A stretch of DNA of 64,000 nt from Candidatus Parcubacteria bacterium (GTDB taxonomy: Bacteria > Patescibacteriota > Patescibacteriia > Patescibacteriales > UBA12465). The position numbers and the translations under genes are program-made. How positions within the stretch are numbered: the first letter of the stretch is position 1; the number at the start of each line of letters is the position of its first letter. Positions 1 through 64,000 of this stretch are shown piece by piece. Under the pieces are notes generated by a model. The model was not told where the DNA came from. It worked only from the letters and a program-made list of their open reading frames with translations, and searched no databases. The stretch spans positions 2,000 through 65,999 of the forward strand of contig JAEZRQ010000001.1 in assembly GCA_023444045.1 (NCBI GenBank), written 5' to 3'.

Positions 1-2
1 TA

Positions 3-2129
3 AAGGCCCTAGAAAAAGAGATTATTAAACCAAATGGTCTTATTCTAACTACCGGACCAACTGGGTCAGGAAAGACAACTACCCTGTATGCAATTTTAAA
101 TAAATTAAATAAACCGGGTACTAAAATAATTACCTTAGAAGACCCAATAGAATACCAACTGCCCGGGATTAACCAAAGTCAAGTTGATAACAAAAAAGGC
201 TACTCCTTCTCTGATGGACTAAGATCAATTTTAAGACAAGACCCTAATGTTTTGATGATTGGTGAGGTCAGAGACCTTGAAACCGCTGAAATTGCCGTTC
301 AATCATCTATTACTGGTCACTTAGTACTGTCAACTCTGCACACTAATGATGCTGCTGGAGTTATCCCCCGTCTGATTGACTTGGGAGTTAAGCCTTACTT
401 CCTGGTACCTTCTATTAATGCTGTTGTTGGTCAAAGATTAGTGAGAAAATTATGTCCTCACTGCCGAAAGGAGCACGAATTAAGTCTTGAAGAAAAAGAA
501 CAGGTTGATAAAATTCTAGCAGTTATTTCACCTAAGTCAGGCATTAGTATCCCACACAACCTACCAAAAATGTACCGAGCTGGTGATGGCTGCTCTCATT
601 GTAATTACACCGCTTACAAAGGACGTCTGGGTATTTATGAAATATTTACCATGGCCGACAACATTAAACAATTAACTATTGATAGAGCGCCATCTTTTAA
701 AATTTTGCAACAGGCGATAGAAAACGGCATGATTACTATGCTTCAAGATGGTATTTTAAAATGTTTTGAAGGAATAACCTCACTTGAAGAGGTCTACCGA
801 GTAGTTGGCAACTTTGATTATGTTAATGAGTTGTATGATATTGTCGTTTCACAAACAATTGGCCGCGGACTTAAAATTACTAACACAGATCTAGAAAAAG
901 CCCAGAATATTACCCAAGATATTAATGAATTATCTGAAATGGTGAAAAATATCCCGTCAAAAGAAGTGATTAACTTAATAATGTCTTTGGCTATTTCTAA
1001 AGACGCCGGTGATATCCATATTGAACCAAGTGATAAAGTTGTTAAGGTTCGCTTTAGAATTGATGGGGTTTTACATGATATTATTAATCTCCCAACCACA
1101 GTTTACCTGCCAGTATTATCAGAAATGAAAATTCTATCTGGTTTTGCTACTAATGTTAAAGTTGCTACCTTAGATGGACGCTTTAGTCTGCACTTAAGTG
1201 ACCGAAAAATGGATTGTCGTTTATCTATTATCTCGGGTGGATACGGGGAAACTATTGTTATTAGATTACTCTCTACTGCGGCAGTTAATTTAAGTATGGA
1301 AAATCTTGGTATTACTTCAACCGCTTTTAGTTCATTGCAAAATGCCATGAAAAAAACTAAAGGTATAATTATTACTACCGGACCAACTGGATCAGGAAAG
1401 ACAACCACCCTGTATGCAATTTTAAACAAACTAAATAAGCCAGATATTAAAATTATTACTATTGAGGATCCGATAGAATATCAACTGGCTGGTATAATGC
1501 AAACCCAAATTGACCCCGAACATGGCTATACCTTTGCTTCAGCCATGCGTTCTTTACTGCGTCAGAATCCCAACATTATGATGATTGGGGAAATTAGAGA
1601 TAATGAAACTGCTAAAATTGCAATTGAAGCAGCTTCAACTGGACACTTAGTACTATCAACTATTCACGCCAATAGTGCCGCGGGAGCAATTTCGCGCTTT
1701 TCTGGCTTAGGGGTTGATAGGCAATCACTAGCTAATTCCATGGAGTTTTCTATTGGACAACGGCTAGTAAGGCGCTTATGCCCCCATTGCAAAAAGATTG
1801 CTTCAATTGATAGCGAAACTCTTGACCGGGTAAAAATTATTTTAAGCCAAATAAAAAATCCAACCGTTGTTATTCCTTCAGAATTAATTTTCTTCACCAG
1901 TTTAGGTTGTGATAAGTGCGGCAATATCGGTTATAAAGGCAGAGTTGGTTTATACGAAACCATTACCGTCACACCAGATATCCAAAAATTAATAAAAGAT
2001 GAAAATATTACTGATTATGAAATTGAACAAGCAGCTATTTTAAATGGCACTGTTACCATGATAGCTGATGGCATCTTAAAAGCTTTAAATGGCGAAACTA
2101 GTTTAGATGAGGTATTTAGAGTTATCTAA
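3..2129 (+). CDS. Tandem-fused GspE/PilB-family (T2SS/type IV pilus) ATPase with two ATPase modules in one frame; 5' end lies outside the window
   Basis: Frame 3 is open from the window edge. Walker A GPTGSGKTTT occurs at nt ~50 and again at ~1381. Each is followed by a DPIEYQ Asp box, MIGE(V/I)RD Walker B, TGHLVLST(L/I)H His box and a CPHC...CxxC tetracysteine motif. Module 2 has its own N-terminal segment (GDIHIEP...RFRIDG). Confidence 0.85.
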   Translation, partial: KALEKEIIKPNGLILTTGPTGSGKTTTLYAILNKLNKPGTKIITLEDPIEYQLPGINQSQVDNKKGYSFSDGLRSILRQDPNVLMIGEVRDLETAEIAVQSSITGHLVLSTLHTNDAAGVIPRLIDLGVKPYFLVPSINAVVGQRLVRKLCPHCRKEHELSLEEKEQVDKILAVISPKSGISIPHNLPKMYRAGDGCSHCNYTAYKGRLGIYEIFTMADNIKQLTIDRAPSFKILQQAIENGMITMLQDGILKCFEGITSLEEVYRVVGNFDYVNELYDIVVSQTIGRGLKITNTDLEKAQNITQDINELSEMVKNIPSKEVINLIMSLAISKDAGDIHIEPSDKVVKVRFRIDGVLHDIINLPTTVYLPVLSEMKILSGFATNVKVATLDGRFSLHLSDRKMDCRLSIISGGYGETIVIRLLSTAAVNLSMENLGITSTAFSSLQNAMKKTKGIIITTGPTGSGKTTTLYAILNKLNKPDIKIITIEDPIEYQLAGIMQTQIDPEHGYTFASAMRSLLRQNPNIMMIGEIRDNETAKIAIEAASTGHLVLSTIHANSAAGAISRFSGLGVDRQSLANSMEFSIGQRLVRRLCPHCKKIASIDSETLDRVKIILSQIKNPTVVIPSELIFFTSLGCDKCGNIGYKGRVGLYETITVTPDIQKLIKDENITDYEIEQAAILNGTVTMIADGILKALNGETSLDEVFRVI

Positions 2130-2133
2130 AAAT

Positions 2134-2706
2134 ATGATTAATAAAAATTTTTTAAACGGTTTAAAAAAGAGCTACAGAGAACAAGAGTCGCAGAGAAGAC
2201 AAATTATTTCTTTGTCTAATGAAGTTTTGTTTCATTCTAAAAAAGCAATCTTTGCCCTACACCGCCATGATCTTAAAATTGCTGAAGAAAAATTAACGGA
2301 GATGGAGGTGGTTTTAACTAAATTAGAAAAAAAGTTTGGCGTTAAAAGAATTGAAGAAGAGGGGGCATACCGTGCTGCTACTGAGGAATATGTAGAAGCA
2401 AAATTACTAGCCGCTGTTGTTAAGGGGCAAAAGATTGATAAAATTAAAGGTTTAAAGTTAGATAATGACGCCTATTTAGGAGGAATTTGCGACCTACTAG
2501 GTGAAATGGTCAGACTAGCAACCAATGAGGCGGCGGCTGGAAAGTTTACTGAAGTAGAAAAAATAAAAAAGTTTGCTAGTGAAATAATGGATCAACTGAT
2601 TGACTTTGACATGACGGGCTATCTTAGAACCAAATATGATCAAGCCCGTGGCCATTTAAGAAAACTAGAACAGATGGCTTATGAAATAAAATTAAGAGTA
2701 AACTAA
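2134..2706 (+). CDS. Translin-family (COG2178-like) putative nucleic-acid-binding protein
   Basis: All-helical ~190 aa protein with DAYLGGICDLLGEMVRLA, resembling the translin/TRAX YLxGxxDLTGELxR signature. Start placed at ATG 2134, just after the upstream stop. Confidence 0.6.
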   Translation: MINKNFLNGLKKSYREQESQRRQIISLSNEVLFHSKKAIFALHRHDLKIAEEKLTEMEVVLTKLEKKFGVKRIEEEGAYRAATEEYVEAKLLAAVVKGQKIDKIKGLKLDNDAYLGGICDLLGEMVRLATNEAAAGKFTEVEKIKKFASEIMDQLIDFDMTGYLRTKYDQARGHLRKLEQMAYEIKLRVN

Positions 2707-3194
2707 TGAGAGTCGCCATCTTTTCTGATTTACATGATAATTTACCTAACTTAAATCTATTTTTAAATTGGGTAAATAAAAACAAGATTGATAGTCTTGT
2801 TTTTTGTGGTGACCTGGCTAGCGCCGACACCCTTAAAGAATTGGCTACTAGTTTTAAAAAAGATATTTTCATCGTCGGTGGTAATGCCGACTCTTTCTAC
2901 AAAAAGGAGGCGGCTCAGTTTAAAAATGTTACTTACCGTGAAGATAAATTAGAATTTAAGCTAGATAATAAAAAAATTATTATTACTCACAAGCCAGCCG
3001 ACCTAAAAAAATATCTATCTGAAAATAATAATTTTGATTTTGCTTTCTACGGGCACACTCATAAGCCTTGGATAAAACAAGAAGGTGGCGTGATAGTGGC
3101 TAATCCAGGAACTTTGAAAGAATATTTAGGAAGATCATCATTTGCCACTCTTGATACAAAAAATGGAAAATTAGAACTAAAAATACTTGAATAA
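2706..3194 (+). CDS. YfcE/MJ0936-family metallophosphoesterase
   Basis: Motifs SDLHDN, CGDL, GGNAD and YGHTHKPW in the canonical order for the calcineurin-like phosphoesterase fold. Confidence 0.8.
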   Translation: MRVAIFSDLHDNLPNLNLFLNWVNKNKIDSLVFCGDLASADTLKELATSFKKDIFIVGGNADSFYKKEAAQFKNVTYREDKLEFKLDNKKIIITHKPADLKKYLSENNNFDFAFYGHTHKPWIKQEGGVIVANPGTLKEYLGRSSFATLDTKNGKLELKILE

Positions 3195-3222
3195 AAAAAT
3201 AAGGCTTAAAGCCTTATTTTTT
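3193..3222. terminator. Bidirectional intrinsic terminator between convergent genes
   Basis: Hairpin taaggc-ttaaa-gcctta flanked by an A-run and a T-run. Confidence 0.7.
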
Positions 3223-5701
3223 AAACCATCTTTTTTAAATACTTACCGGTATAACTCCCTTTTATTTTAGCAATTTGAGCTGGGGTTCCGGTAGCCACAA
3301 TTTCTCCACCCTTCTCACCACCACCAGGACCCAAGTCAATTACCCAATCAACGGCTTTAATAACATCTAGGTTGTGTTCAATAATCAAAACCGTGTTTCC
3401 TTGATCAACAAGTAGATTTAGAACTTGAAGCAGACGGTCAATATCGGCAAAATGAAGCCCCGTAGTCGGCTCATCTAAAATATACAAAGTTTTACCCGTT
3501 GCTCTTCTAGATAACTCCGTAGCTAATTTAATACGCTGCGCTTCGCCGCCAGAAAAAGTTGTAGCTGCTTGACCAAGTCTAATATAACCTAAACCTACTT
3601 TATATAAAGTTTCTAGCTTATGATATAGTGCCGACTGATCTCTAAAAAAAGACATTGCTTCTTTTACGGTCATATTCAAAACTTCATAAATATTTTTTCC
3701 TTGATATTTAACAGCCAAAACATTGTGTTTAAATCTTTGCCCCTGACAAACATCACAAGTTAGGTAGATATCTGATAAAAATTGCATTTCTACTTTTATA
3801 ACCCCGTCGCCAGAACAATTTTCACAACGACCCCCAGGAACATTGAAGGAAAAATGACCAGCACTCAGTCCACGAGTTTTTGATTCCGGCAAATTGGCAT
3901 ATAAATCCCGAATATAGGTAAAGAGTCCTGTATAGGTAGCCGGGTTAGAACGAGGGGTGCGCCCAATTGGTGATTGGTCAATATCAATTACTTTATCAAT
4001 ATTTTCCAGGCCTAAAATTTCTTGATGTTTTCCTGGCTCAGTTTTAGCGCGGTAAAATTTCTTATTTAAGGCATTAGCTAAAATATCACTCATTAAAGTA
4101 GACTTTCCTGAACCAGAAACACCAGTAATCGCTACTAATTTTCCTAAAGGAATTTCAACATCAATATTTTTTAAATTGTGTTCACTAGCCTTAATTATCT
4201 TTAAAAACTTACCCGTATCTTTATGACTTAAACCACGAGCTCTAATAGTTTTGCGTCCAGAAAGATAATCACCAGTTAAAGAATCAGAACAATTCTTTAT
4301 CTCACTGGGTTCGCCAGCAAAAACAATTTCCCCACCATATTCACCCGCTCCCGGTCCAACATCAATTAAGTAATCAGCAGCTAACATAGTACTTTCGTCA
4401 TGTTCAACCACAATTACCGTATTACCATTGTCTCTAAGGTTTTTTAAAGTTTCAATTAACTTATCATTATCCCTTTGATGTAAACCAATTGATGGTTCAT
4501 CTAAAATATAAAGAACGCCACTTAAGGTTGATCCTACTTGAGTAGCCAATCTTATTCTCTGGGCTTCACCGCCTGAAAGACTGGTGGCGCTACGGGAAAG
4601 AGTTAAATAATCAAGACCGACTTTAATTAAAAAATCTAAATTTTTTAAAACTTCTTGGATGATTGGTTCAATAATAACCGACTTGCCATTAAAACATTTT
4701 TCATTAGTCTGCCAAGCGATTAAGGTTTCTTTTAATTTGTGAATATTTAAATTAGACAACTGAATAATATTCAGATTATCTATTTTCACCGCTAGAGACT
4801 CTTTAGAAAGGCGATTGCCGCCGCAACTAGAGCAATCAGATAATCTCATCGCTTTTTCAATCTCCTGCTTAACAAAATTAGACTTTGTATTGCTATGCTT
4901 TTCTGTTAAATAGCTTATTAAACCATTCCAAAAATTATCACCATGAAGTAGTGCTTTTCTTTGCTCTTTATTTAAGTCTTTAACTGCAATGTCTAAATCA
5001 AAGTTATGACGACTAGCTAATTTTCTCAGACTATCTAATAAATTAGCTTGACTGGTGGAATTAGTGTGCGCTAAAGACTTAATCGCCCCCTGATTAATAC
5101 TTAATTTTTCATTAAAAACCAGAGTCTCATCAATCTCTAGCTTATTACCGAGTCCAGCGCAATCAGGACAAGCACCATAACTAGAATTGAAAGAAAAATC
5201 CCTCGGCAGTGGTTCAGTTCTTTTAAAATCACATTTAGGACAATTATAAAAAAATATTTTATCTCTGGCTTCGGAATTTTTTTTATCTTTATTAATCGCC
5301 ACCCCCTCTTTCTTTAGTTTTAAATTGCAACAAGGGCAGTAAGAAACGCCAACCTTAGAATAAAGTAAGCGCAGATAATCATAAATTTCGGTAATTGTTC
5401 CGACTGTTGAACGAGGATTATTGCCAACAGAACGCTGATCAATAGAAATTGCCGGTGACAAGCCCTCAATAATATCCACGTCTGGTTTATCCATTAAGCC
5501 CACAAATTGACGAGCATAAGAGGAAAGGGATTCCACGTAGCGACGCTGTCCTTCGGCATAGATAGTGTCAAAAGCTAAAGAAGATTTTCCAGAACCAGAT
5601 AGACCAGTAATAACAACCAATTTGTTTCTTGGCACATCTAAGCTAACGTTTTTTAAGTTATTAGCTCTAGCCCCGCGAATTTTAATAAAATCAGCTGACA
5701 T
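3221..5701 (-). CDS. uvrA: Excinuclease ABC subunit A (short form lacking the UvrB-binding insert)
   Basis: Two ABC ATPase modules ([18 protein letters not shown]; two LSGGEAQR signatures) and zinc modules (CPCC...CPKC...CPDC, CENC...CDVC). At 826 aa it is shorter than the canonical ~940 aa. Confidence 0.9.
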
Positions 5702-5799
5702 TTTATTTTAAAAATAATTTTTAATTAGCCTATATGATAGCCTAAAAATTATAAAAAAACAAGCCCCCGATGATTTGAGCTTGTTTTGATTCCAGCTGC

Positions 5800-6837
5800 T
5801 TAAAATATGGGGTAGAAAAATTTTAGGATACCAATTAACAGATAATCTCCTAAAGAGAGTTTTCTTTCCAGTCCAGAAAAAAGTTCTGACTCTCTTTTCC
5901 ATTTATCCAGTAGAGAAATCAGGCTGTTTATCATGTTTTTCTGTCTAAAGAAAATACCAACCTCCATATTTGGACCAAAAGATAAGATATCTAAATTTTG
6001 CGAACCGACAACACCCTCCTCATCATCTACTAACATCAGCTTCGCGTGATTCATAGTTGGCAGAAAATAACATTTAACACCAACCGCGGTTAACCGACTA
6101 GAATTAAGGTGGTTTACCTTATTAAGAAGTACATAATCTGTATCTTGAGGCATAATTATTTCTACCAGCACCCCGCGACGAACGGCACTATCAAGTAAGG
6201 CCAAAAGCCAACGCGGCGGCAAAAGATAAGGGGTAACGATTTGAATTGATTTTTTGGCCTCTAAAATCTTATTCTTATAATAATTATTTAGGTAATAAGA
6301 ATGTTGAGTATTTGACCAGTTATCCACCAACCAGCCCTTAATTTTTTGCGGAAAGGAATAATCATTATATTTTAAAATTGAACTTTTTTGACCGCCGGAC
6401 ATTTTATAAGAATAAGCAAAAGACTTAATAATTGGTTTAATTATCTTTCCTTCCAGTCTCATTTGCAAATCTAACCAATAGCGAGTTTTTTCTTCAATAT
6501 TAACCCCACCGATAAAAGCTACTCTATTATCCACCACTAAAATTTTCCGGTGAGTCCGACGCAACAAATGACTGAAAAAAAGTATTTCTACCCCGGCTTC
6601 TTTTAATTCTTTAACTGAACTTGATTTTAACTGGTGACTACCAAAAAGATCTATTACCAAAGAAACTTCAACTCCAGAATTAGCTTTTGATTTTAACAAA
6701 CCTAAAAAATCATGAGTCACAGCAGTGTCATCTAGAAAAATATACATTTCCAAGTATATTGATTTTGTGGCTAAGGAAATTGCTTTTAGCATTCCATCCC
6801 AAGCTTTGGTTGAAGTAGTGTAAAAACGATATTTCAT
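5800..6837 (-). CDS. Phospholipase D / cardiolipin-synthase-like protein (two HKD motifs)
   Basis: HRKILVVDNRVAFIGGVNI and HAKLMLVDDEEGVVGSQNLD form two HxKxxxxD motifs. No N-terminal TM segments are seen. Confidence 0.8.
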   Translation of the reverse strand: MKYRFYTTSTKAWDGMLKAISLATKSIYLEMYIFLDDTAVTHDFLGLLKSKANSGVEVSLVIDLFGSHQLKSSSVKELKEAGVEILFFSHLLRRTHRKILVVDNRVAFIGGVNIEEKTRYWLDLQMRLEGKIIKPIIKSFAYSYKMSGGQKSSILKYNDYSFPQKIKGWLVDNWSNTQHSYYLNNYYKNKILEAKKSIQIVTPYLLPPRWLLALLDSAVRRGVLVEIIMPQDTDYVLLNKVNHLNSSRLTAVGVKCYFLPTMNHAKLMLVDDEEGVVGSQNLDILSFGPNMEVGIFFRQKNMINSLISLLDKWKRESELFSGLERKLSLGDYLLIGILKFFYPIF

Positions 6838-6964
6838 AACTTCCTAATCTAGTTTTCAGGCTTTTAGAATTAGATTATAACAGAAAAATCACTTTTAAAA
6901 CAGCCACTTAGATGTTCTTATTCTGCTTTTAAGTTATAATATAATAGTAACCACTTTTAAATGT

Positions 6965-8491
6965 ATGAAAATTATTAATAAACTCTTACTTTTTTATTTC
7001 AAGAAACGCTTAAGTAAAATAGCAAACTTTGAAAAAACCCCCGGAGAGATTCAGCAAAAAACTTTTTTCTTTTTGTTAAAAAAGTCTCAAAAAACTCTGT
7101 GGGGCCAGAAATATGTTTACCAAGATATTTTAGAGAGCAAAAATTTTTCTGAAGCTTTAAAAAAGTTCCAAAAAAATATCCCGCTTTATTATTATGACGA
7201 TTTTAAGCCCTGGATAGAGAAGGTTAGAAAAGGAGAAAAAAATATTATTTGGCCTGGAAGAATAAAAATGTTTTCTAAATCTTCTGGAACAACTAGTGAT
7301 AAAAGTAAATTTTTACCAGTAACAAAAAGAGCTCTGAAAAACTGCCATTTTGCTGGCGGACAAGATGCTTTTGCGATGTATTTAAAAAACAATCCCAAAT
7401 CAAAACTATTTAGTGGAAAAATATTAGGACTAGTCGGCTCCTTAAAAGAGGATGAACTTAATTCTAAAAATGATTGCGGCGATATTTCTGCTATTATCCT
7501 ACGCCACCTACCGACCTGGATCCAAAAGATGCGGGTTCCTAAATTTAAAACATCATTAATGAGCGAATGGGAAGCTAAACTAAAAGCGATTATAGAAGAT
7601 AGTAAGAATGAAAATGTAGTGGCGCTCGCCGGTGCTCCTTCTTGGATGCTGGTGCTACTGCAAAAAATGGAGCAAATCACGGGCAGGAAAATAAAAGAAT
7701 TGTGGCCAAACCTGGAAGTAATGTTTTATGGCGGCATGTCGATGACACCATACCTTGAACAATATAAAAACATCATCGGTCCAGATTTAAAATATATTGA
7801 AACTTATGGCGCCTCTGAAGGCTTGTTTGGCGCTAACGCTGATAGTGATAAAAATGATTTACTACTAATGTTAGACTATGAAATTTTTTATGAGTTTGTG
7901 CCGCTAGAAAAACTAAATGAAGAAAATCCACCCGCTCTTTTCCTGTCCGAGGTAGAGCTTGATAAAAATTATGCTTTAGTTATTTCCAGCAGCGCTGGTT
8001 TGTGGCGTTACGTTTTGGGTGACACTATCAAATTTACTAGCCTTAAACCATATCGCTTTATTATCAGTGGCCGCACTAAAAGTTTTATCAACGTCTTCGG
8101 TGAAGAACTTATGGAAAGTAACGCTAGTCAGGCACTAATAGATACCTGTAAACAAACAAACACAATTGTTAAAGAATATTGCGTTGCTCCCGTATTTATG
8201 ACCACTGATCAAAAAGGGGCGCATGAGTGGTTGATTGAATTTGAAAAGGAACCAGAAGATTTAGAAAGCTTCAGGGAGACTCTAGATATTAATCTACAAA
8301 AAATTAATTCAGACTATGAAGCTAAAAGATATAAGGACATGACTTTAGAAAAATTAAAGATTAGTGTTGCCCGGTCCGGCCTGTTTATGGACTGGCTGGC
8401 GGCTAAAAATAAATTAGGTGGCCAGAATAAAGTGCCAAAATTATTTAATGACCGCAATGTTTTTGAAGAAATAGTTAAATTAAATTACTAA
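6965..8491 (+). CDS. GH3 (auxin-responsive-promoter) family acyl-adenylate-forming enzyme
   Basis: SKSSGTTSDKSKFLPVT and TYGASEG motifs, with ~500 aa length typical of bacterial GH3 proteins. Confidence 0.8.
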   Translation: MKIINKLLLFYFKKRLSKIANFEKTPGEIQQKTFFFLLKKSQKTLWGQKYVYQDILESKNFSEALKKFQKNIPLYYYDDFKPWIEKVRKGEKNIIWPGRIKMFSKSSGTTSDKSKFLPVTKRALKNCHFAGGQDAFAMYLKNNPKSKLFSGKILGLVGSLKEDELNSKNDCGDISAIILRHLPTWIQKMRVPKFKTSLMSEWEAKLKAIIEDSKNENVVALAGAPSWMLVLLQKMEQITGRKIKELWPNLEVMFYGGMSMTPYLEQYKNIIGPDLKYIETYGASEGLFGANADSDKNDLLLMLDYEIFYEFVPLEKLNEENPPALFLSEVELDKNYALVISSSAGLWRYVLGDTIKFTSLKPYRFIISGRTKSFINVFGEELMESNASQALIDTCKQTNTIVKEYCVAPVFMTTDQKGAHEWLIEFEKEPEDLESFRETLDINLQKINSDYEAKRYKDMTLEKLKISVARSGLFMDWLAAKNKLGGQNKVPKLFNDRNVFEEIVKLNY

Positions 8492-8585
8492 AATAGGCCT
8501 CGTGCCTATTTTTTGTAGTCTTGACTAATTGCTCTTTTACTGTTAATCTTTGGTGAATTAGTACATAAACAAATCAAAAAAAATA

Positions 8586-9314
8586 ATGCCTATGAAAACA
8601 AAAGTGATTGTAAACGGCTTGCCTGGCAGTACACCCAGAGCAATTGCCGCAGCTATTATTGCATCTGATCAATTTGAACTGTTACCTATTAGCTTAACTG
8701 GGCCAGAAATTAAGGTAAAAAACATTACAATCAGTAATATGCCTGTAAAATTATTAGGGCCTGAAGAAAAAAATCAACTTCTCACCAGAGGTTGGCCGGA
8801 TGTGGTGATTCATTTCGCCAACAACGAAGGATTGGAAGAAAGTTTGCTTTTTTATGAGAAGAATAAGCTGCCTTTTATTGTCTGTGCTGCTGGCGTGGAA
8901 TTAAAACTCATTCAGACAAGCGTCATGAAAGCGGGTATTAATGCTGTATATGCACATAATTTCACCAAAGAGATGACAGCTTTTCAGGCGATGATTGAAT
9001 TTGCGGCCAAAAACTTTCCGGAGTTCAAAAATTATCACCTTGAAGTTACCGGCGAGAAGAAAAGAAAAGCTTCGTTAAGCTATAAGATACCGGCAGGCTT
9101 CTGGAATTATAGTGAAAATTGCCTTTACTCCCTAAAGAAGGAGGATGGTTCCATTTTCCTACAATTTAATTACCAGGCAGATATCAAATCATGTGTGGAC
9201 GGTTATCTGGAGGCGGTGAAATTTTTGGCGGCGGTTAAAAAGTTTTCCTTGAGCCAAGGAAAAACTTATTTTATGACCGATGTTTTCTCTGAAGAGTATA
9301 AACGATTTAAATAA
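8586..9314 (+). CDS. Hypothetical protein, weakly DapB-like N-terminal NAD(P)-binding region
   Basis: N-terminal KVIVNGLPGSTPRAIAAAI resembles plant/Bacteroidetes-type dihydrodipicolinate reductase. The catalytic HHxxKxDAPSGTA-type motif was not found. G+C looks higher than in neighbouring genes. Confidence 0.3.
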   Translation: MPMKTKVIVNGLPGSTPRAIAAAIIASDQFELLPISLTGPEIKVKNITISNMPVKLLGPEEKNQLLTRGWPDVVIHFANNEGLEESLLFYEKNKLPFIVCAAGVELKLIQTSVMKAGINAVYAHNFTKEMTAFQAMIEFAAKNFPEFKNYHLEVTGEKKRKASLSYKIPAGFWNYSENCLYSLKKEDGSIFLQFNYQADIKSCVDGYLEAVKFLAAVKKFSLSQGKTYFMTDVFSEEYKRFK

Positions 9315-9415
9315 CCATATAAAAAAGCGGTGTAGTAATTACAACCGCTTTTTTGTTTTATGTAGTTTTTAAAAATTAGTTTTTAAAAAATTTAAACAAG
9401 ATCAGACAAGGTTTG

Positions 9416-9444
9416 TTGACAATCGTCTAATAATCGTCTATAAT
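9416..9444 (+). promoter_or_regulatory. Consensus sigma70-type promoter of the Fic gene
   Basis: TTGACA (9416-9421), 17-nt spacer, TATAAT (9439-9444). The spacer holds a tandem direct repeat AATCGTCTA-at-AATCGTCTA. The ATG lies 10 nt after the -10 box. Confidence 0.75.
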
Positions 9445-9454
9445 TAGACTATAT

Positions 9455-10483
9455 ATGTTTAAACCAAAATATACAATTACAAATAAACTGCTGGCTAATA
9501 TTAAAAGAATTAGTGAGATTATAGCCTATCTTAATCACCGAAACTTTTCACGTGTAGTTTTACTAGACATGGAGCGTCGCGCTCGAGAAATATCAGCTTA
9601 CTCTTCAACTAGCATTGAAGGCAATCCATTACCACTAACTGATGTAAAAAGAATTTTAAAAAATACTCCAGAAAATACTAGAGACAGTGAAAAAGAGATT
9701 TTAAACTATAACAAAGCCTTGGTTGAATTAAATACATTAATTAAAAATGAAAGGGATGTTTTTAATAAAGGATTAATATTAAAAATACAACAAACAATTA
9801 CCACCGGACTAATTGAAAAATATCGATGTGGTAAAGTTCGTCAAGAACCAGTTTTTGTTAATAACCCCAAAACACGTGAAACTGTTTATTTGCCGCCAGA
9901 TCACCAAGATGTAGATAAGCTGCTGGAAGAATTATTTCTATATCTTAATAAAAATAAAAACATAATAGACCCTTTGATATTAGCTGGAATATTTCATAAA
10001 CAATTTGTTGTTATCCACCCCTTTGTTGATGGTAATGGACGAACTACTAGGCTAGCCACTAAAGTATTACTTGCTAAAATGGGGCTTAATACTTTTTATC
10101 TTTTTAGTTTTGAAAACTATTACAACCAAAACGTCAGCCGTTATTTTCAGGAAGTTGGTGTGTTGGGAAATTATTATGAAATTAAAGATGAAATAGATTT
10201 CACTTCTTGGTTAGAATATTTTACCGATGGCATTATTGATGAGCTTTTGCGGGTTATTAAGGAGCTGGAAAAAGAAAAAATTTCTCCAGAGAGAGAATTA
10301 AAAGATTATCATTTAAAAATAATTTCTTATATAAAAAAGAAGGGTTATATTACTGACAGAGATTATGCTATGTTAACCAAGCGAGCTAAACCAACAAGAA
10401 ACTTAGATTTTAGAAAATTAATAGCCAGTGGAATTATTGAAAAGGTTGGTAAGGGGAAAGCAACTTATTATAAGTTTAAATAA
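9455..10483 (+). CDS. Fic-family AMPylase (class II, with N-terminal inhibitory motif) and C-terminal winged-helix-like region
   Basis: Active-site HPFVDGNGRTTR matches HxFx(D/E)GNGRxxR. Upstream STSIEGN matches the (S/T)xxxE(G/N) inhibitory helix motif. Confidence 0.85.
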   Translation: MFKPKYTITNKLLANIKRISEIIAYLNHRNFSRVVLLDMERRAREISAYSSTSIEGNPLPLTDVKRILKNTPENTRDSEKEILNYNKALVELNTLIKNERDVFNKGLILKIQQTITTGLIEKYRCGKVRQEPVFVNNPKTRETVYLPPDHQDVDKLLEELFLYLNKNKNIIDPLILAGIFHKQFVVIHPFVDGNGRTTRLATKVLLAKMGLNTFYLFSFENYYNQNVSRYFQEVGVLGNYYEIKDEIDFTSWLEYFTDGIIDELLRVIKELEKEKISPERELKDYHLKIISYIKKKGYITDRDYAMLTKRAKPTRNLDFRKLIASGIIEKVGKGKATYYKFK

Positions 10484-10532
10484 AGATTTCATACATAAAA
10501 ACATCCAGTATGCACTGGATGTTTTTAGTTAG

Positions 10533-10604
10533 TAGTCCTAAGGGGAATCGAACCCCTGTTACCAGGATGAAAACCTGGTGTCCTAACCACTAGACGATAG
10601 GACC
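10533..10604 (-). tRNA. tRNA-Glu (anticodon UUC)
   Basis: Manually folded cloverleaf: acceptor GGTCCTA/TAGGACT, anticodon loop TTTTCAT, T arm GGGGTTCGATTCCCC. No encoded CCA. Confidence 0.9.
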
Positions 10605-10728
10605 AATAATTGGCATAAAAAAATTTAGAACCAGTTGGAACTAAATTGTTAACTACATTTTATAAACAAAATCATCTAATGTCAATAGATAAATTTGCCT
10701 TTTTAGCTAAATCATCTACAATTAGTTT

Positions 10729-11760
10729 ATGATTATTTTAGGAATTGAATCCAGTTGTGATGAAACAGCGGCGGCGGTAGTGAAGATAAACGAAAAAAGC
10801 GGCCAGTCAAAAACGCTCTCCAATATAATTTCCTCACAAATTGCGATTCATCAAAAATATGGTGGTGTTATTCCAGAAGTTGCTGCTCGCGAGCATGTTT
10901 TTAATATTCTGCCAGTAATCCATGAAGCGTTAGAAACAGCCAAAACAACTCCTAAGAAAATTGATCTAATCGCCGTTACTAAAGGACCAGGCCTGATAAC
11001 ATCATTAATTAGCGGCACTGAAACCGCTAAAACTTTGTCTTATGTTTGGAATAAGCCGTTAGTAGGAGTTAATCACATCGCCGGACATATTTACTCTGAT
11101 TTTTTAGAGGTAAAGCAAAAGATAAACTTCCCTTTGGTGGTTTTAACCGTTTCCGGCGGACACACTAACTTAATTCTGATGAAAAATCATAGTGGTTTTA
11201 AGGTTATTGGTGAAACTAGAGATGATGCGGCTGGTGAAGCTTATGATAAAGGGGCAAAAATGCTAGGACTTGGCTACCCTGGTGGACCAATTATCTCAAA
11301 ATATGCCAAAGAATTCGCCACTTCCGGTAAAGCAAGTACTCTTAAATTCCCGCGACCAATGCTTGATAATGGTCTGGATTTTTCATTTTCTGGTCTAAAA
11401 ACTTCTTTACTATATCAACTTCAAAAGGATAAAAACTGGAAAAAAAGAATCCCAGAATATTGTTTTGCTTATCAAGAAGCAATTATTGAGATTTTAAGCA
11501 AAAAAGCTATTAGAGCCGCTAAAAAATATCAAGCTAAAACCGTGATGTTATCTGGTGGAGTGGCGGCTAATTCTGAGTTGCGCTCATTTTTGGCAGATTT
11601 GGTAGAAAAAGAGCTTCCCAAGATCCCTTTTATTACCCCAGATATTTCATACACCACTGACAATGCGGCCATGATTGCCTTGGCCGGTTATTATACTAGT
11701 AAGGGAAAGAATAAAGACTCTTGGCAGAACTTAAAAGTTGATGTAAACTTTGGATTGTAA
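10729..11760 (+). CDS. tsaD: tRNA N6-adenosine threonylcarbamoyltransferase
   Basis: ILGIESSCDETAAAV, GVNHIAGH and SGGHT motifs, typical of the Kae1/TsaD family. Confidence 0.92.
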   Translation: MIILGIESSCDETAAAVVKINEKSGQSKTLSNIISSQIAIHQKYGGVIPEVAAREHVFNILPVIHEALETAKTTPKKIDLIAVTKGPGLITSLISGTETAKTLSYVWNKPLVGVNHIAGHIYSDFLEVKQKINFPLVVLTVSGGHTNLILMKNHSGFKVIGETRDDAAGEAYDKGAKMLGLGYPGGPIISKYAKEFATSGKASTLKFPRPMLDNGLDFSFSGLKTSLLYQLQKDKNWKKRIPEYCFAYQEAIIEILSKKAIRAAKKYQAKTVMLSGGVAANSELRSFLADLVEKELPKIPFITPDISYTTDNAAMIALAGYYTSKGKNKDSWQNLKVDVNFGL

Positions 11761-11764
11761 GTTT

Positions 11765-11838
11765 GGTTCGGTGGCGAAGTGGTCTAACGCTGCAGTTTGC
11801 AAAACTGTCATTCGTGGGTTCGAATCCCACCCGAACCT
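11765..11838 (+). tRNA. tRNA-Cys (anticodon GCA)
   Basis: Acceptor GGTTCGG/CCGAACC, anticodon loop TTGCAAA, T arm GTGGGTTCGAATCCCAC. A hairpin terminator follows at ~11854-11890. Confidence 0.9.
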
Positions 11839-12078
11839 CAACTATGTTAAAAAATGATTAAGCAAGTAGCTTAGTCATTTTTTTATTGGTATAAGTAGTA
11901 TATAAACTGTGGATAACCTGTGATTTTAGTTTTTATTTTTTTATTTTTGTCCACTATGGCCTAGACTTTAAGACTTAAAAAACATAAAATTACACATCAG
12001 GCAAAAGATGTTATTTATTTAATATTAGCTAATATTAATTATTAAACTCAGTTACTTCCTAAAATAAGGGGAAAACTA

Positions 12079-12107
12079 TTGCTAGCTATTTTTAAAAGTG
12101 GTAGAAT
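12079..12107 (+). promoter_or_regulatory. Strong orphan promoter inside a 760-bp ORF-free region
   Basis: TTGCTA (12079-12084), 17-nt spacer, TAGAAT (12102-12107), preceded by TGg (extended -10). Confidence 0.6.
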
Positions 12108-12145
12108 ATACACAGGATAAACAAAAATTGTGTAATAGTTCTTAT

Positions 12146-12227
12146 TTGTTCTTTGCTACAAAGATGAAAAAACATCAAAAAAATTGTTCTTTGCTACCAT
12201 TACAACTAAATAACCGTTCTTTCACTA
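12146..12227 (+). repeat. Triple direct repeat TTGTTCTTTGCTAC (x2 exact) plus CCGTTCTTTCACTA
   Basis: Exact 14-mers at 12146-12159 and 12184-12197, and a degenerate third copy at 12214-12227. Confidence 0.8.
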
Positions 12228-12472
12228 TAAAATTTCTTGACTAATTTAGAGTCTTTGCTGAAGTTAGAGCAGCAAAAGTTTATCGGGTAGAAAACGATAA
12301 AATCAAGATTTGATTCAAGATAAAATATCAAAAAATTAAACCTTTATTTTGGGATTTTATTTACCAAGAATTGGTTAAGAAATTAACTTCAGAATCTAAC
12401 ATGAAGAATTTGCTTCAATTTTTTCGTCTTTTAATAATAAAAGAGTAAAAGTTAGCAAAAAAACAAAATATA

Positions 12473-12548
12473 GAGGCTCAACCTGGCCCAGAAATCAAAT
12501 TTTTATATAATATAAAAACCTGGCCAAACCGAGCCTCTTTTTATTTTC
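12473..12548 (+). terminator. Long composite hairpin plus T-run upstream of ychF
   Basis: Outer stem gaggctc/gagcctc (12473-12479 / 12531-12537), an inner tggcc/ggcca stem and an AT stem, followed by tttttatttt. Confidence 0.6.
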
Positions 12549-12601
12549 CTAAAAATCTGTTTAAATAGAATGGAACTAAATAAAAATAACTATTTTTACC
12601 T

Positions 12602-13669
12602 ATGTCATTATCTATTGGAATTGTCGGTCTGCCAAATGTTGGTAAATCATCATTATTTAATCTTCTAACTAAAAAAGGCGTCGAAGCGGCTAATTACCCT
12701 TTTTGTACCATTGATCCTAATGTTGGGGTGGTAAAAGTACCCGACTCTCGCCTAGAAGCTTTAGCGACTGTTTCTAAACCACTTAAAGTTATTCCAACTA
12801 CCATTGAGTTTGTAGATATTGCTGGACTGGTATCTGGTGCTAGTCAAGGAGAGGGATTGGGTAACAAATTCTTAGCTCACATTAGAGAATGTGATGCTAT
12901 TTGTGAGGTAATTCGTGATTTTAAAGATAAGAATATTATTCATGTTAATAATAAGATTGACCCTGAAAGCGATAAAGAAACAATTAATACTGAGCTAGTT
13001 TTAGCTGATCTATCGACGGTTGAAAAAAGACTATCTAATTTAAAAAAGGATAGTAAAAGTGGTAACAAAGAAATATTGGCTCAAGTATCTATTTTAGAAA
13101 AAATTTACCAACACCTGTCTGCGGGTGGATCTGCTAGAGAATTAGAATTTAGCGAGGAAGAGATGCCTTTTATCAAATCTTTATGCCTTTTAACCTCAAA
13201 ACCTATCATTTATTTACTCAATGTTGATGATAGTTTTGGTGGTACTGATATTTTAAAAAATGTTAATGAGCAAATTATTACTATTAACGTAAAAAATGAG
13301 GAAGAAATTGCCACTCTGCCAGAAGAAGAGCAGGCCGAATATATTAAAGAATTGGGCCTTGAGCAAAGTGGACTAGATAAGTTAATCGCCGCCGCTTATA
13401 AAATATTAGGACTTGATACTTTTTTTACCACCGGCCCTGATGAAACTAGAGCCTGGACCATTAAAAATGGTACTAAAGCCCCACAAGCAGCAGGCGTTAT
13501 TCATACTGACTTCATTAAAGGCTTTGTTAGAGCCGAGGTAATTCAGTGGGACAAATTCGTTGAAGCTGGATCTGATGCTCGAGCCAAGGAACTGGGAATA
13601 ATGAGAATTGAAGGCAAAGAATACGTCGTAAAAGACGGCGATGTCTGTAATTTCTTGATTAATAGATAG
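12602..13669 (+). CDS. ychF: Ribosome-binding ATPase YchF (Obg-like GTPase family)
   Basis: GIVGLPNVGKSSLFN P-loop, DIAGLV, and a C-terminal TGS-like region (RAWTIxxGxxAPQAAGxIHxDF). Confidence 0.92.
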   Translation: MSLSIGIVGLPNVGKSSLFNLLTKKGVEAANYPFCTIDPNVGVVKVPDSRLEALATVSKPLKVIPTTIEFVDIAGLVSGASQGEGLGNKFLAHIRECDAICEVIRDFKDKNIIHVNNKIDPESDKETINTELVLADLSTVEKRLSNLKKDSKSGNKEILAQVSILEKIYQHLSAGGSARELEFSEEEMPFIKSLCLLTSKPIIYLLNVDDSFGGTDILKNVNEQIITINVKNEEEIATLPEEEQAEYIKELGLEQSGLDKLIAAAYKILGLDTFFTTGPDETRAWTIKNGTKAPQAAGVIHTDFIKGFVRAEVIQWDKFVEAGSDARAKELGIMRIEGKEYVVKDGDVCNFLINR

Positions 13670-13710
13670 AGTTTTATCAAAAAACACCCTATTTTACTAA
13701 GGTGTTTTTT

Positions 13711-14886
13711 TTATTTCTTTTCAAGCACCACAATTTCTCTAAAAACCTTTTGGCCAGCACGACCATAAACAATGGTATTTCTCTGAGTTAATTTAATTAG
13801 AGGATTATTTTTTAATTCATCCGGTAAAGAGTTTTTTATTTCAAACTGATAGTAATCAGGGTTAATTGGTTTATTGCCAAAAAACATTGGGAAAATCATT
13901 ACTACCCGGCCATGGGGCTTTAAAATCTTAGCAAATTCTTTAAAAGATTTAGTATATAATTCTTCTAGTTCATCTTTAACAATTTTTAAATCATGCCAAC
14001 CGCGTTGTGGACCTAGATATGGTTCACAAATAATAGCAGCCACACTTTCCGGCTTAAAAGATTCAGATAATTTTGTAGCATTTTTTAAAAAAATATTTGT
14101 TTTAATGCCCGACAAAGCAAACTTTTCCTTAAGCCAGGCAATATTTTCTTTAGTATCATCAATTGCTTTGGGTGATAAGTCGGTAGCGGCGATATTATTA
14201 AATCCCATAAGCAACGCTTCTTGAGCTACGGTGCCAGAACCACAAAAAGGATCTAAGATTAAACTATTATAATCCTTTATTTCAGCTAAGTTAATCATGA
14301 TTTGTGCTAATTTTGGCGGTAACATTCCCGAAGCATCATCGCGAGCCGGGCGACCATAGTCACGCTTGCTCAAGTCTTTAAAAGCTTGGACAGCCAAAGT
14401 TCGGCCGATAAAAGTCCGACCACCATCAGAAGCTAAAACAATTTCTACCCCCTTTTTAAGCAACTTATTTTGTTCAACCACTACGCTAGAAAGGTTCTTT
14501 TCACGACTAGTGACTAAACGAGAGTTAACACCCGCTTCGGATAATTTTTTCTTAATTGTTAGCCCAATAGGTAGTAACTTTAAAGCACTGTCGCCATAGT
14601 CTGAAAGACCAAAATTAAGCTTACCGCTACTTTTTTTAGCCGCCTTAGAGCAAATAGCCAAAATTGGTTCATTAAGATCCTGCTTAGCAACCACCATTTT
14701 TTCAAAAACGCCAATTTTAATGGTCCCGCCCAGATTTTTTATTAAATTCTCGGGCACAATTTCGTTTTCGGTCTCCCAAATAAATAAATCTTTATTAACC
14801 AAACGACCATCCTGACACGGCAAAACAGCGGAGAGTTCCGCTAAAGATAGAGTGGGATTGCTACCTAAAATGAAAAAATAAGTCAT
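13711..14886 (-). CDS. Putative RNA methyltransferase (UPF0020/Trm11-like class I SAM MTase)
   Basis: SAM motif I LDPFCGSGT and motif IV-like CEPYLGP, with an N-terminal domain of THUMP-like size. Confidence 0.55.
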   Translation of the reverse strand: MTYFFILGSNPTLSLAELSAVLPCQDGRLVNKDLFIWETENEIVPENLIKNLGGTIKIGVFEKMVVAKQDLNEPILAICSKAAKKSSGKLNFGLSDYGDSALKLLPIGLTIKKKLSEAGVNSRLVTSREKNLSSVVVEQNKLLKKGVEIVLASDGGRTFIGRTLAVQAFKDLSKRDYGRPARDDASGMLPPKLAQIMINLAEIKDYNSLILDPFCGSGTVAQEALLMGFNNIAATDLSPKAIDDTKENIAWLKEKFALSGIKTNIFLKNATKLSESFKPESVAAIICEPYLGPQRGWHDLKIVKDELEELYTKSFKEFAKILKPHGRVVMIFPMFFGNKPINPDYYQFEIKNSLPDELKNNPLIKLTQRNTIVYGRAGQKVFREIVVLEKK

Positions 14887-15026
14887 ACTTTAATCACAAT
14901 ACCGTAATTTAAGAACTATTGCAATTATTTAATCTTTGTGCTAAATTAAACATACAAAAAAATATTTAATATCTTTTCCACGGCCGTTTTATGGTCAGTT
15001 CTCTCCCAACGAGGAGATGACTAAAG

Positions 15027-15075
15027 GTATTCTTGAGAACCCTCAAAGTTTTTGGAATACTTTTGCGGGTTTTTA
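15027..15075 (+). promoter_or_regulatory. Terminator-like hairpin within the rpsF 5' leader
   Basis: gtattc (15027-15032) pairs with gaatac (15055-15060), enclosing an inner ttgag/ctcaa stem and followed by ttttgcgggttttta. A candidate promoter TTGCAA-17-TAAATT lies ~100 nt upstream. Confidence 0.4.
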
Positions 15076-15134
15076 TTTAATCAGGAGCCGCTTTATTATC
15101 AAAAATAATCTAGTTGTTTCCTATCTTATAAACT

Positions 15135-15635
15135 ATGTCAAAAACAAAAGCATCCGGCATGAACCGCTATGAAATTATGTTCATTGTGCCAAACAAATTT
15201 ACCGAAGACGAAGCTAAAACTATCATTTCCCGAGTTGAAAAGATGATTGAGGCCGGTGAAGGTAAAATTATCTATTCTGAATATTGGGGAAAGAAGAAAT
15301 TAGCTTACGAAATTAAGCACAATGCTTATGGCTATTACCAATTATATCAGTTTGATTTAGAGGGTAAAAATCTAGCTAAACTTGATAATGACCTTAGACT
15401 ATCACACGAGATTCTGCGCCACCAGGTGTTAAGAGTTCCAGTTAGATCAGTTGAAGAGATTGCTAAAGCAAAGGAAGCTAGAGAAAAATTAGAAGCTAAA
15501 AAGGAAGAAGAAGTGGTAAAAAAAGAAACTGCTAAACCATCAGTAAAAAAAGTTGTTAAAGAAGAAAACCGGGCAGAACTTAAAGATTTAGATGAAAAAT
15601 TAGAAGGCATTTTAAATGCTAATGATTTAATTTAA
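15135..15635 (+). CDS. rpsF: 30S ribosomal protein S6 with a K/E-rich C-terminal extension
   Basis: YEIMFIV...[11 protein letters not shown] core and rpsF-ssb-rpsR synteny. Confidence 0.92.
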
Positions 15636-15672
15636 ATTAATAACAAGCGACCCCCTATCGCTTACTAAAAAT

Positions 15673-16092
15673 ATGAATTTAAACAAAGCGATGGTCATTG
15701 GTAATCTAACTCGTGACCCAGAAATGCGTACCACCCCATCAGGTGCTCAAGTAGCTTCTTTTAGTGTGGCTACCAGCTTAGTTTGGACTGACCAAAGCGG
15801 TCAACAGCAAAAGAAAACTGAGTTTCACAATATTGTGGCTTGGAGAAAATTAGCTGAGATTTGCGGACAGTATTTACACAAGGGTTCTAAAGTCTATATT
15901 GAAGGGCGCCTACAGACAACTGATTGGACTGGTCAAGATAATATCAAAAGATACCGCACCGAAATCGTCGCGGAAAACATGATTATGCTGGATCGCCAAG
16001 GAGCTAGCAACGGTAATAACGAATTTAGAAATGACATCCAAGAAATAGACGAAAGTGAGGAAGAAATTCGCGTGGAAAATATTCCTTTTTAA
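15673..16092 (+). CDS. ssb: Single-stranded DNA-binding protein
   Basis: OB-fold N-terminus ([15 protein letters not shown]...[12 protein letters not shown]) and an acidic tail ending in IPF. Confidence 0.92.
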
Positions 16093-16116
16093 AAAAATTA
16101 AGAAAATAATATTATT

Positions 16117-16329
16117 ATGGCTATTAAAAAAACTAAAGAGTGCTATTTTTGCGCTAACAATTTAGAGGTTGATTATAAAGACACCAGATCTTTAAGAAAA
16201 TTTGTTAACTTCTACGTTAAAATCTTACCAGGAAAGAGAACTGGAATTTGTGCTTGGCATCAAAGAAAACTATCTGAAGCAATTAAACGCGCCCGCATCA
16301 TGGCATTAATGTCACATACTCACCGCTAA
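16117..16329 (+). CDS. rpsR: 30S ribosomal protein S18
   Basis: CYFC...IDYKD...LRKF...GKRTG...HQRKLSEAIKRAR motifs and synteny. Confidence 0.92.
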   Translation: MAIKKTKECYFCANNLEVDYKDTRSLRKFVNFYVKILPGKRTGICAWHQRKLSEAIKRARIMALMSHTHR

Positions 16330-16349
16330 TTAATTAAGTAGAAATTACT

Positions 16350-16910
16350 ATGCTAAGTATCAGTGAAATCAAGACCGGCAAGGTCATTAAAATCAACAGT
16401 CAACCTTATATTGTTACTAAAACCGACCACCACAAAATGGGCCGCGGTGGAGCAGTTTTAAAAACTAAACTACGCAACCTAATTGATGGCCGCGTTCTAG
16501 AACAAACATTCCAAGGAGTTCAGCAAGCCGAAGAAGCAGAAACTGAAACTAAAAAAGCCAATTTCCTTTATAAAGATGCCAGCGATGCTTACTTTATGGA
16601 AAATGAGTCTTATGAGCAATTTACTTTAGCTATTGAAGATTTAGGTGATCAAACTAAATTCTTAAAAGATGGCACCGAAGTTTCTGTTTTATATTTTGAA
16701 GGCAAACCAGTAACTATTCAATTACCCATTAAAATGGAATTTAAGGTTGTTTCCGCTCCTCCTGGAATTAAGGGTAATTCTGCCGGCAATGTTAATAAAC
16801 AGGTAGAAATTGAGACTGGCGCCACCATCAGTGTACCGATGTTCGTAGAAGAGGGCGATATTATTAGAATTAATACCGATTCCGGTGAATATGTTGAAAG
16901 AGCTAACTAA
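16350..16910 (+). CDS. efp: Elongation factor P
   Basis: KTGKVI...PYIV...HHKMGRGGAVLKTKLRNL, with three-domain length of 186 aa. Confidence 0.92.
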   Translation: MLSISEIKTGKVIKINSQPYIVTKTDHHKMGRGGAVLKTKLRNLIDGRVLEQTFQGVQQAEEAETETKKANFLYKDASDAYFMENESYEQFTLAIEDLGDQTKFLKDGTEVSVLYFEGKPVTIQLPIKMEFKVVSAPPGIKGNSAGNVNKQVEIETGATISVPMFVEEGDIIRINTDSGEYVERAN

Positions 16911-16957
16911 TCTTCTTAGATAAAAAAATACCACCTCCATTGCGGGGGTGGTGTTTT

Positions 16958-17170
16958 TTAGAGGAACATATTTCGCCAATAATCTCTTTCCTTAATATAG
17001 GCCTTAACCCTAAAGAATAAGCCACTAACCAACAGGATGACAAATAGCATAAACATAATAGGAAAGATTAGTGAATCACTGTTGACTTCGCTGCATGAAA
17101 ACGAGAGTGCCGCAAGAATAATTACGGAGATAATAAGCATCCCATTGCCTATTTTTTTATTTTTTTTCAT
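16958..17170 (-). CDS. Small membrane protein or lipoprotein, function unknown
   Basis: 70 aa with two hydrophobic segments and a possible lipobox LSFSC. No recognisable family. Confidence 0.4.
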   Translation of the reverse strand: MKKNKKIGNGMLIISVIILAALSFSCSEVNSDSLIFPIMFMLFVILLVSGLFFRVKAYIKERDYWRNMFL

Positions 17171-17272
17171 TGTTCAAAAGTTTTAAAGGTTCTACAATCT
17201 TCAAAGATTAAATCATAACAACAAGAGTTCGTCAACCTGTCACCATTCTAATATCGTGATATAATACCAGAT

Positions 17273-18655
17273 ATGACTATTATTATTTTTATATTCTTAG
17301 CCTTGTTTGCTTTTTTGGCCTACAAAAAGCTAGATTTAGCAGTTCTCTTAATAATTGCCGGCACCCCTCTATACTTAATAAGAGGATCACTTTTGGGAAT
17401 CCCTTTTACTTTACTTGAAGGGATGATTTTAATTGCTTTTTTTGTTTGGTTTTTTATTCGTGACGGCGCCAAAATTAAGACTTTATTTAAAAAAGAAGAA
17501 AGAACTCCTTATCCATATCGTCTTGAAATTATTGGCGTACTTCTTGTTTCTTTTACCAGCGTTATTGTCGCCGGTTTAAATAATGCCGCTTTTGGCGCTT
17601 TAAAAGCTTATTTTTTTGAACCACTGATGGTTTTTATTCTAATTATCAATCTATTTTCCGATAATGAGGGAAGAAAAAAAATTATTTGGTCACTGGGACT
17701 TTCTGCTTTAATTATTTCTTTATTTGCAATCTATCAAAAAATTACCGGCCATTTCATCAGCAACCCTTTTTGGGCGGCTACTGAAAGCAGGCGGGTAACT
17801 TCTTTTTTTGAGTATCCCAATGCCTTAGGATTATTTTTAGCGCCACTGATTATGATATTTAGCGGACGTTTAGTACCAATTCTGCCTGAGAAAAAAATAG
17901 GTGAAAAAATATTTTTACTAGCCACTATTATTTTATCCCTGTTAACAATCTTCTTTGCCCGTTCTGAGGGTGCGCTCGTAGCTCTAATGATCGGTTTTTT
18001 TGTTGGTGCTTTGCTTATAAAAAAAGCCCGACCGATTGCAATTATTTTAGCAGTGGTTGCATCTATAGGAATTTTTAGTTATGCTCCGCTAAAAGATTTT
18101 ACGATCAATAAAATAACTTTAAACGATTTATCAGGACAGATTAGAAAGCAACAATGGATTGAAACAAAAAAAATGTTCGCCGCTGGTCACTTTTGGTTAG
18201 GAGCCGGGCTTAGTAACTATCAAACCACTGTCGCCACATATCATCAAGAAGGAATATTTTTAAAAAATAATGACCCCGATTGGCTTGAAAAGATTAGAAG
18301 CTCTGAAGAATTCAGAAAACAAATGTGGCAACCAACGGAAATCTATCTTTATCCTCACAACATCTTGCTAAACTTCTGGACCGAACTTGGATTACTTGGT
18401 GCCTTGTTATTTTTCTGGATTATTGTTAAGTTTCTGTGGCAATCATTTAAGCTATATTTAAAAGAAAAAGAGATTCACAAAAAATATTTAGCCCTAGGCC
18501 TATTAACGTCCATGTTAATAATTGTGATTCATGGCTTAGTTGACGTTCCTTACTTTAAAAATGATCTTTCCGTTCTGTTCTGGCTGCTGATAGCCTTGCT
18601 TGGCGGACTAACTTTAAAACAAAATGAAAAAAATTCTCCAGAAAATAATCGCTGA
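17273..18655 (+). CDS. O-antigen ligase (Wzy_C)-family polytopic membrane protein
   Basis: About 10-12 TM segments, a large loop with the RSEGALVALMIG segment, and a C-terminal YPHNILLNFWTELGLLG motif typical of O-antigen ligase-like proteins. Confidence 0.7.
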   Translation: MTIIIFIFLALFAFLAYKKLDLAVLLIIAGTPLYLIRGSLLGIPFTLLEGMILIAFFVWFFIRDGAKIKTLFKKEERTPYPYRLEIIGVLLVSFTSVIVAGLNNAAFGALKAYFFEPLMVFILIINLFSDNEGRKKIIWSLGLSALIISLFAIYQKITGHFISNPFWAATESRRVTSFFEYPNALGLFLAPLIMIFSGRLVPILPEKKIGEKIFLLATIILSLLTIFFARSEGALVALMIGFFVGALLIKKARPIAIILAVVASIGIFSYAPLKDFTINKITLNDLSGQIRKQQWIETKKMFAAGHFWLGAGLSNYQTTVATYHQEGIFLKNNDPDWLEKIRSSEEFRKQMWQPTEIYLYPHNILLNFWTELGLLGALLFFWIIVKFLWQSFKLYLKEKEIHKKYLALGLLTSMLIIVIHGLVDVPYFKNDLSVLFWLLIALLGGLTLKQNEKNSPENNR

Positions 18656-19337
18656 AAGCGGCTACTGCTCTAGACGAGCCGCTGAAGATTTAATTAAACG
18701 CGGACAAGTAAAATTAAATAATATTTTAGCTAAACCAGGTGATATGGCTGATGAAAATGACCAAATAAAAGTCAGAGGTAAAATATTAAATGGTCCTCAA
18801 GAAAAAGTTTATCTCAAAATGAATAAACCGGTTGGTTATACTTGTACTAACCGGGAGTTTAAGAATGAAAAAAATATTTTTACTCTGGCTGGCAAACTAC
18901 CTAAAGGAGTTTTTACTGTTGGACGACTAGATAAAAATAGCCGCGGCTTAATTTTAATTACTAATGATGGCGACCTTAATCTTAAACTAACACATCCTCG
19001 CCTAGGACACGAGAAAGTTTATGAAGTAAAAATAAACCAAGAAACTGATGAAAAATTGGCTCTAAAAATAAAAAATAATTTTCTCAAAGGAATTCCTTTT
19101 GATTTAGAGGAGGGGATTGCCAGGGCTAAAAGAGTGGATCATTTAGGAGGCAATCAATTTAAGATAGTCTTAACCGAAGGTAAAAAACGTCAGATTAGAA
19201 GAATGTTTGAAGCTTTAAAAATTAGAGTAGCAGATCTTAAAAGAGTTAGTTTTGCTGGGGTAGAACTGGATAGATTAGCCGAGGGCAAATGGGGAAAATT
19301 AACTAAAAATGAAATTGAAAGACTAAAAAAATTATAA
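18624..19337 (+). CDS. RsuA/RluB-family pseudouridine synthase with an S4 domain
   Basis: S4 domain (SRRAAEDLIKRGQVKLNN) and catalytic GRLDKNSRGLILITNDG motif. Confidence 0.88.
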   Translation: MKKILQKIIAESGYCSRRAAEDLIKRGQVKLNNILAKPGDMADENDQIKVRGKILNGPQEKVYLKMNKPVGYTCTNREFKNEKNIFTLAGKLPKGVFTVGRLDKNSRGLILITNDGDLNLKLTHPRLGHEKVYEVKINQETDEKLALKIKNNFLKGIPFDLEEGIARAKRVDHLGGNQFKIVLTEGKKRQIRRMFEALKIRVADLKRVSFAGVELDRLAEGKWGKLTKNEIERLKKL

Positions 19338-19349
19338 TAAGATGAAACT

Positions 19350-19440
19350 GGAGGAGTCGCATAGCCCGGTTGATTGCGCCGCATTCGAAACGCGGTATAC
19401 CTGTCACAAGGTATCAAGGGTTCAAATCCCTTCTCCTCCG
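19350..19440 (+). tRNA. tRNA-Ser (anticodon CGA), class II with long variable arm
   Basis: Acceptor GGAGGAG/CTCCTCC, anticodon loop TTCGAAA (with an A31-C39 mismatch), variable arm ATACCT-GTCACA-AGGTAT, T arm AAGGGTTCAAATCCCTT. Confidence 0.85.
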
Positions 19441-19571
19441 CATCAAAAAATAAGCTATTATTAGCTTATTTTTGTTGAATAGAACATGAAAAGTATTACT
19501 AAATAATCATATATTTTAGCTACTGTTTATATAAAGAATAGTAGTTCAAAGTAAGTCGTTTTATCTGATAA

Positions 19572-19600
19572 TTGACATATTTAATAAAATATGCTATAAT
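19572..19600 (+). promoter_or_regulatory. Perfect consensus extended -10 promoter
   Basis: TTGACA (19572-19577), 17-nt spacer, TGcTATAAT (TATAAT at 19595-19600). Confidence 0.75.
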
Positions 19601-19722
19601 TTAACCATTAAAACAGAACATTTACAAATAAGGTTAGATTTGATTAATTACCAAGTTTGTCTAGAAATAGGCGAATTTAGCAATTAACCAAATTACTAAT
19701 CTTAAAAAAATTAATATTAATT

Positions 19723-19983
19723 ATGGATCTTTTTGTGCCGAACTCAAATGCAAAAAAAACACGCTCTCTTCGCAAGAAGATTGAAGATGTTTTTTTGTTG
19801 TTAATTGTTATACCATTGTTGCTTGCCGCTGCAATGTTCGTCGCCTCTTCTATTGTAAGTCTTTTCAGCTTTAAGCTTGAATTGGTTTTTGAAACAATAG
19901 CATTCATTCTGACAAGCTTGTCACTTTCATCATTATTTTTAAGAACAATTTTTGACATGACAGACTTATTATTTAAAAAATAG
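19723..19983 (+). CDS. Small two-TM membrane protein (hypothetical)
   Basis: 86-aa ORF with two hydrophobic helices, bracketed by the consensus promoter at 19572 and a + strand terminator at 20001. No SD is seen. It is fully overlapped by an antisense 93-aa ORF (19677-19958). Confidence 0.45.
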   Translation: MDLFVPNSNAKKTRSLRKKIEDVFLLLIVIPLLLAAAMFVASSIVSLFSFKLELVFETIAFILTSLSLSSLFLRTIFDMTDLLFKK

Positions 19984-20000
19984 GATGTTGATGATCTTAA

Positions 20001-20031
20001 GGAAGTTCAAAACAACGAACTTCCTTTTTTA
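20001..20031 (+). terminator. Intrinsic terminator
   Basis: ggaagttc-aaaacaac-gaacttcc followed by tttttta. Confidence 0.8.
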
Positions 20032-20049
20032 TTTGCCTAAAGTCATTAA

Positions 20050-20076
20050 AACTGCGTCCCTCTCTCTCCGCAGATT
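20050..20076 (+). repeat. C-rich intergenic element, copy 1
   Basis: aactgcgtccctctctctccgcagatt. About 70% identical by eye to copy 2 over 27 nt. Confidence 0.5.
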
Positions 20077-20129
20077 TATAAAATAGCAATAAAATACTAT
20101 TCTTATTTTATATTAATTAATCTAAAATT

Positions 20130-20807
20130 ATGAAAATAGTTTTTTTAACTTCCGTTCTACTCTCAGTTTTAGTCTTTTCTGGTTGTTCAATACAAAATAG
20201 TAATCCGGCAAGAATTAATAGTAACGGAATGGGTGGTGATATTACTGATTTGCGACAAGAGACTAACAACATATCAGAAAGCGAGCCACAAAACAAAGAA
20301 ATTAGTATTAACTACGGTTTTCTTGTTGATAATGTTGATTCTCTTACAGATTGTAATTTTTGGAAAGATAAAAAATTTGGAAAAGTTGATTCATATGAGA
20401 TTAAAACGTCACCCAAAGATGCGGCCGGCAGCCTTGTTCTCAAGGGGAGGGTTGTGCAACGTGTTAAAGATGCCGCTTTTTCTGATAACGGAGAACAAGT
20501 AACCCAAGCTTATTTAGTCTTTGATAACCCAATCAATGATGAACAGAAAATATATTATGACCATTACTCAGAACTTGCTGGTAGAAATGGGGTGAATACT
20601 GTTGATAATCAAAAACTATTTTTTAGTTTAGGGGTCATAGAAAACTCTGAATTAAAAACTAGTGCTAATATTTCTGAAAAAATCAAGAATCATATAGTGT
20701 CATCTATTGATAAAGATAATTTAGTGCAATTAAAACTAACCATCCCTATTTATCGAGGAACTGGAGTTACTGATTATTTTAGTTTTGCATGTGATATTTC
20801 AGAATAA
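20130..20807 (+). CDS. Lipoprotein, function unknown
   Basis: Signal peptide with lipobox VFSGC. No recognisable domain. Confidence 0.7.
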   Translation: MKIVFLTSVLLSVLVFSGCSIQNSNPARINSNGMGGDITDLRQETNNISESEPQNKEISINYGFLVDNVDSLTDCNFWKDKKFGKVDSYEIKTSPKDAAGSLVLKGRVVQRVKDAAFSDNGEQVTQAYLVFDNPINDEQKIYYDHYSELAGRNGVNTVDNQKLFFSLGVIENSELKTSANISEKIKNHIVSSIDKDNLVQLKLTIPIYRGTGVTDYFSFACDISE

Positions 20808-20835
20808 CATAAAAAATTACCATTAACCAATAAAA

Positions 20836-20869
20836 CCACTCCAACTACGTCCCATCCTCTCCGCCAAAT
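20836..20869 (+). repeat. C-rich intergenic element, copy 2
   Basis: ccactccaactacgtcccatcctctccgccaaat, immediately followed by the hairpin aaatagccc-taaata-ggggctattt. Confidence 0.5.
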
Positions 20870-20960
20870 TATAAATAGCCCTAAATAGGGGCTATTTTAA
20901 ATTAGTAATTTTTTACTTTAAAGCTATGTGTTATAATATTAGCGTAATATTATTAATTTT

Positions 20961-21731
20961 ATGATTATCATTATTGTTTCATTATTACTTGTTTTAGGTT
21001 TATTATTTAATGCTCTAATTTTAAATTGGGTTGCTAAAAAGTTTAAAGCACAAGATGCCACTTACGGGAAAGCCATAAAAATTTCATTAATTGAGTGGTT
21101 GGCTGATATCTTGATTGGGGTTATTGTAGGTATAATCTGGACTAACTCAATAGGCAACATAATCGCCTGGGCTTTAGGTTTTGTTGTCTTTAATTTATTA
21201 TGCAAAAAAATATATTTGACTAAAATAAAACAAAATATATTTATATATTTAGTTATGAGTTTGGTGGTAACGCTTATCTCTTTAATAATCAGAACTTTCA
21301 TCATCCAACCGTTCTATATTTCTGGAACAGCTATGAGTCCTACCTTAAATAATAATGATTATATAATCATAAAAATGTTTAATAAAAGCTATGAAAGGGG
21401 TGATATTATAATTCACAAAGATTTAAAAGGAAATAAGGATATTTTTTTAAAAAGAATTATTGGATTACCGGGCGAAAAAATACAGATAAAGGGTGGGGTG
21501 GTCTATATTTATAGCAATTTACTTCCTTCTGGTCAGATTCTTAATGAACCCTATCTACTTTCTGGATTGAAGACTTTTTCCTCTGATGAAAATATTATTA
21601 CGCTAGGAGATGATCAGTATTACGTTCTTGGTGATAATAGGGAAAACAGTAAGGATTCAAGGTTTTATGGTGTGGTTGATGAAAAATTGATTATCGGTAA
21701 GTATTGGTTCATGGGGGTTAGAAATAAATAA
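20961..21731 (+). CDS. lepB: Signal peptidase I with an extended multi-TM N-terminus
   Basis: SGTAMSPTL (catalytic Ser box), KRIIGLPGEKI (Lys box) and YYVLGDNRENSKDSRFYG. Confidence 0.88.
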   Translation: MIIIIVSLLLVLGLLFNALILNWVAKKFKAQDATYGKAIKISLIEWLADILIGVIVGIIWTNSIGNIIAWALGFVVFNLLCKKIYLTKIKQNIFIYLVMSLVVTLISLIIRTFIIQPFYISGTAMSPTLNNNDYIIIKMFNKSYERGDIIIHKDLKGNKDIFLKRIIGLPGEKIQIKGGVVYIYSNLLPSGQILNEPYLLSGLKTFSSDENIITLGDDQYYVLGDNRENSKDSRFYGVVDEKLIIGKYWFMGVRNK

Positions 21732-21760
21732 AATCAACAAGCCCCAGTTAATAAAAAACT

Positions 21761-21943
21761 ATGATTAAAACACTAAAGCCAAAAAGAGAAGACTTAATTA
21801 ATGTAATGGTGGGCGATCTTCAGAGAATAAAAATTTATCCAAAAAAGGGATTTCAAATACACCAAGAAATACCTAAAGATGTTTGGAGTGCTTACGAGGG
21901 CCTTGTTGAACTTGGTTATATTGCGCATATGATAAAGGAATAA
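21761..21943 (+). CDS. Hypothetical protein (60 aa)
   Basis: ORF only; no motif recognised. Confidence 0.3.
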   Translation: MIKTLKPKREDLINVMVGDLQRIKIYPKKGFQIHQEIPKDVWSAYEGLVELGYIAHMIKE

Positions 21944-21973
21944 ATTTCTGCATAACCACTTTTTTATAAATTA

Positions 21974-22561
21974 ATGATTCATCTAAAAATGGACGAGGAA
22001 ATACATTATTGTCAGGAAATAGATTCTAAGCCATTGTCATTTTTCTTTCAAAAAGGGGAAGCTACAACTGGCAAGAAAATTTTAATCCTGGGTGAGTCTT
22101 TGGCCAAAAATGATTGGATCAAATCCGGCCGGGCTTTTTACGGAATAAACGGAAAGATTGCCCCCAGCGGTAAGCGTTTAAATGAGGAGTTATCTTTGCT
22201 TAATCTTTCTTTAGATCAATGCGCTATCACCGAAATTGCTAAATGTTATCTTGGTAGTAACAGAAAACAATTATTAAACTGCGGCTTACTTTGCGGCACA
22301 CATTTCATTAAACAAATAAAAAACTTTAAAATAGAATTAGTTCTGTCTTTAGGGATGAGCACAAAAGAAGTTTTACAAAGAATATTTAATACCAATCTTC
22401 CAATAGGAAAAATTACCGAATTAACTTTTAAAAATAAAAAATATTACTTTCTGCCGCTATACCACCCATCACCAGCCAACCCAACTGGACACAAAAAGAA
22501 TATAGAAATTATTACTAACAACAAAAAAGTAATAAATAAAATTTTAAAATCTAACTCTTAA
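21974..22561 (+). CDS. Uracil-DNA glycosylase superfamily protein (family 4/5-like)
   Basis: Motif A-like ILILGESLA and motif B-like LYHPSPANP at the expected spacing. Confidence 0.55.
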   Translation: MIHLKMDEEIHYCQEIDSKPLSFFFQKGEATTGKKILILGESLAKNDWIKSGRAFYGINGKIAPSGKRLNEELSLLNLSLDQCAITEIAKCYLGSNRKQLLNCGLLCGTHFIKQIKNFKIELVLSLGMSTKEVLQRIFNTNLPIGKITELTFKNKKYYFLPLYHPSPANPTGHKKNIEIITNNKKVINKILKSNS

Positions 22562-22568
22562 ATTCTCT

Positions 22569-22793
22569 ATGGAGATAGTATTATTTATTGCTTTAATAAT
22601 TGCCATCTTAAGCTTAATCACGATTAAAAAACAAGAGTGTCTTCGCGGCGCTCGTTTTAGTAAGAGAAGATATTATAAGAAAAACAGCTCAAGGGAATAT
22701 CTGGAAAAAGTAAAAGAAGCCACTAAGAAAAGATTTGAAGAGGAAAGCAAAAACCAAGAATATAAAAATAACATTAAAAATAATTATTTATAA
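22569..22793 (+). CDS. Hypothetical N-terminally anchored basic protein
   Basis: One TM helix followed by a K/R/E-rich tail. Confidence 0.35.
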   Translation: MEIVLFIALIIAILSLITIKKQECLRGARFSKRRYYKKNSSREYLEKVKEATKKRFEEESKNQEYKNNIKNNYL

Positions 22794-22798
22794 TTTTT

Positions 22799-22993
22799 TT
22801 AATCTTCAAGAATAAATAAATCCTCTATCTTCACCCCCAGACTCTTAGCAATATTATAAGCTAAGTTGAGTGAGGGGTTATATTTACCTTGCTCTAAGAA
22901 AACAATTGTTTCTCGCCTAACACCAGCCGTTTTAGCCAGATCCTCTTGGGTAAGTCCTAGTTTAAGGCGATTTTCTTTAATCTTATTATTCAT
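22799..22993 (-). CDS. XRE-family helix-turn-helix transcriptional regulator
   Basis: [34 protein letters not shown], a classic Cro/C1 HTH. It is coupled to the upstream membrane protein with a 2-nt gap. Confidence 0.88.
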
Positions 22994-22995
22994 GG

Positions 22996-23400
22996 CTATT
23001 TTTTAATTTTATTATAAATCTTAAAGATAATTGCATAAAGAAAAAACAAACCTAAAATAGAAAACGACAGGGTAGAGGCAATTATTTCAAAATTAGGATT
23101 CATTTGTTTTAGGTAATACAATAAAAACATTGTTAGCACCCCTAACCAGCCAAAGATTTGAATAGCCAGTAGAGCTGCTTTGCCGCCAAGATAATAATCT
23201 CTTTCATCGGCAATTACTTCTTTAACCCGCCCCCTTAAAAACCACAACACTAAAGAAGCGACAATAACTAGAAGGATTGGCCAAAGGTAACTTTCCTTAG
23301 TTATTAGCTGACTAATAAGCATTGCCAGTACAAAGGTAATTAATAAACGAACTTTTTGATAGGTTTTAAGTGTCATATTTTTGTTAGAATTAATTAACAT
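22996..23400 (-). CDS. Four-TM membrane protein (DUF2178-like partner of small XRE regulators)
   Basis: Topology and gene pairing with the XRE regulator. The family name is from memory and was not searched. Confidence 0.5.
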
Positions 23401-23460
23401 ATTCTTATGTTATATTATTCTAACATTAATGTCAAGAAAAAACAGATATAAATCTGTTTT

Positions 23461-23495
23461 ATTTGGCGTAGAGTGGCGGAGTGTAGCTGGAGCGG
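23461..23495 (-). repeat. C-rich intergenic element, copy 3 (inverted orientation)
   Basis: The reverse complement ccgctccagctacactccgccactctacgccaaat aligns to copy 2 at ~74% by eye. On that strand it is followed by the hairpin aacagat-ttat-atctgtt. Confidence 0.5.
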
Positions 23496-23597
23496 CGCTG
23501 TACAGAGAGTAATCGTCTTATTAACTATTGTGGCTAAGAATTTTAAAATCTGTTACTATTTTATTTATACTATGCCTTATTTATTAAGATTTAAAAT

Positions 23598-24155
23598 ATG
23601 AGAAAGCTAAGACTTTTAGTAATTGTAATTATTTTTACAGTTGGCATTTCCGGATGTTCTTTACAGCCAGAAGCGCCGATAACATTACCGCCCAATTTAA
23701 ATAAAGAGGAGCCTAAACTGCTTTTAGAAGAATGCTGTGGTACCGGCGAAAAATTTTGTAAAGACAACACTGATTATAAATACGAGGCTTGCCCAATTAA
23801 TTATGAGGAAGAATGTAAAGATAAGGGTGGTTATGTAGACAAAGAATTTAGCCTTGCGACTGGTTTAACAAACTTTTCCTGTTATGAATCAGCCCCTGAT
23901 ATAGGAGTGGCCTGCAAAAGCAACAACGAATGTTTTTATTCTTGTGATCTATACAATGGTATTAAAAATAATTTATGTAAATTGGAGGACACTGAAGAAG
24001 GTGAGGACTACACAACGGATACCTATAATTGCTCAACAGAAAAACCAGGTGTCTGCAGCCCTGCTCCAATAAATTACAACATAAACTGCGGTGGGCCAAA
24101 GTTTGAACTTAAGGGAAAAAAGCTAAAAATTATTAGAAACCACAACGATTGCTGA
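23598..24155 (+). CDS. Cysteine-rich lipoprotein, function unknown
   Basis: Lipobox ISGC, with about 17 further Cys in the mature part. Confidence 0.7.
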   Translation: MRKLRLLVIVIIFTVGISGCSLQPEAPITLPPNLNKEEPKLLLEECCGTGEKFCKDNTDYKYEACPINYEEECKDKGGYVDKEFSLATGLTNFSCYESAPDIGVACKSNNECFYSCDLYNGIKNNLCKLEDTEEGEDYTTDTYNCSTEKPGVCSPAPINYNINCGGPKFELKGKKLKIIRNHNDC

Positions 24156-24211
24156 TACAATACTAATTTAATCAAATAATAAAAAACAACGACTAAAAAT
24201 CGTTGTTTCTT

Positions 24212-24288
24212 TGGCGGAATGGACGGGACTCGAACCCGCGACCTCCTGCGTGACAGGCAGGCGTTCTAACCAACTGAACTACCACTCC
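24212..24288 (-). tRNA. tRNA-Asp (anticodon GUC), CCA encoded
   Basis: Acceptor GGAGTGG/CCATTCC, anticodon loop CTGTCAC, T arm GCGGGTTCGAGTCCCGT, 3' GCCA. Confidence 0.92.
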
Positions 24289-24454
24289 AATTATTTTAAA
24301 AATTGACCTCTTTTCCCTAAGTCAACAAGAAAATAATAGCAAACGGCCTATCACTTGTCAAACTCTTTTTTTTCCTGTATAATATTAATAAATGAAGCAA
24401 AATTTCCGCGAAAAAAAGCGGATTATTTTTTAAGTGAAAACTAAGAATAACCAT

Positions 24455-24838
24455 ATGGAAAAAGAACTAGATCAAGCAACAATTGAAAAAATTAAAACTG
24501 AGCTGATTGCTAAAAGAGATCAAATTATTGAGGACCTCAAAGACATGGCTAAACATGATGATCATGAGTCAGATGCTCTAGGGGCAAAGTTTCCAGAATA
24601 TGGCAGCAAGCCAGATGAAAACGCTCAAGAAATTAGTGACTACTCCACTACTTTAGCCACTGAAAAAGTTCTAGAAAAAACTCTAGAAGATATTGAGGGT
24701 GCTTTAAAAAGAATTGAGGAGGGTGCTTATGGTATTTGTAAATACTGCCATAAACCAATCAGCGCTAAACGCTTAATGGCTCGTCCAGTGGCTAGTGCTT
24801 GTATCACTTGTAAAACAGAGCTTCAAGAAAATGAATAA
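24455..24838 (+). CDS. DksA/TraR-family C4 zinc-finger protein
   Basis: CKYCHKPI...CITCK four-Cys finger after a coiled-coil region. An alternative GTG start lies at 24434. Confidence 0.85.
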   Translation: MEKELDQATIEKIKTELIAKRDQIIEDLKDMAKHDDHESDALGAKFPEYGSKPDENAQEISDYSTTLATEKVLEKTLEDIEGALKRIEEGAYGICKYCHKPISAKRLMARPVASACITCKTELQENE

Positions 24839-25289
24839 AAAAATATCAAAAACATTGATAGAAAATATAGCCGGGCCCTTTGCTCTGGCTATATTTTTTT
24901 TGTTAGATAGATATCTAAAACAACTAGCCCTAGAAAAAATAAGCTTCTCTATCTGGTTAGATTATTTTAACTTCAACTTTACACCTAATTATTATATTGC
25001 CTTTTCTCTACCAATTAGCGGCCCCTGGCTTACTTCTTTTATCGGACTAGTGATTACTATTTTAATAATTTATTATGCTATTAGCTACAATAAAAGCTCT
25101 CTATTAGAAAAAACCTGCCTTTTAGGAATTATTTTAGGAGCTTTAAGTAATTTTATTGATCGTTTAAAGTATGGTTTTGTGGTTGATTACTTGGATTTAA
25201 AATTATTTACTATATTCAATTTAGCCGATGTCTTAATAACCGTCGGATCACTACTACTTATATACAAACTACTAAAAAAAGAGTCCTAG
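24831..25289 (+). CDS. lspA: Lipoprotein signal peptidase (signal peptidase II)
   Basis: GALSNFIDR and FNLADVLITVG motifs and four TM segments. ATG 24831 overlaps the upstream stop. Confidence 0.88.
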   Translation: MNKKISKTLIENIAGPFALAIFFLLDRYLKQLALEKISFSIWLDYFNFNFTPNYYIAFSLPISGPWLTSFIGLVITILIIYYAISYNKSSLLEKTCLLGIILGALSNFIDRLKYGFVVDYLDLKLFTIFNLADVLITVGSLLLIYKLLKKES

Positions 25290-25297
25290 ACTCTTTT

Positions 25298-25714
25298 TTA
25301 ACAAACTTTTATCTGACGACCATCTTTAATAGTTTTTATCTCAATTTTTATTTTTTTCTTCGGCCAAATATCTTTCACTTTTTCAGCCCATTCAATTATC
25401 ACAACAAGGTTTTTTCTATTTAAATAATCATCTAACCCAATCATGGTTAAATCATGACCAGAGTCAAGGCGATAAGCATCAATATGACATAAGGATAATT
25501 TTTTACCCTCGTAAATTTTCATAATATTAAAAGTGGGGCTATTTACTTTAGTTTTAACTCCTAACCCCTTAGCGATCCCCTGAGAAAGACAAGTTTTTCC
25601 AGCCCCCAAATCCCCAAGCAATAAAAAAACTTCGCCACCAACACAGCTGGCGCCAATTTCTTTACCCAAAGAAATAGTCTCTTCAGCATTACTTGTTTTA
25701 AACTTTTGTATCAT
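25298..25714 (-). CDS. tsaE: tRNA threonylcarbamoyladenosine biosynthesis ATPase TsaE
   Basis: LLGDLGAGKT P-loop, SPTFNI and HIDAYRL motifs. Confidence 0.9.
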   Translation of the reverse strand: MIQKFKTSNAEETISLGKEIGASCVGGEVFLLLGDLGAGKTCLSQGIAKGLGVKTKVNSPTFNIMKIYEGKKLSLCHIDAYRLDSGHDLTMIGLDDYLNRKNLVVIIEWAEKVKDIWPKKKIKIEIKTIKDGRQIKVC

Positions 25715-25788
25715 AAGATAATTTTAGAGACAAAATGCTAAGAAGTAAAGAAAAAACCGCTCGTTATTATAACAAGCGGTTCTTCATA

Positions 25789-26712
25789 TTACCAATAATA
25801 CCCATATAGCTCTCCTAATTCCATTGCATCATTCATAATTTCCTTAAAAACTTTCCTTCCTTTTTTAATCTTTCCTCTTCTTAATAAAGAAAGGCTGGTT
25901 CCGGTAGCAATCTGTCCGGCAATTTGTAAAACAGATAAACCAAAACTAATGCCAGCATTTCCAGTTTTATCTGATTGCTGAATCAAATTTATTCCCCAAC
26001 CAATTTCTGATTGAAGTTTAGAGATTTGTAAAATAGCTACCCCACAGCCAAAGAAAGAAAGATTTTTAGATTTCTGCAGAAAAGTCACTCCTAAAAGAAT
26101 CTCAGAGGAAACTCCTATTTGGAAAAGTGACACCCCAATTATCATACTGGGATGGAAAGCCTTCTGTATTAAAGACAATCCAAAACCAACATGAGAATCT
26201 TCTTTAGATAACTGGATTAATGATGCTCCAATAAATAAAAGCGATTCTAGACCACTTTTCTGATAGAGAGTGACTCCAAAAAATACTGAAGAAAAATCCT
26301 TCGCTTTTTGGTAGAGAGATACTCCCAAAAAAACAAAAACTTCTTTTCCAATTTGACAAAAACTCAGTCCAAAAGTCAGAGCTGGTAGCTTAGCTTTTTG
26401 ATAAGCAGAAACCCCGGCCACTATATTCGCGCTGTGTTTAGCTTTTTGATAAAAGGATAAACCGATAAAACCATAAGCACTTTCTTGAGCCCATTGAAAT
26501 AGCGGTATTAAAGAATAAATACTGCCATTATAATTTATTCCTCCCAGAATAGAAAAAATATTTTTTCTCTCGTCCTTCCAAGGAGAAAACAACAAAAACA
26601 AAGGAATAAACCAAGCAGCCTGAAGACTGAAGAGCAAAACACAAAATAAAGCAGCCAAAATGGCTAAAGAATAATTTACTAAAATCATTCTTCTTTTTAA
26701 TTTTCTTTTCAT
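25789..26712 (-). CDS. Membrane-anchored protein built from ~13 tandem 15-17 aa GxSxxQ repeats (orphan)
   Basis: N-terminal basic and TM region, then repeats such as GLSFYQKAKHSAN, GVSAYQKAKLPAL, GVSLYQKAKDFSS, GVTLYQKSGLESL, GASLIQLSKEDSH and GLSLIQKAFHPSM. A minus-strand terminator lies at ~25745-25775. Confidence 0.7.
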   Translation of the reverse strand: MKRKLKRRMILVNYSLAILAALFCVLLFSLQAAWFIPLFLLFSPWKDERKNIFSILGGINYNGSIYSLIPLFQWAQESAYGFIGLSFYQKAKHSANIVAGVSAYQKAKLPALTFGLSFCQIGKEVFVFLGVSLYQKAKDFSSVFFGVTLYQKSGLESLLFIGASLIQLSKEDSHVGFGLSLIQKAFHPSMIIGVSLFQIGVSSEILLGVTFLQKSKNLSFFGCGVAILQISKLQSEIGWGINLIQQSDKTGNAGISFGLSVLQIAGQIATGTSLSLLRRGKIKKGRKVFKEIMNDAMELGELYGYYW

Positions 26713-26821
26713 GGTGCCGCGTTTTAAGGGGTTATTATTAAAGACCTAATAAGCTAATTTAAGTACATAATTAAATTTATGTCAAACAAAAAACAGGTTA
26801 TTAACCTGTCTCTTGATAGGG

Positions 26822-26895
26822 TGGGCGCACAAGGATTCGAACCCTGGACCCCTTCGGTGTAAACGAAGTGCTCTAACCAGCTGAGCTATGCGCCC
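26822..26895 (-). tRNA. tRNA-Val (anticodon UAC)
   Basis: Acceptor GGGCGCA/TGCGCCC, anticodon loop TTTACAC, T arm CCAGGGTTCGAATCCTTG. A minus-strand terminator hairpin lies at ~26788-26812. Confidence 0.92.
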
Positions 26896-26929
26896 TTAAA
26901 GGCAGAAATACTGCCATATTTTGGCTCGG

Positions 26930-27013
26930 TGGGCGAAAGAGGATTTGAACCTCCACGGCCTTGCGGCCACAAGCCCCTCAAGCTTGCGTGTCTACCAATT
27001 TCACCATCCGCCC
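26930..27013 (-). tRNA. tRNA-Leu (anticodon GAG), class II
   Basis: Acceptor GGGCGGA/TTCGCCC, anticodon loop TTGAGGG, long variable arm, T arm GGAGGTTCAAATCCTCT. Confidence 0.9.
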
Positions 27014-27028
27014 AAAATCGCTAAATAA

Positions 27029-27388
27029 TTAGCGAACAACGGTCTCTTTTAATCTCTTTTTATAAGTTCCTTTTAAGAAATTTAACTTTGCTCTCTTTAC
27101 GGCTGCTTTTTTCTTAATCTCAACCTTAGTAATTGTTGGTAAATTTAAAGGGAAAATTTTCTCAACACCAACACCATCAGAAACCTTGCGTACAGTAATA
27201 GTAGCCCCAATTTCCTTGCGATGTTTTCTAGCAATAATAATACCCTCAAAATACTGAACTCTTTCTTTTTCTTCACCCTTAGAATTAAGTTCTTTAATTT
27301 TTTGATAAACTCTAACAGTTAAGCCTGGTTTAAGATCCATTTCTTTATCAGCAACTGTCTCGGCTAGAGTAGCTTTTTTTTCTTCCAT
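27029..27388 (-). CDS. rplS: 50S ribosomal protein L19
   Basis: PGLTVRVYQKIKE...ERVQYFEGIIIARKH...TITVRK...GVEKIFPL. Confidence 0.92.
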   Translation of the reverse strand: MEEKKATLAETVADKEMDLKPGLTVRVYQKIKELNSKGEEKERVQYFEGIIIARKHRKEIGATITVRKVSDGVGVEKIFPLNLPTITKVEIKKKAAVKRAKLNFLKGTYKKRLKETVVR

Positions 27389-27467
27389 ATTAGTAAAAAA
27401 TTCACAAACGAGGCCCTAAAGTCTCGTTTACCTTTATAAATATTTTTAGTCTTGTTCTATATTATAA

Positions 27468-28043
27468 TTAAATCTCTGGCTTGTCAATGCTTAACCTCTT
27501 ATCCAGCTCTTTTTGAATAATCTCGTAAACTTGGCTAAAAACTTCATTCTGATTGAGCTCTGTGGTATCTATAACATAGTCAAAATTACTAAGATCATGA
27601 GCATTAATACCAAAAAGTTGTTGATACCTTTTATCGTCACTAATTCTTCTCCTTTGAATACTGGCTAGAACATCCTCAAAGGTTGTCATATATTTGTCTT
27701 CGCCGTCACGGTTAGCCAACAAAATTCGTCTTGCTCCTTCCTCGTCACTAACATTTAAATATATTTTTAAAGAGTGGGGAATAAAATACCAAGAAGTTCT
27801 ACCCTCAATAACAAAGTTATCTTTTGTCTGGCCAAGTTTTTTCTGATATTCATCTACTTCCAAATCAGTGCTAGGGTCAGTTTCCCCTAATTTATTATAC
27901 TCTGCCAGAGTAAGACCTCTTTTTAAAGCTGCTTCCCGCCGCATCCCACCAATGTAATATCTTGGCCAACCCAAAGTTTCAGCCAGTCTTTTGGCGATAG
28001 TGCTTTTGCCAGAACCCTGATTGCCACTAATTGAAATAATCAT
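27468..28043 (-). CDS. Cytidylate-kinase-like P-loop NMP kinase (archaeal-type)
   Basis: MIISISGNQGSGKSTIAKRLA P-loop, ~190 aa, with the layout of the (d)CMP kinase-like family. Confidence 0.6.
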   Translation of the reverse strand: MIISISGNQGSGKSTIAKRLAETLGWPRYYIGGMRREAALKRGLTLAEYNKLGETDPSTDLEVDEYQKKLGQTKDNFVIEGRTSWYFIPHSLKIYLNVSDEEGARRILLANRDGEDKYMTTFEDVLASIQRRRISDDKRYQQLFGINAHDLSNFDYVIDTTELNQNEVFSQVYEIIQKELDKRLSIDKPEI

Positions 28044-28138
28044 TTTAGTTTGATTTGTCTTTTAGGCAATAACAGTTTATTATATAACTATCATAAAACA
28101 ATGTTTTAAAAAGGGCAATGCCCCTTTATTCTTTAATT

Positions 28139-31100
28139 ATGTATTTAGAAAAACTAGAAATTCAAGGATTTAAATCTTTTGCTAATAAAAATACTTTAAT
28201 TTTCCCCGGCTTGATAAACGGCGGAAAAAGAGGCCTCACCTCAATTGTTGGGCCCAATGGATCGGGTAAATCAAATATTGCCGATGCCATTCGTTGGGTA
28301 CTTGGTGAGCAGAGTTTAAAAACCCTAAGAGGTAAAAAAAGTGAAGATGTTATCTTCTCTGGCTCTGATCAAAAGAATCAGTTGAGTTTTGCTGAGGTTT
28401 CTTTAATTTTAAACAACCAAGATAAAAGTGCTTTAAGAAATATTAACGACTTACAAGTAGAAAGTAATGATGCTAAAGAAATTTCTGATTTTAATTTAGT
28501 AAAAGAATTTTTAAAAAGCGATGAAATTATTATTGCTCGCCGCATTTACCGTAGTGGCGATAGTGAATATTTAATCAATAACAAAAGAGTTCGCCTGGCG
28601 GATATTCAAATGCTGCTAGCTAAGGCCAGTGTCGGACAAAAAACATATAGTGTTATCGGTCAGGGAATGGTAGAAAATTTTTTAAATACTAACGCCTCTG
28701 AAAGAAAAGATTTTTTTGATGAGGCCACCGGCGTTAAACAGTTTCAGATTAAAAGAGAAATGTCTTTAAACAAGCTTGAAAGCAGTTATGAAAATCTGCA
28801 ACAAGTAGAAATGCTACTTACCGAAATTAGGCCGCGTCTTAAAAGCTTAACCAGACAAGTAGAAAGACTAAAAAAACGCAGCGAATTAGAAACTGAATTA
28901 AGCAACCATCAATTTAATTACTACCATTTCTTACATGAAGAAGCGAGTGTTAAATTGGAAAAAGCTAATAATAAGTTTTTAGAATTAGAAAAAATAAAAA
29001 TAGAAAAAGAAGACAAATTAGGTAAACTTAATGAAGAATTAAATTTAATTAGAAACACTAACAATTTTCAGGAGATTAATAGTTTACAGCCGAGACTGAA
29101 AGAACTTGAAATTGAAAAAAATCAGCTCCTTAAATCTTTAGCCAAACTACAAGCTGAACTGGAAATACAACTAGAGTCTCAGGGACAATTTGACATTTCT
29201 TGGTTGAATAATAAGCACAGCGAATTAAAAGCAAGTCTAGAAAAGATATCAAGTGAACTAACATCTCTAGAAAATAATCAAAACGAGACTGAAGAAAACA
29301 ATTACCAGACGGAGATAACTCAAATAGAAAAAGAGATCAATACGGCCTATGAAATTAGGCGCCAAATTGAGAAAAAAGAGGGGCAAAAAAACGAAATTCT
29401 AAAACAAATTAATAAGTTAGAGGCGGTTTTAGAGGCTAATTTAGAAGCCCAAGGACAATATGATGTTTCTTGGTTAAATAATAAGAAAGAAGAGCTAGCT
29501 TTGTCTCTTAACTCTTTAAATGATGAACTAAATTCTTTAGAGAAAGATAGTGGGAATGAAAAAAGTAATATTTTAAGAAAAGAATTAGAAGAGATTACCG
29601 CCACTTTAAATAAACTAAACCAGGAGTTACTAACAATTAAGAATGAGCTTAAAAAGCCTGGCGAAATAAAAAATAATCGCGAAGAAGTAAGTAGAGTGGT
29701 TGAAGAATTTTTAAACCGCCTAGAAGAAATTAGAAAAGAAAATGATTTGGAAAAAATAAAAAAATTAATAAGTGAGGCTAAAGCAAGCTTTCAAGAACAG
29801 ATAAAGGATTATCTAGCCGATGAAAATGTTGATAAAATCAACCGCATCAAAGAAATTCAAGATGAAATAATTGAGTTAGGCGAACAGAGGCAAGCGCTAA
29901 ATAGCCAGTTAAGTGAGGAGCGCTTACGTCTAAACTCCATTAACGAGCGCCTACGTTTGCTGAAGAATCAAAAAGAACAAAGCGAGAAGGAGGTTACTGA
30001 TATTGAGTTAAAAATTGCTAAAAGCCAAATTAAATTTGACGCCTCTGCAATTGAGACCGATAAAAATAAACATCTAAAAGAACTAAATATTTTAGACCAA
30101 GAAATAAAAGATTTAATTCCTCAAAGCCAAACTTACAAATTACAAGAAAAAAAACAGGTACTAATACAAAAGTTAAATGAATACCGTTTAAGCATCTCAG
30201 CAACCAAGGAAAGGGTTCGCTTATTAAAGAGCCAGAAAGAACAAAGTGAGAAGGAGGTTACTGATATTGAGTTAAAAATTGCTAAAAGCCAAATTAAATT
30301 TGATGCCAGTAAAATTGAAAGTGAGAAGTCTGAAATTAATAAACAACTGCAAATAGTTGAAAAAGAAATTGGTGAGATGGAAAGTAAAATTGCTAAAATA
30401 AATGAGGCTAAAGAAAAAGAAAAGGCTCAGATGTTTGCGCTGCAGAGCCGCTTACAGGAAGCTCAACAAGAAATTAACTCTTTGGCGGCCGAACTTAGTG
30501 ATTTAAAAATCGAAGCCACTAGACAAGAAACTAAACTAGAGGATATTGAAAACAATATTCGTAATGATGAATTAAATTTAGGTGAGATTAAAAATCACCA
30601 AATCAATGAAGAAGAGATTGATATCAATCGTTGGCATAAAAGAATTATTGAATGCAAAAATCAATTGGAATTAATTGGCGGTATTGATCCGGAAACGGAG
30701 AAGGAATTCAATGAAACCAAAGAACGTTTTGATTTCTTAAGTAAACAAACAAGCGACCTTAATGAAGCAGTTAAGTCTTTAGAAAAGATTATTTCTGAGC
30801 TTGATGTAAATATTAAAGACCGCTTTGACCATGAATTTAATATTATTGCTGAAAAATTTAGTGAGTATTTCAAAATCCTATTTAATGGCGGAAATGCTAA
30901 AATATTTAAAATAACTGAAGAGGAAAAAAATGATAATCTTGTCAGTGAACAAAGTTCTTCTGAAAATAGCAACCCCAGCAGTGATAACTTAAAGAAAGTT
31001 AAACTGCTAAAAAAGAGAAATGCTCTTGGTTTATCTGGCATTGAGATTCAAGCCACTCCTCCGGGCAAAAAAATTCAAACAATCTCCATGCTTTCTGGTG

Positions 31101-31381
31101 GAGAACGGGCTCTGACCGCGATTGCCTTAATCTGTGCTATTATCAGCGCCAACCCCTCTCCTTTTGTAGTTTTAGATGAGGTTGATGCCGCTCTAGATGA
31201 GGCTAACTCTGAACGTCTAGCCCAAATTTTAGATGACCTATCCAATCAAACACAATTTATTGTCATTACCCATAACCGTGCTTCTATGAAAAGAGCGAGC
31301 GTGCTCTATGGAGTCACGATGCAAGCCGATGGCGTCAGTAAACTGCTCAGTGTTAAACTAGAGGATGCCCCAAGTAAATAA
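28139..31381 (+). CDS. smc: SMC-family chromosome segregation ATPase with no recognisable hinge domain
   Basis: N-terminal head (MYLEKLEIQGFKSF...GPNGSGKSNIADAIRWVLGEQS...RGxxxEDVIF). C-terminal head (LSGGERALTAIAL signature, FVVLDEVDAALDE Walker B, ITHN). About 650 aa of uninterrupted heptad-like sequence lies between them. An ATG at 28118 is a possible alternative start. Confidence 0.85.
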   Translation: MYLEKLEIQGFKSFANKNTLIFPGLINGGKRGLTSIVGPNGSGKSNIADAIRWVLGEQSLKTLRGKKSEDVIFSGSDQKNQLSFAEVSLILNNQDKSALRNINDLQVESNDAKEISDFNLVKEFLKSDEIIIARRIYRSGDSEYLINNKRVRLADIQMLLAKASVGQKTYSVIGQGMVENFLNTNASERKDFFDEATGVKQFQIKREMSLNKLESSYENLQQVEMLLTEIRPRLKSLTRQVERLKKRSELETELSNHQFNYYHFLHEEASVKLEKANNKFLELEKIKIEKEDKLGKLNEELNLIRNTNNFQEINSLQPRLKELEIEKNQLLKSLAKLQAELEIQLESQGQFDISWLNNKHSELKASLEKISSELTSLENNQNETEENNYQTEITQIEKEINTAYEIRRQIEKKEGQKNEILKQINKLEAVLEANLEAQGQYDVSWLNNKKEELALSLNSLNDELNSLEKDSGNEKSNILRKELEEITATLNKLNQELLTIKNELKKPGEIKNNREEVSRVVEEFLNRLEEIRKENDLEKIKKLISEAKASFQEQIKDYLADENVDKINRIKEIQDEIIELGEQRQALNSQLSEERLRLNSINERLRLLKNQKEQSEKEVTDIELKIAKSQIKFDASAIETDKNKHLKELNILDQEIKDLIPQSQTYKLQEKKQVLIQKLNEYRLSISATKERVRLLKSQKEQSEKEVTDIELKIAKSQIKFDASKIESEKSEINKQLQIVEKEIGEMESKIAKINEAKEKEKAQMFALQSRLQEAQQEINSLAAELSDLKIEATRQETKLEDIENNIRNDELNLGEIKNHQINEEEIDINRWHKRIIECKNQLELIGGIDPETEKEFNETKERFDFLSKQTSDLNEAVKSLEKIISELDVNIKDRFDHEFNIIAEKFSEYFKILFNGGNAKIFKITEEEKNDNLVSEQSSSENSNPSSDNLKKVKLLKKRNALGLSGIEIQATPPGKKIQTISMLSGGERALTAIALICAIISANPSPFVVLDEVDAALDEANSERLAQILDDLSNQTQFIVITHNRASMKRASVLYGVTMQADGVSKLLSVKLEDAPSK
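29972..30043 (+). repeat. Intragenic direct repeat, copy 1 (SMC C-terminal arm)
   Basis: This 72-nt stretch is 70/72 identical to 30236-30307 and encodes KEQSEKEVTDIELKIAKSQIKFDA. Confidence 0.9.
30236..30307 (+). repeat. Intragenic direct repeat, copy 2 (SMC C-terminal arm)
   Basis: See 29972-30043. The copies are offset by 264 nt (88 codons). Confidence 0.9.
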
Positions 31382-31390
31382 AATCCAATT

Positions 31391-31414
31391 AATCCGCCTC
31401 GAGCGGATTTTTTG
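31391..31414 (+). terminator. Intrinsic terminator after smc
   Basis: atccgc-ctcga-gcggat followed by tttttt. Confidence 0.8.
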
Positions 31415-31477
31415 TCTTACTTTTTAATCTTTTTTTTGTTATAATAAAATTGATTTATTATCTTAGTTTTTAAACTT

Positions 31478-32845
31478 ATGCTTAAAAAGGTTACCGCCCT
31501 GTCACTTCTTTTAATTTTTATTTTAATTTCTGGCTTTGGTTGCAAAACCACGAGTAAAGAAGTTAAAGAGGCTACTAAAAAAATTACCCTAACTTTTTGG
31601 CAGACCTTTGATGATTCTGATGCTTTTACAGAAATAATTGCTAAATACCAAGCTTTACATCCCAATATTACTATTGAATACAAAAAATTCCGTTATGAAG
31701 AATACGAAAACGAACTTTTAAATGCTTGGGCTGAAGATCGTGGACCAGATATCTTTTCCATTCATAATACTTGGATAAAGAAGTATGAAAGTAAAATTGT
31801 TCCGCTGCCAGAACAAATTACTATGGCCTATATGGTTGAAAAAGGTGGTTTGCAAAAAGAGCTGGTTCCAGAACTTAAAACAGTAAAGAGTTTAACAACC
31901 AGACAATTAAAGGAAGATTTTGTTGATGTGGTGGCTGGTGACGTTATTTTGGAAGATGGTAAAATTTACGCCTTACCGCTATCAGTTGATACTTTAGCTC
32001 TTTTTTATAACAAAGATTTACTAAATAGTGCTGGAATAGTTAATCCCCCTAGATATTGGAATCGAGAGTTTCAACAAAATATTAAAAAACTCACCAAACA
32101 AGACCCACAAAAGGGCTTAATCCAATCCGGTATCGCTCTTGGCACAACCCAAAACATTAACCGTTTTAGCGATATTTTATCTGTTTTAATGATGCAAAAT
32201 GGTGCTGTTATGACCAGCGGTAATCAGGTCACTTTTCACACTGTTCCATCTTCAATTGGTAATAATTATAATCCTGGTTTAGAGGCGCTTCGTTTTTATA
32301 CTGATTTTGCTAATCCAATCAAAGAAGTCTATTCTTGGAACAATAGCATGGAAAACGCTTTAGATGTTTTCGCTAGTGGCCGCTTAGCCATGTTCTTTGG
32401 TTATTCATTTAATATTGAACAAATAAAGGCCCAGGCGCCAAAATTGAACTTTGGAATTACTAAATTACCACAAATTGAAGGGAATTCTTTAGAGATAAAC
32501 TTTGCTAACTATTGGGTACAAACTGTTTCTAAAAAAAGTCAGTACCAAAATGAGGCTTGGGATTTTATTCAATTTATGGCTAAAGAAGAAAATGCTAAAT
32601 TATATTTAGAAAAAACCAAAAAGCCGACTGCTTTAAAGAGCTTAATTAACCAGCAAAGAGATGATGAAAATCTCGGTATTTTTGCCGAACAGGTTCTAAG
32701 TGCTAAAAGTTGGTATCGGGGACGTAATATTAATGATGCTGAAAGAGCTATTGGAGAGATGATTAATAACGCCTTAGTTAATAGCGAAAAAATTCAAGAA
32801 ATTTTAAATAATGGAGCAATTCAAGTTCAACAAACAATTAATTAA
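31478..32845 (+). CDS. ABC-transporter extracellular solute-binding lipoprotein (sugar-type family 1), with no adjacent permease or ATPase
   Basis: Lipobox ISGFGC. The ~430-aa mature domain has features typical of sugar-binding SBPs (WQTFDD..., DIFSIHNTW, YALPLSVDTLALFYNKDLL). Confidence 0.75.
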   Translation: MLKKVTALSLLLIFILISGFGCKTTSKEVKEATKKITLTFWQTFDDSDAFTEIIAKYQALHPNITIEYKKFRYEEYENELLNAWAEDRGPDIFSIHNTWIKKYESKIVPLPEQITMAYMVEKGGLQKELVPELKTVKSLTTRQLKEDFVDVVAGDVILEDGKIYALPLSVDTLALFYNKDLLNSAGIVNPPRYWNREFQQNIKKLTKQDPQKGLIQSGIALGTTQNINRFSDILSVLMMQNGAVMTSGNQVTFHTVPSSIGNNYNPGLEALRFYTDFANPIKEVYSWNNSMENALDVFASGRLAMFFGYSFNIEQIKAQAPKLNFGITKLPQIEGNSLEINFANYWVQTVSKKSQYQNEAWDFIQFMAKEENAKLYLEKTKKPTALKSLINQQRDDENLGIFAEQVLSAKSWYRGRNINDAERAIGEMINNALVNSEKIQEILNNGAIQVQQTIN

Positions 32846-32850
32846 TTTAT

Positions 32851-33261
32851 ATGAAAAAAAATAAGAAAGTTTATTTTGCCCTACTACTTGCTTCTTTGCT
32901 CTTATTTATTGGTTTAAAAACTAGTTTAGCTACCAGTATAGTAGACACCAGTAACCCGGATTACAAAACCGGTAATTATGATCTCTCAGATGTTGGTAAT
33001 TATGCTATTTATATTATTGAATTAATCTTGAGTTTAGTTGGCACCTTGTCACTGATCGCCTTTATTTACGGTGGGGTAACCTTTTTAATATCAGCTGGTA
33101 GCTCTGATAAAGTTAAGAAGGGGATGGATATTATTAAGGCAGCTGTTGTGGGTCTAATAATAACATTTTCCAGTGTTTTAATTATGAATCTATTCTTTAG
33201 CGGCCTTGGGGTTTCCTGGAACCCCAACACGGGAGCAGTTTCTAGTAGTCCAAAAAAATGA
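32851..33261 (+). CDS. VirB2/TrbC-like two-TM pilin paralog (distal copy)
   Basis: Signal peptide, variable region, TM1, loop SAGSSDKVKKGMDIIKAAVVGL, TM2. This is the same architecture as the 35345-37804 array, though the loop here diverges from the WMTAxGN motif of the array. Confidence 0.6.
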   Translation: MKKNKKVYFALLLASLLLFIGLKTSLATSIVDTSNPDYKTGNYDLSDVGNYAIYIIELILSLVGTLSLIAFIYGGVTFLISAGSSDKVKKGMDIIKAAVVGLIITFSSVLIMNLFFSGLGVSWNPNTGAVSSSPKK

Positions 33262-33917
33262 CCGAATTTACAAGAAAAATTATCGGTAAAGACAGTTTAG
33301 GGGCTAGATTAAGGTCTGTTAGAGAGTTAAGGCAGATTGATATTGAGTTAGCCGCCAAAAGAACTGGAATTAGATTAGAGTATCTAAAGGCGATTGAAGA
33401 AGATCATATTGGAGCACTGCCATCGGGACTTTATGCAAAAAATTATATAAAAAAGTACGCCTCTTTACTTGGTCTTTCCAAAGAGGAAATTGATAATTGG
33501 CTCAAAAATAATATTGATATTATTAGTGACTCTTCCGACCCATTTTCACAGAAAGTACTAAGAAAAAAAGAGCTTATTGTTTTTCCAAAGTTATTAAAGA
33601 ATACTATTTTCATCATAATTTTTTTAATTTGTTTGTTCTACTTAGCGACTTACTTCAAAAAAATTATTTTTCCACCAGAATTAATAATTCATCACCCCAG
33701 TCAAAACTTGAAAACAACTGATAATTTTATAGAAATAAAGGGTGTGACAGAAAAAGAGGCGGAGATTAGCATTAATGGTGAATTGGTTTTAAATAATAAT
33801 AACGGAGAATTTTATTCTAATGTTAATTTAAAAAAGGGTGTTAATAATATTGTTATTACTGCCAAAAAGAAATATAGCCGCGAGGCTTCCGTTTTAAGAC
33901 AAGTTTTAGTTGAATAA
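33258..33917 (+). CDS. RodZ-like HTH membrane protein with a C-terminal Ig-like domain
   Basis: N-terminal HTH (LGARLRSVRELRQIDIELAAKRTGIRLEYLKAIEED), a single TM and a beta-rich C-terminus. Its start overlaps the upstream stop (ATGA). Confidence 0.6.
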   Translation: MTEFTRKIIGKDSLGARLRSVRELRQIDIELAAKRTGIRLEYLKAIEEDHIGALPSGLYAKNYIKKYASLLGLSKEEIDNWLKNNIDIISDSSDPFSQKVLRKKELIVFPKLLKNTIFIIIFLICLFYLATYFKKIIFPPELIIHHPSQNLKTTDNFIEIKGVTEKEAEISINGELVLNNNNGEFYSNVNLKKGVNNIVITAKKKYSREASVLRQVLVE

Positions 33918-34473
33918 ATATATGCTTAAAAAATCAGAGATAAGAATGTTTAACATTACTATCATTATTGAGAAGCTCAATATTAAGGAGGGTGACTTAG
34001 TAGCCGATTTGGGGTGTGGGCAGTTTGGTTATTTTGTCTTCAAAATCGCCCCAGTTGTTGGCCAAACTGGGCGAGTTTATGCAGTTGATGTCCTGCCACC
34101 AGTCTTAGAAGATATAAAAAAACAAGCTTATTTAGAAAATTATCCACAGGTAAGAACCGTGTGGAGCGATTTAGAGATTTTTAAAGGCACTAATATAGAA
34201 TCTTCTAGTGTTGATAAAGCATTACTGGTAAATGTACTAAGTCAATCAGAAAAAAAGGTTGACATAATTCGTGAAGCTGTCAGAATCTTAAAGAGAGGTG
34301 GCCTACTTTTAATTGCTGACTGGAAAAATGATGCCCTCCTTTTTGGCCCAGAGGTAGATAAACGATTAAAATTTGAGGCCTTAAAACAAGCCGCTGCAAA
34401 ATTAAATCTAACAACTATTGAGGAGTTTGAGGTGGGGGAAAATTACCATGCCTTACTTCTTAAAAAAATGTAA
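33910..34473 (+). CDS. Class I SAM-dependent methyltransferase
   Basis: Motif I VADLGCGQFGY and the post-I acidic motif YAVDV. Confidence 0.7.
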   Translation: MNKYMLKKSEIRMFNITIIIEKLNIKEGDLVADLGCGQFGYFVFKIAPVVGQTGRVYAVDVLPPVLEDIKKQAYLENYPQVRTVWSDLEIFKGTNIESSSVDKALLVNVLSQSEKKVDIIREAVRILKRGGLLLIADWKNDALLFGPEVDKRLKFEALKQAAAKLNLTTIEEFEVGENYHALLLKKM

Positions 34474-34476
34474 TCT

Positions 34477-34860
34477 ATGTCAAGTATTCTAACCCTACAA
34501 TTTTGGTTTAACTTAAGACCAGGGAGCATGGAAACTGCCCCCAAGACAGTTCTGATTGTTTTTTTACTAATTCTCTTGTTAGCAAGCATTATCTTCTTTA
34601 TTGCCAAGAGAAGAAAGAATTTCTACAAACCAGCTTTTTCCAGTTTTTATAATTTTTCTCTTTCTAACTTAATTATTGGTGGATCTTTACTATTTTTCAA
34701 TTATGAAATAGTGCCGTTTTTCTCTGCTTATTTCTGGTATTTAATTTGGTTTTTTGCCCTTATTTGGTGGTTGATTACTATTTTAAAAAAGACAAAGAAA
34801 TTAATGGTCAAAAAGATGGAGACAAAAGAAGAAGATACTATAAAAAAATACTTACCATAA
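34477..34860 (+). CDS. Hypothetical three-TM membrane protein
   Basis: Hydrophobic segments only. A terminator lies at ~34879-34908. Confidence 0.45.
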   Translation: MSSILTLQFWFNLRPGSMETAPKTVLIVFLLILLLASIIFFIAKRRKNFYKPAFSSFYNFSLSNLIIGGSLLFFNYEIVPFFSAYFWYLIWFFALIWWLITILKKTKKLMVKKMETKEEDTIKKYLP

Positions 34861-34912
34861 ATAAGCTAATAAATAAAAAACACGAAACCCCTCCTTTGTG
34901 AGGGGTTTTTAT

Positions 34913-35257
34913 ATGAACAAAAAAACTATTGGGAATTTCGGCGAAAAGGTAGCTGAGAGATACCTAAAAGACCGAGGTTATAATATTTTAGAAAGAAATT
35001 GGCGAGCAGGACACAAAGAAATAGATTTAATAATTTATAAAAAGCAGTTAATAGCGGTTGAAGTTAAAACAAAGAGTGTAAGTTGGTCTAAAGTTTTTAC
35101 CCCCGCGCTTAGAGCTGACCAGGTAGAAAGACTTAGAAAAGCTATAAGAAAGTACTGCCTATTACATAATTTTAATTACCAAACCAGCCGCCTAGACTTA
35201 ATTATTGTTTCCAAGATCAATAACCATATTTTTATCAAACACCACCTTGACATTTAA
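34913..35257 (+). CDS. yraN: YraN-family (UPF0102) endonuclease-like protein
   Basis: GEKVAERYLKDRGYNILERNWR...EIDLI...VEVK, a PD-(D/E)xK-like pattern typical of YraN. Confidence 0.8.
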   Translation: MNKKTIGNFGEKVAERYLKDRGYNILERNWRAGHKEIDLIIYKKQLIAVEVKTKSVSWSKVFTPALRADQVERLRKAIRKYCLLHNFNYQTSRLDLIIVSKINNHIFIKHHLDI

Positions 35258-35344
35258 CTCTTTATCCCCCATTTTTATTTGTCTTGTATTTGCCAATGTG
35301 CTAAAATATTTACATAATTATAAAAACTAGAAGGGTGGTGAATT

Positions 35345-35728
35345 ATGAAAAAAATTGCTAAACACTTGCTATCTTTATTCGTTTTAACTTTGGTTTTTGT
35401 GCCAGCTCTAAGTATGGCTGCCCTTGACACCACAAAGGTGGGAATCACTGGTGCAGACGGTATTGAAGGAAAGATAGACCTAGGAAAGAAAACACCAGTA
35501 GAAACAGCTACCAGCTTAATCAACTTTGGTATGACTTTCTTGGCTTTAATCGCGGTGGTAATCGTTATTGCCGCTGGCTTCAAATGGATGACTGCTGGAG
35601 GAAGTGATGAAAAGATTACTGAAGCAAAAAAGTTAATGACCGCCGGCGTTGTTGGTATTGTTATTATTCTTTCTGCTTGGGGTATCGCTAGATATGTACT
35701 CGAAAAACTTGTTACCGTTACTGCTTAA
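35345..35728 (+). CDS. VirB2/TrbC-like two-TM pilin paralog 1 (candidate major subunit)
   Basis: Signal peptide ...ALSMAA, variable region, TM1, GFKWMTAGGSDEKITEAKK loop, TM2. It has its own promoter (TTGTCT-17-TGcTAAAAT) and a strong SD (GGGTGGTG). Confidence 0.75.
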   Translation: MKKIAKHLLSLFVLTLVFVPALSMAALDTTKVGITGADGIEGKIDLGKKTPVETATSLINFGMTFLALIAVVIVIAAGFKWMTAGGSDEKITEAKKLMTAGVVGIVIILSAWGIARYVLEKLVTVTA

Positions 35729-35827
35729 TATTTTTTCGAAAATCGATTTTAGAAAAAAGTGGCCCTCATTTATTTAATGGGGGTTACCGCTTTGGAGCCA
35801 AAGTATTGGCTTCAGAGCAGTAAATAT

Positions 35828-36220
35828 ATGAAATCAATCAAAACTTTAATTTTATCTTTTTTAATTAGCCTTCCTCTATTGGGAGCCAATTTTGCTTTAG
35901 CTACTGTCACCGCCCCCCTAGATGGGTTGAAGGAAACTGGTGGGCAAATACCGGCTTATAATAGTCAAACGGGCGACACCAGAACAGCCAGAGAGTCTGT
36001 GCTTGATAAAATTGGCGGTATTGTTGGCTTAATTCTATCATTTTTAGGTGTTATCTTTTTAGGATTAACTGTCTTTGCTGGTTTCCTGTGGATGACAGCC
36101 CAAGGGAATAACGCCAAGGTAGAACGGGCTAAAGACTTACTAATTAATGCTGTTATTGGCTTAATAATAATTGTGGCCGCCTATTCAATTACCCTATTTA
36201 TTGGACGAGAATTAACATAG
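35828..36220 (+). CDS. VirB2/TrbC-like pilin paralog 2
   Basis: Same architecture, with loop GFLWMTAQGNNAKVERAKD. Start moved to ATG 35828 (MKSIKTL signal peptide). Confidence 0.72.
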   Translation: MKSIKTLILSFLISLPLLGANFALATVTAPLDGLKETGGQIPAYNSQTGDTRTARESVLDKIGGIVGLILSFLGVIFLGLTVFAGFLWMTAQGNNAKVERAKDLLINAVIGLIIIVAAYSITLFIGRELT

Positions 36221-36223
36221 TTT

Positions 36224-36586
36224 ATGAAAAAACGCTTTTTTTTACTAGTTTTATTAGGAATTATTTTTTTTAGTAACTCAATTCAAGCTGCTTCATATAA
36301 TTTTGAAATAGACAGTGGGGCGGCTCAAATAGCTAATAAAGCTCAGCTAAGTCAACAAAGCCCTGAGTTTTATGTTGGCTTAATTCTGGGTATTTTTTTC
36401 TCAATTATTGGTCTAATTTTTCTGGTTTTAATTATCCTTTCTGGTGTTAAGTGGATGACTGCCCAAGGTAATTCTGGTAGAGTTGATCAGGCTAAAGATA
36501 CTATTACTAAAGCAATTACCGGATTAGTAATAACACTGGCTTCATATGGAATAACGATGTTTATTCTTAATTTTGTTTTTAAATAA
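36224..36586 (+). CDS. VirB2/TrbC-like pilin paralog 3
   Basis: Loop GVKWMTAQGNSGRVDQAKD. 3-nt gap to the upstream gene. Confidence 0.72.
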   Translation: MKKRFFLLVLLGIIFFSNSIQAASYNFEIDSGAAQIANKAQLSQQSPEFYVGLILGIFFSIIGLIFLVLIILSGVKWMTAQGNSGRVDQAKDTITKAITGLVITLASYGITMFILNFVFK

Positions 36587-36973
36587 ATGCTAACTAAAAT
36601 TAAACAAATTAAATATCTACTTTTAGCCTTTTGTTTATTATTTGTACCAAAGTTATCTTCTGCGGTTGGCCTTGATGATGCTTTTTCAAACCCAGACAGC
36701 TCTAATCTTGGGGTTTTTACTAAAAGTGCTAATATACCCGCTCAAGGAGACTTAGAGTTTTATATTGGTACTATCTTAACAGCCCTTTTTTCAATTTTAG
36801 GAGTTATTTCAATCGCTTTACTAATATACAGTGGTTATATCTGGATGACAGCTCGTGGCAACGAATCTAAGGTGACCGAGGCTAAAGAAAATATTTCTAA
36901 TATTTTGATTGGTCTTATATTTATAATTGGTAGTTATGCCTTAACTACCTTCCTACTAAAAATATTCTTCTAA
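36587..36973 (+). CDS. VirB2/TrbC-like pilin paralog 4
   Basis: Loop GYIWMTARGNESKVTEAKE. 0-nt gap to the upstream gene. Confidence 0.72.
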   Translation: MLTKIKQIKYLLLAFCLLFVPKLSSAVGLDDAFSNPDSSNLGVFTKSANIPAQGDLEFYIGTILTALFSILGVISIALLIYSGYIWMTARGNESKVTEAKENISNILIGLIFIIGSYALTTFLLKIFF

Positions 36974-36977
36974 TTTT

Positions 36978-37388
36978 ATGGTTAAAAAATTAAAATCTTG
37001 GCTAAACATCGTTTTTCTAACAGTAATTTTAATTGTTCCTGGATTAGTTTTCGCAACCAGTATTAAAAATGCAGAAGATAATGGTGGTGCTATAGATAGA
37101 TTAAATAAAACCGCTACCACCTACGGACCATTTTCAAAAGTAGCTGATGAAACAACTTTAGCTACTACCTTGGGCTTGGTGATTGGTATTGCTCTTAGTA
37201 TCTTAGGTATCATCTTCCTTGTAATTACAATTATTTCTGGCTTTAAGTGGATGACAGCCGAAGGTAATGAAAGTAAAGTGGAACAAGCTAGGGGCACTAT
37301 TACTAGGGCTGTGATTGGTTTAATTGTAGTCATTTCTTCTTATGCTATTTGGATCTTTATCAGAAATAACTTTATTGAAAAAATATGA
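36978..37388 (+). CDS. VirB2/TrbC-like pilin paralog 5
   Basis: Loop GFKWMTAEGNESKVEQARG. Confidence 0.72.
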   Translation: MVKKLKSWLNIVFLTVILIVPGLVFATSIKNAEDNGGAIDRLNKTATTYGPFSKVADETTLATTLGLVIGIALSILGIIFLVITIISGFKWMTAEGNESKVEQARGTITRAVIGLIVVISSYAIWIFIRNNFIEKI

Positions 37389-37804
37389 TGATTTTAAAAA
37401 GAATTAAGGCACTATTATTTAGTTTAATTGGGCTATTTGCTTCCGCTTCCTATGCTTTCGCGACTGGTCTTAAAACAGATGATCTAAAAAAACAAGACGA
37501 TGCCATTGCTGGAGCGGCTGGTTTAGCTGGTAATAGCAACTTAGCTAATGTTATCTCTATTTTAATCTCAGTGATTCTAGGATTTTTAGGTATAGTATTT
37601 CTGGTTTTAACTATTATGGCTGGATTTAAGTGGATGATGTCACAAGGTAACGAAGATGAAATTAAAAAAGCTAAGGGGTCACTTAAAAATTCTATTATTG
37701 GCTTAGTTATTGTATTAGCTGCCTACGCAATCACTTATTCTATCTTCAGATATTTACCATTTTCTAGTAACTCTACTGGTGGAGGTGGTGGAACGGGTTT
37801 ATAA
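37385..37804 (+). CDS. VirB2/TrbC-like pilin paralog 6 (Gly-rich C-terminal tail)
   Basis: Loop GFKWMMSQGNEDEIKKAKG. ATGA overlap with paralog 5. C-terminus is STGGGGGTGL. Confidence 0.72.
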   Translation: MMILKRIKALLFSLIGLFASASYAFATGLKTDDLKKQDDAIAGAAGLAGNSNLANVISILISVILGFLGIVFLVLTIMAGFKWMMSQGNEDEIKKAKGSLKNSIIGLVIVLAAYAITYSIFRYLPFSSNSTGGGGGTGL

Positions 37805-37831
37805 AAATAAAAACTTACATAAAAAAGAAAA

Positions 37832-37866
37832 GAGGTGGTTCTTTACGAACTACCTCCTTTTTTATT
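37832..37866. terminator. Bidirectional terminator between the pilin array and the convergent gene
   Basis: gaggtggttc-tttac-gaactacctc (one G-U pair) followed by cttttttatt. Confidence 0.75.
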
Positions 37867-37868
37867 GT

Positions 37869-38582
37869 TTAGTGATCACTTAAAAATTTAACTGCCCCAC
37901 CATATATTTCTCTGCCGTCTGCCCACTTAACAACAGCTGGATCAATTTCCGTCACCACTGTTGCGTAGTATGAGCCACACAACATATCAACTTCATATTC
38001 ACCAGGAGCTAAGTCAATCAAGCGCCTTTCCTGGGGATTAAGAATATAGACCAGAGGACTTACTTCCCTCATTCCTCTGGGATAGATTTTAAAGGTGGTG
38101 AGTTCCCCTAGCCCCTGCTTCAAATTCATTAATAAGGCAGGATACTTTTTAACTTCTCCAGTGGCTCCAATCCTCTCCTTAAAAATCTGCGCCCTTACCC
38201 GTCTTTTATAGGTAATGGGGCCCATTTCTTCAGGAAGATTGCTCTTCTGATCAGCTTCAGCGCGATATGAAGTTGCCGCCAAAGACGTTTCTTTAAGCTT
38301 AGAGATGGTTACCTCTAAAGCTTTTCTTTCTTCTTTAAGCTTAACAACCTCCTCAGATGCAAAGTGTTTTTCCCTTTGCAGTTGGGTCAGGGCGCTATTT
38401 TTAGCCTTAGCTATTTCTTTATCCAGAGTTACCTCCAGATAGAAAATGCGGCTTTTCACCCTCTCAAGCCTCTTTTCGAGGACAGAAATGTCCTCAGAGG
38501 TGCGACTTTTTACCTCTTCATAAGTCTGGGCATTAGTTCCAATGGCTACCATCAGAACCAAAAATAGCATAATCTGTTTCAT
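37869..38582 (-). CDS. Secreted coiled-coil protein, function unknown; compositionally atypical (higher G+C)
   Basis: Signal peptide MKQIMLFLVLMVAIGTNAQT, ~90 aa of coiled coil, then a beta-rich C-terminus. It is visibly richer in G/C-ending codons than its neighbours. Confidence 0.6.
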   Translation of the reverse strand: MKQIMLFLVLMVAIGTNAQTYEEVKSRTSEDISVLEKRLERVKSRIFYLEVTLDKEIAKAKNSALTQLQREKHFASEEVVKLKEERKALEVTISKLKETSLAATSYRAEADQKSNLPEEMGPITYKRRVRAQIFKERIGATGEVKKYPALLMNLKQGLGELTTFKIYPRGMREVSPLVYILNPQERRLIDLAPGEYEVDMLCGSYYATVVTEIDPAVVKWADGREIYGGAVKFLSDH

Positions 38583-38785
38583 GATCTATTATTTTTTGTT
38601 AATTTACGGTTTTACTTGGCTAAAAACTCTACTTTCAGCTTAGATGATTATAACATATTTATAGCTTAATGTCAATGACTTATCCCCAACCACGGTCTTG
38701 ACGTAAAATTGTAACTATGCTATAAATAAGGGTCGCGAAAAAATGCCCAATAATAAGGGTTTTTATTTTCGCCAAAAATAAATTT

Positions 38786-39361
38786 ATGAAAAAACGTCTG
38801 CAAAAAATTGCCGAGGACCTAGTGCCTCTCAGTAGCAAGCAAAATTTAATTCTTTTTTTAATTATTGCTTGTGTTTTTCAATTTCTATTCTTCTTTACTC
38901 CAGCTTTAGCCGCTGAAACCGTTGCTAACCAAGAACAAGAAGAAATGATTAGTCTTGGTGACTTAGAAAAAAGTGAGGCTATGGAAGAAAATGCTCAGAA
39001 AATAGCTGATACCATTACCGTAAACAACGCCTTACCAAAAAATAAAGATTATAAGGTTAAAAGTGTCAGCACTCACGTCATTACTGCTTATAACTCTGAG
39101 CCAGGGCAAACCGACGATTCTCCTTGTATCACAGCCAACGGCTTTAATGTTTGTGATCATGGTGAAGAAGACACTATTGCCGCTAATTTCTTAAAGTTTG
39201 GCACTAAAGTGAGAATTCCCGAACTATTTGGTGACCGAGTATTTATCGTCCGTGATCGTATGAATCAAAAACACCCTAACCGAGTTGATATCTGGATGAA
39301 AGAAAAGTCAGCCGCCATTAAATTCGGTGTCAAAACAGCTAAAATAGAAGTATTAGAATAA
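38786..39361 (+). CDS. 3D-domain (MltA/RlpA-like double-psi beta-barrel) cell-wall protein
   Basis: VITAYNSEPGQTDDSPCITANG...GTKVRIPELFGDRVFIVRDRMN...RVDIWM, the typical 3D domain pattern, preceded by an N-terminal TM/signal segment. Confidence 0.75.
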   Translation: MKKRLQKIAEDLVPLSSKQNLILFLIIACVFQFLFFFTPALAAETVANQEQEEMISLGDLEKSEAMEENAQKIADTITVNNALPKNKDYKVKSVSTHVITAYNSEPGQTDDSPCITANGFNVCDHGEEDTIAANFLKFGTKVRIPELFGDRVFIVRDRMNQKHPNRVDIWMKEKSAAIKFGVKTAKIEVLE

Positions 39362-39467
39362 TAATTTTTAAATCAATCTAAGAAAGACGCTCTACCAGGA
39401 GCGTCTTTTTTAGTTAAACTTCCAGATTCTTTACATTAAATAAATAATTAGCTAAGATATAAAACAC

Positions 39468-39549
39468 GCGGACGTGGCGAAATTGGTAGACGCACTTGCC
39501 TTAGGAGCAAGCGGGGCAACTCATGAGAGTTCGAGTCTCTCCGTCCGCA
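39468..39549 (+). tRNA. tRNA-Leu (anticodon UAG), class II
   Basis: Acceptor GCGGACG/CGTCCGC, anticodon loop CTTAGGA, T arm GAGAGTTCGAGTCTCTC. The lgt ATG starts 2 nt after the tRNA. Confidence 0.92.
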
Positions 39550-39550
39550 C

Positions 39551-40348
39551 ATGTTTTCTTGGCTTCACAACTTTAACCCTAATCCTGTTCTAGTGAGTTT
39601 AGGCCCAATCAATCTTTATTGGTATGGGTTTTTTATTGTTTTGGGGATTATCGCCGCCTTATCTTTAGCGCTTTATTTAGGTAAAAAAAATTCCATCGAT
39701 AAAAACAAAGTCTGGGATTTGGCTTTCTATTTGGTTTTGTTTGGTATAATCGGTGCCAGAATCTATGAAATTTTTTTAGAACTGCCTTATTATCTTAGAA
39801 ACCCTCTACAAATAATAAAAATCTGGGAAGGTGGTTTAGCAATCCATGGTGGTATTATTGCTGGTATAATTGTTTTAGTAGTTTTTGCTAAGAAAAACCA
39901 GCTTAGTTTTTGGAAACTGGGTGCCATCTTTGCGCCCGGAATCGCCTTAGGTCAAGCTATTGGTCGTTTTGGTAATTGGTTTAATCAAGAGCTTTTTGGT
40001 TTGTCAACAAATTTACCATGGGGCATTCCAATCCCCTTAATGAAAAGACCCTTAGAATTTATCAGTTTTGAATATTTTCATCCCACATTTTTATATGAAA
40101 GTCTTGGCTCTTTGTTAATTGCTATTTTATTAGTTATAATAATAAAGAGAAACAATAACTTAAGTGATGTATTGTCACAAAAAGTAGTTTTACTTTATTT
40201 ATTTTTATATTCTTGGCTACGATTTTTACTGGAGTTTATTAAAATAGATAAAACTCCGGAATTTATTGGTCTGCGCTGGCCGCAAATTATTAGTCTATTA
40301 ATTATTTGTTTAGTTGTTTTTATTTATCAAAAAAGAAAAAATGTTTAA
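39551..40348 (+). CDS. lgt: Prolipoprotein diacylglyceryl transferase
   Basis: YGFFIVLGI, WEGGLAIHGG and GRFGNWFNQELFG motifs. Confidence 0.9.
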   Translation: MFSWLHNFNPNPVLVSLGPINLYWYGFFIVLGIIAALSLALYLGKKNSIDKNKVWDLAFYLVLFGIIGARIYEIFLELPYYLRNPLQIIKIWEGGLAIHGGIIAGIIVLVVFAKKNQLSFWKLGAIFAPGIALGQAIGRFGNWFNQELFGLSTNLPWGIPIPLMKRPLEFISFEYFHPTFLYESLGSLLIAILLVIIIKRNNNLSDVLSQKVVLLYLFLYSWLRFLLEFIKIDKTPEFIGLRWPQIISLLIICLVVFIYQKRKNV

Positions 40349-41519
40349 TTTATTTTTTTGGAGAAAACCAAAAGTTAATCTAATTATTATTTATTTAATG
40401 GCTTTTTTTTGGGCCTTAGCGGCAGCACTACCTGCCTACGTCCAATCTAGTTATTTAGAAAATTTCATCGGCCTCTCGGCTGTTACCTGGTTTTTTATCT
40501 TTGCTAATTTAATATCTTTTTTTAGCATAATTTTTTTTCCCAGACTAATTAAAAAGTTTGGTAATTACCTAAGCACTGGTTTAATCGCTTCTTTAGCTTT
40601 AGTTTCTTTTATCGGTTTAGGTCTTTCAACTAGAGCGGCTTTTATTTTTTTATTTTTTGCCTTAATGCAACTTAGTATTAATCTTGTTTGGATTAATATG
40701 GATATTTTTTTGGAAAGCTTTTCCAAAGATGCTTCTACCGGAAAGACTAGAACAATTTATTTTACAATAATTAACCTTGCCTGGGTTTTATCACCGAACT
40801 TATCTGCTTGGTTAATTAGCTTATTGGATTATAAAGGTGTCTTTTTGGTTTCCGCTTCTTTAATTATTCCTTTTTTGTTAATTTTTGTTTTTCAAGGAAA
40901 TAAAATAAAAAGTGAGATAAAATATAAGAAAGAAAGAATTTTGAAGACTGTCCGTGAAATGTTAAAAAATAAAAATTTAAAGGGAGTTTACTGGTTGGCC
41001 GCGCTTTTAAATGTTTTTTATAGTGTGGCAACCGTTTTTGTACCAATATATCTTCACAAAACACTAGGTTTTTCTTGGGCAGAGCTTGGTCTAGCTTTCT
41101 CTATTATGCTTATTCCTTTCTTAATTGTAGAGATTCCGGCGGGAATTATTGCTGATAAATATCTAGGAGAAAAAGAATTCTTTTTTATTGGTTTTACAAT
41201 AATAATTACCTGTTTAATTATTTTCTTCTATAGCACTTCTTTAAATATTTGGTTCTGGGCAGCAATTCTGTTTATTAGTCGTATCGGAGCCGCTTTAGTA
41301 GAAGCGATGAGAGAGTCTTATTTCTTTAAGAATGTCAGCGCTAGTGATGTTAATAAGATCAATCTCTTTAGAACTGCGACCCCCTTTGGTTACCTTTTAG
41401 GAACCGCTCTAGCAACTGTGATTTTATTATTTTTGCCAATTCAATACATTTTTGCTTTAATAGCTTTATTTATTTTTTCAGCTTTCCCAGCATTATTTGG
41501 TATTAAAGACACTAAATAA
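40341..41519 (+). CDS. MFS-type transporter
   Basis: About 12 TM segments with MFS-like spacing. Start placed at ATG 40341, overlapping the lgt stop. Confidence 0.65.
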   Translation: MFNLFFWRKPKVNLIIIYLMAFFWALAAALPAYVQSSYLENFIGLSAVTWFFIFANLISFFSIIFFPRLIKKFGNYLSTGLIASLALVSFIGLGLSTRAAFIFLFFALMQLSINLVWINMDIFLESFSKDASTGKTRTIYFTIINLAWVLSPNLSAWLISLLDYKGVFLVSASLIIPFLLIFVFQGNKIKSEIKYKKERILKTVREMLKNKNLKGVYWLAALLNVFYSVATVFVPIYLHKTLGFSWAELGLAFSIMLIPFLIVEIPAGIIADKYLGEKEFFFIGFTIIITCLIIFFYSTSLNIWFWAAILFISRIGAALVEAMRESYFFKNVSASDVNKINLFRTATPFGYLLGTALATVILLFLPIQYIFALIALFIFSAFPALFGIKDTK

Positions 41520-41568
41520 TAGTTGACTTGTTGCCCTTCTTTAGTTATTATAGAAAAAGGTTGATCAG

Positions 41569-41640
41569 GCGGGTATCGTATAATGGCTTTTATATCAGCC
41601 TTCCAAGCTGAGGATGGGGGTTCGATTCCCCCTACCCGCT
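41569..41640 (+). tRNA. tRNA-Gly (anticodon UCC)
   Basis: Acceptor GCGGGTA/TACCCGC, anticodon loop CTTCCAA, T arm GGGGGTTCGATTCCCCC. Confidence 0.9.
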
Positions 41641-41726
41641 CCCTAAAAATTCTAGTTTTGCTAGGATTTTTTGTTTATTTGCCAAAGAAACTAAATATGA
41701 GATAATTAGTCTATAAGAATCTTTAT

Positions 41727-42812
41727 ATGAAATACCTATTTTTTGTCCAAAGTGAGGGGCGAGGACACTTAACTCAAGCACTAACCGTAGCTAAAGAAAT
41801 AAGAGGTCTTGGGCATGAGTTAGTTGGGGTTATTATGAATCAAAATCCAATTAGAAAGATTCCTGATTTTTTTATTGATGAAATTGGCGCCCCAATTCAC
41901 TACATTAAAAGTCCTTATTTTTTAATGAATAAAGAAGGCAATGGAATTGATTTTAGTAAAAGCGTTATTTTTAACCTTTTTCGCCTTAAAGCTTATATTC
42001 AAAGTTTAAAAGTTATCAATAAATTATATAAAAAATACCAGCCAGACGTGGTGCTTAATTTTTTTGAACCATTATTTGGTTTCTACAATCTATTTTTTAA
42101 ACATAAGATTCCGTCCTTTTCAATTGGTCACCAATTTTTTATTAACCACCCAGTTTTTAACAGACCAAAGGGGTATTTTAAGGACTATCAATATTTTTCT
42201 TTTTACAACCAGATAACTTCCTACGGATCAACCGCTTTAATAGCTCTATCATTCACCAAAGAAGAAGATTTACCAGAAGAGAATTTGTTTGTTTGCCCTC
42301 CACTTCTAAGACCAGAGATCAGAAAACTATCTCCTCAAAAAAAAGGCTTTATTTTGTCGTATATTTTAAACTCAGGATATTTTGAAGAAATTAAAAGCTG
42401 GGCGGAAAAAAATCCTAGCCAAAAAGTTGAAGCATTTTGGGATAAAAAAGATGAAACCGAAGCCAAACAGTTTGGATTAAATCTCACCTTTCATCCCTTA
42501 AGTGGCCATAAATTTATAGAGTTGCTTAGTGATTGCTCTACTTATATCTCTACTGGCGGCTTTGAATCAATTTGTGAGGCGGCTTATTTGCAAAAAGATG
42601 TGTTAATGGTGCCAACTAAAAATCATTACGAACAGCTTTGCAACGCTTATGATGCTTACCGAGCGGGATTGGCAATCTTTGACTCTTTTTTCAACATTGA
42701 TCTAATAGTTAAAAATAAAAAAATTCTCCCCGAAGAATCAAGAAGAATTTTTAAAGATTGGGTTGATAGAGAATCAAATAAACTAATAGATATTATTACC
42801 CTAAAGAGTTAG
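41727..42812 (+). CDS. GT-B glycosyltransferase (MJ1255/TIGR00661-like)
   Basis: N-terminal FFVQSEGRGHLTQALTVA (GxGHxxxA motif of the MurG/GT28-like fold). The family name is from memory. Confidence 0.55.
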   Translation: MKYLFFVQSEGRGHLTQALTVAKEIRGLGHELVGVIMNQNPIRKIPDFFIDEIGAPIHYIKSPYFLMNKEGNGIDFSKSVIFNLFRLKAYIQSLKVINKLYKKYQPDVVLNFFEPLFGFYNLFFKHKIPSFSIGHQFFINHPVFNRPKGYFKDYQYFSFYNQITSYGSTALIALSFTKEEDLPEENLFVCPPLLRPEIRKLSPQKKGFILSYILNSGYFEEIKSWAEKNPSQKVEAFWDKKDETEAKQFGLNLTFHPLSGHKFIELLSDCSTYISTGGFESICEAAYLQKDVLMVPTKNHYEQLCNAYDAYRAGLAIFDSFFNIDLIVKNKKILPEESRRIFKDWVDRESNKLIDIITLKS

Positions 42813-43843
42813 TCAAAAAGAGTTTTTCCAAGCTCCCAATAAGCTTCATTCCCATAGAGCTTTTGCCAATACCACCATTCAACCCCCCAAACATAGGTCT
42901 GTTTAAAGCCGGTGTTGATTGCATACTGTAAATTAGCCCTAAACTGCTTTAAGCTCATTGATTTATCTATCTGTTTTTGAGTAAGATAAATCATTTTTCC
43001 TTGAGGAACCCAAGGCTCGGTTTGGAGCTCCATGTTAATAGTCTCACGTGGCTTAACACCAGCTAAATATGTTTTTAGTCGGTAAAAGCTGTTTGGGAAA
43101 AAATATCTCACATAACCAAACCAGTTGTTATAAACAACCCGGTACATTGTAACCCCTAAAATATCACCAGCCTTAGCTTCTTTTCGAAATGAGCTCATCT
43201 CTCCAGAACCGGTAATAATAACTGGTCGGGAATCTAGTGACTTTACTAAAGCAATCTCCCTTTCAAAAAACATCTCATCAAATTTTGGACAAACACCAAA
43301 AGTTCCTAAAAATGGTTCATTCTCTACCTGCCAATAAATAATGTTGGGATTATTTTTATATCTTAAAACTACTATTTCTATTAATTTTAAAAGACTGGCC
43401 TGATTTTTAGTCACACTCTTTTTATTAGTCCAAGCCGGACTATGACACTCTGGCCAACGAGGTTGACGACGACCAAGGCTAATTATTATTTTAGCATCTC
43501 TAGCGCTGGCCTCATTGACTAAATAATCCATATCCTCAAAATCATAAACACCATCTTCTTTTTCAATCTCATCCCAATAAGCCGGCAGCCTTAAATAACG
43601 AATTTTTAGGTCATCAAGAATTGCTTGATAGGTTTCTTTAAAATCAAGTTCCAGTTCTTGGGCAAATTTTTTAGAAAAAGTGGCCCCAAATTCACCACTT
43701 TGGTGTTCTAAATCTATTTTTAAGGGATAGTGTTTAAATACTTTAAGACTTAAAATTAAAAAAATGAAAATAAAAAAAATAGCTCCTAAAATAACAATTT
43801 TTTTTCTTTTTTTGTGATGAATAAGATTAAACATATAAAGCAA
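42809..43843 (-). CDS. Membrane-anchored clan GH-A glycoside hydrolase-like protein
   Basis: N-terminal TM; WQVENEPF (NEP acid/base motif) and a later ELQTEPW segment (candidate nucleophile Glu). Confidence 0.5.
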   Translation of the reverse strand: MLYMFNLIHHKKRKKIVILGAIFFIFIFLILSLKVFKHYPLKIDLEHQSGEFGATFSKKFAQELELDFKETYQAILDDLKIRYLRLPAYWDEIEKEDGVYDFEDMDYLVNEASARDAKIIISLGRRQPRWPECHSPAWTNKKSVTKNQASLLKLIEIVVLRYKNNPNIIYWQVENEPFLGTFGVCPKFDEMFFEREIALVKSLDSRPVIITGSGEMSSFRKEAKAGDILGVTMYRVVYNNWFGYVRYFFPNSFYRLKTYLAGVKPRETINMELQTEPWVPQGKMIYLTQKQIDKSMSLKQFRANLQYAINTGFKQTYVWGVEWWYWQKLYGNEAYWELGKTLFD

Positions 43844-44774
43844 CTAAGTAGAGCCCAAAACTGATAAAAGCTAAGGCTAGTATTTTTTGAATTAATTTTT
43901 TTAAAGAGAATTTTTCTTTATACTCTTTAAAGAAAAATCCTAAGAAGAAAGAAAAGAACATCATAACAGCATATTGAAAACCTTGCAGAGCAGTAATAAT
44001 TGCCACCGGACCTAAAAAGATGGCGTAGTTTTGCAAAATAAAACTAAGCGACCCCAACCCCTGATTAAATAAAAACAAAAAAACATTTTTGTTCTTTCTT
44101 TTTTTAGAAGAATCTCCTTTTAAATTGGCAATAATTTCTTGGCGGCTTTTTTTGTTAATTAAGAAGAATAATACCGCTATTAAAGCCCCAAGTCTTACCC
44201 AAATAAAAGCACTCCAAAATTCTTGAACCGAATAAACATATTTAGTAGCTGTAAAAAATAGGGCATAGAACAGAGCCGCTAAAACAGTCAAACGCAGCGA
44301 CCTTCTTTTATAAGTCTCCGATCTTAAATTGAGCCAAATTTTTTCCCAAAAAGAATGACTGCTTGGCAATAGAGCAATTAAGAAAATTCCTAGTAATAAA
44401 AAAATTAAGCCAATTAACTGACCCAAAACAAAACTTTCTTTTAAAAAAACCCAACTTATAATAGTAGAAAAAATAGGAATTAAACCCCCAATTAAGATAA
44501 TTGTTTTAGCCGCTTCACCACGCCTTAAAGCTTCATACAAAAAGAAAAGGGCGGCCGCAAAAAGAAAGCCAGTTAGGATGTTGGAGGCAAACAGAGACAA
44601 CCCAGGATAATAAAGAAACCAAGGTGCTATTAAAAACACCAAAGCCCCCAGCAGACAAACTAAAAAAGCGTAAGTCTTGCTACTTCTTAAAACATTATCA
44701 ATTAAAAATTTGTCTGTTAAGTTAACTACCGCTAATAAAAAATACGATAGAATTGCCACCACAAACCAGTTCAT
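43827..44774 (-). CDS. EamA/DMT-family membrane transporter
   Basis: 10 TM segments in two halves. Confidence 0.6.
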   Translation of the reverse strand: MNWFVVAILSYFLLAVVNLTDKFLIDNVLRSSKTYAFLVCLLGALVFLIAPWFLYYPGLSLFASNILTGFLFAAALFFLYEALRRGEAAKTIILIGGLIPIFSTIISWVFLKESFVLGQLIGLIFLLLGIFLIALLPSSHSFWEKIWLNLRSETYKRRSLRLTVLAALFYALFFTATKYVYSVQEFWSAFIWVRLGALIAVLFFLINKKSRQEIIANLKGDSSKKRKNKNVFLFLFNQGLGSLSFILQNYAIFLGPVAIITALQGFQYAVMMFFSFFLGFFFKEYKEKFSLKKLIQKILALAFISFGLYLVALYV

Positions 44775-44781
44775 AAGTTAG

Positions 44782-46056
44782 TTATTTATCAAATAATTTT
44801 TCAATATTATAAGTACCCATTACTTCAGCATTTAAAAAACCATCCATAGCTGCTTTAGCTAGTCTTCCTGAATCCAATAAATCAGGTAGCCACTCTTCTA
44901 CATGCTCTGGATCACCGGAGTCAATCCCCGAACCAACACCCATCAACCACTCTCTATTAAAATCTTCCTGAGAACCAACTGGTTGTGACATAATAATTGG
45001 CAGTCCTAAAGCACTATAAAAAGAAAGTTCCGATGGTTTGGTCCATAAAATATCACTACTTCTTAAAGAGGTGCTAAACTCTCTAAAATAATCTATTTTA
45101 TTTTCCGCAAAGATAACTCTTACATTAACATTATTATCAAGACTAAGTTCTTTAATTCCATTGTTAAAATAGTCTCTTACCTCGGGGCGGCTACCGGCTA
45201 CTAAATTAATTGCTATCTCACCGCTTAAAATTTTCTCTTTTAAATTCCTTAAGATCACTAAACCAATTTCTTTTTGCGCACCAGCACCACCAACTGCATA
45301 AGTAATAGTTAGGGGGCGATTAACTGCCTTGGATTCTGGCAGATGCTCTTCAACTAAAGAAGAATATTTCTCGTGATAAGTTCCTTTCGGATCTAAAACT
45401 TTTAATCTTAAGGCTAAATCATTTTTTAAAATTTCTTTACTCTCCCCAATGTTTTCTTTTGGTAAAGGAAAGCCGGTAACAATAAGATTTTTTTCTTTGA
45501 CACCATACATTAAAAACCTTTCTTTTACTTTCTCGCTGGGCAACAAATAAATAACTCTAGTATTTTCTGAATCCATATTAGCCCAAGCTCTAGAAGCGTC
45601 GGTATCACAAATAACACAATAAATATCTCCTTGATAATTTTGAGCCTCAGCAAAATAAGCAGCCACAAAAAAAGTGGTTAAAAATGGTAATTTAGTTTTA
45701 TTCAACTTTTCAACTAAATATTTACCTAGGCCTTTTTTAATAATGCGATAAAAAAATTTTTCTTGAATTGTTGGTTTTGAGAGATCCCGGTTAGGATAGA
45801 ATTCATCTATCTTTTGAAAAGCATCCATTATCTCAAATATGATTGTTCCTAGAAATGGAATCTTTTTTAAACGGGAAATTTTTTCATAAGACTTTAAACT
45901 ATTTTCCCAATATTTTTTTTCCCAAACAGGAATATCATGATAATTATTAATGGTAATAATTTCATGGTTGTTAGCAATCTCAAGTAAGGGGTAAGCTGCC
46001 CTTTGGTGGCCATACCCCATATCAGCGGCCACTAAATTTATTTTTGGATTATTCAT
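44782..46056 (-). CDS. GT-B glycosyltransferase-like protein (MGDG-synthase/MurG-like N-terminus)
   Basis: ADMGYGHQRAAYPL resembles the GxGHxxAAxAL motif of diacylglycerol glycosyltransferases, with a later GGAGAQKE segment. Confidence 0.45.
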   Translation of the reverse strand: MNNPKINLVAADMGYGHQRAAYPLLEIANNHEIITINNYHDIPVWEKKYWENSLKSYEKISRLKKIPFLGTIIFEIMDAFQKIDEFYPNRDLSKPTIQEKFFYRIIKKGLGKYLVEKLNKTKLPFLTTFFVAAYFAEAQNYQGDIYCVICDTDASRAWANMDSENTRVIYLLPSEKVKERFLMYGVKEKNLIVTGFPLPKENIGESKEILKNDLALRLKVLDPKGTYHEKYSSLVEEHLPESKAVNRPLTITYAVGGAGAQKEIGLVILRNLKEKILSGEIAINLVAGSRPEVRDYFNNGIKELSLDNNVNVRVIFAENKIDYFREFSTSLRSSDILWTKPSELSFYSALGLPIIMSQPVGSQEDFNREWLMGVGSGIDSGDPEHVEEWLPDLLDSGRLAKAAMDGFLNAEVMGTYNIEKLFDK

Positions 46057-46109
46057 ATAAAAAAATAGTTTACCCTTATATTATACAGGAAAAACTATCT
46101 TTTAAGAAA

Positions 46110-47051
46110 TTAATAAAATACTTTGGAATTAAGAGAAGCGTCTTTGCTTTGTAAGTATTTATAAGCACTTAGAGCAGCAATCGTCGCTTGACCACTCGCA
46201 ATAGAAATTTGTTTAAACTCACTAGCATTAGTTACGTCCCCGGCCGCAAAAATTCCGGGAGTCTTGGTCTCCATTTTTTGATTAACCACCAGTTGCATTT
46301 TTTCATCCCGTTCAACTAACTCCGAGACTAAATCTGTGTGGGCAATGCGACCAACTTCAATAAAAACACCATCAACTACAAGCTCTTCTTCTTGATTATT
46401 ACTATTTAAGTAGACGATTTTTTCCACTTTTAACTGACCTTTAATTTCTTTTATTTTGGCCTCAGTGATAATCTTAACATTTTCTCTTTGGCGGACTTCA
46501 TTAACTAAACCATCAAAAGCTTTAAATTCTTTGCTTCTATGGATCAAATAAACCTCACTAGCAATTTTTGACAACACTTCAGCAGCATCAAAAGCAGAGT
46601 TACCACCACCAATAACAACAACTTTCTTCCCTTTATAAAGCGGCCCATCACAATTGGCGCAATAAGAGACACCTTTACCGGAAAATTCCATCTCACCAGG
46701 AACCGCTAAGCGACGAGGAGAAAGGCCGATGGTTAAAATAATTGTTTTGGTAATAAACTCTTCTTTGTTTGTGATAAGCTTAAAATTACCATCAGCCGTT
46801 TTTTCAATCACCTTAACCTCTTCTTGTTTAAAATCTGCACCACAAGAAAGGGCGTGATCTTTAAATTTCTCAATAAAATCAAAGTTTAAAATACTTTTAA
46901 AGCCTGGATAATTTTCTATTTCTCCCGCCCAAACTATTTGACCACCCAATTCTCGACCAATAATCAAGGTTTTCATTTCTCTTCTGGTAGTAAAAATAGC
47001 GGCGGTAAAGGCAGCTGGTCCAGCACCGATAATAATAGTGTCGTAAATCAT
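46110..47051 (-). CDS. trxB: Thioredoxin-disulfide reductase
   Basis: GAGPAA FAD motif, redox-active CANCDG, GGGNSAFDAA NADPH motif and GIFAAGDV. Confidence 0.92.
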   Translation of the reverse strand: MIYDTIIIGAGPAAFTAAIFTTRREMKTLIIGRELGGQIVWAGEIENYPGFKSILNFDFIEKFKDHALSCGADFKQEEVKVIEKTADGNFKLITNKEEFITKTIILTIGLSPRRLAVPGEMEFSGKGVSYCANCDGPLYKGKKVVVIGGGNSAFDAAEVLSKIASEVYLIHRSKEFKAFDGLVNEVRQRENVKIITEAKIKEIKGQLKVEKIVYLNSNNQEEELVVDGVFIEVGRIAHTDLVSELVERDEKMQLVVNQKMETKTPGIFAAGDVTNASEFKQISIASGQATIAALSAYKYLQSKDASLNSKVFY

Positions 47052-47327
47052 AAAAAATAAAGTAAGACTGAATTAAGTCTTATATATTATACGGTTTTTA
47101 TACCTCCTTGGCAAATTAAAAAATTTTATTTTATATTAGTTAAAATAGTTTATTTTATTTAATATTAGACAAAATAATATTGTTCTGCGAGGAACGTCGC
47201 TTTTTAATTAGATAAAGCCATTACTTGTCTTTCAATATTAACTAGTAAAAAGTTTTTTTAGTTAAAACAATTTTTGTTTGCTTGTTTATTTAGAAGCTTA
47301 AGAGATTAACGGTCATCGTCTCATTGC

Positions 47328-47378
47328 TGTTCCTTGAAGAACATAAGTTAAAAATTTAACAATGTTCCTTAAGGAACA
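47328..47378. promoter_or_regulatory. Twin operator-like palindromes TGTTCCTTnAAGnAACA
   Basis: tgttccttgaagaaca (47328-47343, imperfect) and tgttccttaaggaaca (47363-47378, perfect 16-bp palindrome). Their centres are 35 bp apart. Confidence 0.45.
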
Positions 47379-47446
47379 CCATCAAATGGTTTATTGTCCA
47401 GATTATTGTTGACTATTAAAAAAGAGGCTTAAAAAACCTCTTTTTG

Positions 47447-47520
47447 TGGACCATAAGGGACTTGAACCCTTGGCCTCTTCCATGCCATGGAAGCGCTCTA
47501 GCCAACTGAGCTAATGGCCC
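47447..47520 (-). tRNA. tRNA-Ala (anticodon GGC)
   Basis: Acceptor GGGCCAT/ATGGTCC with the G3-U70 identity pair, anticodon loop ATGGCAT. Confidence 0.9.
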
Positions 47521-47564
47521 TATAACTAAGGACTATTATACCTTAAGCTTATTTTTAGTCAATG

Positions 47565-47636
47565 TGTCCTTGCCAGGAGTCGAACCTGGATTTAGAACTT
47601 AGGAGATTCTCGTTCTATCCATTGAACTACAAGGAC
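47565..47636 (-). tRNA. tRNA-Arg (anticodon CCU)
   Basis: Acceptor GTCCTTG/CAAGGAC, anticodon loop CTCCTAA, T arm CCAGGTTCGACTCCTGG. Confidence 0.88.
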
Positions 47637-47757
47637 TTTCTACTTTAAAAAATAGTTAAAACTTTGACAAAGATAAAACGATAACCTACAATTAAGCCAT
47701 AAGTTTATTCTTATTTTATAATCCCTTGGACTAAAAAACAAGAGGACAAACAAAACT

Positions 47758-48180
47758 ATGTTTAATAAAGAAAACAAGCCAGAAAAATTTAAAGATGCCG
47801 AAACAATCATTGGCTCTTCCATTAAAGTAAAGGGTAATTTCCACGGACAAGGGAATATTGTGGTTGAGGGGCAATTGGAGGGTAATCTTAAAACAGAAGC
47901 TAATCTCTTTATAGGAGAAAAAGCTAAGGTTGTAGCTAATATTGAGGCTTATGATGCTGTTATTAACGGTGAAGTAAAGGGATCTCTTAAAGTTCACGGT
48001 TATTTAGCTCTTGGACCAACTGCCAAGGTAATTGGCGATGTCACTTATTCCGGAATCTCTATTGAAAAAGGGGCTTTAATCAATGGTCAAGTTCTTTACG
48101 TAGCTAACAGTGATAAAAGAAATAAAGGTAAAGAGGTTGAGGAAGAAACTGAGGAAGAAGAGGGGGATGAAGAAAACTAA
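47758..48180 (+). CDS. Bactofilin-family cytoskeletal protein with an acidic tail
   Basis: Beta-helix repeats (IKVKGNFHGQGNIVVEGQLEGNL...VINGEVKGSLKV...VIGDVTYSGISIEKGALINGQV). Confidence 0.88.
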   Translation: MFNKENKPEKFKDAETIIGSSIKVKGNFHGQGNIVVEGQLEGNLKTEANLFIGEKAKVVANIEAYDAVINGEVKGSLKVHGYLALGPTAKVIGDVTYSGISIEKGALINGQVLYVANSDKRNKGKEVEEETEEEEGDEEN

Positions 48181-48215
48181 TTATATATATAAATTGGGTC
48201 TTTGCTTGAAAAAAT

Positions 48216-48962
48216 ATGAATATTTATATATATGATGACTATTTAAATAAGAATAAATATAGCCGGATTTTGAATCGGGTAGAGATTCGTTTAACCGATC
48301 TTGGTTTAAATGGAAAAATAATCAGATTAGGGGCCATTAAAAACATTCGCGACGTTATCCAAAATGAGATTAAAAATGGTGCTAAAACAATTGTAGCTGT
48401 TGGTAACAATCAAACTGTAAACAAGATTATTGGTGCTATTATTGATAATGAGTTATACGGCTTTTTTCAAAAAAACATCCTTTTTTCCATTATTCCAGTG
48501 GGTGATGATAATTCTATTGCTAATTCACTAGGGATAAAAAGGGAGGAAGAGGCCTGCAACATACTACTAGCAAGACGCGTTAAAAAAATTGATATCGGGG
48601 TGGTTAATAATTATTATTTTCTTAATAAAGCGGTGATTTCTAGCGAAAACTCTGTAATTGAAATAAATGATGATTACATTATTGAGCCACAAGAGAAAGG
48701 ATTAATCAGTGTTTTTAACCTTAAAAGCTCAGCTAATGATGACAAACACCTGAAAGTTAACCCGGTTGACGGAAAATTAGATGTTTATATTAAAAATCGC
48801 AGTAAAGATTTATCCTTTATATCAGTTAAGAAATTAAAAATTACCAACTCAGAAGAGCCCTTAATCTTAGATGACATTATTGAAGTTAAAACTCCGGCTG
48901 AAATTAGTGTTATTTCTGGAAAATTAAATGTTGTGGTTGGGAAGGATCGCAGCTTTGAATAA
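48216..48962 (+). CDS. Diacylglycerol/lipid kinase catalytic-domain protein (YegS-like)
   Basis: TIVAVGNNQTVNKIIGAI and IIPVGDDNSIANSLGI, matching the GGDGT- and GTxNDxA-like motif positions (degenerate). Confidence 0.5.
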   Translation: MNIYIYDDYLNKNKYSRILNRVEIRLTDLGLNGKIIRLGAIKNIRDVIQNEIKNGAKTIVAVGNNQTVNKIIGAIIDNELYGFFQKNILFSIIPVGDDNSIANSLGIKREEEACNILLARRVKKIDIGVVNNYYFLNKAVISSENSVIEINDDYIIEPQEKGLISVFNLKSSANDDKHLKVNPVDGKLDVYIKNRSKDLSFISVKKLKITNSEEPLILDDIIEVKTPAEISVISGKLNVVVGKDRSFE

Positions 48963-49017
48963 TTTTTATAAACAAAAACAGGAATTGTTGTTCCTGTTTT
49001 TTTATTGTTTAATACTT

Positions 49018-49767
49018 TTATTTAATAATTTCTCCCTCAATCGGTCCACTAGGAATTTTGTTCTTTTCTTTTCTTAAGGTAATAAATTGTTGTAAAACCG
49101 TTAAAGCGGTAAACATAAACCAATATAGTGTAAGTCCACCGGGCAAAGAAAGACCAAAAATAACCGTCATGACTGGAAAAATATAAGTCATTTGTTTACT
49201 CATAATACTGGCCATATTTTCTTCCTTCCCATTTTCTTCGCTATTATTAGCCTTTTTCTGTTTAGCTAACATCATTTTGCTTTGAATAAATTGAGCCACA
49301 CCAGCTAAAACTGCCAGATAAACAACCGGCTTGCTTAAATCCATAAAACCAAAAGAAATAGTCTGTATGTTCTCTGGTTTAGCTAAGAACGAATAAACTA
49401 GAGCTAAATCTTCACTTAATCCAACTCTTAAAACTTTAAAAACTGCAAATAAAAACGGGAGTTGAATTAACAGTGGCAAACAAGAGGATAGTGGGTTTAT
49501 TTTATGATCCTTGTAGAGACTCATTGTTGCTTGCCCAAGCCCAGCCTTATCATCACCGTACTTCTTTTTTAATTCATCAATTTTTGGTTGTAGTGCCTGT
49601 AGCTCCGCTTGAGATTTAATTGATTTTTTGGAAAGCGGCCAAAGAATTAGCTTAATTACCACGGTTAATAAAATAATAGCCACCCCAAGATCAGCGGTGT
49701 GGTTATACAAAAAAGCAAGAACATTTAAAACTGGTTGATAAAAAATAACTTGATAAAGATATTGCAT
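49018..49767 (-). CDS. yidC: Membrane protein insertase YidC (short, Gram-positive-like form)
   Basis: GVAIILLTVVIKLILWPL, NPLSSCLPLLIQLPFLFA and GLTLYWF motifs, plus synteny with yidD-rnpA-rpmH. Confidence 0.9.
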   Translation of the reverse strand: MQYLYQVIFYQPVLNVLAFLYNHTADLGVAIILLTVVIKLILWPLSKKSIKSQAELQALQPKIDELKKKYGDDKAGLGQATMSLYKDHKINPLSSCLPLLIQLPFLFAVFKVLRVGLSEDLALVYSFLAKPENIQTISFGFMDLSKPVVYLAVLAGVAQFIQSKMMLAKQKKANNSEENGKEENMASIMSKQMTYIFPVMTVIFGLSLPGGLTLYWFMFTALTVLQQFITLRKEKNKIPSGPIEGEIIK

Positions 49768-49781
49768 AAAAAATAAAATTA

Positions 49782-50039
49782 TTACTTAAGTGGGTCATTA
49801 CCACCCTTATTCCAAGGATTACACCTCATAATACGCCACATAGCCTTAAATCCTCCCCTTATTATACCATATTTTGTAATCGCCTCCAGCCCATATTGTG
49901 AGCATGTTGGATTAAAACGACAGAAACCATGTGGATGAAGCCCCTTAAACCAACCATGGTCTGGAGATATTGTTTTTTGATAGCTTTTTATTAGAAAAAT
50001 AGCTATCTTCTTAAAAAAATCATCTATATACCTTATCAT
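49782..50039 (-). CDS. yidD: Membrane protein insertion efficiency factor YidD
   Basis: [19 protein letters not shown]...RCNPW. Confidence 0.92.
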
Positions 50040-50060
50040 AAATATAATTAAAGTTCTATA

Positions 50061-50402
50061 TTATTTATAGAACTTTAATTTAGTAAATATTTTCTTTATT
50101 TCCTCCTGAATGTTTTCAAAGCTTTTACTTTTAATCTCTTTAGAAACGACTATTACACAGTCATAACCTTTAGTTAAAAGTTTTTCTTCTTGAAAAACAA
50201 TGCTCTTAATTCTTCTTTTATAAAGATTTCTAACAACCGCTAACTTGCTTACTTTAGTGCCAACTAAGACACCAAAGCGGTTGAATGTTTTTTCATTTTT
50301 CTTAATTTTTACCCCCAAAAACTGTCCATAAACAGAAGTCCCTTCCTTAAAAACTAAATCAAAATCTTTATTTCTAGATAATCGGCTTTTTTTCGCCAAC
50401 AT
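50061..50402 (-). CDS. rnpA: Ribonuclease P protein component
   Basis: Basic 113-aa protein with VRNLYKRRIK (the RNR-like motif) and synteny. Confidence 0.88.
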   Translation of the reverse strand: MLAKKSRLSRNKDFDLVFKEGTSVYGQFLGVKIKKNEKTFNRFGVLVGTKVSKLAVVRNLYKRRIKSIVFQEEKLLTKGYDCVIVVSKEIKSKSFENIQEEIKKIFTKLKFYK

Positions 50403-50417
50403 TAAATTAAATATTAA

Positions 50418-50555
50418 CTACTTTGATAATACTTTTCTTCCTTTGTCGCGTCTTCTTTTTAAAACTTCTCTTCCATCTTCTGTTTCCATTCGGTGTAAAA
50501 ACCCATGTTTAACGCTCGCCCTTTTTTTATTTGGCTGATATGTTCTCTTTGGCAT
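50418..50555 (-). CDS. rpmH: 50S ribosomal protein L34 (below the ORF-track length cutoff)
   Basis: Manual translation: [45 protein letters not shown]. Confidence 0.92.
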
Positions 50556-50739
50556 AACTTATTTTTTAAAATTTTAATTTTAGATTAAATATACTCTAAC
50601 ACTTTTATTTTTAAAGGTCAATAATTATTTATTATTACTAGTTTTCTAGTTATCAACAGTTTACTAACAGCTTATAAACAAACTTTGCTTGTAGTAAAGG
50701 TTTTTATTAAATATAATTAAAACATAAATAAAAATCCCT

Positions 50740-52146
50740 ATGTCTTACGATCAAATTTGGCAGGCCGCTTTAGGCGAAATAGAAGTTAATCTATCGCGGG
50801 CTAATTTTATTACTTGGTTTAAAAATACTTTTGTGTCCTTGGTTGAAAATGGCCAGGTAACTGTTTGTGTTCCAAACTCTTTTATCCAAAAATGGCTTGA
50901 AGAAAAATATCACAAGACAATTTTAAGCGCCCTAGAAAATGTTTTAAAACAAAAAGTAATTATTGTTTATAAAGTAGAAGTTAGAAACAACGGCAACCAA
51001 ACAATTATTAACGATAAAAATAGTCACTTAGTTGGCTCATTAAAAGAGAAGTCTCTTACTCCAGAAAATAATAGCAGAGTGGAAGAAAAAAATAACCAAC
51101 CAATTAAGGGGAGTGAAAATAAATTTGGTTTAAATTCTAAGTATGTTTTTGAAAATTTTATTGTAGGAAAAAACAATGAGCTAGCTTATGCCGCCTGTTG
51201 GGCAGTGGTTAATAATTTAGGAAAGGCTTATAACCCTTTATTTATTTATGGTGGGGTAGGGCTAGGAAAAACTCACTTACTACAAGCCATAGGTAATGAG
51301 GTGTCAAAAAAAACTGATCGTATTCTTTATACCACCTCTGAAAAATTTACTAATAATTATATTCAGGCTGTACACTCCGGAAAAGCAAAAGAGTTTAAAA
51401 ATCTTTATCGCAATGTTGATCTCTTTTTAATTGACGATGTTCAATTCATGGGTGGAAAAGATGGTACTCAACAAGAATTTTTTCATACTTTTAACGAACT
51501 ACAACAAGGAGACAAGCAGATTGTCCTAACTTCTGACAGACCACCAAAATCTCTCCCCGCTATTGAGGCTCGTCTAATTTCTCGTTTTGAGTCTGGTATG
51601 GTAGCTGACGTTGGTAAACCGGATATGGAAACCAAAATTGCTATTTTAGAAAAAAAATCAATTGAAAAAGGTTTTCCGTTAAGTTCTGAAATAATAAACC
51701 TACTTGCTAAAAGCGTCCAAAATAATATTAGGGAGCTTGAAGGTGTTTTAAATAAAATTATTGCCGTACACCAAATTAAAAACATCCCCGTAAGCGAGAG
51801 AAGTGTTAAAGAAATTCTGTCTGATTTTATTGCTAATACCCAAACAAAATCTTTGTCTAATAAAGAGGTTATTGATGCTGTTTGTCGTTTTTATGATATT
51901 AGCTCTAAAGATTTAATCGGTAACAGCCGCAAAAAAGAGCTTGTTTGGCCAAGACAAATTGCTATTTATTTAATGAGGGAAGAAGTTAAATCATCCTATC
52001 CTAATATTGGTCATGAAATAGGGGGCAGGGATCACACCACCGCGATGCATGCTTACAATAAAGTTAGCCGAGAAATAAATGAGAATGAAAATGAAAAAAT
52101 AAAACAAGAGTTGGTTTCTATTAAACAACTATTTAACAGTTTATAA
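50740..52146 (+). CDS. dnaA: Chromosomal replication initiator DnaA
   Basis: AAA+ GGVGLGKTHLLQA, LIDDVQF, domain IV (RKKELVWPRQIAIYLMRE...GGRDHTTAMHA). Confidence 0.95.
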   Translation: MSYDQIWQAALGEIEVNLSRANFITWFKNTFVSLVENGQVTVCVPNSFIQKWLEEKYHKTILSALENVLKQKVIIVYKVEVRNNGNQTIINDKNSHLVGSLKEKSLTPENNSRVEEKNNQPIKGSENKFGLNSKYVFENFIVGKNNELAYAACWAVVNNLGKAYNPLFIYGGVGLGKTHLLQAIGNEVSKKTDRILYTTSEKFTNNYIQAVHSGKAKEFKNLYRNVDLFLIDDVQFMGGKDGTQQEFFHTFNELQQGDKQIVLTSDRPPKSLPAIEARLISRFESGMVADVGKPDMETKIAILEKKSIEKGFPLSSEIINLLAKSVQNNIRELEGVLNKIIAVHQIKNIPVSERSVKEILSDFIANTQTKSLSNKEVIDAVCRFYDISSKDLIGNSRKKELVWPRQIAIYLMREEVKSSYPNIGHEIGGRDHTTAMHAYNKVSREINENENEKIKQELVSIKQLFNSL

Positions 52147-52394
52147 CTTGTTAATAAGTAGTTAATAACTAATGAGATCCTGTTAATTAAATTGTGTATT
52201 AAACCTTAAACCTTTGTTAATAAAAAAAGTTGTTAACTTTTAAAACACTTTTACCACACAGCAATTTAAGATTTAATCAACAGAAAAAAATCGGTATTAT
52301 TTTTTAGAGTAAGCCAAAAAATAGCAATAACAATAACTTATACACCCCCTTATTATTGTTATTATTTATATAAATATATATTAAATAATATAAT
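52147..52394. other. Candidate oriC (dnaA-dnaN intergenic region)
   Basis: Five same-orientation (T/A)GTTAAYWW motifs at 52149, 52160, 52181, 52215 and 52231. Their reverse complement, e.g. TTATTAACA, matches the DnaA-box consensus TTATCCACA at up to 7 of 9 positions. A ~55-bp almost pure A/T tract follows at 52340-52394. Confidence 0.55.
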
Positions 52395-53522
52395 ATGAAA
52401 TTAATTAGTGTTCAGGAAAATTTAAAAAAGGGACTACTGACTGTAAGTCATGGAACTGGTAAAAATATTAACTTACCAATTCTTAATAATATTTTAATAA
52501 AGGCTTATAACAACTCTATTGAGCTTATTAGCACTAATTTAGAAATCGGCATTATTTATAAATTAAGAGGTAAGGTTGAAAGAGAGGGTGAATTTACGGT
52601 TGATTCAAAAATTATTACCGAATATGTTAATTTGCTTCCAAGTGAAAACGTGGAGATAGAAGAAATAGGCGGTGAACTTAAAGTAGAGTGTGGTACTTAT
52701 AAAACAAAAATTAAAGGAGAGGCATCAAAAGAGTTCCCTCTTATACCATCAGTTTCTCAAGAAAATTGTTATTCTTGTTCAATAGTTGAATTTAGAAAAG
52801 CTTTAAATAGTGTTTCTTTTGCAGTTTCAAATAGTGAAAATAGGATTGAGTTATCAGGAGTTTTATTTAATTTTGAGGATGAAAAATTAACTCTAGTTGC
52901 AACTGATAGTTATCGTTTAGCTGAAAAAACTATTAATACTAAAACAGAGAATAGTTTTATTAATCAAAAGTTAATTGTCCCCTCTAGAACTGTTCAAGAA
53001 CTTTTAAGAATTTTAAATAATTATAATAATGAGGATGGTGATTTTGAACAAAAAAGTGATGTTAAAATAGCTGTTTCTGATAATCAAATTTTGTTTTTAG
53101 TTGATTCTGTGGAACTTGTTTCCAGATTAATTAATGGTCAATACCCAGATTATCAACAAATTATTCCTGATAAAAGTAAAACAGAGGTGGTGGTAAGTAA
53201 GGCAAACCTTCTAAGAGCAGTAAAAGCGGTAGCAATTTTCTCTAAAACAGGAATTAATGACGTTAACTTAGAATTTAAAGATAATAAGATTATAATATCT
53301 GCTTCATCTGGACAGAGCGGAGAAAGTAGGGCGGACATTGAAGCGGATATTAGTGGCATTGATAATGAAATAGCAATTAACTTCCGGTACTTAGTTGATG
53401 GTTTAAATAATATTAATGCTGATAAAGTACGTTTAAAAATTGTTAGTACTAACACCCCTTGTATTTTAGTGGCCGAACCACAAGATGAATATCTTTATGT
53501 TGTAATGCCAATTAGGCAATAA
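52395..53522 (+). CDS. dnaN: DNA polymerase III beta sliding clamp
   Basis: Three-domain 375-aa protein (LVATDSYRLA, RLINGQYPDYQQIIP, MPIRQ C-terminus) and synteny. Confidence 0.93.
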   Translation: MKLISVQENLKKGLLTVSHGTGKNINLPILNNILIKAYNNSIELISTNLEIGIIYKLRGKVEREGEFTVDSKIITEYVNLLPSENVEIEEIGGELKVECGTYKTKIKGEASKEFPLIPSVSQENCYSCSIVEFRKALNSVSFAVSNSENRIELSGVLFNFEDEKLTLVATDSYRLAEKTINTKTENSFINQKLIVPSRTVQELLRILNNYNNEDGDFEQKSDVKIAVSDNQILFLVDSVELVSRLINGQYPDYQQIIPDKSKTEVVVSKANLLRAVKAVAIFSKTGINDVNLEFKDNKIIISASSGQSGESRADIEADISGIDNEIAINFRYLVDGLNNINADKVRLKIVSTNTPCILVAEPQDEYLYVVMPIRQ

Positions 53523-53523
53523 C

Positions 53524-53551
53524 AAAAAAGGGCCCCGCAGGGGCCCTTTTT
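53524..53551. terminator. Bidirectional GC-rich terminator
   Basis: gggcccc-gca-ggggccc flanked by an A-run and a T-run. Confidence 0.85.
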
Positions 53552-53555
53552 AAAA

Positions 53556-55898
53556 CTATTCTAAAATTAAATCTTCGGGAAAAATATCACTTTCATCTTT
53601 ATTGTTTAAAGCGTCTAATTCTTCTGGTGTTAAAAATTCACTTGGAAAATTTTCCTCAGCATCAATAGCAATAGTTGAAGAAGAAACTACTTGGTGATTT
53701 TTTTTAGCCCACTCTAAAACCGCCGCTTCCCAGGTAGAAAATTGAGGGTCGTTTTCTGGATTTTCAGGAGTTGGTCCAAGAGGATTATCTTTATCCACAA
53801 AATATAAGATAGAATGGTGATCATATATTTCTTTATATTTTACAAATTCAGTTGGGGTGTTAGCGCTTGCTGGCATATCAGAACGACTATCAAAAGCAGT
53901 TTTGCCTAGTGGTGATAAAACACCATCTAAAATATTTTTCCCTGTTTTAGTCTCTTCAGCTTCTTTAAATGATTCAACTGGAGTGCCTTGTAGAACTCTG
54001 TTCATGTATTCTTTCCAAATTGGTCCCGCTAAAACACTGCCATCAGCCCCTCTTTTCATTGAGTGATTATCAGTATTACCAACCCAAACACCGGTTACTA
54101 AAGATGGGGTGTAGCCAATAATCCAAGCATCTTTATAATCATTAGTGGTTCCGGTTTTAGCAGCGGCTGGGCGATCATTTAGGGTTAAGTTATTTTTCTC
54201 ACCAAAAATATAAGAACGAGCAGCATTATCTGATAAAATACTATTAATAAAGCGAGCTGTTTTTTGGGTTATTACATTTCGGCTATTAACTTTAGCTTCT
54301 TCTAAAATATTACCATCTCTATCCTCAACTTTTAGAACAGAAATTAAATCACTAACCTGTCCATCTCTAGCAAAAGCGCTGTAAGCATTGGTGTGTTCAA
54401 GTAACTTTACCTCACCACCACCTAAAACTAAAGATAAACCCAACCCCTTTTCATTTAGTGATGAATAACCAAGAGCGTGAGCCAGATCAATTACATTACT
54501 AACTCCAGTTAAGTAAAGTGCTTTAACAGCTGGAATATTTAATGATCCTGCTAAGGCTTTACGAATTGTAACTGGACCATTTTCTTTTAAATTATAATTT
54601 TTTGGAATATAAGGATCAGCTGGGTTGGTGGAAAAATTAGTCACTACATCATATAAAATAGTGTCTGGGGTGTAACCTTTTTCAAATAAAGAGGCAAAAA
54701 CAATTGGTTTCATGGATGAGCCTGGTTGTCTTAAGCTGGTGCTAACATTTACCTGACCAGCAATTTCTTTATTAAAGAAATCACGTGAGCCAATCATTGC
54801 TAAAATTTCCCCATTTTTTGGATCAACAGAAACTAGGGAAGCATTATTAGCATCATATTTAGTTTCATAATCTTTAATTTTTTCTATTAACACCTCTTCA
54901 GCAATTTTTTGTTTGTAATAATCTAAGGTGGTGTAAATTTTGAGCCCCCCTTGTTCTAATGTTTTTTCGCCATACTTCTCAGACATTAAACTTTTTATAT
55001 ACATCACAAAATGAGGGGCAATAATGCTAGATTCTGGCTTTTGAAAAATTATTTCTGCTTCTTTTGCTTGGTCTCTTTCCTCGGCTGATATATATCCCTG
55101 TTCATTCATTAAATCCAAGATGTAATCTTTTCTCCCCATTAAGATATCAAGATTTGGTCCGTAAGGAGAGTAGCGACTTGGAGATTGTGGTAGAGCCGCT
55201 AGAACAGCCGCCTCAGCGATATTTATCTCTTTTACGCTCTTACCAAAGTACTTGTAACTAGCCGCCTCTACACCGTAAGCATTTGACCCATAAGGAATCT
55301 CGTTAAGATACATTTGTAAAATTTCATCCTTAGAAAACTTTTTTTCTATTTGTTGGGCTAAGATAAGTTCCTTTACTTTTCTAGTAATAGATTTTTCGTT
55401 TGTTAAAATAGCGTTTTTAATAAACTGCTGAGTTAAGGTTGAGCCGCCAGCGGAACGGCGATAGATAACATTAGTTACCATTGTTCTAGCCATTGCCCAA
55501 ACACTAAAACCACCATGCTTATAAAAGTTTTTATCTTCAATGGCAATAGTAGCGTTTCTAACATGCATTGGAATTTCATCTAAAGAAACCAAAGTTCTCT
55601 TTTCATCACCATGTATTTCATAAAGAACATGTTCGCCACTGCGATCATAAATCTTGGTGCTTTGGGCTATTTCCCGATCAATTAACTGGTTTGGGTTTGG
55701 CAAATCGCGACTAATTATAATTATTCCAATAAAAGATAATAACGCAAAAAAGGCAATAAAAATTGTCAGTAAGGCTAATATTCTTTTTCGGTTAAACCAA
55801 ATTTTTTCCCAAAAAGTTTTCTTTTTAGGTGGTTTTTTCCAGGCTCTCATCGCTTCCTGGGTAAAGGTACTCTTTTTTCTAAGTTGAGGAATTGGCAT
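53556..55898 (-). CDS. Bifunctional class A penicillin-binding protein (PBP1A-type transglycosylase/transpeptidase)
   Basis: GT51 motifs (EDKNFYKHGG, GGSTLTQQ, RKVKE), transpeptidase SSMKP (SxxK) and KTGTT. Acidic C-terminal extension. Confidence 0.9.
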   Translation of the reverse strand: MPIPQLRKKSTFTQEAMRAWKKPPKKKTFWEKIWFNRKRILALLTIFIAFFALLSFIGIIIISRDLPNPNQLIDREIAQSTKIYDRSGEHVLYEIHGDEKRTLVSLDEIPMHVRNATIAIEDKNFYKHGGFSVWAMARTMVTNVIYRRSAGGSTLTQQFIKNAILTNEKSITRKVKELILAQQIEKKFSKDEILQMYLNEIPYGSNAYGVEAASYKYFGKSVKEINIAEAAVLAALPQSPSRYSPYGPNLDILMGRKDYILDLMNEQGYISAEERDQAKEAEIIFQKPESSIIAPHFVMYIKSLMSEKYGEKTLEQGGLKIYTTLDYYKQKIAEEVLIEKIKDYETKYDANNASLVSVDPKNGEILAMIGSRDFFNKEIAGQVNVSTSLRQPGSSMKPIVFASLFEKGYTPDTILYDVVTNFSTNPADPYIPKNYNLKENGPVTIRKALAGSLNIPAVKALYLTGVSNVIDLAHALGYSSLNEKGLGLSLVLGGGEVKLLEHTNAYSAFARDGQVSDLISVLKVEDRDGNILEEAKVNSRNVITQKTARFINSILSDNAARSYIFGEKNNLTLNDRPAAAKTGTTNDYKDAWIIGYTPSLVTGVWVGNTDNHSMKRGADGSVLAGPIWKEYMNRVLQGTPVESFKEAEETKTGKNILDGVLSPLGKTAFDSRSDMPASANTPTEFVKYKEIYDHHSILYFVDKDNPLGPTPENPENDPQFSTWEAAVLEWAKKNHQVVSSSTIAIDAEENFPSEFLTPEELDALNNKDESDIFPEDLILE

Positions 55899-55979
55899 AT
55901 TTGTTTATTTTTTTATATAGTATAGCATAAATTGCCTTCTTTCTGTAGACAAAACAATTCTTGTGATATAATAAGGCTT

Positions 55980-56759
55980 ATGGAAATAATTTCAAGTGAA
56001 CAAAATCAAAAAATAAAAAACCTGATCAAGCTCAGAGAAAAAAGCCGCGATCGTAAAAAATTAGGTCTTTTTGTGGTTGATGGCCTACGAGAGATAAAAG
56101 AAGTGATTGCCGGTGGTTTTGTAATTGAAGAGCTTTTTATTTGTTCTAATTTTTTTAAAAAAGAGCTTGATTTTAAAGTAGAAAAGATAGTTAATGTTTC
56201 AGATTTGGTTTATAAAAAAATATCATACAAAGAAAAACCAGAGGGAATCTTAGCTCTAGTAAAAACCCAAACAAAAAATATTGATGAGATAAAACTTGAC
56301 CAGAATTCATTAATTTTAGTTTTAGAGGCGGTAGAAAAACCAGGTAATTTAGGGGCAATTATTAGAAGTGCTTATGCTGTTGGAGTTGATTTAATAATTA
56401 TTAACGATGAGCAAACTGATATCTATAACCCCAATGTAATTAGAGCTAGCGAAGGCTTACTCTTTAAAATTCCTATAATATCATCTAATTTTAAAGAAAC
56501 TCAGAAGTTTTTAGATAAAAATAAAATAAAAACCGTCGCCACATCGCTTGGTGGAGGTAAAAATCATACTGAGATTAATTATCAAGAAGCGGTGGCTATT
56601 ATTTTAGGAACAGAATCAAACGGTTTAAGTGGTAAGTGGCTAAAAGCGGCTAATGAAGTTGTTAACATTCCAATGAAACCCGGAATAGACTCCTTAAACG
56701 TGTCTGTTTCAGCGGCTATTTTAATTTTTGAAGCTTGGCGGCAAAGAGGCTTTAGATAA
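55980..56759 (+). CDS. SpoU/TrmH-family RNA 2'-O-methyltransferase
   Basis: PGNLGAIIRSA, IPMKPGIDSLNVSVSAAILIFE. Start placed at ATG 55980, 7 nt after TGaTATAAT. Confidence 0.85.
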   Translation: MEIISSEQNQKIKNLIKLREKSRDRKKLGLFVVDGLREIKEVIAGGFVIEELFICSNFFKKELDFKVEKIVNVSDLVYKKISYKEKPEGILALVKTQTKNIDEIKLDQNSLILVLEAVEKPGNLGAIIRSAYAVGVDLIIINDEQTDIYNPNVIRASEGLLFKIPIISSNFKETQKFLDKNKIKTVATSLGGGKNHTEINYQEAVAIILGTESNGLSGKWLKAANEVVNIPMKPGIDSLNVSVSAAILIFEAWRQRGFR

Positions 56760-56803
56760 TTGACTTAAAGTCCCTTATCTTGTAGAATCTAAAAAGTAAA
56801 TTT

Positions 56804-56875
56804 GCGCCCATAGTTCAATGGATAGAACACCAGCCTTCTAAGCTGGTTATGGGGGTTCGATTCCCTCTGGGCGTA
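56804..56875 (+). tRNA. tRNA-Arg (anticodon UCU)
   Basis: Acceptor GCGCCCA/TGGGCGT, anticodon loop CTTCTAA, T arm GGGGGTTCGATTCCCTC. Confidence 0.9.
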
Positions 56876-56896
56876 CTTATAATTAATTTTAATTTT

Positions 56897-57034
56897 ATGG
56901 AAAATAATAATGATAAGCCGTTAACTGAGGAAGAAATTGCTCAGATGGATGCTTTATTTGGCTTTGGTGGTTGTAATTGCAGTACCTGTGATCATGGTTG
57001 TCATGACGAGGCTGAAGAAGGAGAAGACAAATAA
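56897..57034 (+). CDS. Possible 45-aa acidic Cys/His-rich peptide
   Basis: MENNNDKPLTEEEIAQMDALFGFGGCNCSTCDHGCHDEAEEGEDK. The track ORF start at 56849 overlaps tRNA-Arg, so the internal ATG is used. No SD is seen. Confidence 0.3.
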   Translation: MENNNDKPLTEEEIAQMDALFGFGGCNCSTCDHGCHDEAEEGEDK

Positions 57035-57054
57035 TCAGAATATTTTAGAATAAT

Positions 57055-57129
57055 GGTGCCTATGGTGTAGTGGTAACACAGCAGGTTGTGGTCCTGTTAT
57101 TTCGGGTTCGATTCCCGATAGGCACCCCA
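57055..57129 (+). tRNA. tRNA-His (anticodon GUG) with encoded G-1 and CCA
   Basis: G-1 followed by GTGCCTA/TAGGCAC, C73, CCA; anticodon loop TTGTGGT. A terminator hairpin acgag-tttaaaag-ctcgt plus T-run follows at ~57139-57163. Confidence 0.92.
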
Positions 57130-58574
57130 TTTTGAAAAGACGAGTTTAAAAGCTCGTTTTTTCTGTTATATAAGGGTAAAAATGAGGTTTGCCAGTCTAA
57201 ATTTACCCCTGACGGGAATATTTTGATAGTTTTTATCATTTTTTTAATAAGATTAGCCTTATTTTCGTGGTTTGCCACTTTATAGGCATAAGCGGGATTT
57301 GATAGTAGTTTTGTAAGCTCCTCAATTTTACTAAATGAGGTTTCGTTAGTCCTTTGAAAGTCTTTTATTTGAGAATCAAGGGCACTCTTTTCAAGAATAA
57401 ATTGCTTCTTTTTTTCTTCATAAACATCTTTATCAATCGTTCCTTCTAAAAGATGGTCAGTTAGCTTGCTTAATTTATCATTACAACTAATCACTCTAAG
57501 ATTTAAACTCTGATTCATTTTTTCAAGCTCAAAGACATAAGATTTTTTTAAGTCTTTAGCAATTTTTAATAGTTGGGCGGTTTCTTCTTTATCAAATTTA
57601 ATTTTATCAATTTCATTTAATAATATATCTTCAACTGTGTTCTCAGAGTAGCTTTTTGCTCCACAAGCTTTATTGCGACAATAGTAATATGGATATTTGT
57701 GTTTAGCGGTCATTGATTTTAATGTTTGTCCACATAAACCACAAGTTAAGATGTGTTTAAATTTATAATCGTTTTTATGAGTATGAGGAGTAAATCTTCT
57801 TTGTAAAACATCTTGAACTTTTTTGAATAATTTATCAGAAACAATTGCGGGATGTAGTCCAATATTAAGTTTGCCTTTTATGTCAATGATGCCCATATAG
57901 TATTTATCATTTAAGATTCTACTGATTTTTGTATACTCAATTCTTTTGTTGTTATAGGTTCTCAGACCCTTCTTATACATTTCATCAGCTAGCTCATGAA
58001 GAGTGTATTTACCAGTAGCATATAAATCAAAACATTTTTTAATTAAAGGTGCTGTTATTGGGTCAAGTTCTCTCATGCCAATTCCAGATTTTTTATATCC
58101 TAATAAAACTCTTCCAAAAACTGTATAACCAAGCTCTGCTTTTTTGTTCATACCCTTTTTAGTCTCCTGTGATAAATTAGCAATAAAATCTTCAGCCATT
58201 ACAGCTTTCATAGTACAGGTTAATGAGCCACCTCTACTGTTTAAGTCTGAACCATCACGACTAAAACAAATATTATAACCAGCATTTGATAGCTCTTTTA
58301 TTTTTGCCCAGTCGCTAATAGATCGGCAAGATCTATCTACGTCGTGAAAAATTATTCCCTTAACGCTTTTTGATTTTTTAATTTCCACTAGCATTAAACC
58401 GAACTGCTTTCGACCTTTTTTAGCAGCACTTTGTACTTCACGGAATTCTTTTACAATTTGAAACCCTCTTTCTTTTGCAAATTTTTGATTTGCTTCTTGT
58501 TGAGCTTCAAGGGAAGCCCCTGTTTCTGCTTGGTTTAGAGACGAAACTCTGTAATAGCTATAATATTTATCCAT
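57060..58574 (-). CDS. Large serine recombinase (integrase)
   Basis: N-terminal resolvase domain (YYRVSSLNQ catalytic Ser, HDVDRSCRS), recombinase domain, zinc ribbon (CGLCGQTL...YYYCRNKAC) and coiled coil. The last ~23 codons are antisense to tRNA-His. Confidence 0.85.
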   Translation of the reverse strand: MDKYYSYYRVSSLNQAETGASLEAQQEANQKFAKERGFQIVKEFREVQSAAKKGRKQFGLMLVEIKKSKSVKGIIFHDVDRSCRSISDWAKIKELSNAGYNICFSRDGSDLNSRGGSLTCTMKAVMAEDFIANLSQETKKGMNKKAELGYTVFGRVLLGYKKSGIGMRELDPITAPLIKKCFDLYATGKYTLHELADEMYKKGLRTYNNKRIEYTKISRILNDKYYMGIIDIKGKLNIGLHPAIVSDKLFKKVQDVLQRRFTPHTHKNDYKFKHILTCGLCGQTLKSMTAKHKYPYYYCRNKACGAKSYSENTVEDILLNEIDKIKFDKEETAQLLKIAKDLKKSYVFELEKMNQSLNLRVISCNDKLSKLTDHLLEGTIDKDVYEEKKKQFILEKSALDSQIKDFQRTNETSFSKIEELTKLLSNPAYAYKVANHENKANLIKKMIKTIKIFPSGVNLDWQTSFLPLYNRKNELLNSSFQNGVPIGNRTRNNRTTTCCVTTTP

Positions 58575-58643
58575 ATATTTATAGGTGATTAAATAGGGAT
58601 TTATTTATCATATTTTAATTAGATTAATGACTACCTTAAAAAG

Positions 58644-59387
58644 CTATCGTAAAATCAACTCAACCGCTGACTGATATCTTTCACCCTTGTAAGAGATTAG
58701 ACCCTTTTTATAAATTGGATTACTTAAAATCTTTTTAATTGTTGATGGACTCCACTTCTCGTTTCCTCTCTTAGTCGGGATACTTAAATCCGTTAAAGTA
58801 TTAGCAATTATTTTTAGGGACTTCTTTTTTCTTTTTAGATTAAATATCAACATAATCGTTTTAGCTTCTTGTTGGTTAATTACTAAGTTGCCCTCATTGT
58901 TGTCATAACCATAAATTTTACCACCATGCCAACCACCATTTTTAGCCTTTCTTTCTCTACCACCTTCAAGTCTTAAAGCGATCATTGCTCTTTCAAATTC
59001 AGAGAATACACCAAGCATTTGTCTAAACGCCTTTCTGAAAGGATCGCTACTGTCTAAATCAGGCTCAAGAGCTGAAATTAATTGCTTCTCATTTTTATTA
59101 AACTCTTTTATCAAACCCTCTTGAATATATAAATCTCTTGCTAACCTATCTAACTTATAGATGATTATATGTTCCGCTTCTGTGTTGTTTAATAAATCAA
59201 GAAGATTTTTTAATCCTGGTCTATCGCTTAATCCACCACTGAACCCATCATCTGAAAATTCTTCAATAATCAGGTATTCATTTTTGATAGCAAATTCTCT
59301 GACCTTCATTTTTTGAACTTCAATTGTTCCTTCTTCTTTTTGAAGATCAGTTGATACACGATAATAGGCAAGTGCTTTTTTTGTCAT
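58644..59387 (-). CDS. Serine recombinase, short form (resolvase domain plus partial recombinase domain, no zinc ribbon)
   Basis: YYRVSTDLQ catalytic Ser, YKLDRLARD, FSEFERAMIALRLEGG, then WSPSTIKKILSNPIYKG, a recombinase-domain motif. Confidence 0.8.
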   Translation of the reverse strand: MTKKALAYYRVSTDLQKEEGTIEVQKMKVREFAIKNEYLIIEEFSDDGFSGGLSDRPGLKNLLDLLNNTEAEHIIIYKLDRLARDLYIQEGLIKEFNKNEKQLISALEPDLDSSDPFRKAFRQMLGVFSEFERAMIALRLEGGRERKAKNGGWHGGKIYGYDNNEGNLVINQQEAKTIMLIFNLKRKKKSLKIIANTLTDLSIPTKRGNEKWSPSTIKKILSNPIYKKGLISYKGERYQSAVELILR

Positions 59388-59540
59388 AGATTTTTGATTA
59401 GGGATGATTAGAAATGCTTATAATATAAGACGCAAATCAAAAAATCTAAATGTCTCAATAATAAATCGTGTAGCTATACAGGAAAAATATACGTGGTAAT
59501 TCTGTTTTTTAGTTTTTTATAACCCTTATATATTAAAAAT

Positions 59541-60722
59541 CTAAAAAGCAGAATTTATAGTATAGAATTTCTTATTTTTTTCTTTTGTCTCTACTATTAT
59601 TTTTTGTTCGTTCTCAAGAGTTTTTAAAATCTTTAACAAGACATTTTTTCCAATAGTTCCTTGAAATTGTTTACTTAAATCCTCTTGAGTTATTGGAGAA
59701 TCACTTTCTTCTATAAAAGACAGAACAGAATCTTGTTGATGTAGTGTTTTAATTTGTTGGTTATGAGTATCTTCAGAATAACCTTTAAAAACAAAATTTA
59801 ATTTATCTTCTTCTTGGGTTGGAGAAATAATAAATGGTTTGAGTTCTGGTTGGATGCGATTTTTTGTTTGGTTAATTATTAAATCATTACCAACTCTTTT
59901 TATCATCATCTGACATTCTAGTGCGGCTAAAATATCAACAGAGCCACGCATCATTTGATTGCCATAATTTTGATTATCTTGACCCTTTCGATTATGGTGA
60001 TTTATAAGAACCGTTATTCCTTTTTCTTTTAATACAGATATTTTACGGAACAAACTCGACATATCTTTAGCACTATTTTCATCACCAGAGTGAATTCTAA
60101 TTAAACTATCAATAATAAGAACTTTAATTTTTCTTCTTGTTAATTCGCTTAATAACATTTCGATATTTTCATAGTTATCAGCCATAAAACCAGTCATAAT
60201 ACTAAAACTAAGATTGGTATCTCCGTCATCTCCTAATTTAATCAACCTGTCTTTTATTAATTTGTCTGAATCCTCTTCATCGATTATTAAGACATTTGAT
60301 TTTTTTACGTTAAAAACGCCGAAGACGGGCTCACCTTTAGAAATACATAAAGCAAAATATAAAGTTAGCCAAGTTTTAAAACTCCCTGGTTTTGCAGAAA
60401 GAATGTTTATTGATCCTTCTGGTAAGATGTCTTGTATAATCCAATCTTGATGTATATCAGATGTTATTAATGTTTTACTAGACTGTATTTTAAGAGGATT
60501 ATTTTTTGCGTTTAATTTTAATATCCTTTTTCTATTTTTAATTTCTTGTCTGACTAATTGTTTTAAAGCACCCATTTTTAGCGGGCTATTAATTGCTTGA
60601 TTTAATCCTTTTAAATATCTAACAACTGTTTTAAAATCAGTATTATCAACCAAATCAATAACATGAGGAATAATTTTTTTAATATCCATATTATTAAGAC
60701 TTAAAATATTTATTAATAGCAT
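59541..60722 (-). CDS. RepA/AAA_25-like RecA-fold ATPase with C-terminal winged-helix (replication or mobilisation protein)
   Basis: P-loop-like SAKPGSFKT, VLIIDSLIRIHSGDENSAKDM (Walker B region typical of the RepA/KaiC-like fold), NHHNRKG. An alternative start lies at 60689. Confidence 0.6.
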   Translation of the reverse strand: MLLINILSLNNMDIKKIIPHVIDLVDNTDFKTVVRYLKGLNQAINSPLKMGALKQLVRQEIKNRKRILKLNAKNNPLKIQSSKTLITSDIHQDWIIQDILPEGSINILSAKPGSFKTWLTLYFALCISKGEPVFGVFNVKKSNVLIIDEEDSDKLIKDRLIKLGDDGDTNLSFSIMTGFMADNYENIEMLLSELTRRKIKVLIIDSLIRIHSGDENSAKDMSSLFRKISVLKEKGITVLINHHNRKGQDNQNYGNQMMRGSVDILAALECQMMIKRVGNDLIINQTKNRIQPELKPFIISPTQEEDKLNFVFKGYSEDTHNQQIKTLHQQDSVLSFIEESDSPITQEDLSKQFQGTIGKNVLLKILKTLENEQKIIVETKEKNKKFYTINSAF

Positions 60723-60930
60723 CTTTAGCTATTTCGTGGGCATAAAAAATATCATCCTCAACTGGACAGTAAAAATCTCTATCAATTGTTCGGTACTCTT
60801 TTTTATGATCAAGTTTGATAAAGATCATATAGTTGTGAGGAATTTTTGTTATTGAGTAGTTTTTACTATCAAATAACAAAATACCAATTCTTTTTTGTCT
60901 TGCTCTTTCAAGCGCTTGTAGTTTGTTCAT
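60694..60930 (-). CDS. Hypothetical protein (78 aa) of the mobile element
   Basis: ORF only. Positioned directly upstream of the ATPase. Confidence 0.4.
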   Translation of the reverse strand: MNKLQALERARQKRIGILLFDSKNYSITKIPHNYMIFIKLDHKKEYRTIDRDFYCPVEDDIFYAHEIAKDAINKYFKS

Positions 60931-60939
60931 AGGTTTTGC

Positions 60940-61023
60940 GGGTTAATTAGATAATTTTATTGCTCGAAAATATCCAAGATTATCTCGACATATTCTATGA
61001 GGTTTTGATTATCTAATTTACCC
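60940..61023. repeat. 16-bp inverted repeat pair flanking a 52-bp spacer
   Basis: gggttaattagataat (60940-60955) versus the reverse complement of attatctaatttaccc (61008-61023), 15/16 match. Each arm is preceded by aggttttg. Confidence 0.7.
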
Positions 61024-61096
61024 ATAAAAAAATAGACTTAATTTCTTAAGTCTATTTTAACGAGTTTCAATATTGATACCGTGACATTTGTTGGTG

Positions 61097-61858
61097 TTAA
61101 CAAATGTTTGATATTTTATCTTTAAATCTTTTTTTTCTTTGTCTTAAAGTTGAGAGAGATTTGTTTTTTACTTTTTTATTATCATCAAGATTAAAAACGT
61201 CTAATGCGTCATAACCATCTAATTTATCCTGATATACCTCTTTATCTTTACTATAAAGTTTACTTGCTCTGTCCCTTCCTTTTTTATAATTGTTCATATT
61301 CTTTTGAAAGAAATTCATGACAGATAATAACTCTTCCACATCTTTTTTTGTCGCATTTGGTCCACACCTTATTACCATATTCCCATATCGATCCCTCGTT
61401 AATTGAGCTTCTTTTGTTTCGGGAATAAATAAGTTGTTAAATAGAATATAATGGACAATTCCCGGGAATGGTTTTTCATTTATTAAATGATAAAAAGTTC
61501 TTTCATTTTCTAAATAGTATAAATCAGTTGGATAATTATCATTAGTTTCAGGATCAGTTAAGCAATTATAAACCTTATTTAAAAATATACTTGGGTTAGT
61601 TTTTATTATTTTTGTATTTTTTATTGAAAGATCTTTAAAGTTATTAGCCTTATTATTTATTATCCATTCTTTAAAATCCTTAGAGATAGTTTTGAATCCT
61701 TTTTTTGGTATAAGCCATTTGCTTCTTATTCGTTTAATATCCTCAATAAAAGAATCATTAAGAGTCACTTTTTCAAATAACTGTTCCATAGCACTTATTA
61801 CTGATTTATTGCGAATATTTATTTTTATATCATTGTCTTTATCCATATTTTTATCCAC
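61097..61858 (-). CDS. Hypothetical protein (253 aa) of the mobile element
   Basis: ORF with its own minus-strand terminator (~61031-61056). No motif recognised. Confidence 0.5.
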   Translation of the reverse strand: MDKNMDKDNDIKINIRNKSVISAMEQLFEKVTLNDSFIEDIKRIRSKWLIPKKGFKTISKDFKEWIINNKANNFKDLSIKNTKIIKTNPSIFLNKVYNCLTDPETNDNYPTDLYYLENERTFYHLINEKPFPGIVHYILFNNLFIPETKEAQLTRDRYGNMVIRCGPNATKKDVEELLSVMNFFQKNMNNYKKGRDRASKLYSKDKEVYQDKLDGYDALDVFNLDDNKKVKNKSLSTLRQRKKRFKDKISNIC

Positions 61859-61924
61859 TTCGTTAAAACGGAGTGTATGAATTAACTTATATTTATAGTT
61901 TAAAGCCTATAAAAATAAGCGTCA

Positions 61925-61953
61925 ATAAAAGAGGGTAACTGACTGATACCCTC
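61925..61953 (-). terminator. Intrinsic terminator after the four-gene cargo operon
   Basis: On the minus strand, gagggta-tcagtcagt-taccctc followed by ttttatt. Confidence 0.7.
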
Positions 61954-62012
61954 TCTTTCGGACTTACACAAAGTGTAAAATCGTTCTTAAGCTTCTTAGA
62001 GAATTTTGTGAA

Positions 62013-62387
62013 CTATCGATTTAAGCCATTTTTATATAAACATAAATTTAAACGAACATCCACTGCTTCCGCCTGATCTGTTGTGATGTTATTTTCCTTA
62101 GTCCAAGAAGAAACCTCGTAAGCACAATTTACTCTAATTTTTGTAGGTCTAGTGCTAAACCAATAAAAACAAAAACCCGAAATAAGAATAATAACTATAA
62201 ACAAAGAGATGCTAACTTTTTCTTGCTTCATATAATTTCGTAAAATAAGGATAATTAAAAAGCTTAATAAAATAGAGATAAAAATCATTTGTAGAATTTG
62301 ATTAGAAACAATCCAGTTAGCTAAAGGAGATAACTCATCGCCATTTAAAGCCACGCCTTTTATCAGTGTTTTAAAGAATAAAGACAT
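62013..62387 (-). CDS. Hypothetical membrane protein (124 aa, 2-3 TM)
   Basis: Hydrophobic segments. 1-nt gap to the upstream gene. Confidence 0.5.
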   Translation of the reverse strand: MSLFFKTLIKGVALNGDELSPLANWIVSNQILQMIFISILLSFLIILILRNYMKQEKVSISLFIVIILISGFCFYWFSTRPTKIRVNCAYEVSSWTKENNITTDQAEAVDVRLNLCLYKNGLNR

Positions 62388-62388
62388 A

Positions 62389-62658
62389 CTATTTTTTTGT
62401 TAAATTTATATAATTTAAGGCATTTGTTAAATTAGCAATTCCATTTTTAGCATATTCTTCTCCTTTTGTTTTTAGCCAATAATCACCAACATCTTTATAT
62501 CCTAATTTCTCAGCCATCAAGTTTACCTCTTTAATTAATAGAGTTGTTGTAATGTAAATAGAGGCGTCTCCTTGTCCCCTTGCTCTTCCTCCCCAAGAAG
62601 CTACAAAAATAGCGGTTATAATTGCCGTAATTATGGCTGTTAAAATAATAGGTAGCAT
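62389..62658 (-). CDS. Hypothetical N-terminally anchored protein (89 aa)
   Basis: TM with internal AIITAIITAI repeat, then a soluble region. Confidence 0.5.
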   Translation of the reverse strand: MLPIILTAIITAIITAIFVASWGGRARGQGDASIYITTTLLIKEVNLMAEKLGYKDVGDYWLKTKGEEYAKNGIANLTNALNYINLTKK

Positions 62659-62676
62659 AGTTTTATTAAATTTATT

Positions 62677-63363
62677 TTATAAATTATTTTTTATTACTTC
62701 TAAAATTTCTTGATTTGATAAATCGTCAATACCACATCCAGGAATTGATCCAAAAACATCTTTTATAAAAACAAAAATATAATCTGACCCAATAAGATCG
62801 CCAGATTCTTTTAATTCATAAATACTAAAAATTGCCTTGGTTTTAGATTGGTCCGGTTCTTTATTATTATTTTTTGTAATAATTAAAAATGTTTTATTAT
62901 TTGTTTGTGCTATTTTTAAAACTTTACCTCCATTGCACCCCATTATTTCACTAATTAAAAAATCTCTTTCAAAGTCTAAGATTTTTTTATCCTTATTTTC
63001 TTTAGTTACAATATTCCAATTACTACTCTTTTTGATAAAGAAATTATAAACATCAGTATTAGCGTTTGTGTGATAATCATAATAATCAGCCCCAACAATA
63101 TGAGAAACAAAGACGTTGTCATCAGTTCCATCAAAGTTTAAATCGATATAATTATTACCAGGAGCAAAAGAATATATTTTTATTTTGTCATCCTCTTGTT
63201 CTAATAACGCTTTAGAACTTGTTTTAGTTGGCTCAAATTGCTCTGGCTTATTTTGGATATCCTTTTTTTGATTTATTAAATAATATCCAAGAGAAGTTAT
63301 AAAAAATAAAACAATCAAGCCAATAAAAATTAAAAGATATTTTTTATTTATTTTTTCTGTCAT
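62677..63363 (-). CDS. Hypothetical N-terminally anchored extracytoplasmic protein (228 aa)
   Basis: One TM followed by a ~190-aa beta-rich domain containing a DLNFDGTDDNVF (calcium-binding-like) segment. Confidence 0.5.
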   Translation of the reverse strand: MTEKINKKYLLIFIGLIVLFFITSLGYYLINQKKDIQNKPEQFEPTKTSSKALLEQEDDKIKIYSFAPGNNYIDLNFDGTDDNVFVSHIVGADYYDYHTNANTDVYNFFIKKSSNWNIVTKENKDKKILDFERDFLISEIMGCNGGKVLKIAQTNNKTFLIITKNNNKEPDQSKTKAIFSIYELKESGDLIGSDYIFVFIKDVFGSIPGCGIDDLSNQEILEVIKNNL

Positions 63364-63782
63364 ATATTTTTAATTCTAGTTTCATTAAAGCTATTTATAT
63401 TATTTAAAATATCAGCGACAGAAACATTATTTTTTATTATCAACCAGTTTAATTTTGAAATTCTTGAATAAATATATTCAATTTCGTAAGAATTTTGATT
63501 TAAACCTTCTTTTAAATAAACAACAACGATATCATTTTTTAATTCAGATTCTTTTGTTCTGAAATCTTCTAACAAATTATCTCTACTTATAGATAAGTAG
63601 TCGTTAGGCATTATATGATGCTTAATAAAAATAATATCTTGACCGCTTTTTATAGCTTCAAGATATTTTTCTTCGTAATTATTTGGTTGAGTATTTTTGC
63701 TCACAATAAATGAGCTTGCCTTTGAGATGTCTTCAGCTAGATTTTTAATAGATTCTTCTTGTCCTATTAATAGTAAAATCAT
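63360..63782 (-). CDS. Hypothetical cytoplasmic protein (140 aa), first gene of the cargo operon
   Basis: ORF with a 4-nt overlap onto the next gene. No motif recognised. Confidence 0.5.
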   Translation of the reverse strand: MILLLIGQEESIKNLAEDISKASSFIVSKNTQPNNYEEKYLEAIKSGQDIIFIKHHIMPNDYLSISRDNLLEDFRTKESELKNDIVVVYLKEGLNQNSYEIEYIYSRISKLNWLIIKNNVSVADILNNINSFNETRIKNI

Positions 63783-64000
63783 ATTTAGCTAATTATAGCT
63801 TAATTATTATTACGCAAATTTTAAAAAGTAAATAGCTAAGCCGTATACAGTCCTATTTTCAAGAAAAACAGCTTAGCAATAGGGTAAGACATAAAACAGG
63901 GCAAACGGCTCAAATTTGACTGTATAGGCCGTGAATATGAGCTGATTTTAGATTATATAGAGGAAGATATCTCTTCCCAATAAAAAAACGGACACCCGAC

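What the first reader, a model, noticed from the sequence alone, without database searches (positions are those of the whole stretch)
3..2129. Two complete GspE/PilB ATPase modules fused in one reading frame
A single uninterrupted frame carries two full ATPase modules. Each has Walker A, Asp box, Walker B, His box and a tetracysteine zinc motif. Module 1 lies at roughly nt 3-820 and continues upstream of the window; module 2 (nt ~830-2129) has its own N1-like domain. All catalytic motifs are intact in both. The P-loop regions (nt 41-90 versus 1378-1427) are ~96% identical at the nucleotide level, while flanking sequence is much more diverged. This argues for duplication followed by local gene conversion. 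These ATPases work as homohexamers, so a covalent dimer would form a trimer of dimers with built-in two-fold asymmetry. I do not know of this being described as a standard architecture for T4P/T2SS motors.
Basis: partly seen in the sequence, partly recalled or inferred. Interest (0 to 1): 0.6.

Follow-up and report, generated by a model that had tools for sequence, protein, structure and literature searches.

The report
Natural tandem-fused PilB-type motor ATPase
This ultra-small (Patescibacteria) bacterium encodes, as one conserved protein, two complete copies of the ATPase that normally works as a six-subunit pilus-assembly motor, so three chains could build the ring; the gene is real and widespread but I found no paper describing it, and it lies away from the pilus genes.

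Summary
Window 3-2129(+) is one stop-free frame holding the C-terminal ATPase domain of module 1, a 50-residue junction, and a complete second N2+ATPase core. Both modules have Walker A, Asp box, Walker B, His box and four Cys.

It is not an assembly artefact. More than 230 protein clusters of about 1000 aa from independent assemblies share the architecture, including 0.9 Mb contigs. Named sources are Falkowbacteria, Moranbacteria, Buchananbacteria and Parcubacteria. dN/dS is about 0.01 across both modules and the junction.

The full protein (1004 aa) is N1-N2-CTD-junction-N2-CTD. Module 1 keeps every canonical PilB position. Module 2 is the derived copy, changed mostly in its N2 domain.

One unexpected result: the gene is not the pilC-linked pilus PilB. 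It descends from a separate, pilC-unlinked PilB-like paralog. In most other Patescibacteria clades sampled, that paralog sits in a TsaE-DHH-X-RuvB-YebC-RuvC block.

A trimer of tandem dimers forming a pseudo-hexamer is the most likely assembly, but it is untested. I found no literature description. Verdict: new variant of a known kind.

The parts
3..803 (+). C-terminal ATPase domain (CTD) of module 1. The gene starts about 888 nt upstream of the window; N1 and N2 of module 1 are missing here.
   Evidence: Pfam T2SSE stretch 1. Corresponds to residues 297-563 of the 1004-aa ortholog P0001, 97% identical. Residues 30-561 of P0001 align to full-length M. xanthus PilB 3jc8.
54..80 (+). Walker A (GPTGSGKTT), module 1
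   Evidence: Invariant in 144 fused homologs.
138..155 (+). Asp box (EDPIEY), module 1
252..275 (+). Walker B (LMIGEVRD), module 1
312..347 (+). His box (TGHLVLSTLHTN), module 1
453..602 (+). Tetracysteine motif of module 1 (CPHC at 453-464, CSHC at 591-602)
   Evidence: All four Cys are invariant in 144 fused homologs.
804..953 (+). Inter-module junction: a conserved helix (NFDYVNELYDIVVSQTIGRGL, nt 810-872) followed by a variable ~30-residue stretch that is a copy of the N1-N2 linker
   Evidence: Conservation in 119 and 144 homologs, with G565 invariant and Y574 near-invariant. Helix 569-581 in the AlphaFold model. hhalign of residues 143-172 vs 585-614 gives E 6e-5. dN/dS 0.011.
954..1319 (+). 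N2 domain of module 2 (RFRIDG at 1050-1067, LDGRF at 1170-1184)
   Evidence: Pfam T2SSE stretch 2 starts at residue 318. Residues 618-1001 of P0001 align to the T. thermophilus PilF N2D+CTD construct 5oiu. 5 of the 10 departures from canonical PilB conservation fall here.
1320..2126 (+). ATPase domain (CTD) of module 2: Walker A 1380-1406, Asp box 1464-1481, Walker B 1578-1601, His box 1638-1673, CPHC 1779-1790, CDKC 1908-1919
   Evidence: Foldseek TM 0.93 to PilB 5tsh and PilF 5oiu.
2127..2129 (+). Stop codon TAA
48..100 (+). P-loop tract, module 1 copy of a recent intragenic gene-conversion tract
   Evidence: 2/53 nt differences from 1374-1426 against 9/53 from its ortholog in L001. 0 of 2000 synonymous-codon resamplings give <=2. 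Same-codon use is 17/22 here vs 46/116 elsewhere, p=0.002.
1374..1426 (+). P-loop tract, module 2 copy of the conversion tract
2134..2706 (+). Translin-family gene, 4-14 nt downstream and co-directional (probable operon partner in this clade only)
   Evidence: Pfam PF01997, E 3e-20. Same position in L001-L006.
2706..3194 (+). YfcE-family metallophosphodiesterase gene, abutting the Translin gene (context)
   Evidence: Pfam Metallophos_2. TIGR00040 yfcE scores 84.8 bits against a cut-off of 56.

Best explanation
The frame is the 3' 70% of a ~1004-residue Patescibacteria protein. A complete PilB/GspE-class assembly ATPase (N1, N2, CTD) is followed in the same chain by a short conserved junction and a second N2+CTD core.

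Shown:
- The fusion is real, old, widespread and under strong purifying selection along its whole length.
- Both modules keep every catalytic and zinc-binding motif.
- Module 1 is canonical. Module 2 is the derived copy, with changes concentrated in its N2 domain.
- The gene descends from a pilC-unlinked PilB-like paralog of Patescibacteria, not from the pilB-pilT-pilC pilus locus.
- In this lineage a 53-nt P-loop tract was recently homogenised by gene conversion.

Inferred:
- Three chains assemble into one six-module ring (a pseudo-hexamer) with alternating m1 and m2 positions and only three N1 domains.
- Both kinds of site hydrolyse ATP.
- The two non-equivalent N2 domains could each be tuned to one of the two non-equivalent cytoplasmic domains of a trimeric, internally duplicated platform protein, following the 3:6 PulF:PulE model.
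- The machine it drives is most likely a type IV filament or DNA-uptake apparatus whose other parts are encoded elsewhere. This last step is the weakest.
For: Continuity and motifs.

Conservation of the architecture:
- At least 120 clusters of 1002-1005 aa at 74-97% identity.
- 110 further hits of about 1000 aa at 37-50% identity from Moranbacteria, Buchananbacteria and Parcubacteria.
- About 13 representatives at the 50% identity level.
- Independent assemblers and samples, including contigs of 911 kb and 922 kb.

Selection: dN/dS 0.007-0.015 in every segment, junction included.

Motifs: invariant in both modules across 144 homologs.

Fold: each module matches PilB/PilF N2D+CTD at TM 0.93. 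No solved chain spans both modules.

Asymmetry: of 94 positions conserved in 77 single PilBs, 84 are kept in both modules. All 10 departures are in module 2, 5 of them in its N2 domain.

Origin:
- Fused genes and single-module 'Type B' genes share the TsaE-DHH-X-RuvB-YebC-RuvC block and lack pilC.
- The pilC-linked PilB clade excludes them (bootstrap 98).

Gene conversion.

Platform analogy: in the PulF model a trimer forms a ring of alternating Cyto1/Cyto2 domains, each binding one N2D of hexameric PulE (PMC10790770). The platform protein is itself an ancient internal duplication (PMC6668835).
Against: - No oligomeric state was measured or modelled. The AlphaFold monomer gives pTM 0.48, so the relative position of the modules is not predicted.
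- No platform, PilM, prepilin peptidase or pilin gene lies within 8-10 kb in any of the 13 fused loci or the window.
- I could not show that a genome carrying the fusion also carries a pilC or a canonical pilB.
- Monophyly of module 2 is weakly supported (bootstrap 29-61), so 'one old fusion' is not secure.
- The apparently independent fusions (P0127, P0129) and the triple (P0271) each rest on a single contig.
Confidence: 0.55

Rival explanations
1. Stacked double ring. Six chains assemble with the six m1 modules in one ring and the six m2 modules in a second, coaxial ring, as in KaiC, p97/NSF or EccC. Only one ring would engage a membrane partner.
For: Tandem RecA-like/ASCE ATPase duplications elsewhere commonly give stacked rings (established knowledge of KaiC and type II AAA+ proteins). 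The ~50-residue junction with its own helix could act as an inter-ring connector. Module 2 has diverged at N2D positions that are conserved in single PilBs, as expected if only one ring keeps the canonical partner contacts.
Against: In solved PilB/PilT/GspE hexamers the ring is held together by N2D-CTD contacts between neighbouring subunits (PDB 5tsh, 6olj, 4ksr; my own knowledge of McCallum et al. 2017). An N2D-CTD-N2D-CTD chain fits naturally within a single ring. No stacked PilT-like ring appears among the PDB matches. A triple-module relative (P0271) divides six evenly (2 x 3), which fits an in-ring arrangement.
Confidence: 0.17
2. Catalytic/regulatory pair. The ring is a trimer of dimers, but only one module (m1) turns over ATP productively. 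The other (m2) binds nucleotide as a structural or regulatory site, as in the alpha and beta subunits of F1-ATPase.
For: All departures from canonical conservation are in m2, including D376N in the RQDPD motif and loss of Q244 and P265 in N2D. m2 evolves faster (mean pairwise identity 0.43 vs 0.49). A distant tandem relative (P0137) has lost the Walker A lysine in one module.
Against: In the family that contains the window, the Walker A Lys, Asp-box Glu, Walker B Glu, both His and the N2D arginines are invariant or nearly so in m2 across 144 sequences. dN/dS of m2 is as low as that of m1.
Confidence: 0.12
3. Not a pilus motor. The pilC-unlinked PilB-like lineage, tandem forms included, powers something other than type IV filament assembly, for example a DNA-related translocation step linked to the recombination genes it sits beside.
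For: The block TsaE(-) DHH(+) PilB-like(+) RuvB(+) [bPH_2] YebC(+) RuvC(+) recurs in Saccharibacteria-, Parcubacteria- and Doudnabacteria-labelled genomes, and pilC is absent from it. The fused gene is 5 nt upstream of ruvC in L010 and 26 nt downstream of the DHH gene in L012. In the window's clade it is followed by Translin and a phosphodiesterase.
Against: The protein has every hallmark of GspE/PilB assembly ATPases, including the N1/GSPII domain and the tetracysteine motif. Type IV pilus genes are often scattered over several loci (PMC6668835). In TM7x a bona fide pilus locus also carries recAX (PMC11623550), so proximity to recombination genes does not exclude a pilus or competence role. 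Some pilC-linked loci also lie near TsaE and RuvB (L040, L052), which suggests inherited gene order rather than function.
Confidence: 0.15
4. Artefact. Two adjacent genes were joined by a sequencing or assembly error, or a tandem repeat was mis-assembled.
For: The window is truncated at its 5' end, and no reads were available for this sample.
Against: The same uninterrupted ~1004-codon gene occurs in more than 230 clusters from NCBI, ENA, JGI and Logan assemblies made with different assemblers. The modules are only 53% identical, so they cannot collapse in assembly. The junction is conserved and under purifying selection.
Confidence: 0.01

Closest known systems
PilB type IVa pilus assembly ATPase (G. 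metallireducens 5TSH/6OLJ, M. xanthus 3JC8)
   Same: N1/GSPII + N2D + CTD organisation of the first 565 residues. Walker A, Asp box, Walker B, His box and tetracysteine motif. E 1e-100 and TM 0.93.
   Different: A second N2D+CTD core in the same chain. Not encoded beside pilC/pilT. Lies outside the pilC-linked Patescibacteria PilB clade.
Thermus thermophilus PilF (5OIU, 6F8L)
   Same: An elongated PilB-type ATPase with repeated domains. Module 2 aligns to its N2D+CTD at E 3e-85.
   Different: PilF repeats the N-terminal GSPII domains and has one ATPase core (my own knowledge of the 6F8L construct). Here the ATPase core itself is repeated.
Single-module pilC-unlinked PilB-like paralog of Patescibacteria ('Type B' here; e.g. 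L013, L029, L045)
   Same: Closest sequence relatives, at 43-49% identity. Same TsaE-DHH-X-RuvB-YebC-RuvC neighbourhood. L013 shares the upstream membrane protein.
   Different: One module of 431-570 aa; some lack N1. As far as I could find, this paralog is itself uncharacterised.
Platform protein PilC/GspF (PulF trimer model, PMC10790770)
   Same: An internally duplicated chain. In that model three copies form a ring of six alternating, non-equivalent domains that matches the six N2Ds of the ATPase.
   Different: A membrane protein, not an ATPase. This is an architectural analogy only.
Tandem-ATPase chains KaiC and p97/NSF; alternating-paralog rings F1 alpha3beta3 and Pex1/Pex6
   Same: Two P-loop ATPase modules per functional unit, giving built-in asymmetry.
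   Different: Different families. KaiC and p97 stack their two rings. F1 and Pex1/6 use separate chains. These comparisons come from memory and were not tested here.
Engineered GspE-Hcp1 fusions (4KSR/4KSS)
   Same: A covalent fusion used to enforce ring assembly of a GspE-type ATPase (listed).
   Different: Artificial. The fusion partner is a hexameric scaffold, not a second ATPase.

Membership tests
GspE/PilB-class assembly ATPases (Pfam T2SSE PF00437; PilT/VirB11-like superfamily) | T2SSE domain (N2D + RecA-like CTD) above Pfam's gathering score | tested here: met
   653.6 bits vs a cut-off of 24.9, two stretches in the window. 758 bits, stretches 172-562 and ~614-1002 in P0001.
GspE/PilB-class assembly ATPases (Pfam T2SSE PF00437; PilT/VirB11-like superfamily) | Walker A, Asp box, Walker B and His box intact | tested here: met
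   Present in both modules. Invariant or near-invariant in 144 homologs.
GspE/PilB-class assembly ATPases (Pfam T2SSE PF00437; PilT/VirB11-like superfamily) | Tetracysteine (zinc) motif that separates GspE/PilB from PilT | tested here: met
   CxxC...CxxC in both modules. All eight Cys are invariant. The PilT genes of Patescibacteria loci lack the motif.
GspE/PilB-class assembly ATPases (Pfam T2SSE PF00437; PilT/VirB11-like superfamily) | N-terminal N1/GSPII (MshEN, PF05157) domain | tested here: met
   One per chain, upstream of the window. P0001 residues 30-170 align to the PilB N-terminus. PF05157 is on record for orthologs. Module 2 has none.
GspE/PilB-class assembly ATPases (Pfam T2SSE PF00437; PilT/VirB11-like superfamily) | PilB fold | tested here: met
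   AlphaFold model pLDDT 84. TM 0.89-0.93 to 5tsh, 5oiu and 5it5.
GspE/PilB-class assembly ATPases (Pfam T2SSE PF00437; PilT/VirB11-like superfamily) | NCBIfam equivalog score for PilB (TIGR02538) or GspE (TIGR02533) | tested here: inconclusive
   868 and 896 bits exceed the cut-offs of 676 and 630, but only because two modules add up. Neither model separates PilB from GspE here.
GspE/PilB-class assembly ATPases (Pfam T2SSE PF00437; PilT/VirB11-like superfamily) | Assembles as a six-site ring | not testable with these tools
   Only a monomer model was possible, and its pTM of 0.48 leaves the inter-module geometry open.
Type IV pilus / T2SS machinery component | Genetic linkage to a platform protein (PilC/GspF), PilM/N/O, PilT or pilins | tested here: not met
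   None within 8-10 kb in the window or in 13 fused loci from six clades. By contrast 42 of 52 non-Patescibacteria PilB loci and 15 Patescibacteria 'Type A' loci have PilC adjacent.
Type IV pilus / T2SS machinery component | Co-occurrence with a T4P gene set in the same genome | not tested
The Type A search returned no protein from a fused-gene contig.
Canonical Patescibacteria pilus PilB (pilB-pilT-pilC loci) | Falls inside the clade of pilC-linked Patescibacteria PilBs | tested here: not met
   The Type A clade has bootstrap 98 and excludes every fused module and every Type B single.
PilT/PilU retraction ATPases | ~350 aa, no N1 domain, no tetracysteine motif | tested here: not met
   Both modules carry the Cys motif. 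PilT sequences form the outgroup in the tree. PDB PilT matches are far weaker (E 1e-33 vs 1e-100).

The most novel reading that the evidence does not exclude
The tandem ATPase and its single-module relatives could define an unrecognised Patescibacteria-wide machine that is distinct from the known type IV pili. The motor would be a PilB-derived ring encoded in the TsaE-DHH-X-RuvB-YebC-RuvC block. It would work with partners that are not PilC (for example the conserved polytopic membrane protein upstream in this clade), perhaps in DNA or nucleotide acquisition. Repeated covalent duplication (x2 arising two or three times, x3 once) would then be a route to a built-in three-fold or two-fold asymmetric ring.
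Probability: 0.15. Interest if true: 0.85.

Novelty: new variant of a known kind. Interest (0 to 1): 0.6.

Why it matters
PilB/GspE/PilT motors are homohexamers, and their working symmetry (C2, C3 or C6), the order of site firing and their stoichiometry with the platform protein are still debated.

A natural covalent dimer fixes the register of two non-identical protomers around the ring. One class of site, or one class of N2 domain, can then be mutated without touching the other. That is hard to do with a homohexamer.

The architecture also mirrors the internally duplicated platform protein. If that protein is a trimer with six alternating cytoplasmic domains, it predicts exactly this 3 x 2 match.

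Patescibacteria are episymbionts. Their pili and DNA-uptake systems are central to attachment and nutrient acquisition. A conserved extra PilB-like motor outside the known pilus loci is therefore an uncharted part of that biology.

Tried and rejected
41-90 vs 1378-1427 gave 7/50 matches. The true register is 48-100 vs 1374-1426.
- **Genome-contig scan with the full alignment.** It gave no census of the fusion, but it did reveal the two locus types.
- **Third homolog search with pilC-linked Patescibacteria PilBs.** The aim was to find one on a contig that also carries the fusion. Only Staskawiczbacteria has both types, and that is at taxon level.
- **afdb50 fold search.** The library was not available.
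- **AlphaFold monomer.** The domains are confident but pTM is 0.48, so there is no information on ring geometry.
- **hhalign of the junction helix against the last N1 helix.** Only the following 30-residue linker aligned (E 6e-5). Homology of the helix itself is not supported.
- **c-di-GMP-binding MshEN motif in N1.** Not seen by eye in the P0001 N-terminus. No formal test was run.
- **Upstream 328-aa membrane protein.** No Pfam or NCBIfam family.
- **Neighbouring genes as functional clues.** UvrA, a cardiolipin-synthase-like PLD, GH3, TsaD and YchF are housekeeping genes and were not taken as evidence.
- **Literature.** Six full-text searches and six papers read or searched. None describes a tandem PilB, including a 2024 PilB review and the 2019 TFF-superfamily survey.
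Full report
**1. The observation**

Translating window 3-2200 in frame gives 708 sense codons ending at TAA 2127-2129, with no internal stop. Pfam T2SSE (PF00437) matches in two stretches at E 9e-197.

Both halves carry GPTGSGKTT (Walker A), EDPIEY (Asp box), [LM]MIGE[VI]RD (Walker B), TGHLVLST[LI]H[TA]N (His box) and two CxxC pairs. Coordinates are in the parts list. The two ATPase domains are 53% identical in protein and 60% in DNA.

41-90 vs 1378-1427 gives 7/50 matches. The true pair is 48-100 vs 1374-1426, with 2 differences in 53 nt.

**2. Not an artefact**

A search of 5.8 billion proteins returned at least 120 clusters of 1002-1005 aa. They are 74-97% identical to the query and cover all of it. 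Sources that name them call them GspE/PulE family protein or PilB, from Candidatus Falkowbacteria or the Patescibacteria group.

The best hit, P0001, is 97% identical and 1004 aa. It occurs on contigs from ENA, Logan and NCBI, the longest 309 kb.

A profile of more distant members found another 110 hits of about 1000 aa at 37-50% identity. These come from Moranbacteria, Buchananbacteria and Parcubacteria, and include records deposited under 2015-2016-style names (GW2011, RIFOXY). A library clustered at 50% identity holds about 13 full-length fused representatives.

Between the window and its ortholog in L001, DNA identity is 86% and third-position identity 65%, while protein identity is 97%. 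dN/dS is 0.015 in m1 CTD, 0.011 in the junction, 0.007 in m2 N2D and 0.015 in m2 CTD.

**3. Anatomy of the full protein**

Residues 30-561 of P0001 align to nearly the whole of M. xanthus PilB (3jc8). Residues 618-1001 align to the N2D+CTD construct of T. thermophilus PilF. Pfam places the T2SSE stretches at 172-562 and about 614-1002. The chain is therefore N1(GSPII)-N2D-CTD-junction-N2D-CTD.

The window starts at residue 297, inside module 1, just upstream of the Walker A motif.

The junction has two parts. First comes a conserved helix (GNFDYVNELYDIVVSQTIGRGL), with G565 invariant and Y574 near-invariant. A variable stretch of about 30 residues follows. That stretch is a copy of the N1-N2 linker of module 1 (hhalign E 6e-5).

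Module 2 therefore has its own N2 domain and linker, but no N1 domain, contrary to the finding.

The AlphaFold2 model built on 144 sequences has mean pLDDT 84, and both modules are well folded. Its pTM is 0.48, so it says nothing about how the modules sit relative to each other. Foldseek matches each module to PilB/PilF at TM up to 0.93. No PDB chain covers both modules (TM normalised to the query is at most 0.37).

**4. Are both modules functional?**

Across 144 fused proteins the following are invariant or at least 90% conserved in both modules:
- the Walker A Lys;
- the Asp-box Glu residues;
- the Walker B Gly-Glu-x-Arg;
- both His-box histidines;
- the N2D RxRxDG and DGR motifs;
- all eight Cys.

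I compared the modules with 77 single-module PilBs. Of 94 positions that are at least 85% conserved in the singles, 84 are kept in both modules. All 10 departures are in module 2, and five are in its N2 domain (A184, S190G, Q244, G246, P265). Another is D376N in the RQDPD motif.

Module 2 also evolves somewhat faster (mean pairwise identity 0.43 vs 0.49). Module 1 is therefore canonical. Module 2 is derived but keeps its catalytic residues.

**5. Gene conversion**

In the window the P-loop tracts differ by 2/53 nt. Each tract differs from its own ortholog in L001 by 9-10/53, and the L001 paralogous tracts differ by 8/53.

Resampling synonymous codons from the gene's own usage never gave 2 or fewer differences in any 53-nt window (0 of 2000; mean minimum 9.4).

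Among identical residues, the same codon is used in 17/22 cases in the P-loop against 46/116 elsewhere (p=0.002). Three orthologs show no such excess.

A short intragenic conversion tract, arising after the split from the L001 lineage, is the simplest reading.

**6. History of the duplication**

In neighbour-joining trees, 14 of 16 fused representatives place module 2 in one clade, apart from module 1. Support is weak (bootstrap 61, 29).

Two proteins behave differently. The modules of P0129 (73% identical to each other) and of P0127 (55%) pair with each other at bootstrap 100 and 99-100. Each pair nests inside a different subclade of single-module relatives (bootstrap 99 and 86). Both lack the conserved junction motif. 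This points to independent duplications.

P0271 (1460 aa) has three modules that are 47-59% identical, and both of its junctions carry the motif.

P0127, P0129 and P0271 are each known from a single contig, so they need confirmation.

**7. Genomic context and which PilB this is**

No pilC, pilT, pilM or pilin gene lies near the gene in the window or in any of 13 fused loci.

In the window's clade the order is:
- TyrRS, ArgRS and GlyRS on the minus strand;
- a 326-329-aa polytopic membrane protein with no family match;
- the fused ATPase;
- Translin;
- a YfcE-type phosphodiesterase;
- UvrA on the minus strand;
- a PLD/cardiolipin-synthase-like gene.

In Moranbacteria-type clades the order is TsaE(-), DHH, fused ATPase, RuvB, a small ORF, bPH_2, then YebC and RuvC. 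In L010 ruvC starts 5 nt after the ATPase gene.

I screened their ORFs with profiles built from the fetched loci. They fall into two types:

| | Type A | Type B |
|---|---|---|
| Loci | 15 | 11 |
| Gene order | pilB(-pilT)-pilC | single PilB-like gene (431-570 aa) in the TsaE/DHH/RuvB/YebC/RuvC block |
| pilC within 10 kb | yes | no |
| Identity to the fused query | 33-40% | 43-49% |

The remaining two of the 28 are the fused locus L015 and the short contig L024, which had no marker genes.

In the tree, Type A forms a clade (bootstrap 98) that excludes all fused modules and all Type B singles. L013, a Type B single, groups with the window clade's module 1 (bootstrap 73). It also has the same membrane protein immediately upstream (E 9e-21).

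The fused gene is therefore the tandem form of a pilC-unlinked PilB-like paralog.

Staskawiczbacteria-labelled genomes have both Type A (P0422, P0476) and Type B (L045) genes, which suggests the two types coexist. I could not show coexistence within one genome that carries the fusion.

For comparison, cultivated Saccharibacterium TM7x is described with two pilus systems, PilB1/PilC1 and PilB2/PilC2. The second locus also carries recAX (PMC11623550). So linkage of pilus genes to recombination genes has a precedent. Some Type A loci also lie near TsaE and RuvB (L040, L052).

**8. Mechanism**

Shown: a single chain with two complete PilB cores that look catalytically competent, one N1 domain and a constrained junction.

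Inferred: three chains form a six-module ring with alternating m1 and m2. The reasoning has two parts.
- Known PilB/GspE/PilT rings have six sites, and their N2D and CTD domains contact across neighbouring subunits (PDB entries; my knowledge of McCallum et al. 2017 and 2019).
- A ~50-residue tether from the C-terminus of one core to the N2D of the next is ample to link neighbouring positions in a ring.

Such a ring would carry three N1 domains rather than six, and two classes of N2D.

The PulF work models the platform as a trimer whose Cyto1 and Cyto2 domains alternate in a ring, each binding one N2D of the hexameric ATPase (PMC10790770). A tandem ATPase would let each N2D specialise for one Cyto domain. 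The concentration of module-2 changes in its N2D fits this idea but does not prove it.

The rivals are a stacked double ring, a catalytic/regulatory pair and a non-pilus function. They are listed with their tests in the rival explanations.

**9. Comparison with what is known**

The protein meets the sequence, motif and fold criteria of GspE/PilB-class assembly ATPases. It fails the genetic-linkage criterion of a T4P/T2SS component, and it is not a member of the pilC-linked Patescibacteria PilB clade.

I found no description of a natural tandem PilB/GspE/PilT in any of the following:
- full-text searches;
- the TFF-superfamily survey;
- a 2026 archaeal TFF preprint, which states that no ATPase fusion or fission was seen in archaea;
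- a 2024 PilB review;
- a CPR protein-family study that lumps PilB and PilT into one family.

The search library is incomplete, so absence from it is not proof.

**10. Verdict**

This is a new variant of a known kind: abundant in databases under a generic name, and unrecognised as an architecture in the literature I could search. Interest 0.6.

Noticed in passing
related loci L007-L009, L011-L015, L023, L025, L026, L028, L029, L031, L034, L035, L045: A gene block TsaE(-) DHH(+) PilB-like(+) RuvB(+) [bPH_2] YebC(+) RuvC(+) recurs in genomes labelled Saccharibacteria, Parcubacteria (Nealson-, Staskawicz-, Wildermuthbacteria), Doudnabacteria and Moranbacteria. pilC is absent from it and no ruvA was noted. 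Why a PilB-like ATPase is kept beside the Holliday-junction genes is unexplained.
   Followed up: partly
L001:9000-9986 (just upstream of the window's 5' end); also L003:7017-7997, L005:4914-5903, L013:8972-9988: A 326-329-aa polytopic membrane protein with no Pfam or NCBIfam match lies 3-15 nt upstream of the ATPase gene. It is present throughout the window's clade and also upstream of the single-module relative in L013 (E 9e-21). It is a candidate partner.
   Followed up: partly
L009:8001-12383 (protein P0271): A 1460-aa relative has three complete N2D+CTD modules (Walker A at residues 313, 760 and 1210) that are 47-59% identical to one another. Both junctions carry the conserved motif. It is known from one JGI contig only.
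   Followed up: partly
protein P0137 (1047 aa, one contig): A distant tandem relative whose first module has lost the Walker A lysine (GPTGSGTTT). By eye its N-terminus resembles a PilC/T2SSF-like domain. It may be a tandem with one degenerate module.
   Followed up: no
window 35345-37804 (and 32851-33261): Five ORFs of 120-139 aa in this stretch each match Pfam T4SS_pilin (PF18895, E 2e-7 to 4e-11); a sixth ORF between them (35759-36220) was not scanned. A weaker match lies at 32851-33261. This is a paralog array of VirB2/TrbC-like pilins, unrelated to the PilB-type ATPase.
   Followed up: partly
window 56804-64000: tRNA-Arg and tRNA-His (56804-57129) are followed by two serine recombinases (57060-58574, 58644-59387), an AAA_25/KaiC-like ATPase (59541-60722) and a drop in G+C to 27%. 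This looks like an integrated mobile element at a tRNA gene. The large recombinase ORF overlaps the tRNA-His call.
   Followed up: partly
window 50740-53522: By the N-terminal sequences of their products, these ORFs look like dnaA (50740-52146) and dnaN (52395-53522), with rnpA- and yidC-like ORFs upstream on the other strand. The window would then span the chromosomal replication origin region. The cumulative GC-skew profile was not examined for a turning point.
   Followed up: no
window 3221-5701 (-): The UvrA gene is short (826 aa). It passes the UvrA equivalog cut-off, but its best stretch (residues 135-825) aligns to model positions 234-940 of 943, so about 100 residues of the canonical N-terminal part are missing.
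   Followed up: no

What the first reader, a model, noticed from the sequence alone, without database searches (positions are those of the whole stretch)
12079..12548. Candidate ~430-nt non-coding RNA (or very long ychF leader) in a 760-bp ORF-free gap
In an otherwise tightly packed genome, the tRNA-Cys to ychF interval (11839-12601) has no ORF above ~27 codons on either strand. It contains a strong promoter (TTGCTA-17-TGgTAGAAT, 12079-12107). Downstream come three direct repeats (TTGTTCTTTGCTAC twice, plus a degenerate copy) at 38- and 30-bp spacing. Two local hairpins follow, tttgctg/cagcaaa at ~12256-12278 and ttatcg/cgataa at ~12281-12301. The region ends in a 65-nt composite hairpin with a T-run (12473-12548), 55 nt before the ychF ATG. 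I could not recognise signatures of RNase P RNA, tmRNA, SRP RNA or a known riboswitch.
Basis: partly seen in the sequence, partly recalled or inferred. Interest (0 to 1): 0.55.

Follow-up and report, generated by a model that had tools for sequence, protein, structure and literature searches.

The report
New structured RNA gene in Patescibacteria
The long "empty" gap between tRNA-Cys and ychF holds a roughly 430-nt non-coding RNA gene with its own promoter and terminator; its multi-helix fold and loop-loop pseudoknot are conserved in over 100 related uncultured bacteria, it matches no known RNA family, and its function is unknown.

Summary
The window is from a Falkowbacteria-like Patescibacteria (CPR) genome.

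The order tRNA-Cys, gap, ychF recurs in 6 reference genomes. A DNA-pattern scan returned 120 more metagenome loci.

The conserved layout, in order:
- an invariant DnaA box (TTATCCACA) and a palindrome;
- a near-consensus extended -10 promoter, 135-172 nt downstream;
- a 300-457-nt A-rich transcript;
- a long terminator hairpin.

On a structure-blind MAFFT alignment of 41 non-redundant sequences, a 10-helix model is 91% paired, against 32-50% when the partners are slid. It has 336 double-sided changes, against 33-63 slid.

The loop of hairpin H1 pairs with the loop of hairpin H3, about 130 nt away. This pairing is 100% kept, through 10 different complementary 6-mers.

Rfam 15 gives nothing, even at E<=10. 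Signature motifs of RNase P RNA, tmRNA, SRP RNA and T-box are absent. No ORF is conserved.

It is not oriC: dnaA lies 38 kb away and the skew component changes there, not here.

It is not tied to ychF, which follows in only 74 of 91 loci. It is tied to tRNA-Cys, which precedes it in 112 of 121 loci.

The window's tandem 14-mers are a recent duplication inside a clade-specific 5' extension.

Function is unknown. The best guess is a trans-acting RNA scaffold.

The parts
11765..11839 (+). tRNA-Cys (GCA), the conserved upstream neighbour of the module
   Evidence: ARAGORN and Rfam. tRNA-Cys lies on the same strand upstream of the motif in 112 of 121 loci, and within 300 nt in 100 of them.
11849..11883 (.). 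Terminator-like inverted repeat after tRNA-Cys (AAAAAATGATTAAGC / GCTTAGTCATTTTTT)
   Evidence: Inverted repeat I6, 93% complementary. An equivalent hairpin with changed sequence is present in the window clade.
11907..11922 (-). Invariant 16-mer CTGTGGATAACCTGTG, which contains a perfect DnaA box TTATCCACA (11908-11916, minus strand)
   Evidence: Invariant in the 7 genomes retrieved through YchF, that is, independently of any DNA pattern. It is one of only 3 perfect boxes in the 64 kb.
11949..11967 (.). Conserved palindrome GTCCA-N8-TAGACT (relatives: GTCCAC-N6-GTGGAC), resembling two inverted TCCAC box cores
   Evidence: Conserved in 7 of 7 independently retrieved genomes and in the window clade. 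Its function is inferred only.
11978..12031 (+). Conserved upstream block (AAAATTACACAT..GCAAAAGATGTTAT..TTTAATATTAGC)
   Evidence: Window-clade alignment. TTTAATATTAGC is also conserved in the main family.
12079..12107 (+). Promoter: -35 TTGCTA (12079-12084), extended TG (12099-12100), -10 TAGAAT (12102-12107)
   Evidence: Promoter scan. The TTG, TG and TA..AT columns are invariant in 7 genomes. TTGACC-17-TGCTATAAT is typical of the 121 loci where the pattern was found.
12114..12547 (+). Predicted transcript (~432 nt): a 5' extension plus the conserved core
   Evidence: The start is inferred from the -10 element. The end is the terminator. An nhmmer profile of the family matches 12229-12545 with E = 5e-27, and this is the only copy in the window.
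12114..12231 (+). Clade-specific 5' extension with the ATACACAG start region and GTTCTTTGCTA-type repeats (12146-12159, 12184-12197, 12214-12227)
   Evidence: Present only in the window clade. One GTTCTTTGC(T/G)A copy is kept in all 10 clade members. A second exact copy is shared with the 95%-YchF relative L202 but not with the 88%-YchF relative L203. L110 also has an extra copy.
12240..12375 (+). P1, the long-range helix that closes the 5' domain: ACUAAUUU (12240-12247) with GAAUUGGU (12368-12375). The window's MFE fold extends it to 12232-12247/12368-12383.
   Evidence: Helix 1: 93.8% paired, 7 of 9 pairs with double-sided changes. helix 2: 94.4% paired. Reproduced by the MFE fold.
12254..12276 (+).
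   Evidence: 97.1% paired, 6 of 6 pairs with compensatory changes. Also seen.
12263..12400 (+). Pseudoknot or kissing loop: H1 loop GUUAGA (12263-12268) with H3 loop UCUAAC (12395-12400)
   Evidence: 100% of cells paired, 5 of 6 pairs with compensatory changes. Ten different complementary 6-mer pairs. Kept in divergent subfamilies.
12286..12365 (+). P2: GGUAGA (12286-12291) with UUUACC (12360-12365)
   Evidence: Main family GCAAAU/AUUUGC against window clade GGUAAA/UUUACC. Helix 4: 92.5% paired, 5 of 7 pairs with double-sided changes. Within the clade it does not vary.
12299..12350 (+). P3 (12299-12307 with 12342-12350), enclosing the P4 hairpin UUUGAU/AUCAAA (12309-12314 with 12327-12332)
   Evidence: helices 6 and 7: 93% and 91% paired. 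The main-family equivalents are helices 5 and 6 (87% and 79%).
12281..12301 (+).
   Evidence: The 3' arm is absent in L088, L098, L106 and others and in L203. Only the sequence AUYGGGUA is conserved. The window's MFE fold predicts the hairpin.
12387..12406 (+). H3 hairpin, CUUCA-GAAUCUAACA-UGAAG
   Evidence: Helix 7 (87% paired, 3 of 4 pairs with double-sided changes). Helix 8. Predicted by the MFE fold.
12409..12459 (+). P5, a variable hairpin: UUUGCU/AGCAAA with an inner stem CUUUUA/UAAAAG (12428-12443)
   Evidence: helices 9 and 10 (98% and 96% paired). The main-family P5 is helix 8 (87% paired, 5 of 5 pairs with double-sided changes).
12473..12547 (+). P6, the terminator: GAGGCUC/GAGCCUC (12473-12479 with 12531-12537), an inner stem UGGCC/GGCCA (12484-12488 with 12522-12526), an AU-rich apex and the U-run 12538-12547
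   Evidence: Helix 9 (94% paired, 5 of 9 pairs with double-sided changes). Found before a T-run in nearly all loci.
12558..12566 (+). Possible separate ychF promoter (TG-T-TTAAAT) inside a block conserved in the window clade
   Evidence: The block TTTTCC.AAAA.TCTG(C/T)TTAAATA is conserved. The promoter reading is inference; it does not pass the tool's scan.
12602..13669 (+). ychF (ribosome-binding ATPase), the usual but not obligatory downstream neighbour
   Evidence: Pfam MMR_HSR1 and YchF-GTPase_C. It follows the module in 74 of 91 loci that have enough downstream DNA.

Best explanation
The gap encodes a stand-alone, complex-folded non-coding RNA. It is about 432 nt in this genome and about 300-370 nt in most relatives. 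It defines a family, not present in Rfam 15, that I found only in a Falkowbacteria-like lineage of Patescibacteria.

Transcription would start about 7 nt after a conserved extended -10 promoter and end at a long, sequence-conserved terminator hairpin (P6).

The core folds as follows:
- A 5' domain is closed by the long-range helix P1.
- That domain contains hairpin H1 and the nested helices P2, P3 and P4.
- Hairpin H3, the variable hairpin P5 and P6 follow.
- Six bases of the H1 loop pair with six bases of the H3 loop. This is either a pseudoknot that locks the 5' domain to the 3' part, or an intermolecular kissing contact.

What is shown: the conservation of the unit, the base pairing, and its independence from ychF and from oriC.

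What is inferred:
- That it is transcribed.
- That it acts in trans. The most likely role is a protein-binding or scaffold RNA, given its A-rich single-stranded linkers and its sequence-invariant loops and strands.
- That DnaA, through the invariant upstream DnaA box and a DnaA-box-like sequence at the start site, modulates its expression.
For: Synteny and conservation:
- The AT-rich, ORF-free gap of 600-760 nt is kept in 6 GTDB species with 72-78% YchF identity.
- The promoter columns are invariant in that independent set.
- 120 further loci come from metagenomes. A promoter lies at a constant offset from the motif and a terminator lies 300-457 nt downstream.

Structure:
- On the MAFFT alignment A3 (41 sequences), 91.1% of 2440 cells are paired, against 32-50% when slid. 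There are 336 double-sided changes against 33-63 slid, and 0 of 500 shuffles reach the observed values.
- The same architecture holds in the window's own clade.
- The PK helix is 100% paired with 10 distinct complementary 6-mers. It is also kept in divergent subfamilies that nhmmer cannot align.
- G-U pairs occur on the + strand only, for example 40 of 40 at one P1 pair. This fits an RNA, or single strand, of the + sense.
- The MFE fold of the window core has z = -5.5 and reproduces P1, H1, H3, P5 and P6.

Independence from ychF: the module occurs before a 598-aa protein gene, convergent with yidC-yidD-rnpA, or beside unrelated genes. ychF follows in 74 of 91 loci.

Not a known family:
- Rfam gathering and E<=10 scans of the window and of relatives return nothing on this RNA.
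- Signature motifs of RNase P RNA, tmRNA, SRP RNA and T-box are present in 0-4 of 114 sequences.

There is a single copy in the window.
Against: - There are no expression data: the promoter, start site and terminator are predictions.
- The RNA is only 24-38% GC and 38% A. This is unusual for large structured RNAs and makes chance A-U pairing common; P4 and the inner P6 stem are the weakest helices.
- The 120 metagenome loci were selected with a pattern that contains the DnaA box and the palindrome. Their invariance in that set is circular; only the 7 YchF-retrieved genomes test it.
- Related sequences share ancestry, so the shuffle control overstates significance. The slid-partner control and the multiplicity of pair types are the stronger arguments.
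- ychF follows in about 80% of loci, and the terminator sits only about 54 nt upstream of it, so some cis role through read-through is not excluded.
- CPR RNase P RNAs are known to be diverged and sometimes missed by Rfam cut-offs (PMC8172020). I could not show a separate RNase P RNA elsewhere in the same genome.
Confidence: 0.8

Rival explanations
1. It is a long cis-acting 5' leader of ychF. On this reading, the structured domain senses a ligand, protein, tRNA or the ribosome, and P6 is a conditional terminator that sets ychF transcription.
For: ychF follows on the same strand in 74 of 91 loci. The terminator ends only 54 nt before the ATG. Pseudoknots between an aptamer loop and a downstream hairpin are known from cobalamin riboswitches (own knowledge).
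Against: - The module occurs without ychF in at least 17 loci. Some are followed by unrelated or convergent genes.
- It is tied more tightly to tRNA-Cys upstream than to ychF downstream.
- No conserved alternative (anti-terminator) pairing for P6 was seen. The covarying pairs support the terminator form itself.
- A conserved promoter-like block lies between P6 and ychF in the window clade.
- No Rfam riboswitch or leader matches.
Confidence: 0.1
2. It is a highly diverged version of a universal RNA (RNase P RNA, 6S RNA, SRP RNA or tmRNA) that Rfam models fail to recognise in CPR bacteria.
For: - No RNase P, 6S, SRP or tmRNA gene is found in the 64-kb window.
- CPR RNase P RNAs are diverged, and 10 of 35 circular genomes needed lowered thresholds (PMC8172020).
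- The size, the strong promoter, the position next to a tRNA and the pseudoknot are compatible with a housekeeping RNA.
- rnpA lies nearby in L142, L150 and L164.
Against: - RF00010 and the other models give no hit even at E<=10 on a 371-nt or a 1051-nt query.
- The P4 and CR motifs of RNase P, the tRNA-like end of tmRNA and the SRP domain IV motif occur in 0-4 of 114 members.
- The helix order does not map onto any of them. The order is P1 closing an internal domain, no 5'/3' terminal stem, and a loop-loop PK across about 130 nt.
- The window is only about 64 kb of a roughly 1-Mb genome, so the absence of those genes from it is expected.
- A functional analogue that binds RNA polymerase (as 6S or Ms1 do), without homology, cannot be excluded.
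Confidence: 0.04
3. The region is primarily a DNA element: the chromosomal origin, or a DnaA-box cluster of the datA, DARS or DBC type. On this reading the apparent RNA structure is secondary.
For: - There is an invariant perfect DnaA box, DnaA-box-like palindrome halves and a box-like ATATACACA at the start site.
- It is the longest and one of the most AT-rich gaps in the window.
- Its neighbours (ychF, rpsF-ssb, or yidC-rnpA) are origin-proximal genes in many bacteria (own knowledge).
Against: - dnaA-dnaN lie at 50.7-53.5 kb with even more AT-rich flanks.
- The orientation-independent GC3-skew component is negative on both sides of the gap (-0.08, -0.16, -0.12). It changes only beyond dnaA, to +0.02.
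- The window's gap holds only one strong box.
- A DNA element does not explain strand-specific G-U pairs or compensatory changes in 10 helices.
- A regulatory role of the box for the RNA promoter is compatible with the main explanation.
Confidence: 0.04
4. It is decayed or junk DNA, or an unannotated small-protein gene.
For: Low GC content. ORFs of 41-48 aa exist in the window. L001 and L002 share a 43-aa ORF on the minus strand.
Against: - No ORF is conserved in position, frame or sequence across the 7 genomes.
- The T-rich minus strand gives ORFs by composition.
- Conservation follows base pairing, not codons.
- No gene is called here on the ENA contig.
Confidence: 0.02

Closest known systems
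Orphan large structured bacterial ncRNAs (raiA motif RNA, OLE, ROOL, GOLLD)
   Same: It is a stand-alone gene with a promoter and an intrinsic terminator. It is several hundred nucleotides long, with many covarying helices and long-range or pseudoknot contacts, and it is restricted to particular lineages with function unknown. ROOL and GOLLD often lie next to tRNA genes (own knowledge). OLE, ROOL and GOLLD assemble into homo-oligomers through intermolecular contacts, including kissing loops (PMC12286853; title and abstract seen).
   Different: There is no sequence or structure match to any of their Rfam models. It is much more A/U-rich (about 30% GC), it occurs in Patescibacteria, and it is smaller than OLE, ROOL and GOLLD. 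Oligomerisation is not shown here.
Bacterial RNase P RNA, including the diverged CPR forms (PMC8172020)
   Same: Similar size, a tRNA-linked position, a housekeeping-type promoter and a long-range pseudoknot.
   Different: It lacks the P4 and CR-I to CR-V signatures. It has no terminal P1 formed by the 5' and 3' ends. There is no RF00010 hit at E<=10. The helix order is different.
Riboswitches with loop-loop kissing (lysine L2-L3; cobalamin L5-L13)
   Same: A multi-helix domain is closed by P1. A 6-bp loop-loop interaction involves a hairpin outside the domain. A terminator follows, and a gene lies downstream in most loci.
   Different: No Rfam match. The module occurs without the downstream gene. 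No anti-terminator alternative was found. The linkers are long and A-rich, and the domain is larger.
DnaA-regulated promoters and non-origin DnaA-box clusters (B. subtilis DBCs, one of which lies next to gcp, also called tsaD; own knowledge)
   Same: A perfect, invariant DnaA box and box-like sequences lie upstream of, and at, a promoter. The position is downstream of tsaD and within about 40 kb of dnaA.
   Different: The window has only one strong box. The regulated product would be an ncRNA. DnaA binding is untested.

Membership tests
Any Rfam 15 family (4227 models) | A covariance-model score at or above the gathering threshold | tested here: not met
   Only tRNAs reach threshold in the window. 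At E<=10 nothing plausible overlaps the RNA in the window, in L001-L006 or in L004 alone.
Bacterial RNase P RNA | The conserved P4 strands and CR-I/CR-V sequences (GGAAAGUCC ... ACAGAA-N-GGCUUA) | tested here: not met
   The regular expressions match 1 of 114, 1 of 114 and 4 of 114 family members. They are absent from the window RNA.
Bacterial RNase P RNA | A P1 formed by the 5' and 3' ends, and the P2-P3-P4-P5 ... P15-P18 helix order | tested here: not met
   The covariation-supported helices give the order 5' tail, P1(H1, P2(P3(P4))), H3, P5, P6. The 3' end is a terminator hairpin, not a partner of the 5' end.
Bacterial RNase P RNA | A separate RNase P RNA gene elsewhere in the same genome, which would exclude identity | not testable with these tools
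   Only 64 kb of the genome and loci of 14 kb or less from relatives are held.
tmRNA | A tRNA-like domain (T-loop GGUUCGAxUCC, 3' CCA-proximal acceptor) and a tag reading frame | tested here: not met
   ARAGORN finds no tmRNA. The T-loop motif is in 0 of 114 sequences and CCACCA in 1 of 114.
SRP (4.5S / large bacterial) RNA | The domain IV motifs around the GNRA-capped helix 8 | tested here: not met
   The motifs are in 0 of 114 sequences. There is no Rfam hit.
6S RNA | A rod of about 180 nt formed by the two ends, with a large central bubble | tested here: not met
   The supported fold is a branched domain followed by three hairpins, without 5'/3' end pairing. There is no Rfam hit. Functional analogy (RNA polymerase binding) is not testable here.
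T-box or other transcription-attenuation leader of ychF | An obligatory position upstream of the regulated gene | tested here: not met
   17 of 91 loci with enough downstream DNA have no ychF start downstream. Other or convergent genes follow.
T-box or other transcription-attenuation leader of ychF | Mutually exclusive terminator and anti-terminator pairings; the T-box sequence | tested here: inconclusive
   The T-box motif is in 0 of 114 sequences. The covarying pairs support the terminator form. An exhaustive search for alternative pairings was not made.
Chromosomal origin (oriC) | A cluster of DnaA boxes next to an unwinding element, at the switch of replication-associated strand skew | tested here: not met
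   There is one perfect and two 2-mismatch boxes. The GC3-skew replication component is negative on both sides of the gap and changes near dnaA at about 50.7 kb.
Stand-alone structured ncRNA gene (generic) | Own promoter and terminator, conserved with the body | tested here: met
Stand-alone structured ncRNA gene (generic) | Compensatory base changes that support a common secondary structure | tested here: met
Stand-alone structured ncRNA gene (generic) | A discrete transcript detected | not testable with these tools

The most novel reading that the evidence does not exclude
This could be a lineage-wide, DnaA-controlled large RNA of Patescibacteria whose complementary H1 and H3 loops pair between molecules rather than within one. 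That would build head-to-tail homo-oligomers, as recently seen for OLE, ROOL and GOLLD. Or it could carry out a biochemical task of its own, as a ribozyme or an RNP core, coupled to the replication or growth state and to tRNA-Cys.
Probability: 0.12. Interest if true: 0.85.

Novelty: new member of a known kind. Interest (0 to 1): 0.7.

Why it matters
Large bacterial RNAs with complex folds and no known function are rare. Those that have been solved turned out to be ribozymes, RNP cores or self-assembling architectures.

Patescibacteria (CPR) make up a large share of bacterial diversity. They have tiny genomes with little spare DNA and are almost unexplored for non-coding RNA. Their AT-rich intergenic regions are missed by searches that look for GC-rich regions.

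A 300-450-nt RNA kept with its promoter, terminator and pseudoknot in more than 100 such genomes implies an important, lineage-specific function. The unit is always beside tRNA-Cys and behind an invariant DnaA box.

The finding is directly testable, because it comes with:
- a defined sequence family;
- a helix model with compensatory mutants already designed by nature;
- a candidate regulator (DnaA).

It also shows that the "empty" gap should be annotated as a gene.

Tried and rejected
1. oriC. I suspected it from the perfect DnaA box. I rejected it because dnaA is at 50.7 kb, there is no box cluster and there is no skew change at 12 kb.

2. Small proteins. ORFs of 25 aa or more in 7 genomes share no frame or sequence. 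An apparent AGGAG + ATG in L001 is out of frame in L002 (read).

3. Known RNAs. Rfam at the gathering threshold and at E<=10 gives nothing. Motif regular expressions are negative.

4. Pairing of the H1 or H3 loop with the tRNA-Cys D-loop, which has the same UCUAAC in the window. The tRNA sequence stays constant while the loops covary, so this is a coincidence.

5. The window's 14-mer repeats as partners of the H1 3' strand. The repeat is invariant while the H1 stem varies across the clade, so there is no covariation.

6. A hairpin at the start of the 5' extension (ACACA/UGUGU). It is only 58% paired in the clade as aligned, so I do not claim it.

7. It is not conserved.

8. A short alternative terminator, GGCCC-GUUCU-GGGCC, within the 3' arm of P6. 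It is possible in the main family but absent in the window clade.

9. A mobile-element origin. There is no similarity to phage or plasmid records.

10. Literature searches for a described CPR ncRNA of this kind found nothing.

11. A covariance model was not built. The length of about 340 positions exceeds what the calibration limit allows, so I used an nhmmer profile instead.
Full report
**What is there**

The window is low-GC (33%) and compact. TsaD (10729-11760), tRNA-Cys (11765-11839) and YchF (12602-13669) flank a 762-nt gap of 25.5% GC.

- The promoter-like site is at 12079-12107.
- Two exact copies of TTGTTCTTTGCTAC lie 38 nt apart, with a degenerate third copy.
- Both hairpins are present.
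- The composite hairpin with a T-run is at 12473-12547.

In the single sequence, the promoter is not better than chance: 6 sites against 5.3 expected. The gap is also not strictly ORF-free, since ORFs of 48 and 41 aa exist with GTG/TTG starts. The case therefore rests on comparison with relatives.

**Relatives**

A YchF-based scan of species-representative genomes places the window among Patescibacteria. Proteins with 77-79% identity are named Candidatus Falkowbacteria.

Six genomes (L001-L006, 72-78% YchF identity) keep the order tsaD, tRNA-Cys, long gap (601-705 nt, 26-32% GC, below the locus average), ychF. A Falkowbacteria representative at 69% identity (L009) has only a 193-nt gap.

Aligning the seven gaps shows four conserved parts:
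- an invariant 16-mer CTGTGGATAAC(Y)TGTG, which holds a perfect DnaA box;
- a palindrome GTCYA-N8-TRGACT;
- invariant TTG, TG and TA..AT promoter columns;
- a conserved terminator.

No ORF is shared.

In these loci:
- TTGACC-17-TGCTATAAT follows the motif at 135-172 nt.
- A hairpin of the form GAGGCUCA..GGCC..(AU-rich)..GCGGCCC..UGGGCCUC-UUUUU lies 300-457 nt further on.

These loci were selected by the pattern, so only the seven YchF-retrieved genomes speak to the invariance of the box and the palindrome. The promoter, RNA body and terminator were not part of the pattern.

**Structure**

RNAalifold on seven sequences already gave two covarying hairpins. A scan of column pairs in 74 non-redundant sequences and inspection gave this model:
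- P1 is long-range. The conserved 5' motif ACUAACUCU pairs with AGAGUUGGU.
- P1 encloses H1 and the nested helices P2, P3 and P4.
- H3, P5 (variable) and P6 (terminator) follow.
- A 6-bp pairing joins the H1 and H3 loops.

I tested the model on a MAFFT alignment made without reference to structure (A3, 41 sequences). The results are:
- 63 pairs are 91.1% paired, against 32-50% when partners are slid by 1-3 columns.
- There are 336 cells with changes on both sides, against 33-63 slid.
- 49 pairs show such changes.
- 0 of 500 shuffles reach any of the observed measures.

The loop-loop helix is paired in every sequence and uses 10 different complementary 6-mers: GUUAGA/UCUAAC in the window, and elsewhere GCUAAC/GUUAGC, GCUGAC/GUCAGC (also GCUGAC/GUCAGU, with a G-U pair), ACUGAC/GUCAGU, GCUAGC/GCUAGC, GCUAGU/ACUAGC, GUUGAC/GUCAAC, ACUAAC/GUUAGU and GCUUAC/GUAAGC.

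G-U pairs sit on the + strand, so the folded molecule has the + sense.

The window's own clade (nine sequences) supports the same helices: 88.8% paired against 37-52% slid. Between clades, P2 changes from GCAAAU/AUUUGC to GGUAAA/UUUACC.

The window core folds with z = -5.5, and its MFE structure contains P1, H1, H3, P5 and P6.

Divergent loci that a sequence profile cannot align still show two hairpins with complementary, covarying loops. Examples are L083, L096 and L121, and by eye L153 and L126.

**The window's peculiarities**

Its clade (YchF 79-86% identical; L088, L098, L106, L107, L110, L131, L159, L190) has about 100 extra nucleotides between the promoter and P1. This extension begins with an invariant ATACAC..G stretch, which in the window overlaps the DnaA-box-like ATATACACA at the start site. 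It contains one conserved GTTCTTTGC(T/G)A.

The second exact 14-mer is shared only with a 95%-YchF relative. An 88%-YchF relative lacks it. The tandem repeat is therefore a recent duplication, not a conserved array.

It overlaps the P2 5' strand. What is conserved there is the sequence AUYGGGUA.

**What it is not**

- Rfam 15 gives no hit at gathering thresholds or at E<=10 in the window, in six relatives, or on the RNA alone.
- CPR RNase P RNAs are known to be diverged and sometimes sub-threshold (PMC8172020), so I checked signatures directly. The RNase P P4/CR motifs, the tmRNA T-loop and 3' end, SRP domain IV and the T-box sequence occur in 0-4 of 114 members. The helix order does not fit any of them.
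- It is not the origin. dnaA (GGVGLGKTHLL) is at 50740-52146 with more AT-rich flanks, and the gap has one strong box. A regression that separates gene orientation from position gives a replication-type GC3-skew component of -0.08, -0.16 and -0.12 for 0-12, 12.6-28 and 28-50.4 kb, and +0.02 beyond dnaA. This analysis is modest, covering 65 genes.
- It is not from a phage or a plasmid.
- There is one copy in the window and none in 74 other ychF loci.

**Context**

ychF follows in 74 of 91 loci. Elsewhere the module precedes a 598-aa protein gene, faces yidC-yidD-rnpA, or sits beside unrelated genes.

tRNA-Cys precedes it on the same strand in 112 of 121 loci, with a median distance of 64 nt to the motif. 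This link is tighter than the link to ychF. The reason is unknown; the tRNA does not covary with the RNA loops.

In the window clade, a conserved block with TG-N-TTAAAT lies between P6 and ychF. It may be ychF's own promoter (inference).

**How it most likely works**

Shown: a conserved transcription unit with a conserved, pseudoknotted fold that is independent of ychF.

Inferred:
- The RNA is made at a high level from a near-consensus promoter and ends at P6.
- It acts in trans. The most plausible role is as a protein-binding or scaffold RNA. The reasons are that several single-stranded or strand-specific sequences are conserved beyond what pairing needs (GUUCUUU at the 5' end, UUGGUAAGAA, GAGGCUCA ... 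UGGGCCUC) and that the linkers are A-rich.
- The H1-H3 contact either fixes the 3' hairpin onto the 5' domain or joins molecules.
- DnaA may tune transcription through the invariant box, and in the window clade through a box-like sequence at the start site.

I put about 0.95 on a selected RNA structure, about 0.8 on an independent gene, and no more than about 0.4 on any specific mode of action.

**Novelty**

I found no description in Rfam 15 or in the searchable literature. It is a new family of the known kind "large structured bacterial ncRNA of unknown function". It is notable for its host group, its AT-richness, its tRNA-Cys linkage and its DnaA box.

Noticed in passing
window 50403-53522: dnaA (50740-52146) and a probable dnaN (52395-53522) have very AT-rich flanks: 24% GC upstream and 21% GC between the two genes. 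The intergenic stretch holds six DnaA boxes with 2 mismatches. This is the likely oriC. The orientation-independent GC3 skew changes here.
   Followed up: partly
window 12600-50400: If the origin is at dnaA, 31 of 45 genes in this stretch lie on the lagging strand, including what look like ribosomal-protein genes at about 33-38 kb. That is unusual for bacteria.
   Followed up: no
L097 4250-4376, L119 4909-5035, L099 1030-1230: In these loci the DnaA-box-plus-palindrome motif is tandemly duplicated upstream of the RNA promoter. The copies are 66 nt apart in L097 and L119, and 141 nt apart in L099.
   Followed up: no
L097, L116, L195, L153, L164 (RNA bodies): Distant variants of the RNA carry runs of CAAAA/CAAAAA repeats in the single-stranded linker of the 5' domain.
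   Followed up: no
L083, L096, L121, L144, L184: This is a shorter subfamily (about 260-290 nt) that follows tsaD-tRNA-Cys but precedes a 598-aa protein instead of ychF. It seems to lack P1 and P2, yet it keeps two hairpins with complementary, covarying loops (GCUGAU/AUCAGC, GCUGAC/GUCAGC).
   Followed up: partly
window 11765-11839 and 12395-12400: The D-loop of tRNA-Cys contains UCUAAC, identical to the H3 loop 6-mer of the window's RNA. The tRNA sequence stays constant while the RNA loops covary in relatives, so this looks like a coincidence.
   Followed up: yes
window 12545-12570: The block TTTTCC.AAAA.TCTG(C/T)TTAAATA between the terminator and ychF is conserved in the window clade. It may be an extended -10 promoter for ychF, with a short leader and no obvious Shine-Dalgarno sequence.
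   Followed up: partly
window 53475-53597: A palindromic element lies after dnaN, between convergent genes. It gives weak Rfam hits on both strands (Atu_C8, below threshold). It is probably a bidirectional terminator.
   Followed up: no
window 47052-47445, 22562-22995, 16911-17272, 60723-61096: These are other intergenic stretches of 360-430 nt without ORFs of 90 aa or more. I did not examine them for RNA genes beyond the Rfam scans, which were negative.
   Followed up: no
L142, L150, L164: In these loci the RNA module is convergent with a yidC-yidD-rnpA gene row, which in many bacteria is origin-proximal. tRNA-Cys is still upstream.
   Followed up: partly

What the first reader, a model, noticed from the sequence alone, without database searches (positions are those of the whole stretch)
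28139..31381. SMC without a recognisable hinge, carrying mirror-symmetric duplications in both coiled-coil arms
The head halves are canonical SMC. Residues ~205-850 (numbered from the ATG at 28118) are continuous E/K/L/N-rich heptad-like sequence. No ~150-aa Gly-containing globular segment resembling the SMC hinge is present. The only break is KKPGEIKNN at aa 512-520, close to the arithmetic midpoint (~528). Two internal duplications exist. Unit A (LE.QLE.QGQ(F/Y)D(I/V)SWLNNK...) is at aa ~346-390 and ~436-480, offset 90 aa. Unit B (R(L/V)RLLK(N/S)QKEQSEKEVTDIELKIAKSQIKFDAS) is at aa ~609-643 and ~697-731, offset 88 aa. In an antiparallel arm, residue i pairs with about 1055-i. On that basis A1 (355) faces B2 (700) and A2 (445) faces B1 (611). 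The N- and C-terminal helices have therefore been lengthened by matching amounts at matching positions, a compensatory double duplication that keeps the arm in register. The B core is 70/72 nt identical between copies while its flanks have diverged, which suggests gene conversion or strong constraint.
Basis: partly seen in the sequence, partly recalled or inferred. Interest (0 to 1): 0.66.

Follow-up and report, generated by a model that had tools for sequence, protein, structure and literature searches.

The report
Hingeless SMC with doubled arm module
This is the chromosome-organising SMC ATPase of a Patescibacteria (Falkowbacteria-type) bacterium that has lost the hinge dimerisation domain and lengthened both arm helices by one matching ~90-residue module; it belongs to a large, almost undescribed clade of hingeless SMCs whose arms come in discrete lengths.

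Summary
The ORF (probable start 28139, end 31381) is an SMC with intact ATPase motifs, and it scores above NCBI's Smc equivalog cut-off. It has no hinge: Pfam SMC_hinge gives no hit at E<=10, and a local hinge HMM gives <=1.2 bits against >=113 bits in hinge-bearing relatives. AlphaFold2 makes residues 206-853 helical. The tip is a ~55-aa helical hairpin with its apex at 540-543.

Both duplications are real (A offset 90 aa, B offset 88 aa; z=17 and 20). They are old: both copies of each are conserved without indels across the family (120 homologues, 57-94% identity). Predicted helix breaks pair at i+j=1082-1086, and covariation peaks at the same register, so A1 faces B2 and A2 faces B1.

Of the nearest 139 complete cluster representatives, 132 lack a hinge. 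Their arms fall into sharp classes of ~172, ~240 and ~323 aa per strand, close to published Smc arm-length modes (163, 238, 341) and the 91-aa functional period. One-module relatives have one A/B pair; this family has two. The 70/72-nt B-core identity is gene conversion.

How the protein dimerises could not be tested. A hingeless SMC clade was reported once (2025), in a different lineage.

The parts
28139..31381 (+). smc gene. The probable true start is M8 of the 28118 ORF. Product is 1080 aa (1087 aa from 28118).
   Evidence: TIGR02168 scores 607 bits against a cut-off of 567. Best PDB sequence hits are Bacillus/Geobacillus Smc heads, E=6e-96.
28139..28732 (+). N-terminal half of the ATPase head (aa 8-205). 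Contains Walker A (GPNGSGKS, 45-52) and the FFDEATG neck anchor (199-205).
   Evidence: Invariant columns. PDB hits.
28733..29653 (+). N-terminal arm helix (aa 206-512).
   Evidence: AF2 helices 206-312, 316-353, 359-386, 390-444, 448-477 and 481-512, with arm pLDDT of 80-90. Heptad-like conserved hydrophobic pattern.
29108..29611 (+). N-strand tandem duplication (A1 aa 331-420, A2 aa 421-498+; 90-aa period).
   Evidence: No indels in 66 family members.
29135..29233 (+). A1 core 'knuckle' (aa 340-372; LE.QGQFD[IV]SWLNNK). A coiled-coil break that faces B2.
   Evidence: Conservation peak. AF2 break at 354-358 with pLDDT<50. Motif present in all 120 homologues.
29405..29503 (+). A2 core 'knuckle' (aa 430-462). 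A coiled-coil break that faces B1.
   Evidence: AF2 break at 445-447.
29654..29827 (+). Tip cap that stands in place of the hinge (aa 513-570). Order: break 513-517, helix 518-539, apex loop 540-543, helix 544-566, break 567-570.
   Evidence: AF2. No relationship to a hinge profile. The tip HMM is conserved in the two-module family and centred at 0.50 of protein length. Doublets of conserved hydrophobic residues.
29828..30676 (+). C-terminal arm helix (aa 571-853).
   Evidence: AF2 helices 571-636, 643-670, 673-721 and 731-816 onwards.
29897..30418 (+). C-strand tandem duplication (B1 aa 594-681, B2 aa 682-767; 88-aa period).
29942..30046 (+). B1 core 'knuckle' (aa 609-643; ERLRLL...K[SA]Q[IV]KFDAS). 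Faces A2.
   Evidence: AF2 break at 637-642.
30206..30310 (+). B2 core 'knuckle' (aa 697-731). Faces A1.
   Evidence: AF2 break at 722-730 with pLDDT<50.
29972..30043 (+). Gene-conversion tract, copy 1 (codons 619-642). Its partner is 30236-30307 (codons 707-730). The two are 70/72 nt identical and include a 56-nt exact run.
30236..30307 (+). Gene-conversion tract, copy 2 (codons 707-730).
30677..31381 (+). C-terminal half of the ATPase head (aa 854-1087). Contains the IGGID anchor, signature LSGGE (992-996), Walker B VVLDE (1017-1021) and H-loop H1052, plus a variable acidic/Ser-rich insert at about 930-965.
   Evidence: Invariant columns. PDB hits.

Best explanation
The gene encodes the Smc orthologue of a Falkowbacteria-type Patescibacteria genome. 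It belongs to a large Patescibacteria clade in which the ~160-aa hinge has been lost.

Architecture:
- The two arm helices are joined by a short all-helical hairpin cap (aa 513-570, apex 540-543).
- The arm is one continuous antiparallel coiled coil in register i+j of about 1084.
- It is interrupted by three matched discontinuities.
- Two of these are copies of a conserved 'knuckle', in which N-strand QGQFDxSWLNNK lies opposite C-strand KSQxKFDAS.

Evolution:
- The second knuckle arose by an ancient duplication of 90 aa in the N strand and 88 aa in the opposite part of the C strand.
- This is about one super-helical period of a coiled coil.
- The B copies are occasionally homogenised by gene conversion, most recently over 72 nt in this lineage.

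Status of each step:
- Shown: absence of the hinge, the helical tip, the duplications and their age, the matched positions, the length classes and the gene conversion.
- Inferred: the protein still acts as a chromosome-organising Smc (ATPase motifs are intact). Dimerisation is provided by the tip hairpins packing into a four-helix bundle and/or by arm-arm contacts at the conserved knuckles. Arm length is under the same periodic constraint shown experimentally for B. subtilis Smc.
For: Smc identity:
- TIGR02168 scores 607 bits, above the 567 cut-off.
- Best PDB sequence hits are Smc heads at E=6e-96, against RecN and Rad50 at 1e-5 to 1e-8.
- Walker A, signature, Walker B and H-loop residues are invariant.
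- Foldseek top hits are full-length SMC-family chains.

No hinge:
-.
- Positive controls in close relatives.
- AF2 of this protein and of a one-module relative both give an all-helical tip.

Register:
- AF2 break pairs sum to 1082, 1086 and 1083.5, and the apex gives 2 x 541.5.
- Covariation maximum lies at 1082-1085.

Duplication:
- Repeat statistics.
- A and B motifs are present twice in the whole family.
- P0128 and other ~885-aa proteins have one A and one B unit. These score equally against the A1/A2 and B1/B2 profiles and show one break pair in AF2.
- The clade {two-module family + P0128 + P0134} has 100% bootstrap support.

Length classes:
- Between-anchor residues cluster at 345, 480 and 646.
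- Buermann et al. 2017 report natural arm-length modes of 163, 238 and 341 aa, a 91-aa functional period, and a functional hinge-to-zinc-hook swap (PMC5344682).

Gene conversion.
Against: - Dimerisation could not be modelled.
- The covariation signal is modest (z of about 2-3, Neff 44).
- No coordinates or contact map were available, so the facing of A and B rests on matched breaks, covariation and comparative geometry.
- In P0128 the break-pair sums drift (860, 851, 845), so the register is only approximate there.
- ScpA and ScpB were not found in this 64-kb window, and the rest of the genome is unseen. A second, canonical Smc elsewhere cannot be excluded.
- P0128 nests inside the long-arm clade with 79% support. 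The number and direction of paired module changes is therefore not fully resolved.
- The 745-to-885 step (about 68 aa per strand) is not a 90-aa module.
Confidence: 0.78

Rival explanations
1. A canonical hinge is present but too diverged to be recognised by sequence models.
For: Patescibacteria proteins are often highly diverged. The heads in the first AF2 model were poorly predicted.
Against: - Only about 55 residues lie between the last matched coiled-coil positions (513-570). They are predicted as two helices, with none of the beta or Gly-rich elements of a hinge.
- Pfam and a clade-specific hinge HMM detect hinges in sister proteins at 1e-28 to 1e-89 and give nothing here.
- hhalign probability is 0.5%.
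Confidence: 0.02
2. The protein is an SMC-like paralogue with a different job, such as repair or defence in the manner of Rad50/SbcC, RecN or Wadjet JetC. The genome would then carry a normal Smc elsewhere.
For: - Hingeless head-plus-coiled-coil architecture is typical of Rad50/SbcC and RecN.
- NCBI names many homologues only 'AAA family ATPase'.
- Only 64 kb of the genome is visible.
- No scpAB was found in the window.
Against: - The protein scores above the Smc equivalog cut-off, while the Rad50, SbcC, RecN and ASRP models fall far below theirs.
- There is no CxxC and no Cys anywhere in the arm.
- Heads cluster with bacterial Smc, sister to Chloroflexota Smc. Hinge-bearing and hingeless proteins are immediate sisters (100% bootstrap), as expected for orthologous replacement.
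- Housekeeping synteny (rplS, cmk) is conserved.
- No nuclease or kleisin-like partner gene lies adjacent.
Confidence: 0.1
3. The conserved A/B knuckles are not dimer contacts. They are either flexible elbows that let the arm fold back, or docking sites for another subunit. The tip does not dimerise, so the two Smc molecules are held together only by engaged heads and the kleisin.
For: - The knuckles are the most conserved arm segments yet have the lowest pLDDT (<50). This is typical of hinges or partner-dependent motifs.
- The A motif already exists in hinge-bearing relatives, so it did not evolve to replace the hinge.
- Elbows are known in MukBEF, cohesin and condensin (established knowledge).
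Against: - The tip helices carry conserved hydrophobic doublets, a wider apolar face than a two-helix hairpin needs.
- Engineered Smc needs some dimerisation domain at the arm end (PMC5344682).
- None of this is decisive.
Confidence: 0.3
4. The internal similarity reflects convergent constraint on coiled-coil sequence, or an assembly artefact, rather than true duplications.
For: - Coiled coils are low-complexity and give spurious self-matches.
- One homologue (P0002) lacks exactly one B period, which shows that assemblers can mishandle this repeat.
Against: - The alignments of 78 and 87 residues extend well beyond the motifs (z=17-20).
- The same two-copy layout occurs in 119 of 120 independent homologues from many samples, without indels.
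- One-copy relatives exist.
Confidence: 0.02

Closest known systems
Prokaryotic Smc of Smc-ScpAB (B. subtilis type; TIGR02168)
   Same: ABC-type head with all catalytic motifs, a long intramolecular antiparallel coiled coil, an arm of about 323 aa per strand (close to the canonical ~340), and best sequence and fold matches.
   Different: No hinge domain. The arm ends in a ~55-aa helical hairpin. It has two copies of a clade-specific coiled-coil discontinuity that is not detectable in Firmicutes or Chloroflexota Smc. Partner genes were not seen.
Engineered B. subtilis Smc variants (Mini-Smc, and Smc(Zh) with a Rad50 zinc hook in place of the hinge; Buermann et al. 2017, PMC5344682)
   Same: The engineered variants show that the hinge fold is dispensable if another dimeriser is present. 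They also show that arms work only in discrete length windows with a 91-aa period. The natural proteins here are hingeless, fall into discrete arm classes (172, 240, 323), and differ by a 90/88-aa module.
   Different: These proteins are natural and ancient, not engineered. No zinc hook or other recognisable dimeriser is present. Function has not been tested.
'Hinge-less SMC' clade from ocean metagenomes, annotated Actinomycetes (Environ Microbiome 2025, PMC12153180)
   Same: SMC heads, an antiparallel coiled coil without a hinge, no CxxC, and apparently not a paralogue of a regular Smc.
   Different: The reported lineage differs (marine Actinomycetes against Patescibacteria/Falkowbacteria). 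That paper gives no analysis of arm modules, arm-length classes, register or tip. Whether the two clades are related was not tested here.
Rad50/SbcC and RecN (SMC-like repair ATPases without a hinge)
   Same: Head plus a folded-back coiled coil, with dimerisation at the coiled-coil apex by a small element.
   Different: No CxxC zinc hook. Heads are far closer to Smc (E=6e-96 against 1e-5 to 1e-8). NCBIfam scores are far below the Rad50, SbcC and RecF cut-offs. No Mre11/SbcD-like neighbour was seen among the ORFs examined.

Membership tests
Prokaryotic Smc (TIGR02168 SMC_prok_B) | Whole-protein score above the curated equivalog cut-off | tested here: met
   607 bits against a cut-off of 567.35.
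Prokaryotic Smc | ABC ATPase head with Walker A, Q-loop, signature LSGGE, Walker B/E and H-loop | tested here: met
   GPNGSGKS 45-52, LSGGE 992-996, VVLDE 1017-1021 and H1052 are invariant across the clade. Smc head structures match at E=6e-96.
Prokaryotic Smc | Central hinge dimerisation domain (Pfam PF06470) | tested here: not met
   No hit at E<=10. Local hinge HMM gives <=1.2 bits, against >=113 bits in hinge-bearing proteins. hhalign probability 0.5%. AF2 tip is all-helical.
Prokaryotic Smc | Long intramolecular antiparallel coiled-coil arm of a permitted length | tested here: met
   AF2 helices from 206 to 853 with arm pLDDT of 80-90. 646 residues between anchors, about 323 per strand, against the canonical ~326 by the same anchors.
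Prokaryotic Smc | Works with the kleisin ScpA and the kite protein ScpB | not testable with these tools
   No ScpA or ScpB Pfam hit in 20 size-matched ORFs of the window. The rest of the genome is not available.
Rad50/SbcC | CxxC zinc hook at the coiled-coil apex | tested here: not met
   No Cys occurs in the arm before residue 846, and there is no CxxC (sequence). Rad50 and SbcC NCBIfam scores are 24-42 bits, against cut-offs of 478-1087.
RecN | RecN-type head and a short coiled coil (~550 aa protein) | tested here: not met
   RecN chains match only the C-terminal head at E=5e-6. The protein is 1080 aa.
Archaea-specific SMC-related protein (ASRP, NF045487) | Score above the equivalog cut-off | tested here: not met
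   70 bits against a cut-off of 300.
Natural 'hinge-less SMC' (PMC12153180) | SMC-type head, folded-back coiled coil, no hinge, no zinc hook | tested here: met
.
Natural 'hinge-less SMC' (PMC12153180) | Membership of the same phylogenetic clade (marine Actinomycetes) | not tested
Homologues here are named Falkowbacteria, Uhrbacteria or Patescibacteria.

The most novel reading that the evidence does not exclude
Patescibacteria run their only Smc-ScpAB-type chromosome motor without a hinge. A minimal helical tip (perhaps together with conserved FDxS 'knuckles' along the arm) is a new kind of SMC dimerisation device. Arm length in this clade evolves by adding or removing whole super-helical-period modules simultaneously on both strands. 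That would give a natural series (about 172, 240 and 323 aa) for testing why SMC arms are length-quantised and whether the hinge has any role in DNA loading or loop extrusion.
Probability: 0.45. Interest if true: 0.82.

Novelty: new variant of a known kind. Interest (0 to 1): 0.7.

Why it matters
The hinge is textbook-essential for SMC dimerisation. It has been proposed as a DNA-binding site and as a DNA entry gate.

A large natural clade that lacks it would show that evolution has repeatedly dispensed with the hinge. Here 132 of the nearest 139 complete 50%-identity cluster representatives are hingeless, and hinge-bearing and hingeless proteins occur as immediate sisters. This extends the one engineered result (a zinc-hook swap in B. 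subtilis) and the single 2025 metagenomic report.

The hingeless proteins still obey the discrete arm-length classes and the ~91-aa period found experimentally. In this gene, one class step can be seen as a matched 90/88-aa duplication on the two strands. Together these are independent natural evidence that arm geometry, not the hinge, is the constrained element.

The small proteins of 745-1085 aa are also attractive for cryo-EM and single-molecule work.

Tried and rejected
Dimerisation is therefore untested.
- Alternative register i+j of about 1118, which would pair N-strand breaks 388 and 479 with the B breaks: rejected because covariation shows nothing there and the tip geometry would be asymmetric.
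- Tip as a vestigial hinge: hhalign probability 0.5%, the same as an arm control.
- A tip HMM from this family does not detect the tips of the 745 and 885 classes. Homology of the tips across classes is unresolved.
- A/B unit HMMs find nothing in canonical Firmicutes or Chloroflexota Smc. The knuckle cannot be equated with a known Bs Smc coiled-coil break.
It gave little taxonomy for the short classes. The cluster look-up gave few names.
- An ScpA/ScpB search of size-matched window ORFs was negative but uninformative for the whole genome.
- Foldseek of the full model against the PDB only recovers generic SMC-family chains at very low TM-scores.
- The regex-based arm anchors matched too few proteins and were replaced by alignment-based anchors.
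- P0002 (992 aa, one B copy missing) was considered as a natural 'unbalanced arm' intermediate. The deletion is exactly 264 nt, and its junction lies in a 56-nt exact repeat longer than the assembler's k-mer. It is more likely an assembly collapse.
Full report
**1. What is in the sequence**

- The ORF 28118..31381 (+) encodes 1087 aa.
- The family consensus and the 94%-identical homologue P0001 (1080 aa) begin at M8.
- Pfam finds SMC_N spanning 9-1074 plus generic P-loop models. It finds no SMC_hinge even at E<=10.
- NCBIfam places the protein above the curated cut-off of the Smc equivalog TIGR02168 (607 bits against 567). It falls far below the cut-offs of the Rad50, SbcC, RecF and ASRP models.
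- The best solved-structure matches by sequence are Bacillus/Geobacillus Smc heads (E=6e-96). RecN and Rad50 match at 1e-5 to 1e-8.
- Walker A, the signature motif, Walker B and the H-loop are invariant across the clade.

**2. The repeats are real**

- Direct nucleotide repeats lie 264 nt apart (29954-30105 and 30218-30369) and 270 nt apart (29172-29215 and 29442-29485).
- At protein level, 331-408 aligns with 421-498 (offset 90, z=17) and 594-680 aligns with 682-767 (offset 88, z=20) against shuffled controls.
- Codons 619-642 and 707-730 are 70/72 nt identical, exactly as claimed.

**3. The repeats are old and constrained**

- All 120 best homologues (57-94% identity, 1077-1110 aa) lack a precomputed hinge domain. 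Sources name them Falkowbacteria or Patescibacteria.
- All carry LE.QGQFD[VI]SWLNNK twice, exactly 90 aa apart. The B motif K[SA]Q[IV]KFDAS sits at positions exactly 88 aa apart; it was matched at both positions in many homologues and at only one or neither in the more divergent ones. The exception to the two-copy layout is P0002.
- The units contain no indels in 66 aligned members.
- They are the conservation peaks of the arm.

**4. Gene conversion**

- B-core identity between the two copies of one protein is 0.83-0.91 in three separate lineages: the window plus P0001, P0025/P0026, and P0092. Between genomes it averages 0.54.
- In the window tract, 22 of 24 identical residues use the same codon. 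In the A core only 6 of 18 do.
- The near-identity is therefore recent conversion laid over protein-level constraint.

**5. No hinge, with positive controls**

- AF2 with a 66-sequence alignment gives mean pLDDT 69, with arms at 80-90 and poorly modelled heads. Residues 206-853 are helical.
- Short breaks fall at 313-315, 354-358, 387-389, 445-447, 478-480, 513-517, 540-543, 567-570, 637-642, 671-672 and 722-730.
- The centre is two short helices (518-539 and 544-566). There are no strands and no Gly-rich lobes.
- Among the 150 best 50%-identity cluster representatives found with a family profile, seven proteins of 995-1035 aa carry a clear SMC_hinge at about aa 420-550 (E=1e-28 to 1e-31).
- A hinge HMM built from these plus canonical SMCs separates all sequences cleanly. 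Hinge-bearing proteins score >=113 bits and all others score <=1.2 bits.
- By that test, 132 of 139 complete proteins (138 representatives plus the window protein) are hingeless, as are all 120 family homologues.
- Profile-profile comparison of the tip region against the hinge profile gives 0.5% probability. An arm control gives 1.2%.

**6. Register and facing**

AF2 breaks form matched pairs:

| N-strand break | C-strand break | Sum |
|---|---|---|
| A1, 356 | B2, 726 | 1082 |
| A2, 446 | B1, 640 | 1086 |
| 515 | 568.5 | 1083.5 |
| apex loop, 541.5 | (same) | 1083 |

- APC-corrected mutual information between N-strand and C-strand columns, averaged along anti-diagonals, peaks at i+j=1083-1084.
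- With seven more divergent sequences added, the global maximum over 1000-1170 is a hump at 1082-1085 with z=2.1-2.9. This is modest (Neff 44) but coincides with the break pairs.
The conclusion does not.
- An alternative register near 1118 has no covariation support.

**7. Comparative test of the module model**

- Complete representatives fall into sharp length classes.
- Counting residues between the conserved anchors G205 (FFDEATG) and I853 (IGGID), hingeless proteins show modes at 345 (n=40), 480 (n=75) and 646 (n=11). That is about 172, 240 and 323 aa per strand. Hinge-bearing proteins give 607.
- Unit HMMs find no A or B unit in the 745 class, one A-like unit (sometimes with a detectable B) in the 885 class, and two in the long class.
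- In P0128 (896 aa), the single A and B units score equally against the A1/A2 and B1/B2 profiles. Two-module proteins at about 50% identity keep the proximal/distal distinction.
- AF2 of P0128 (pLDDT 80.6, pTM 0.59) shows one A break (331-333), one B break (525-530), a tip break pair (395-396 and 454-457) and an apex loop (420-425), again with no hinge.
- The window protein is therefore a P0128-type protein plus one extra 90/88-aa module.

**8. Phylogeny (head domains, NJ, 100 bootstraps)**

| Clade | Bootstrap (%) |
|---|---|
| All short Patescibacteria-type SMCs, sister to Chloroflexota | 100 |
| Two-module family + one-module P0128 + P0134 | 100 |
| Hinge-bearing P0144 + hingeless P0146 | 100 |
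| Hinge-bearing P0174/P0240/P0231 + hingeless P0259 | 100 |
| Chloroflexota including hingeless L015 | 91 |

- In P0146 the hinge of P0144 is replaced by about 70 aa of helical-looking sequence.
- L015 (871 aa) comes from a MAG labelled Anaerolineae. The Uhrbacteria gene L004 (744 aa) is also hingeless.
- Hinge loss therefore looks recurrent. Deep branching is unresolved, and P0128 groups with P0130-P0132 at 79%. The number and direction of paired module changes is not settled.

**9. Relation to what is known**

- Buermann et al. 2017 (PMC5344682) reported natural prokaryotic Smc arm-length modes at 163, 238, 341 (423) and 515 aa.
- They found a 91-aa periodicity of function in resized B. subtilis Smc, close to the coiled-coil super-helical period.
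- They also showed normal growth when the hinge is replaced by a Rad50 zinc hook.
- Their survey needed an alignable hinge, so it could not include hingeless proteins.
- The classes found here (172, 240, 323) and the module size (90/88) match those numbers closely.
- A 2025 paper (PMC12153180) described a 'hinge-less SMC' clade from ocean metagenomes annotated as Actinomycetes. It offers no arm analysis, no mechanism, and nothing on CPR bacteria.
- No paper in the searched library describes hingeless Smc in Patescibacteria.

**10. Mechanism**

Shown:
- Intact ATPase motifs.
- A folded-back arm of canonical length.
- A helical tip.
- Matched, conserved discontinuities.

Inferred:
- The protein is the lineage's Smc.
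- The tip hairpins pair into a four-helix bundle. The tip helices carry conserved hydrophobic doublets at 527/528, 531/532, 550/551 and 565/566.
- The FDxS knuckles may add arm-arm contacts, or act as elbows or docking sites. They are the most conserved arm segments but have the lowest confidence in the monomer model.
- The A motif is also present in hinge-bearing relatives, so it predates hinge loss.
- Adding about one super-helical turn to both strands would keep head-to-tip phase, which is the property Buermann et al. found critical.

**11. Limits**

- No contact map or dimer model was available.
- Covariation is weak.
- Partner genes and the rest of the genome are unseen.
- The single homologue lacking one B copy (P0002) shares the window's synteny. 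It is missing exactly 264 nt, with the junction inside a 56-nt exact repeat, so it is probably an assembly collapse.

**12. Verdict**

- The gene is a new variant of a known kind: a natural hingeless Smc, here with a documented one-period paired arm extension. It sits within a large and essentially undescribed Patescibacteria clade.

Noticed in passing
window 25789-26712 (-): A 307-aa ORF made largely of ~20-aa tandem repeats of the type G(V/L)S(L/F)YQKAK, with a hydrophobic N-terminus. It looks like a repeat-built membrane or surface protein.
   Followed up: no
window 32851-33261, 35345-35728, 35759-36220 (+); syntenic L081 6749-11280: An array of small membrane proteins downstream of smc. 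In the syntenic contig they carry Pfam T4SS_pilin (PF18895) hits, with six or more paralogues in a row.
   Followed up: partly
window 2107-2706 (+): A 199-aa protein with a clear Translin-family hit (PF01997, E=3e-20). This family is mostly eukaryotic and archaeal.
   Followed up: no
window 58644-59387 (-) and 60000-64000: A serine recombinase (Resolvase + Recombinase domains) lies next to a stretch of markedly lower GC (27% against ~33%). This may be an integrated mobile element.
   Followed up: no
L081 2302-5280 (protein P0002): A homologue from a Logan assembly lacks exactly one 264-nt B period, which would give an unbalanced arm. The junction lies in a 56-nt exact repeat, so assembly collapse is the likelier reading. 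A real recombinant allele is not excluded.
   Followed up: yes
L015 3001-5613; L014 3001-6084: A MAG labelled Anaerolineae carries an 871-aa hingeless SMC that groups with Chloroflexota Smc (91% bootstrap). Another Anaerolineae MAG has a short-armed, hinge-bearing SMC of 1028 aa. Hinge loss may also have occurred outside Patescibacteria.
   Followed up: partly
window aa 100-125 and 930-965 of the SMC (nt ~28415-28492 and ~30905-31012): There are two variable, low-confidence inserts in the head: an Asn/Asp-rich loop and an acidic/Ser-rich loop. They account for part of the length differences between family members.
   Followed up: no
window, whole: There are twelve tRNA genes in 64 kb. Two of them (Val, Leu) sit immediately upstream of the rplS-cmk-smc region.
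   Followed up: no
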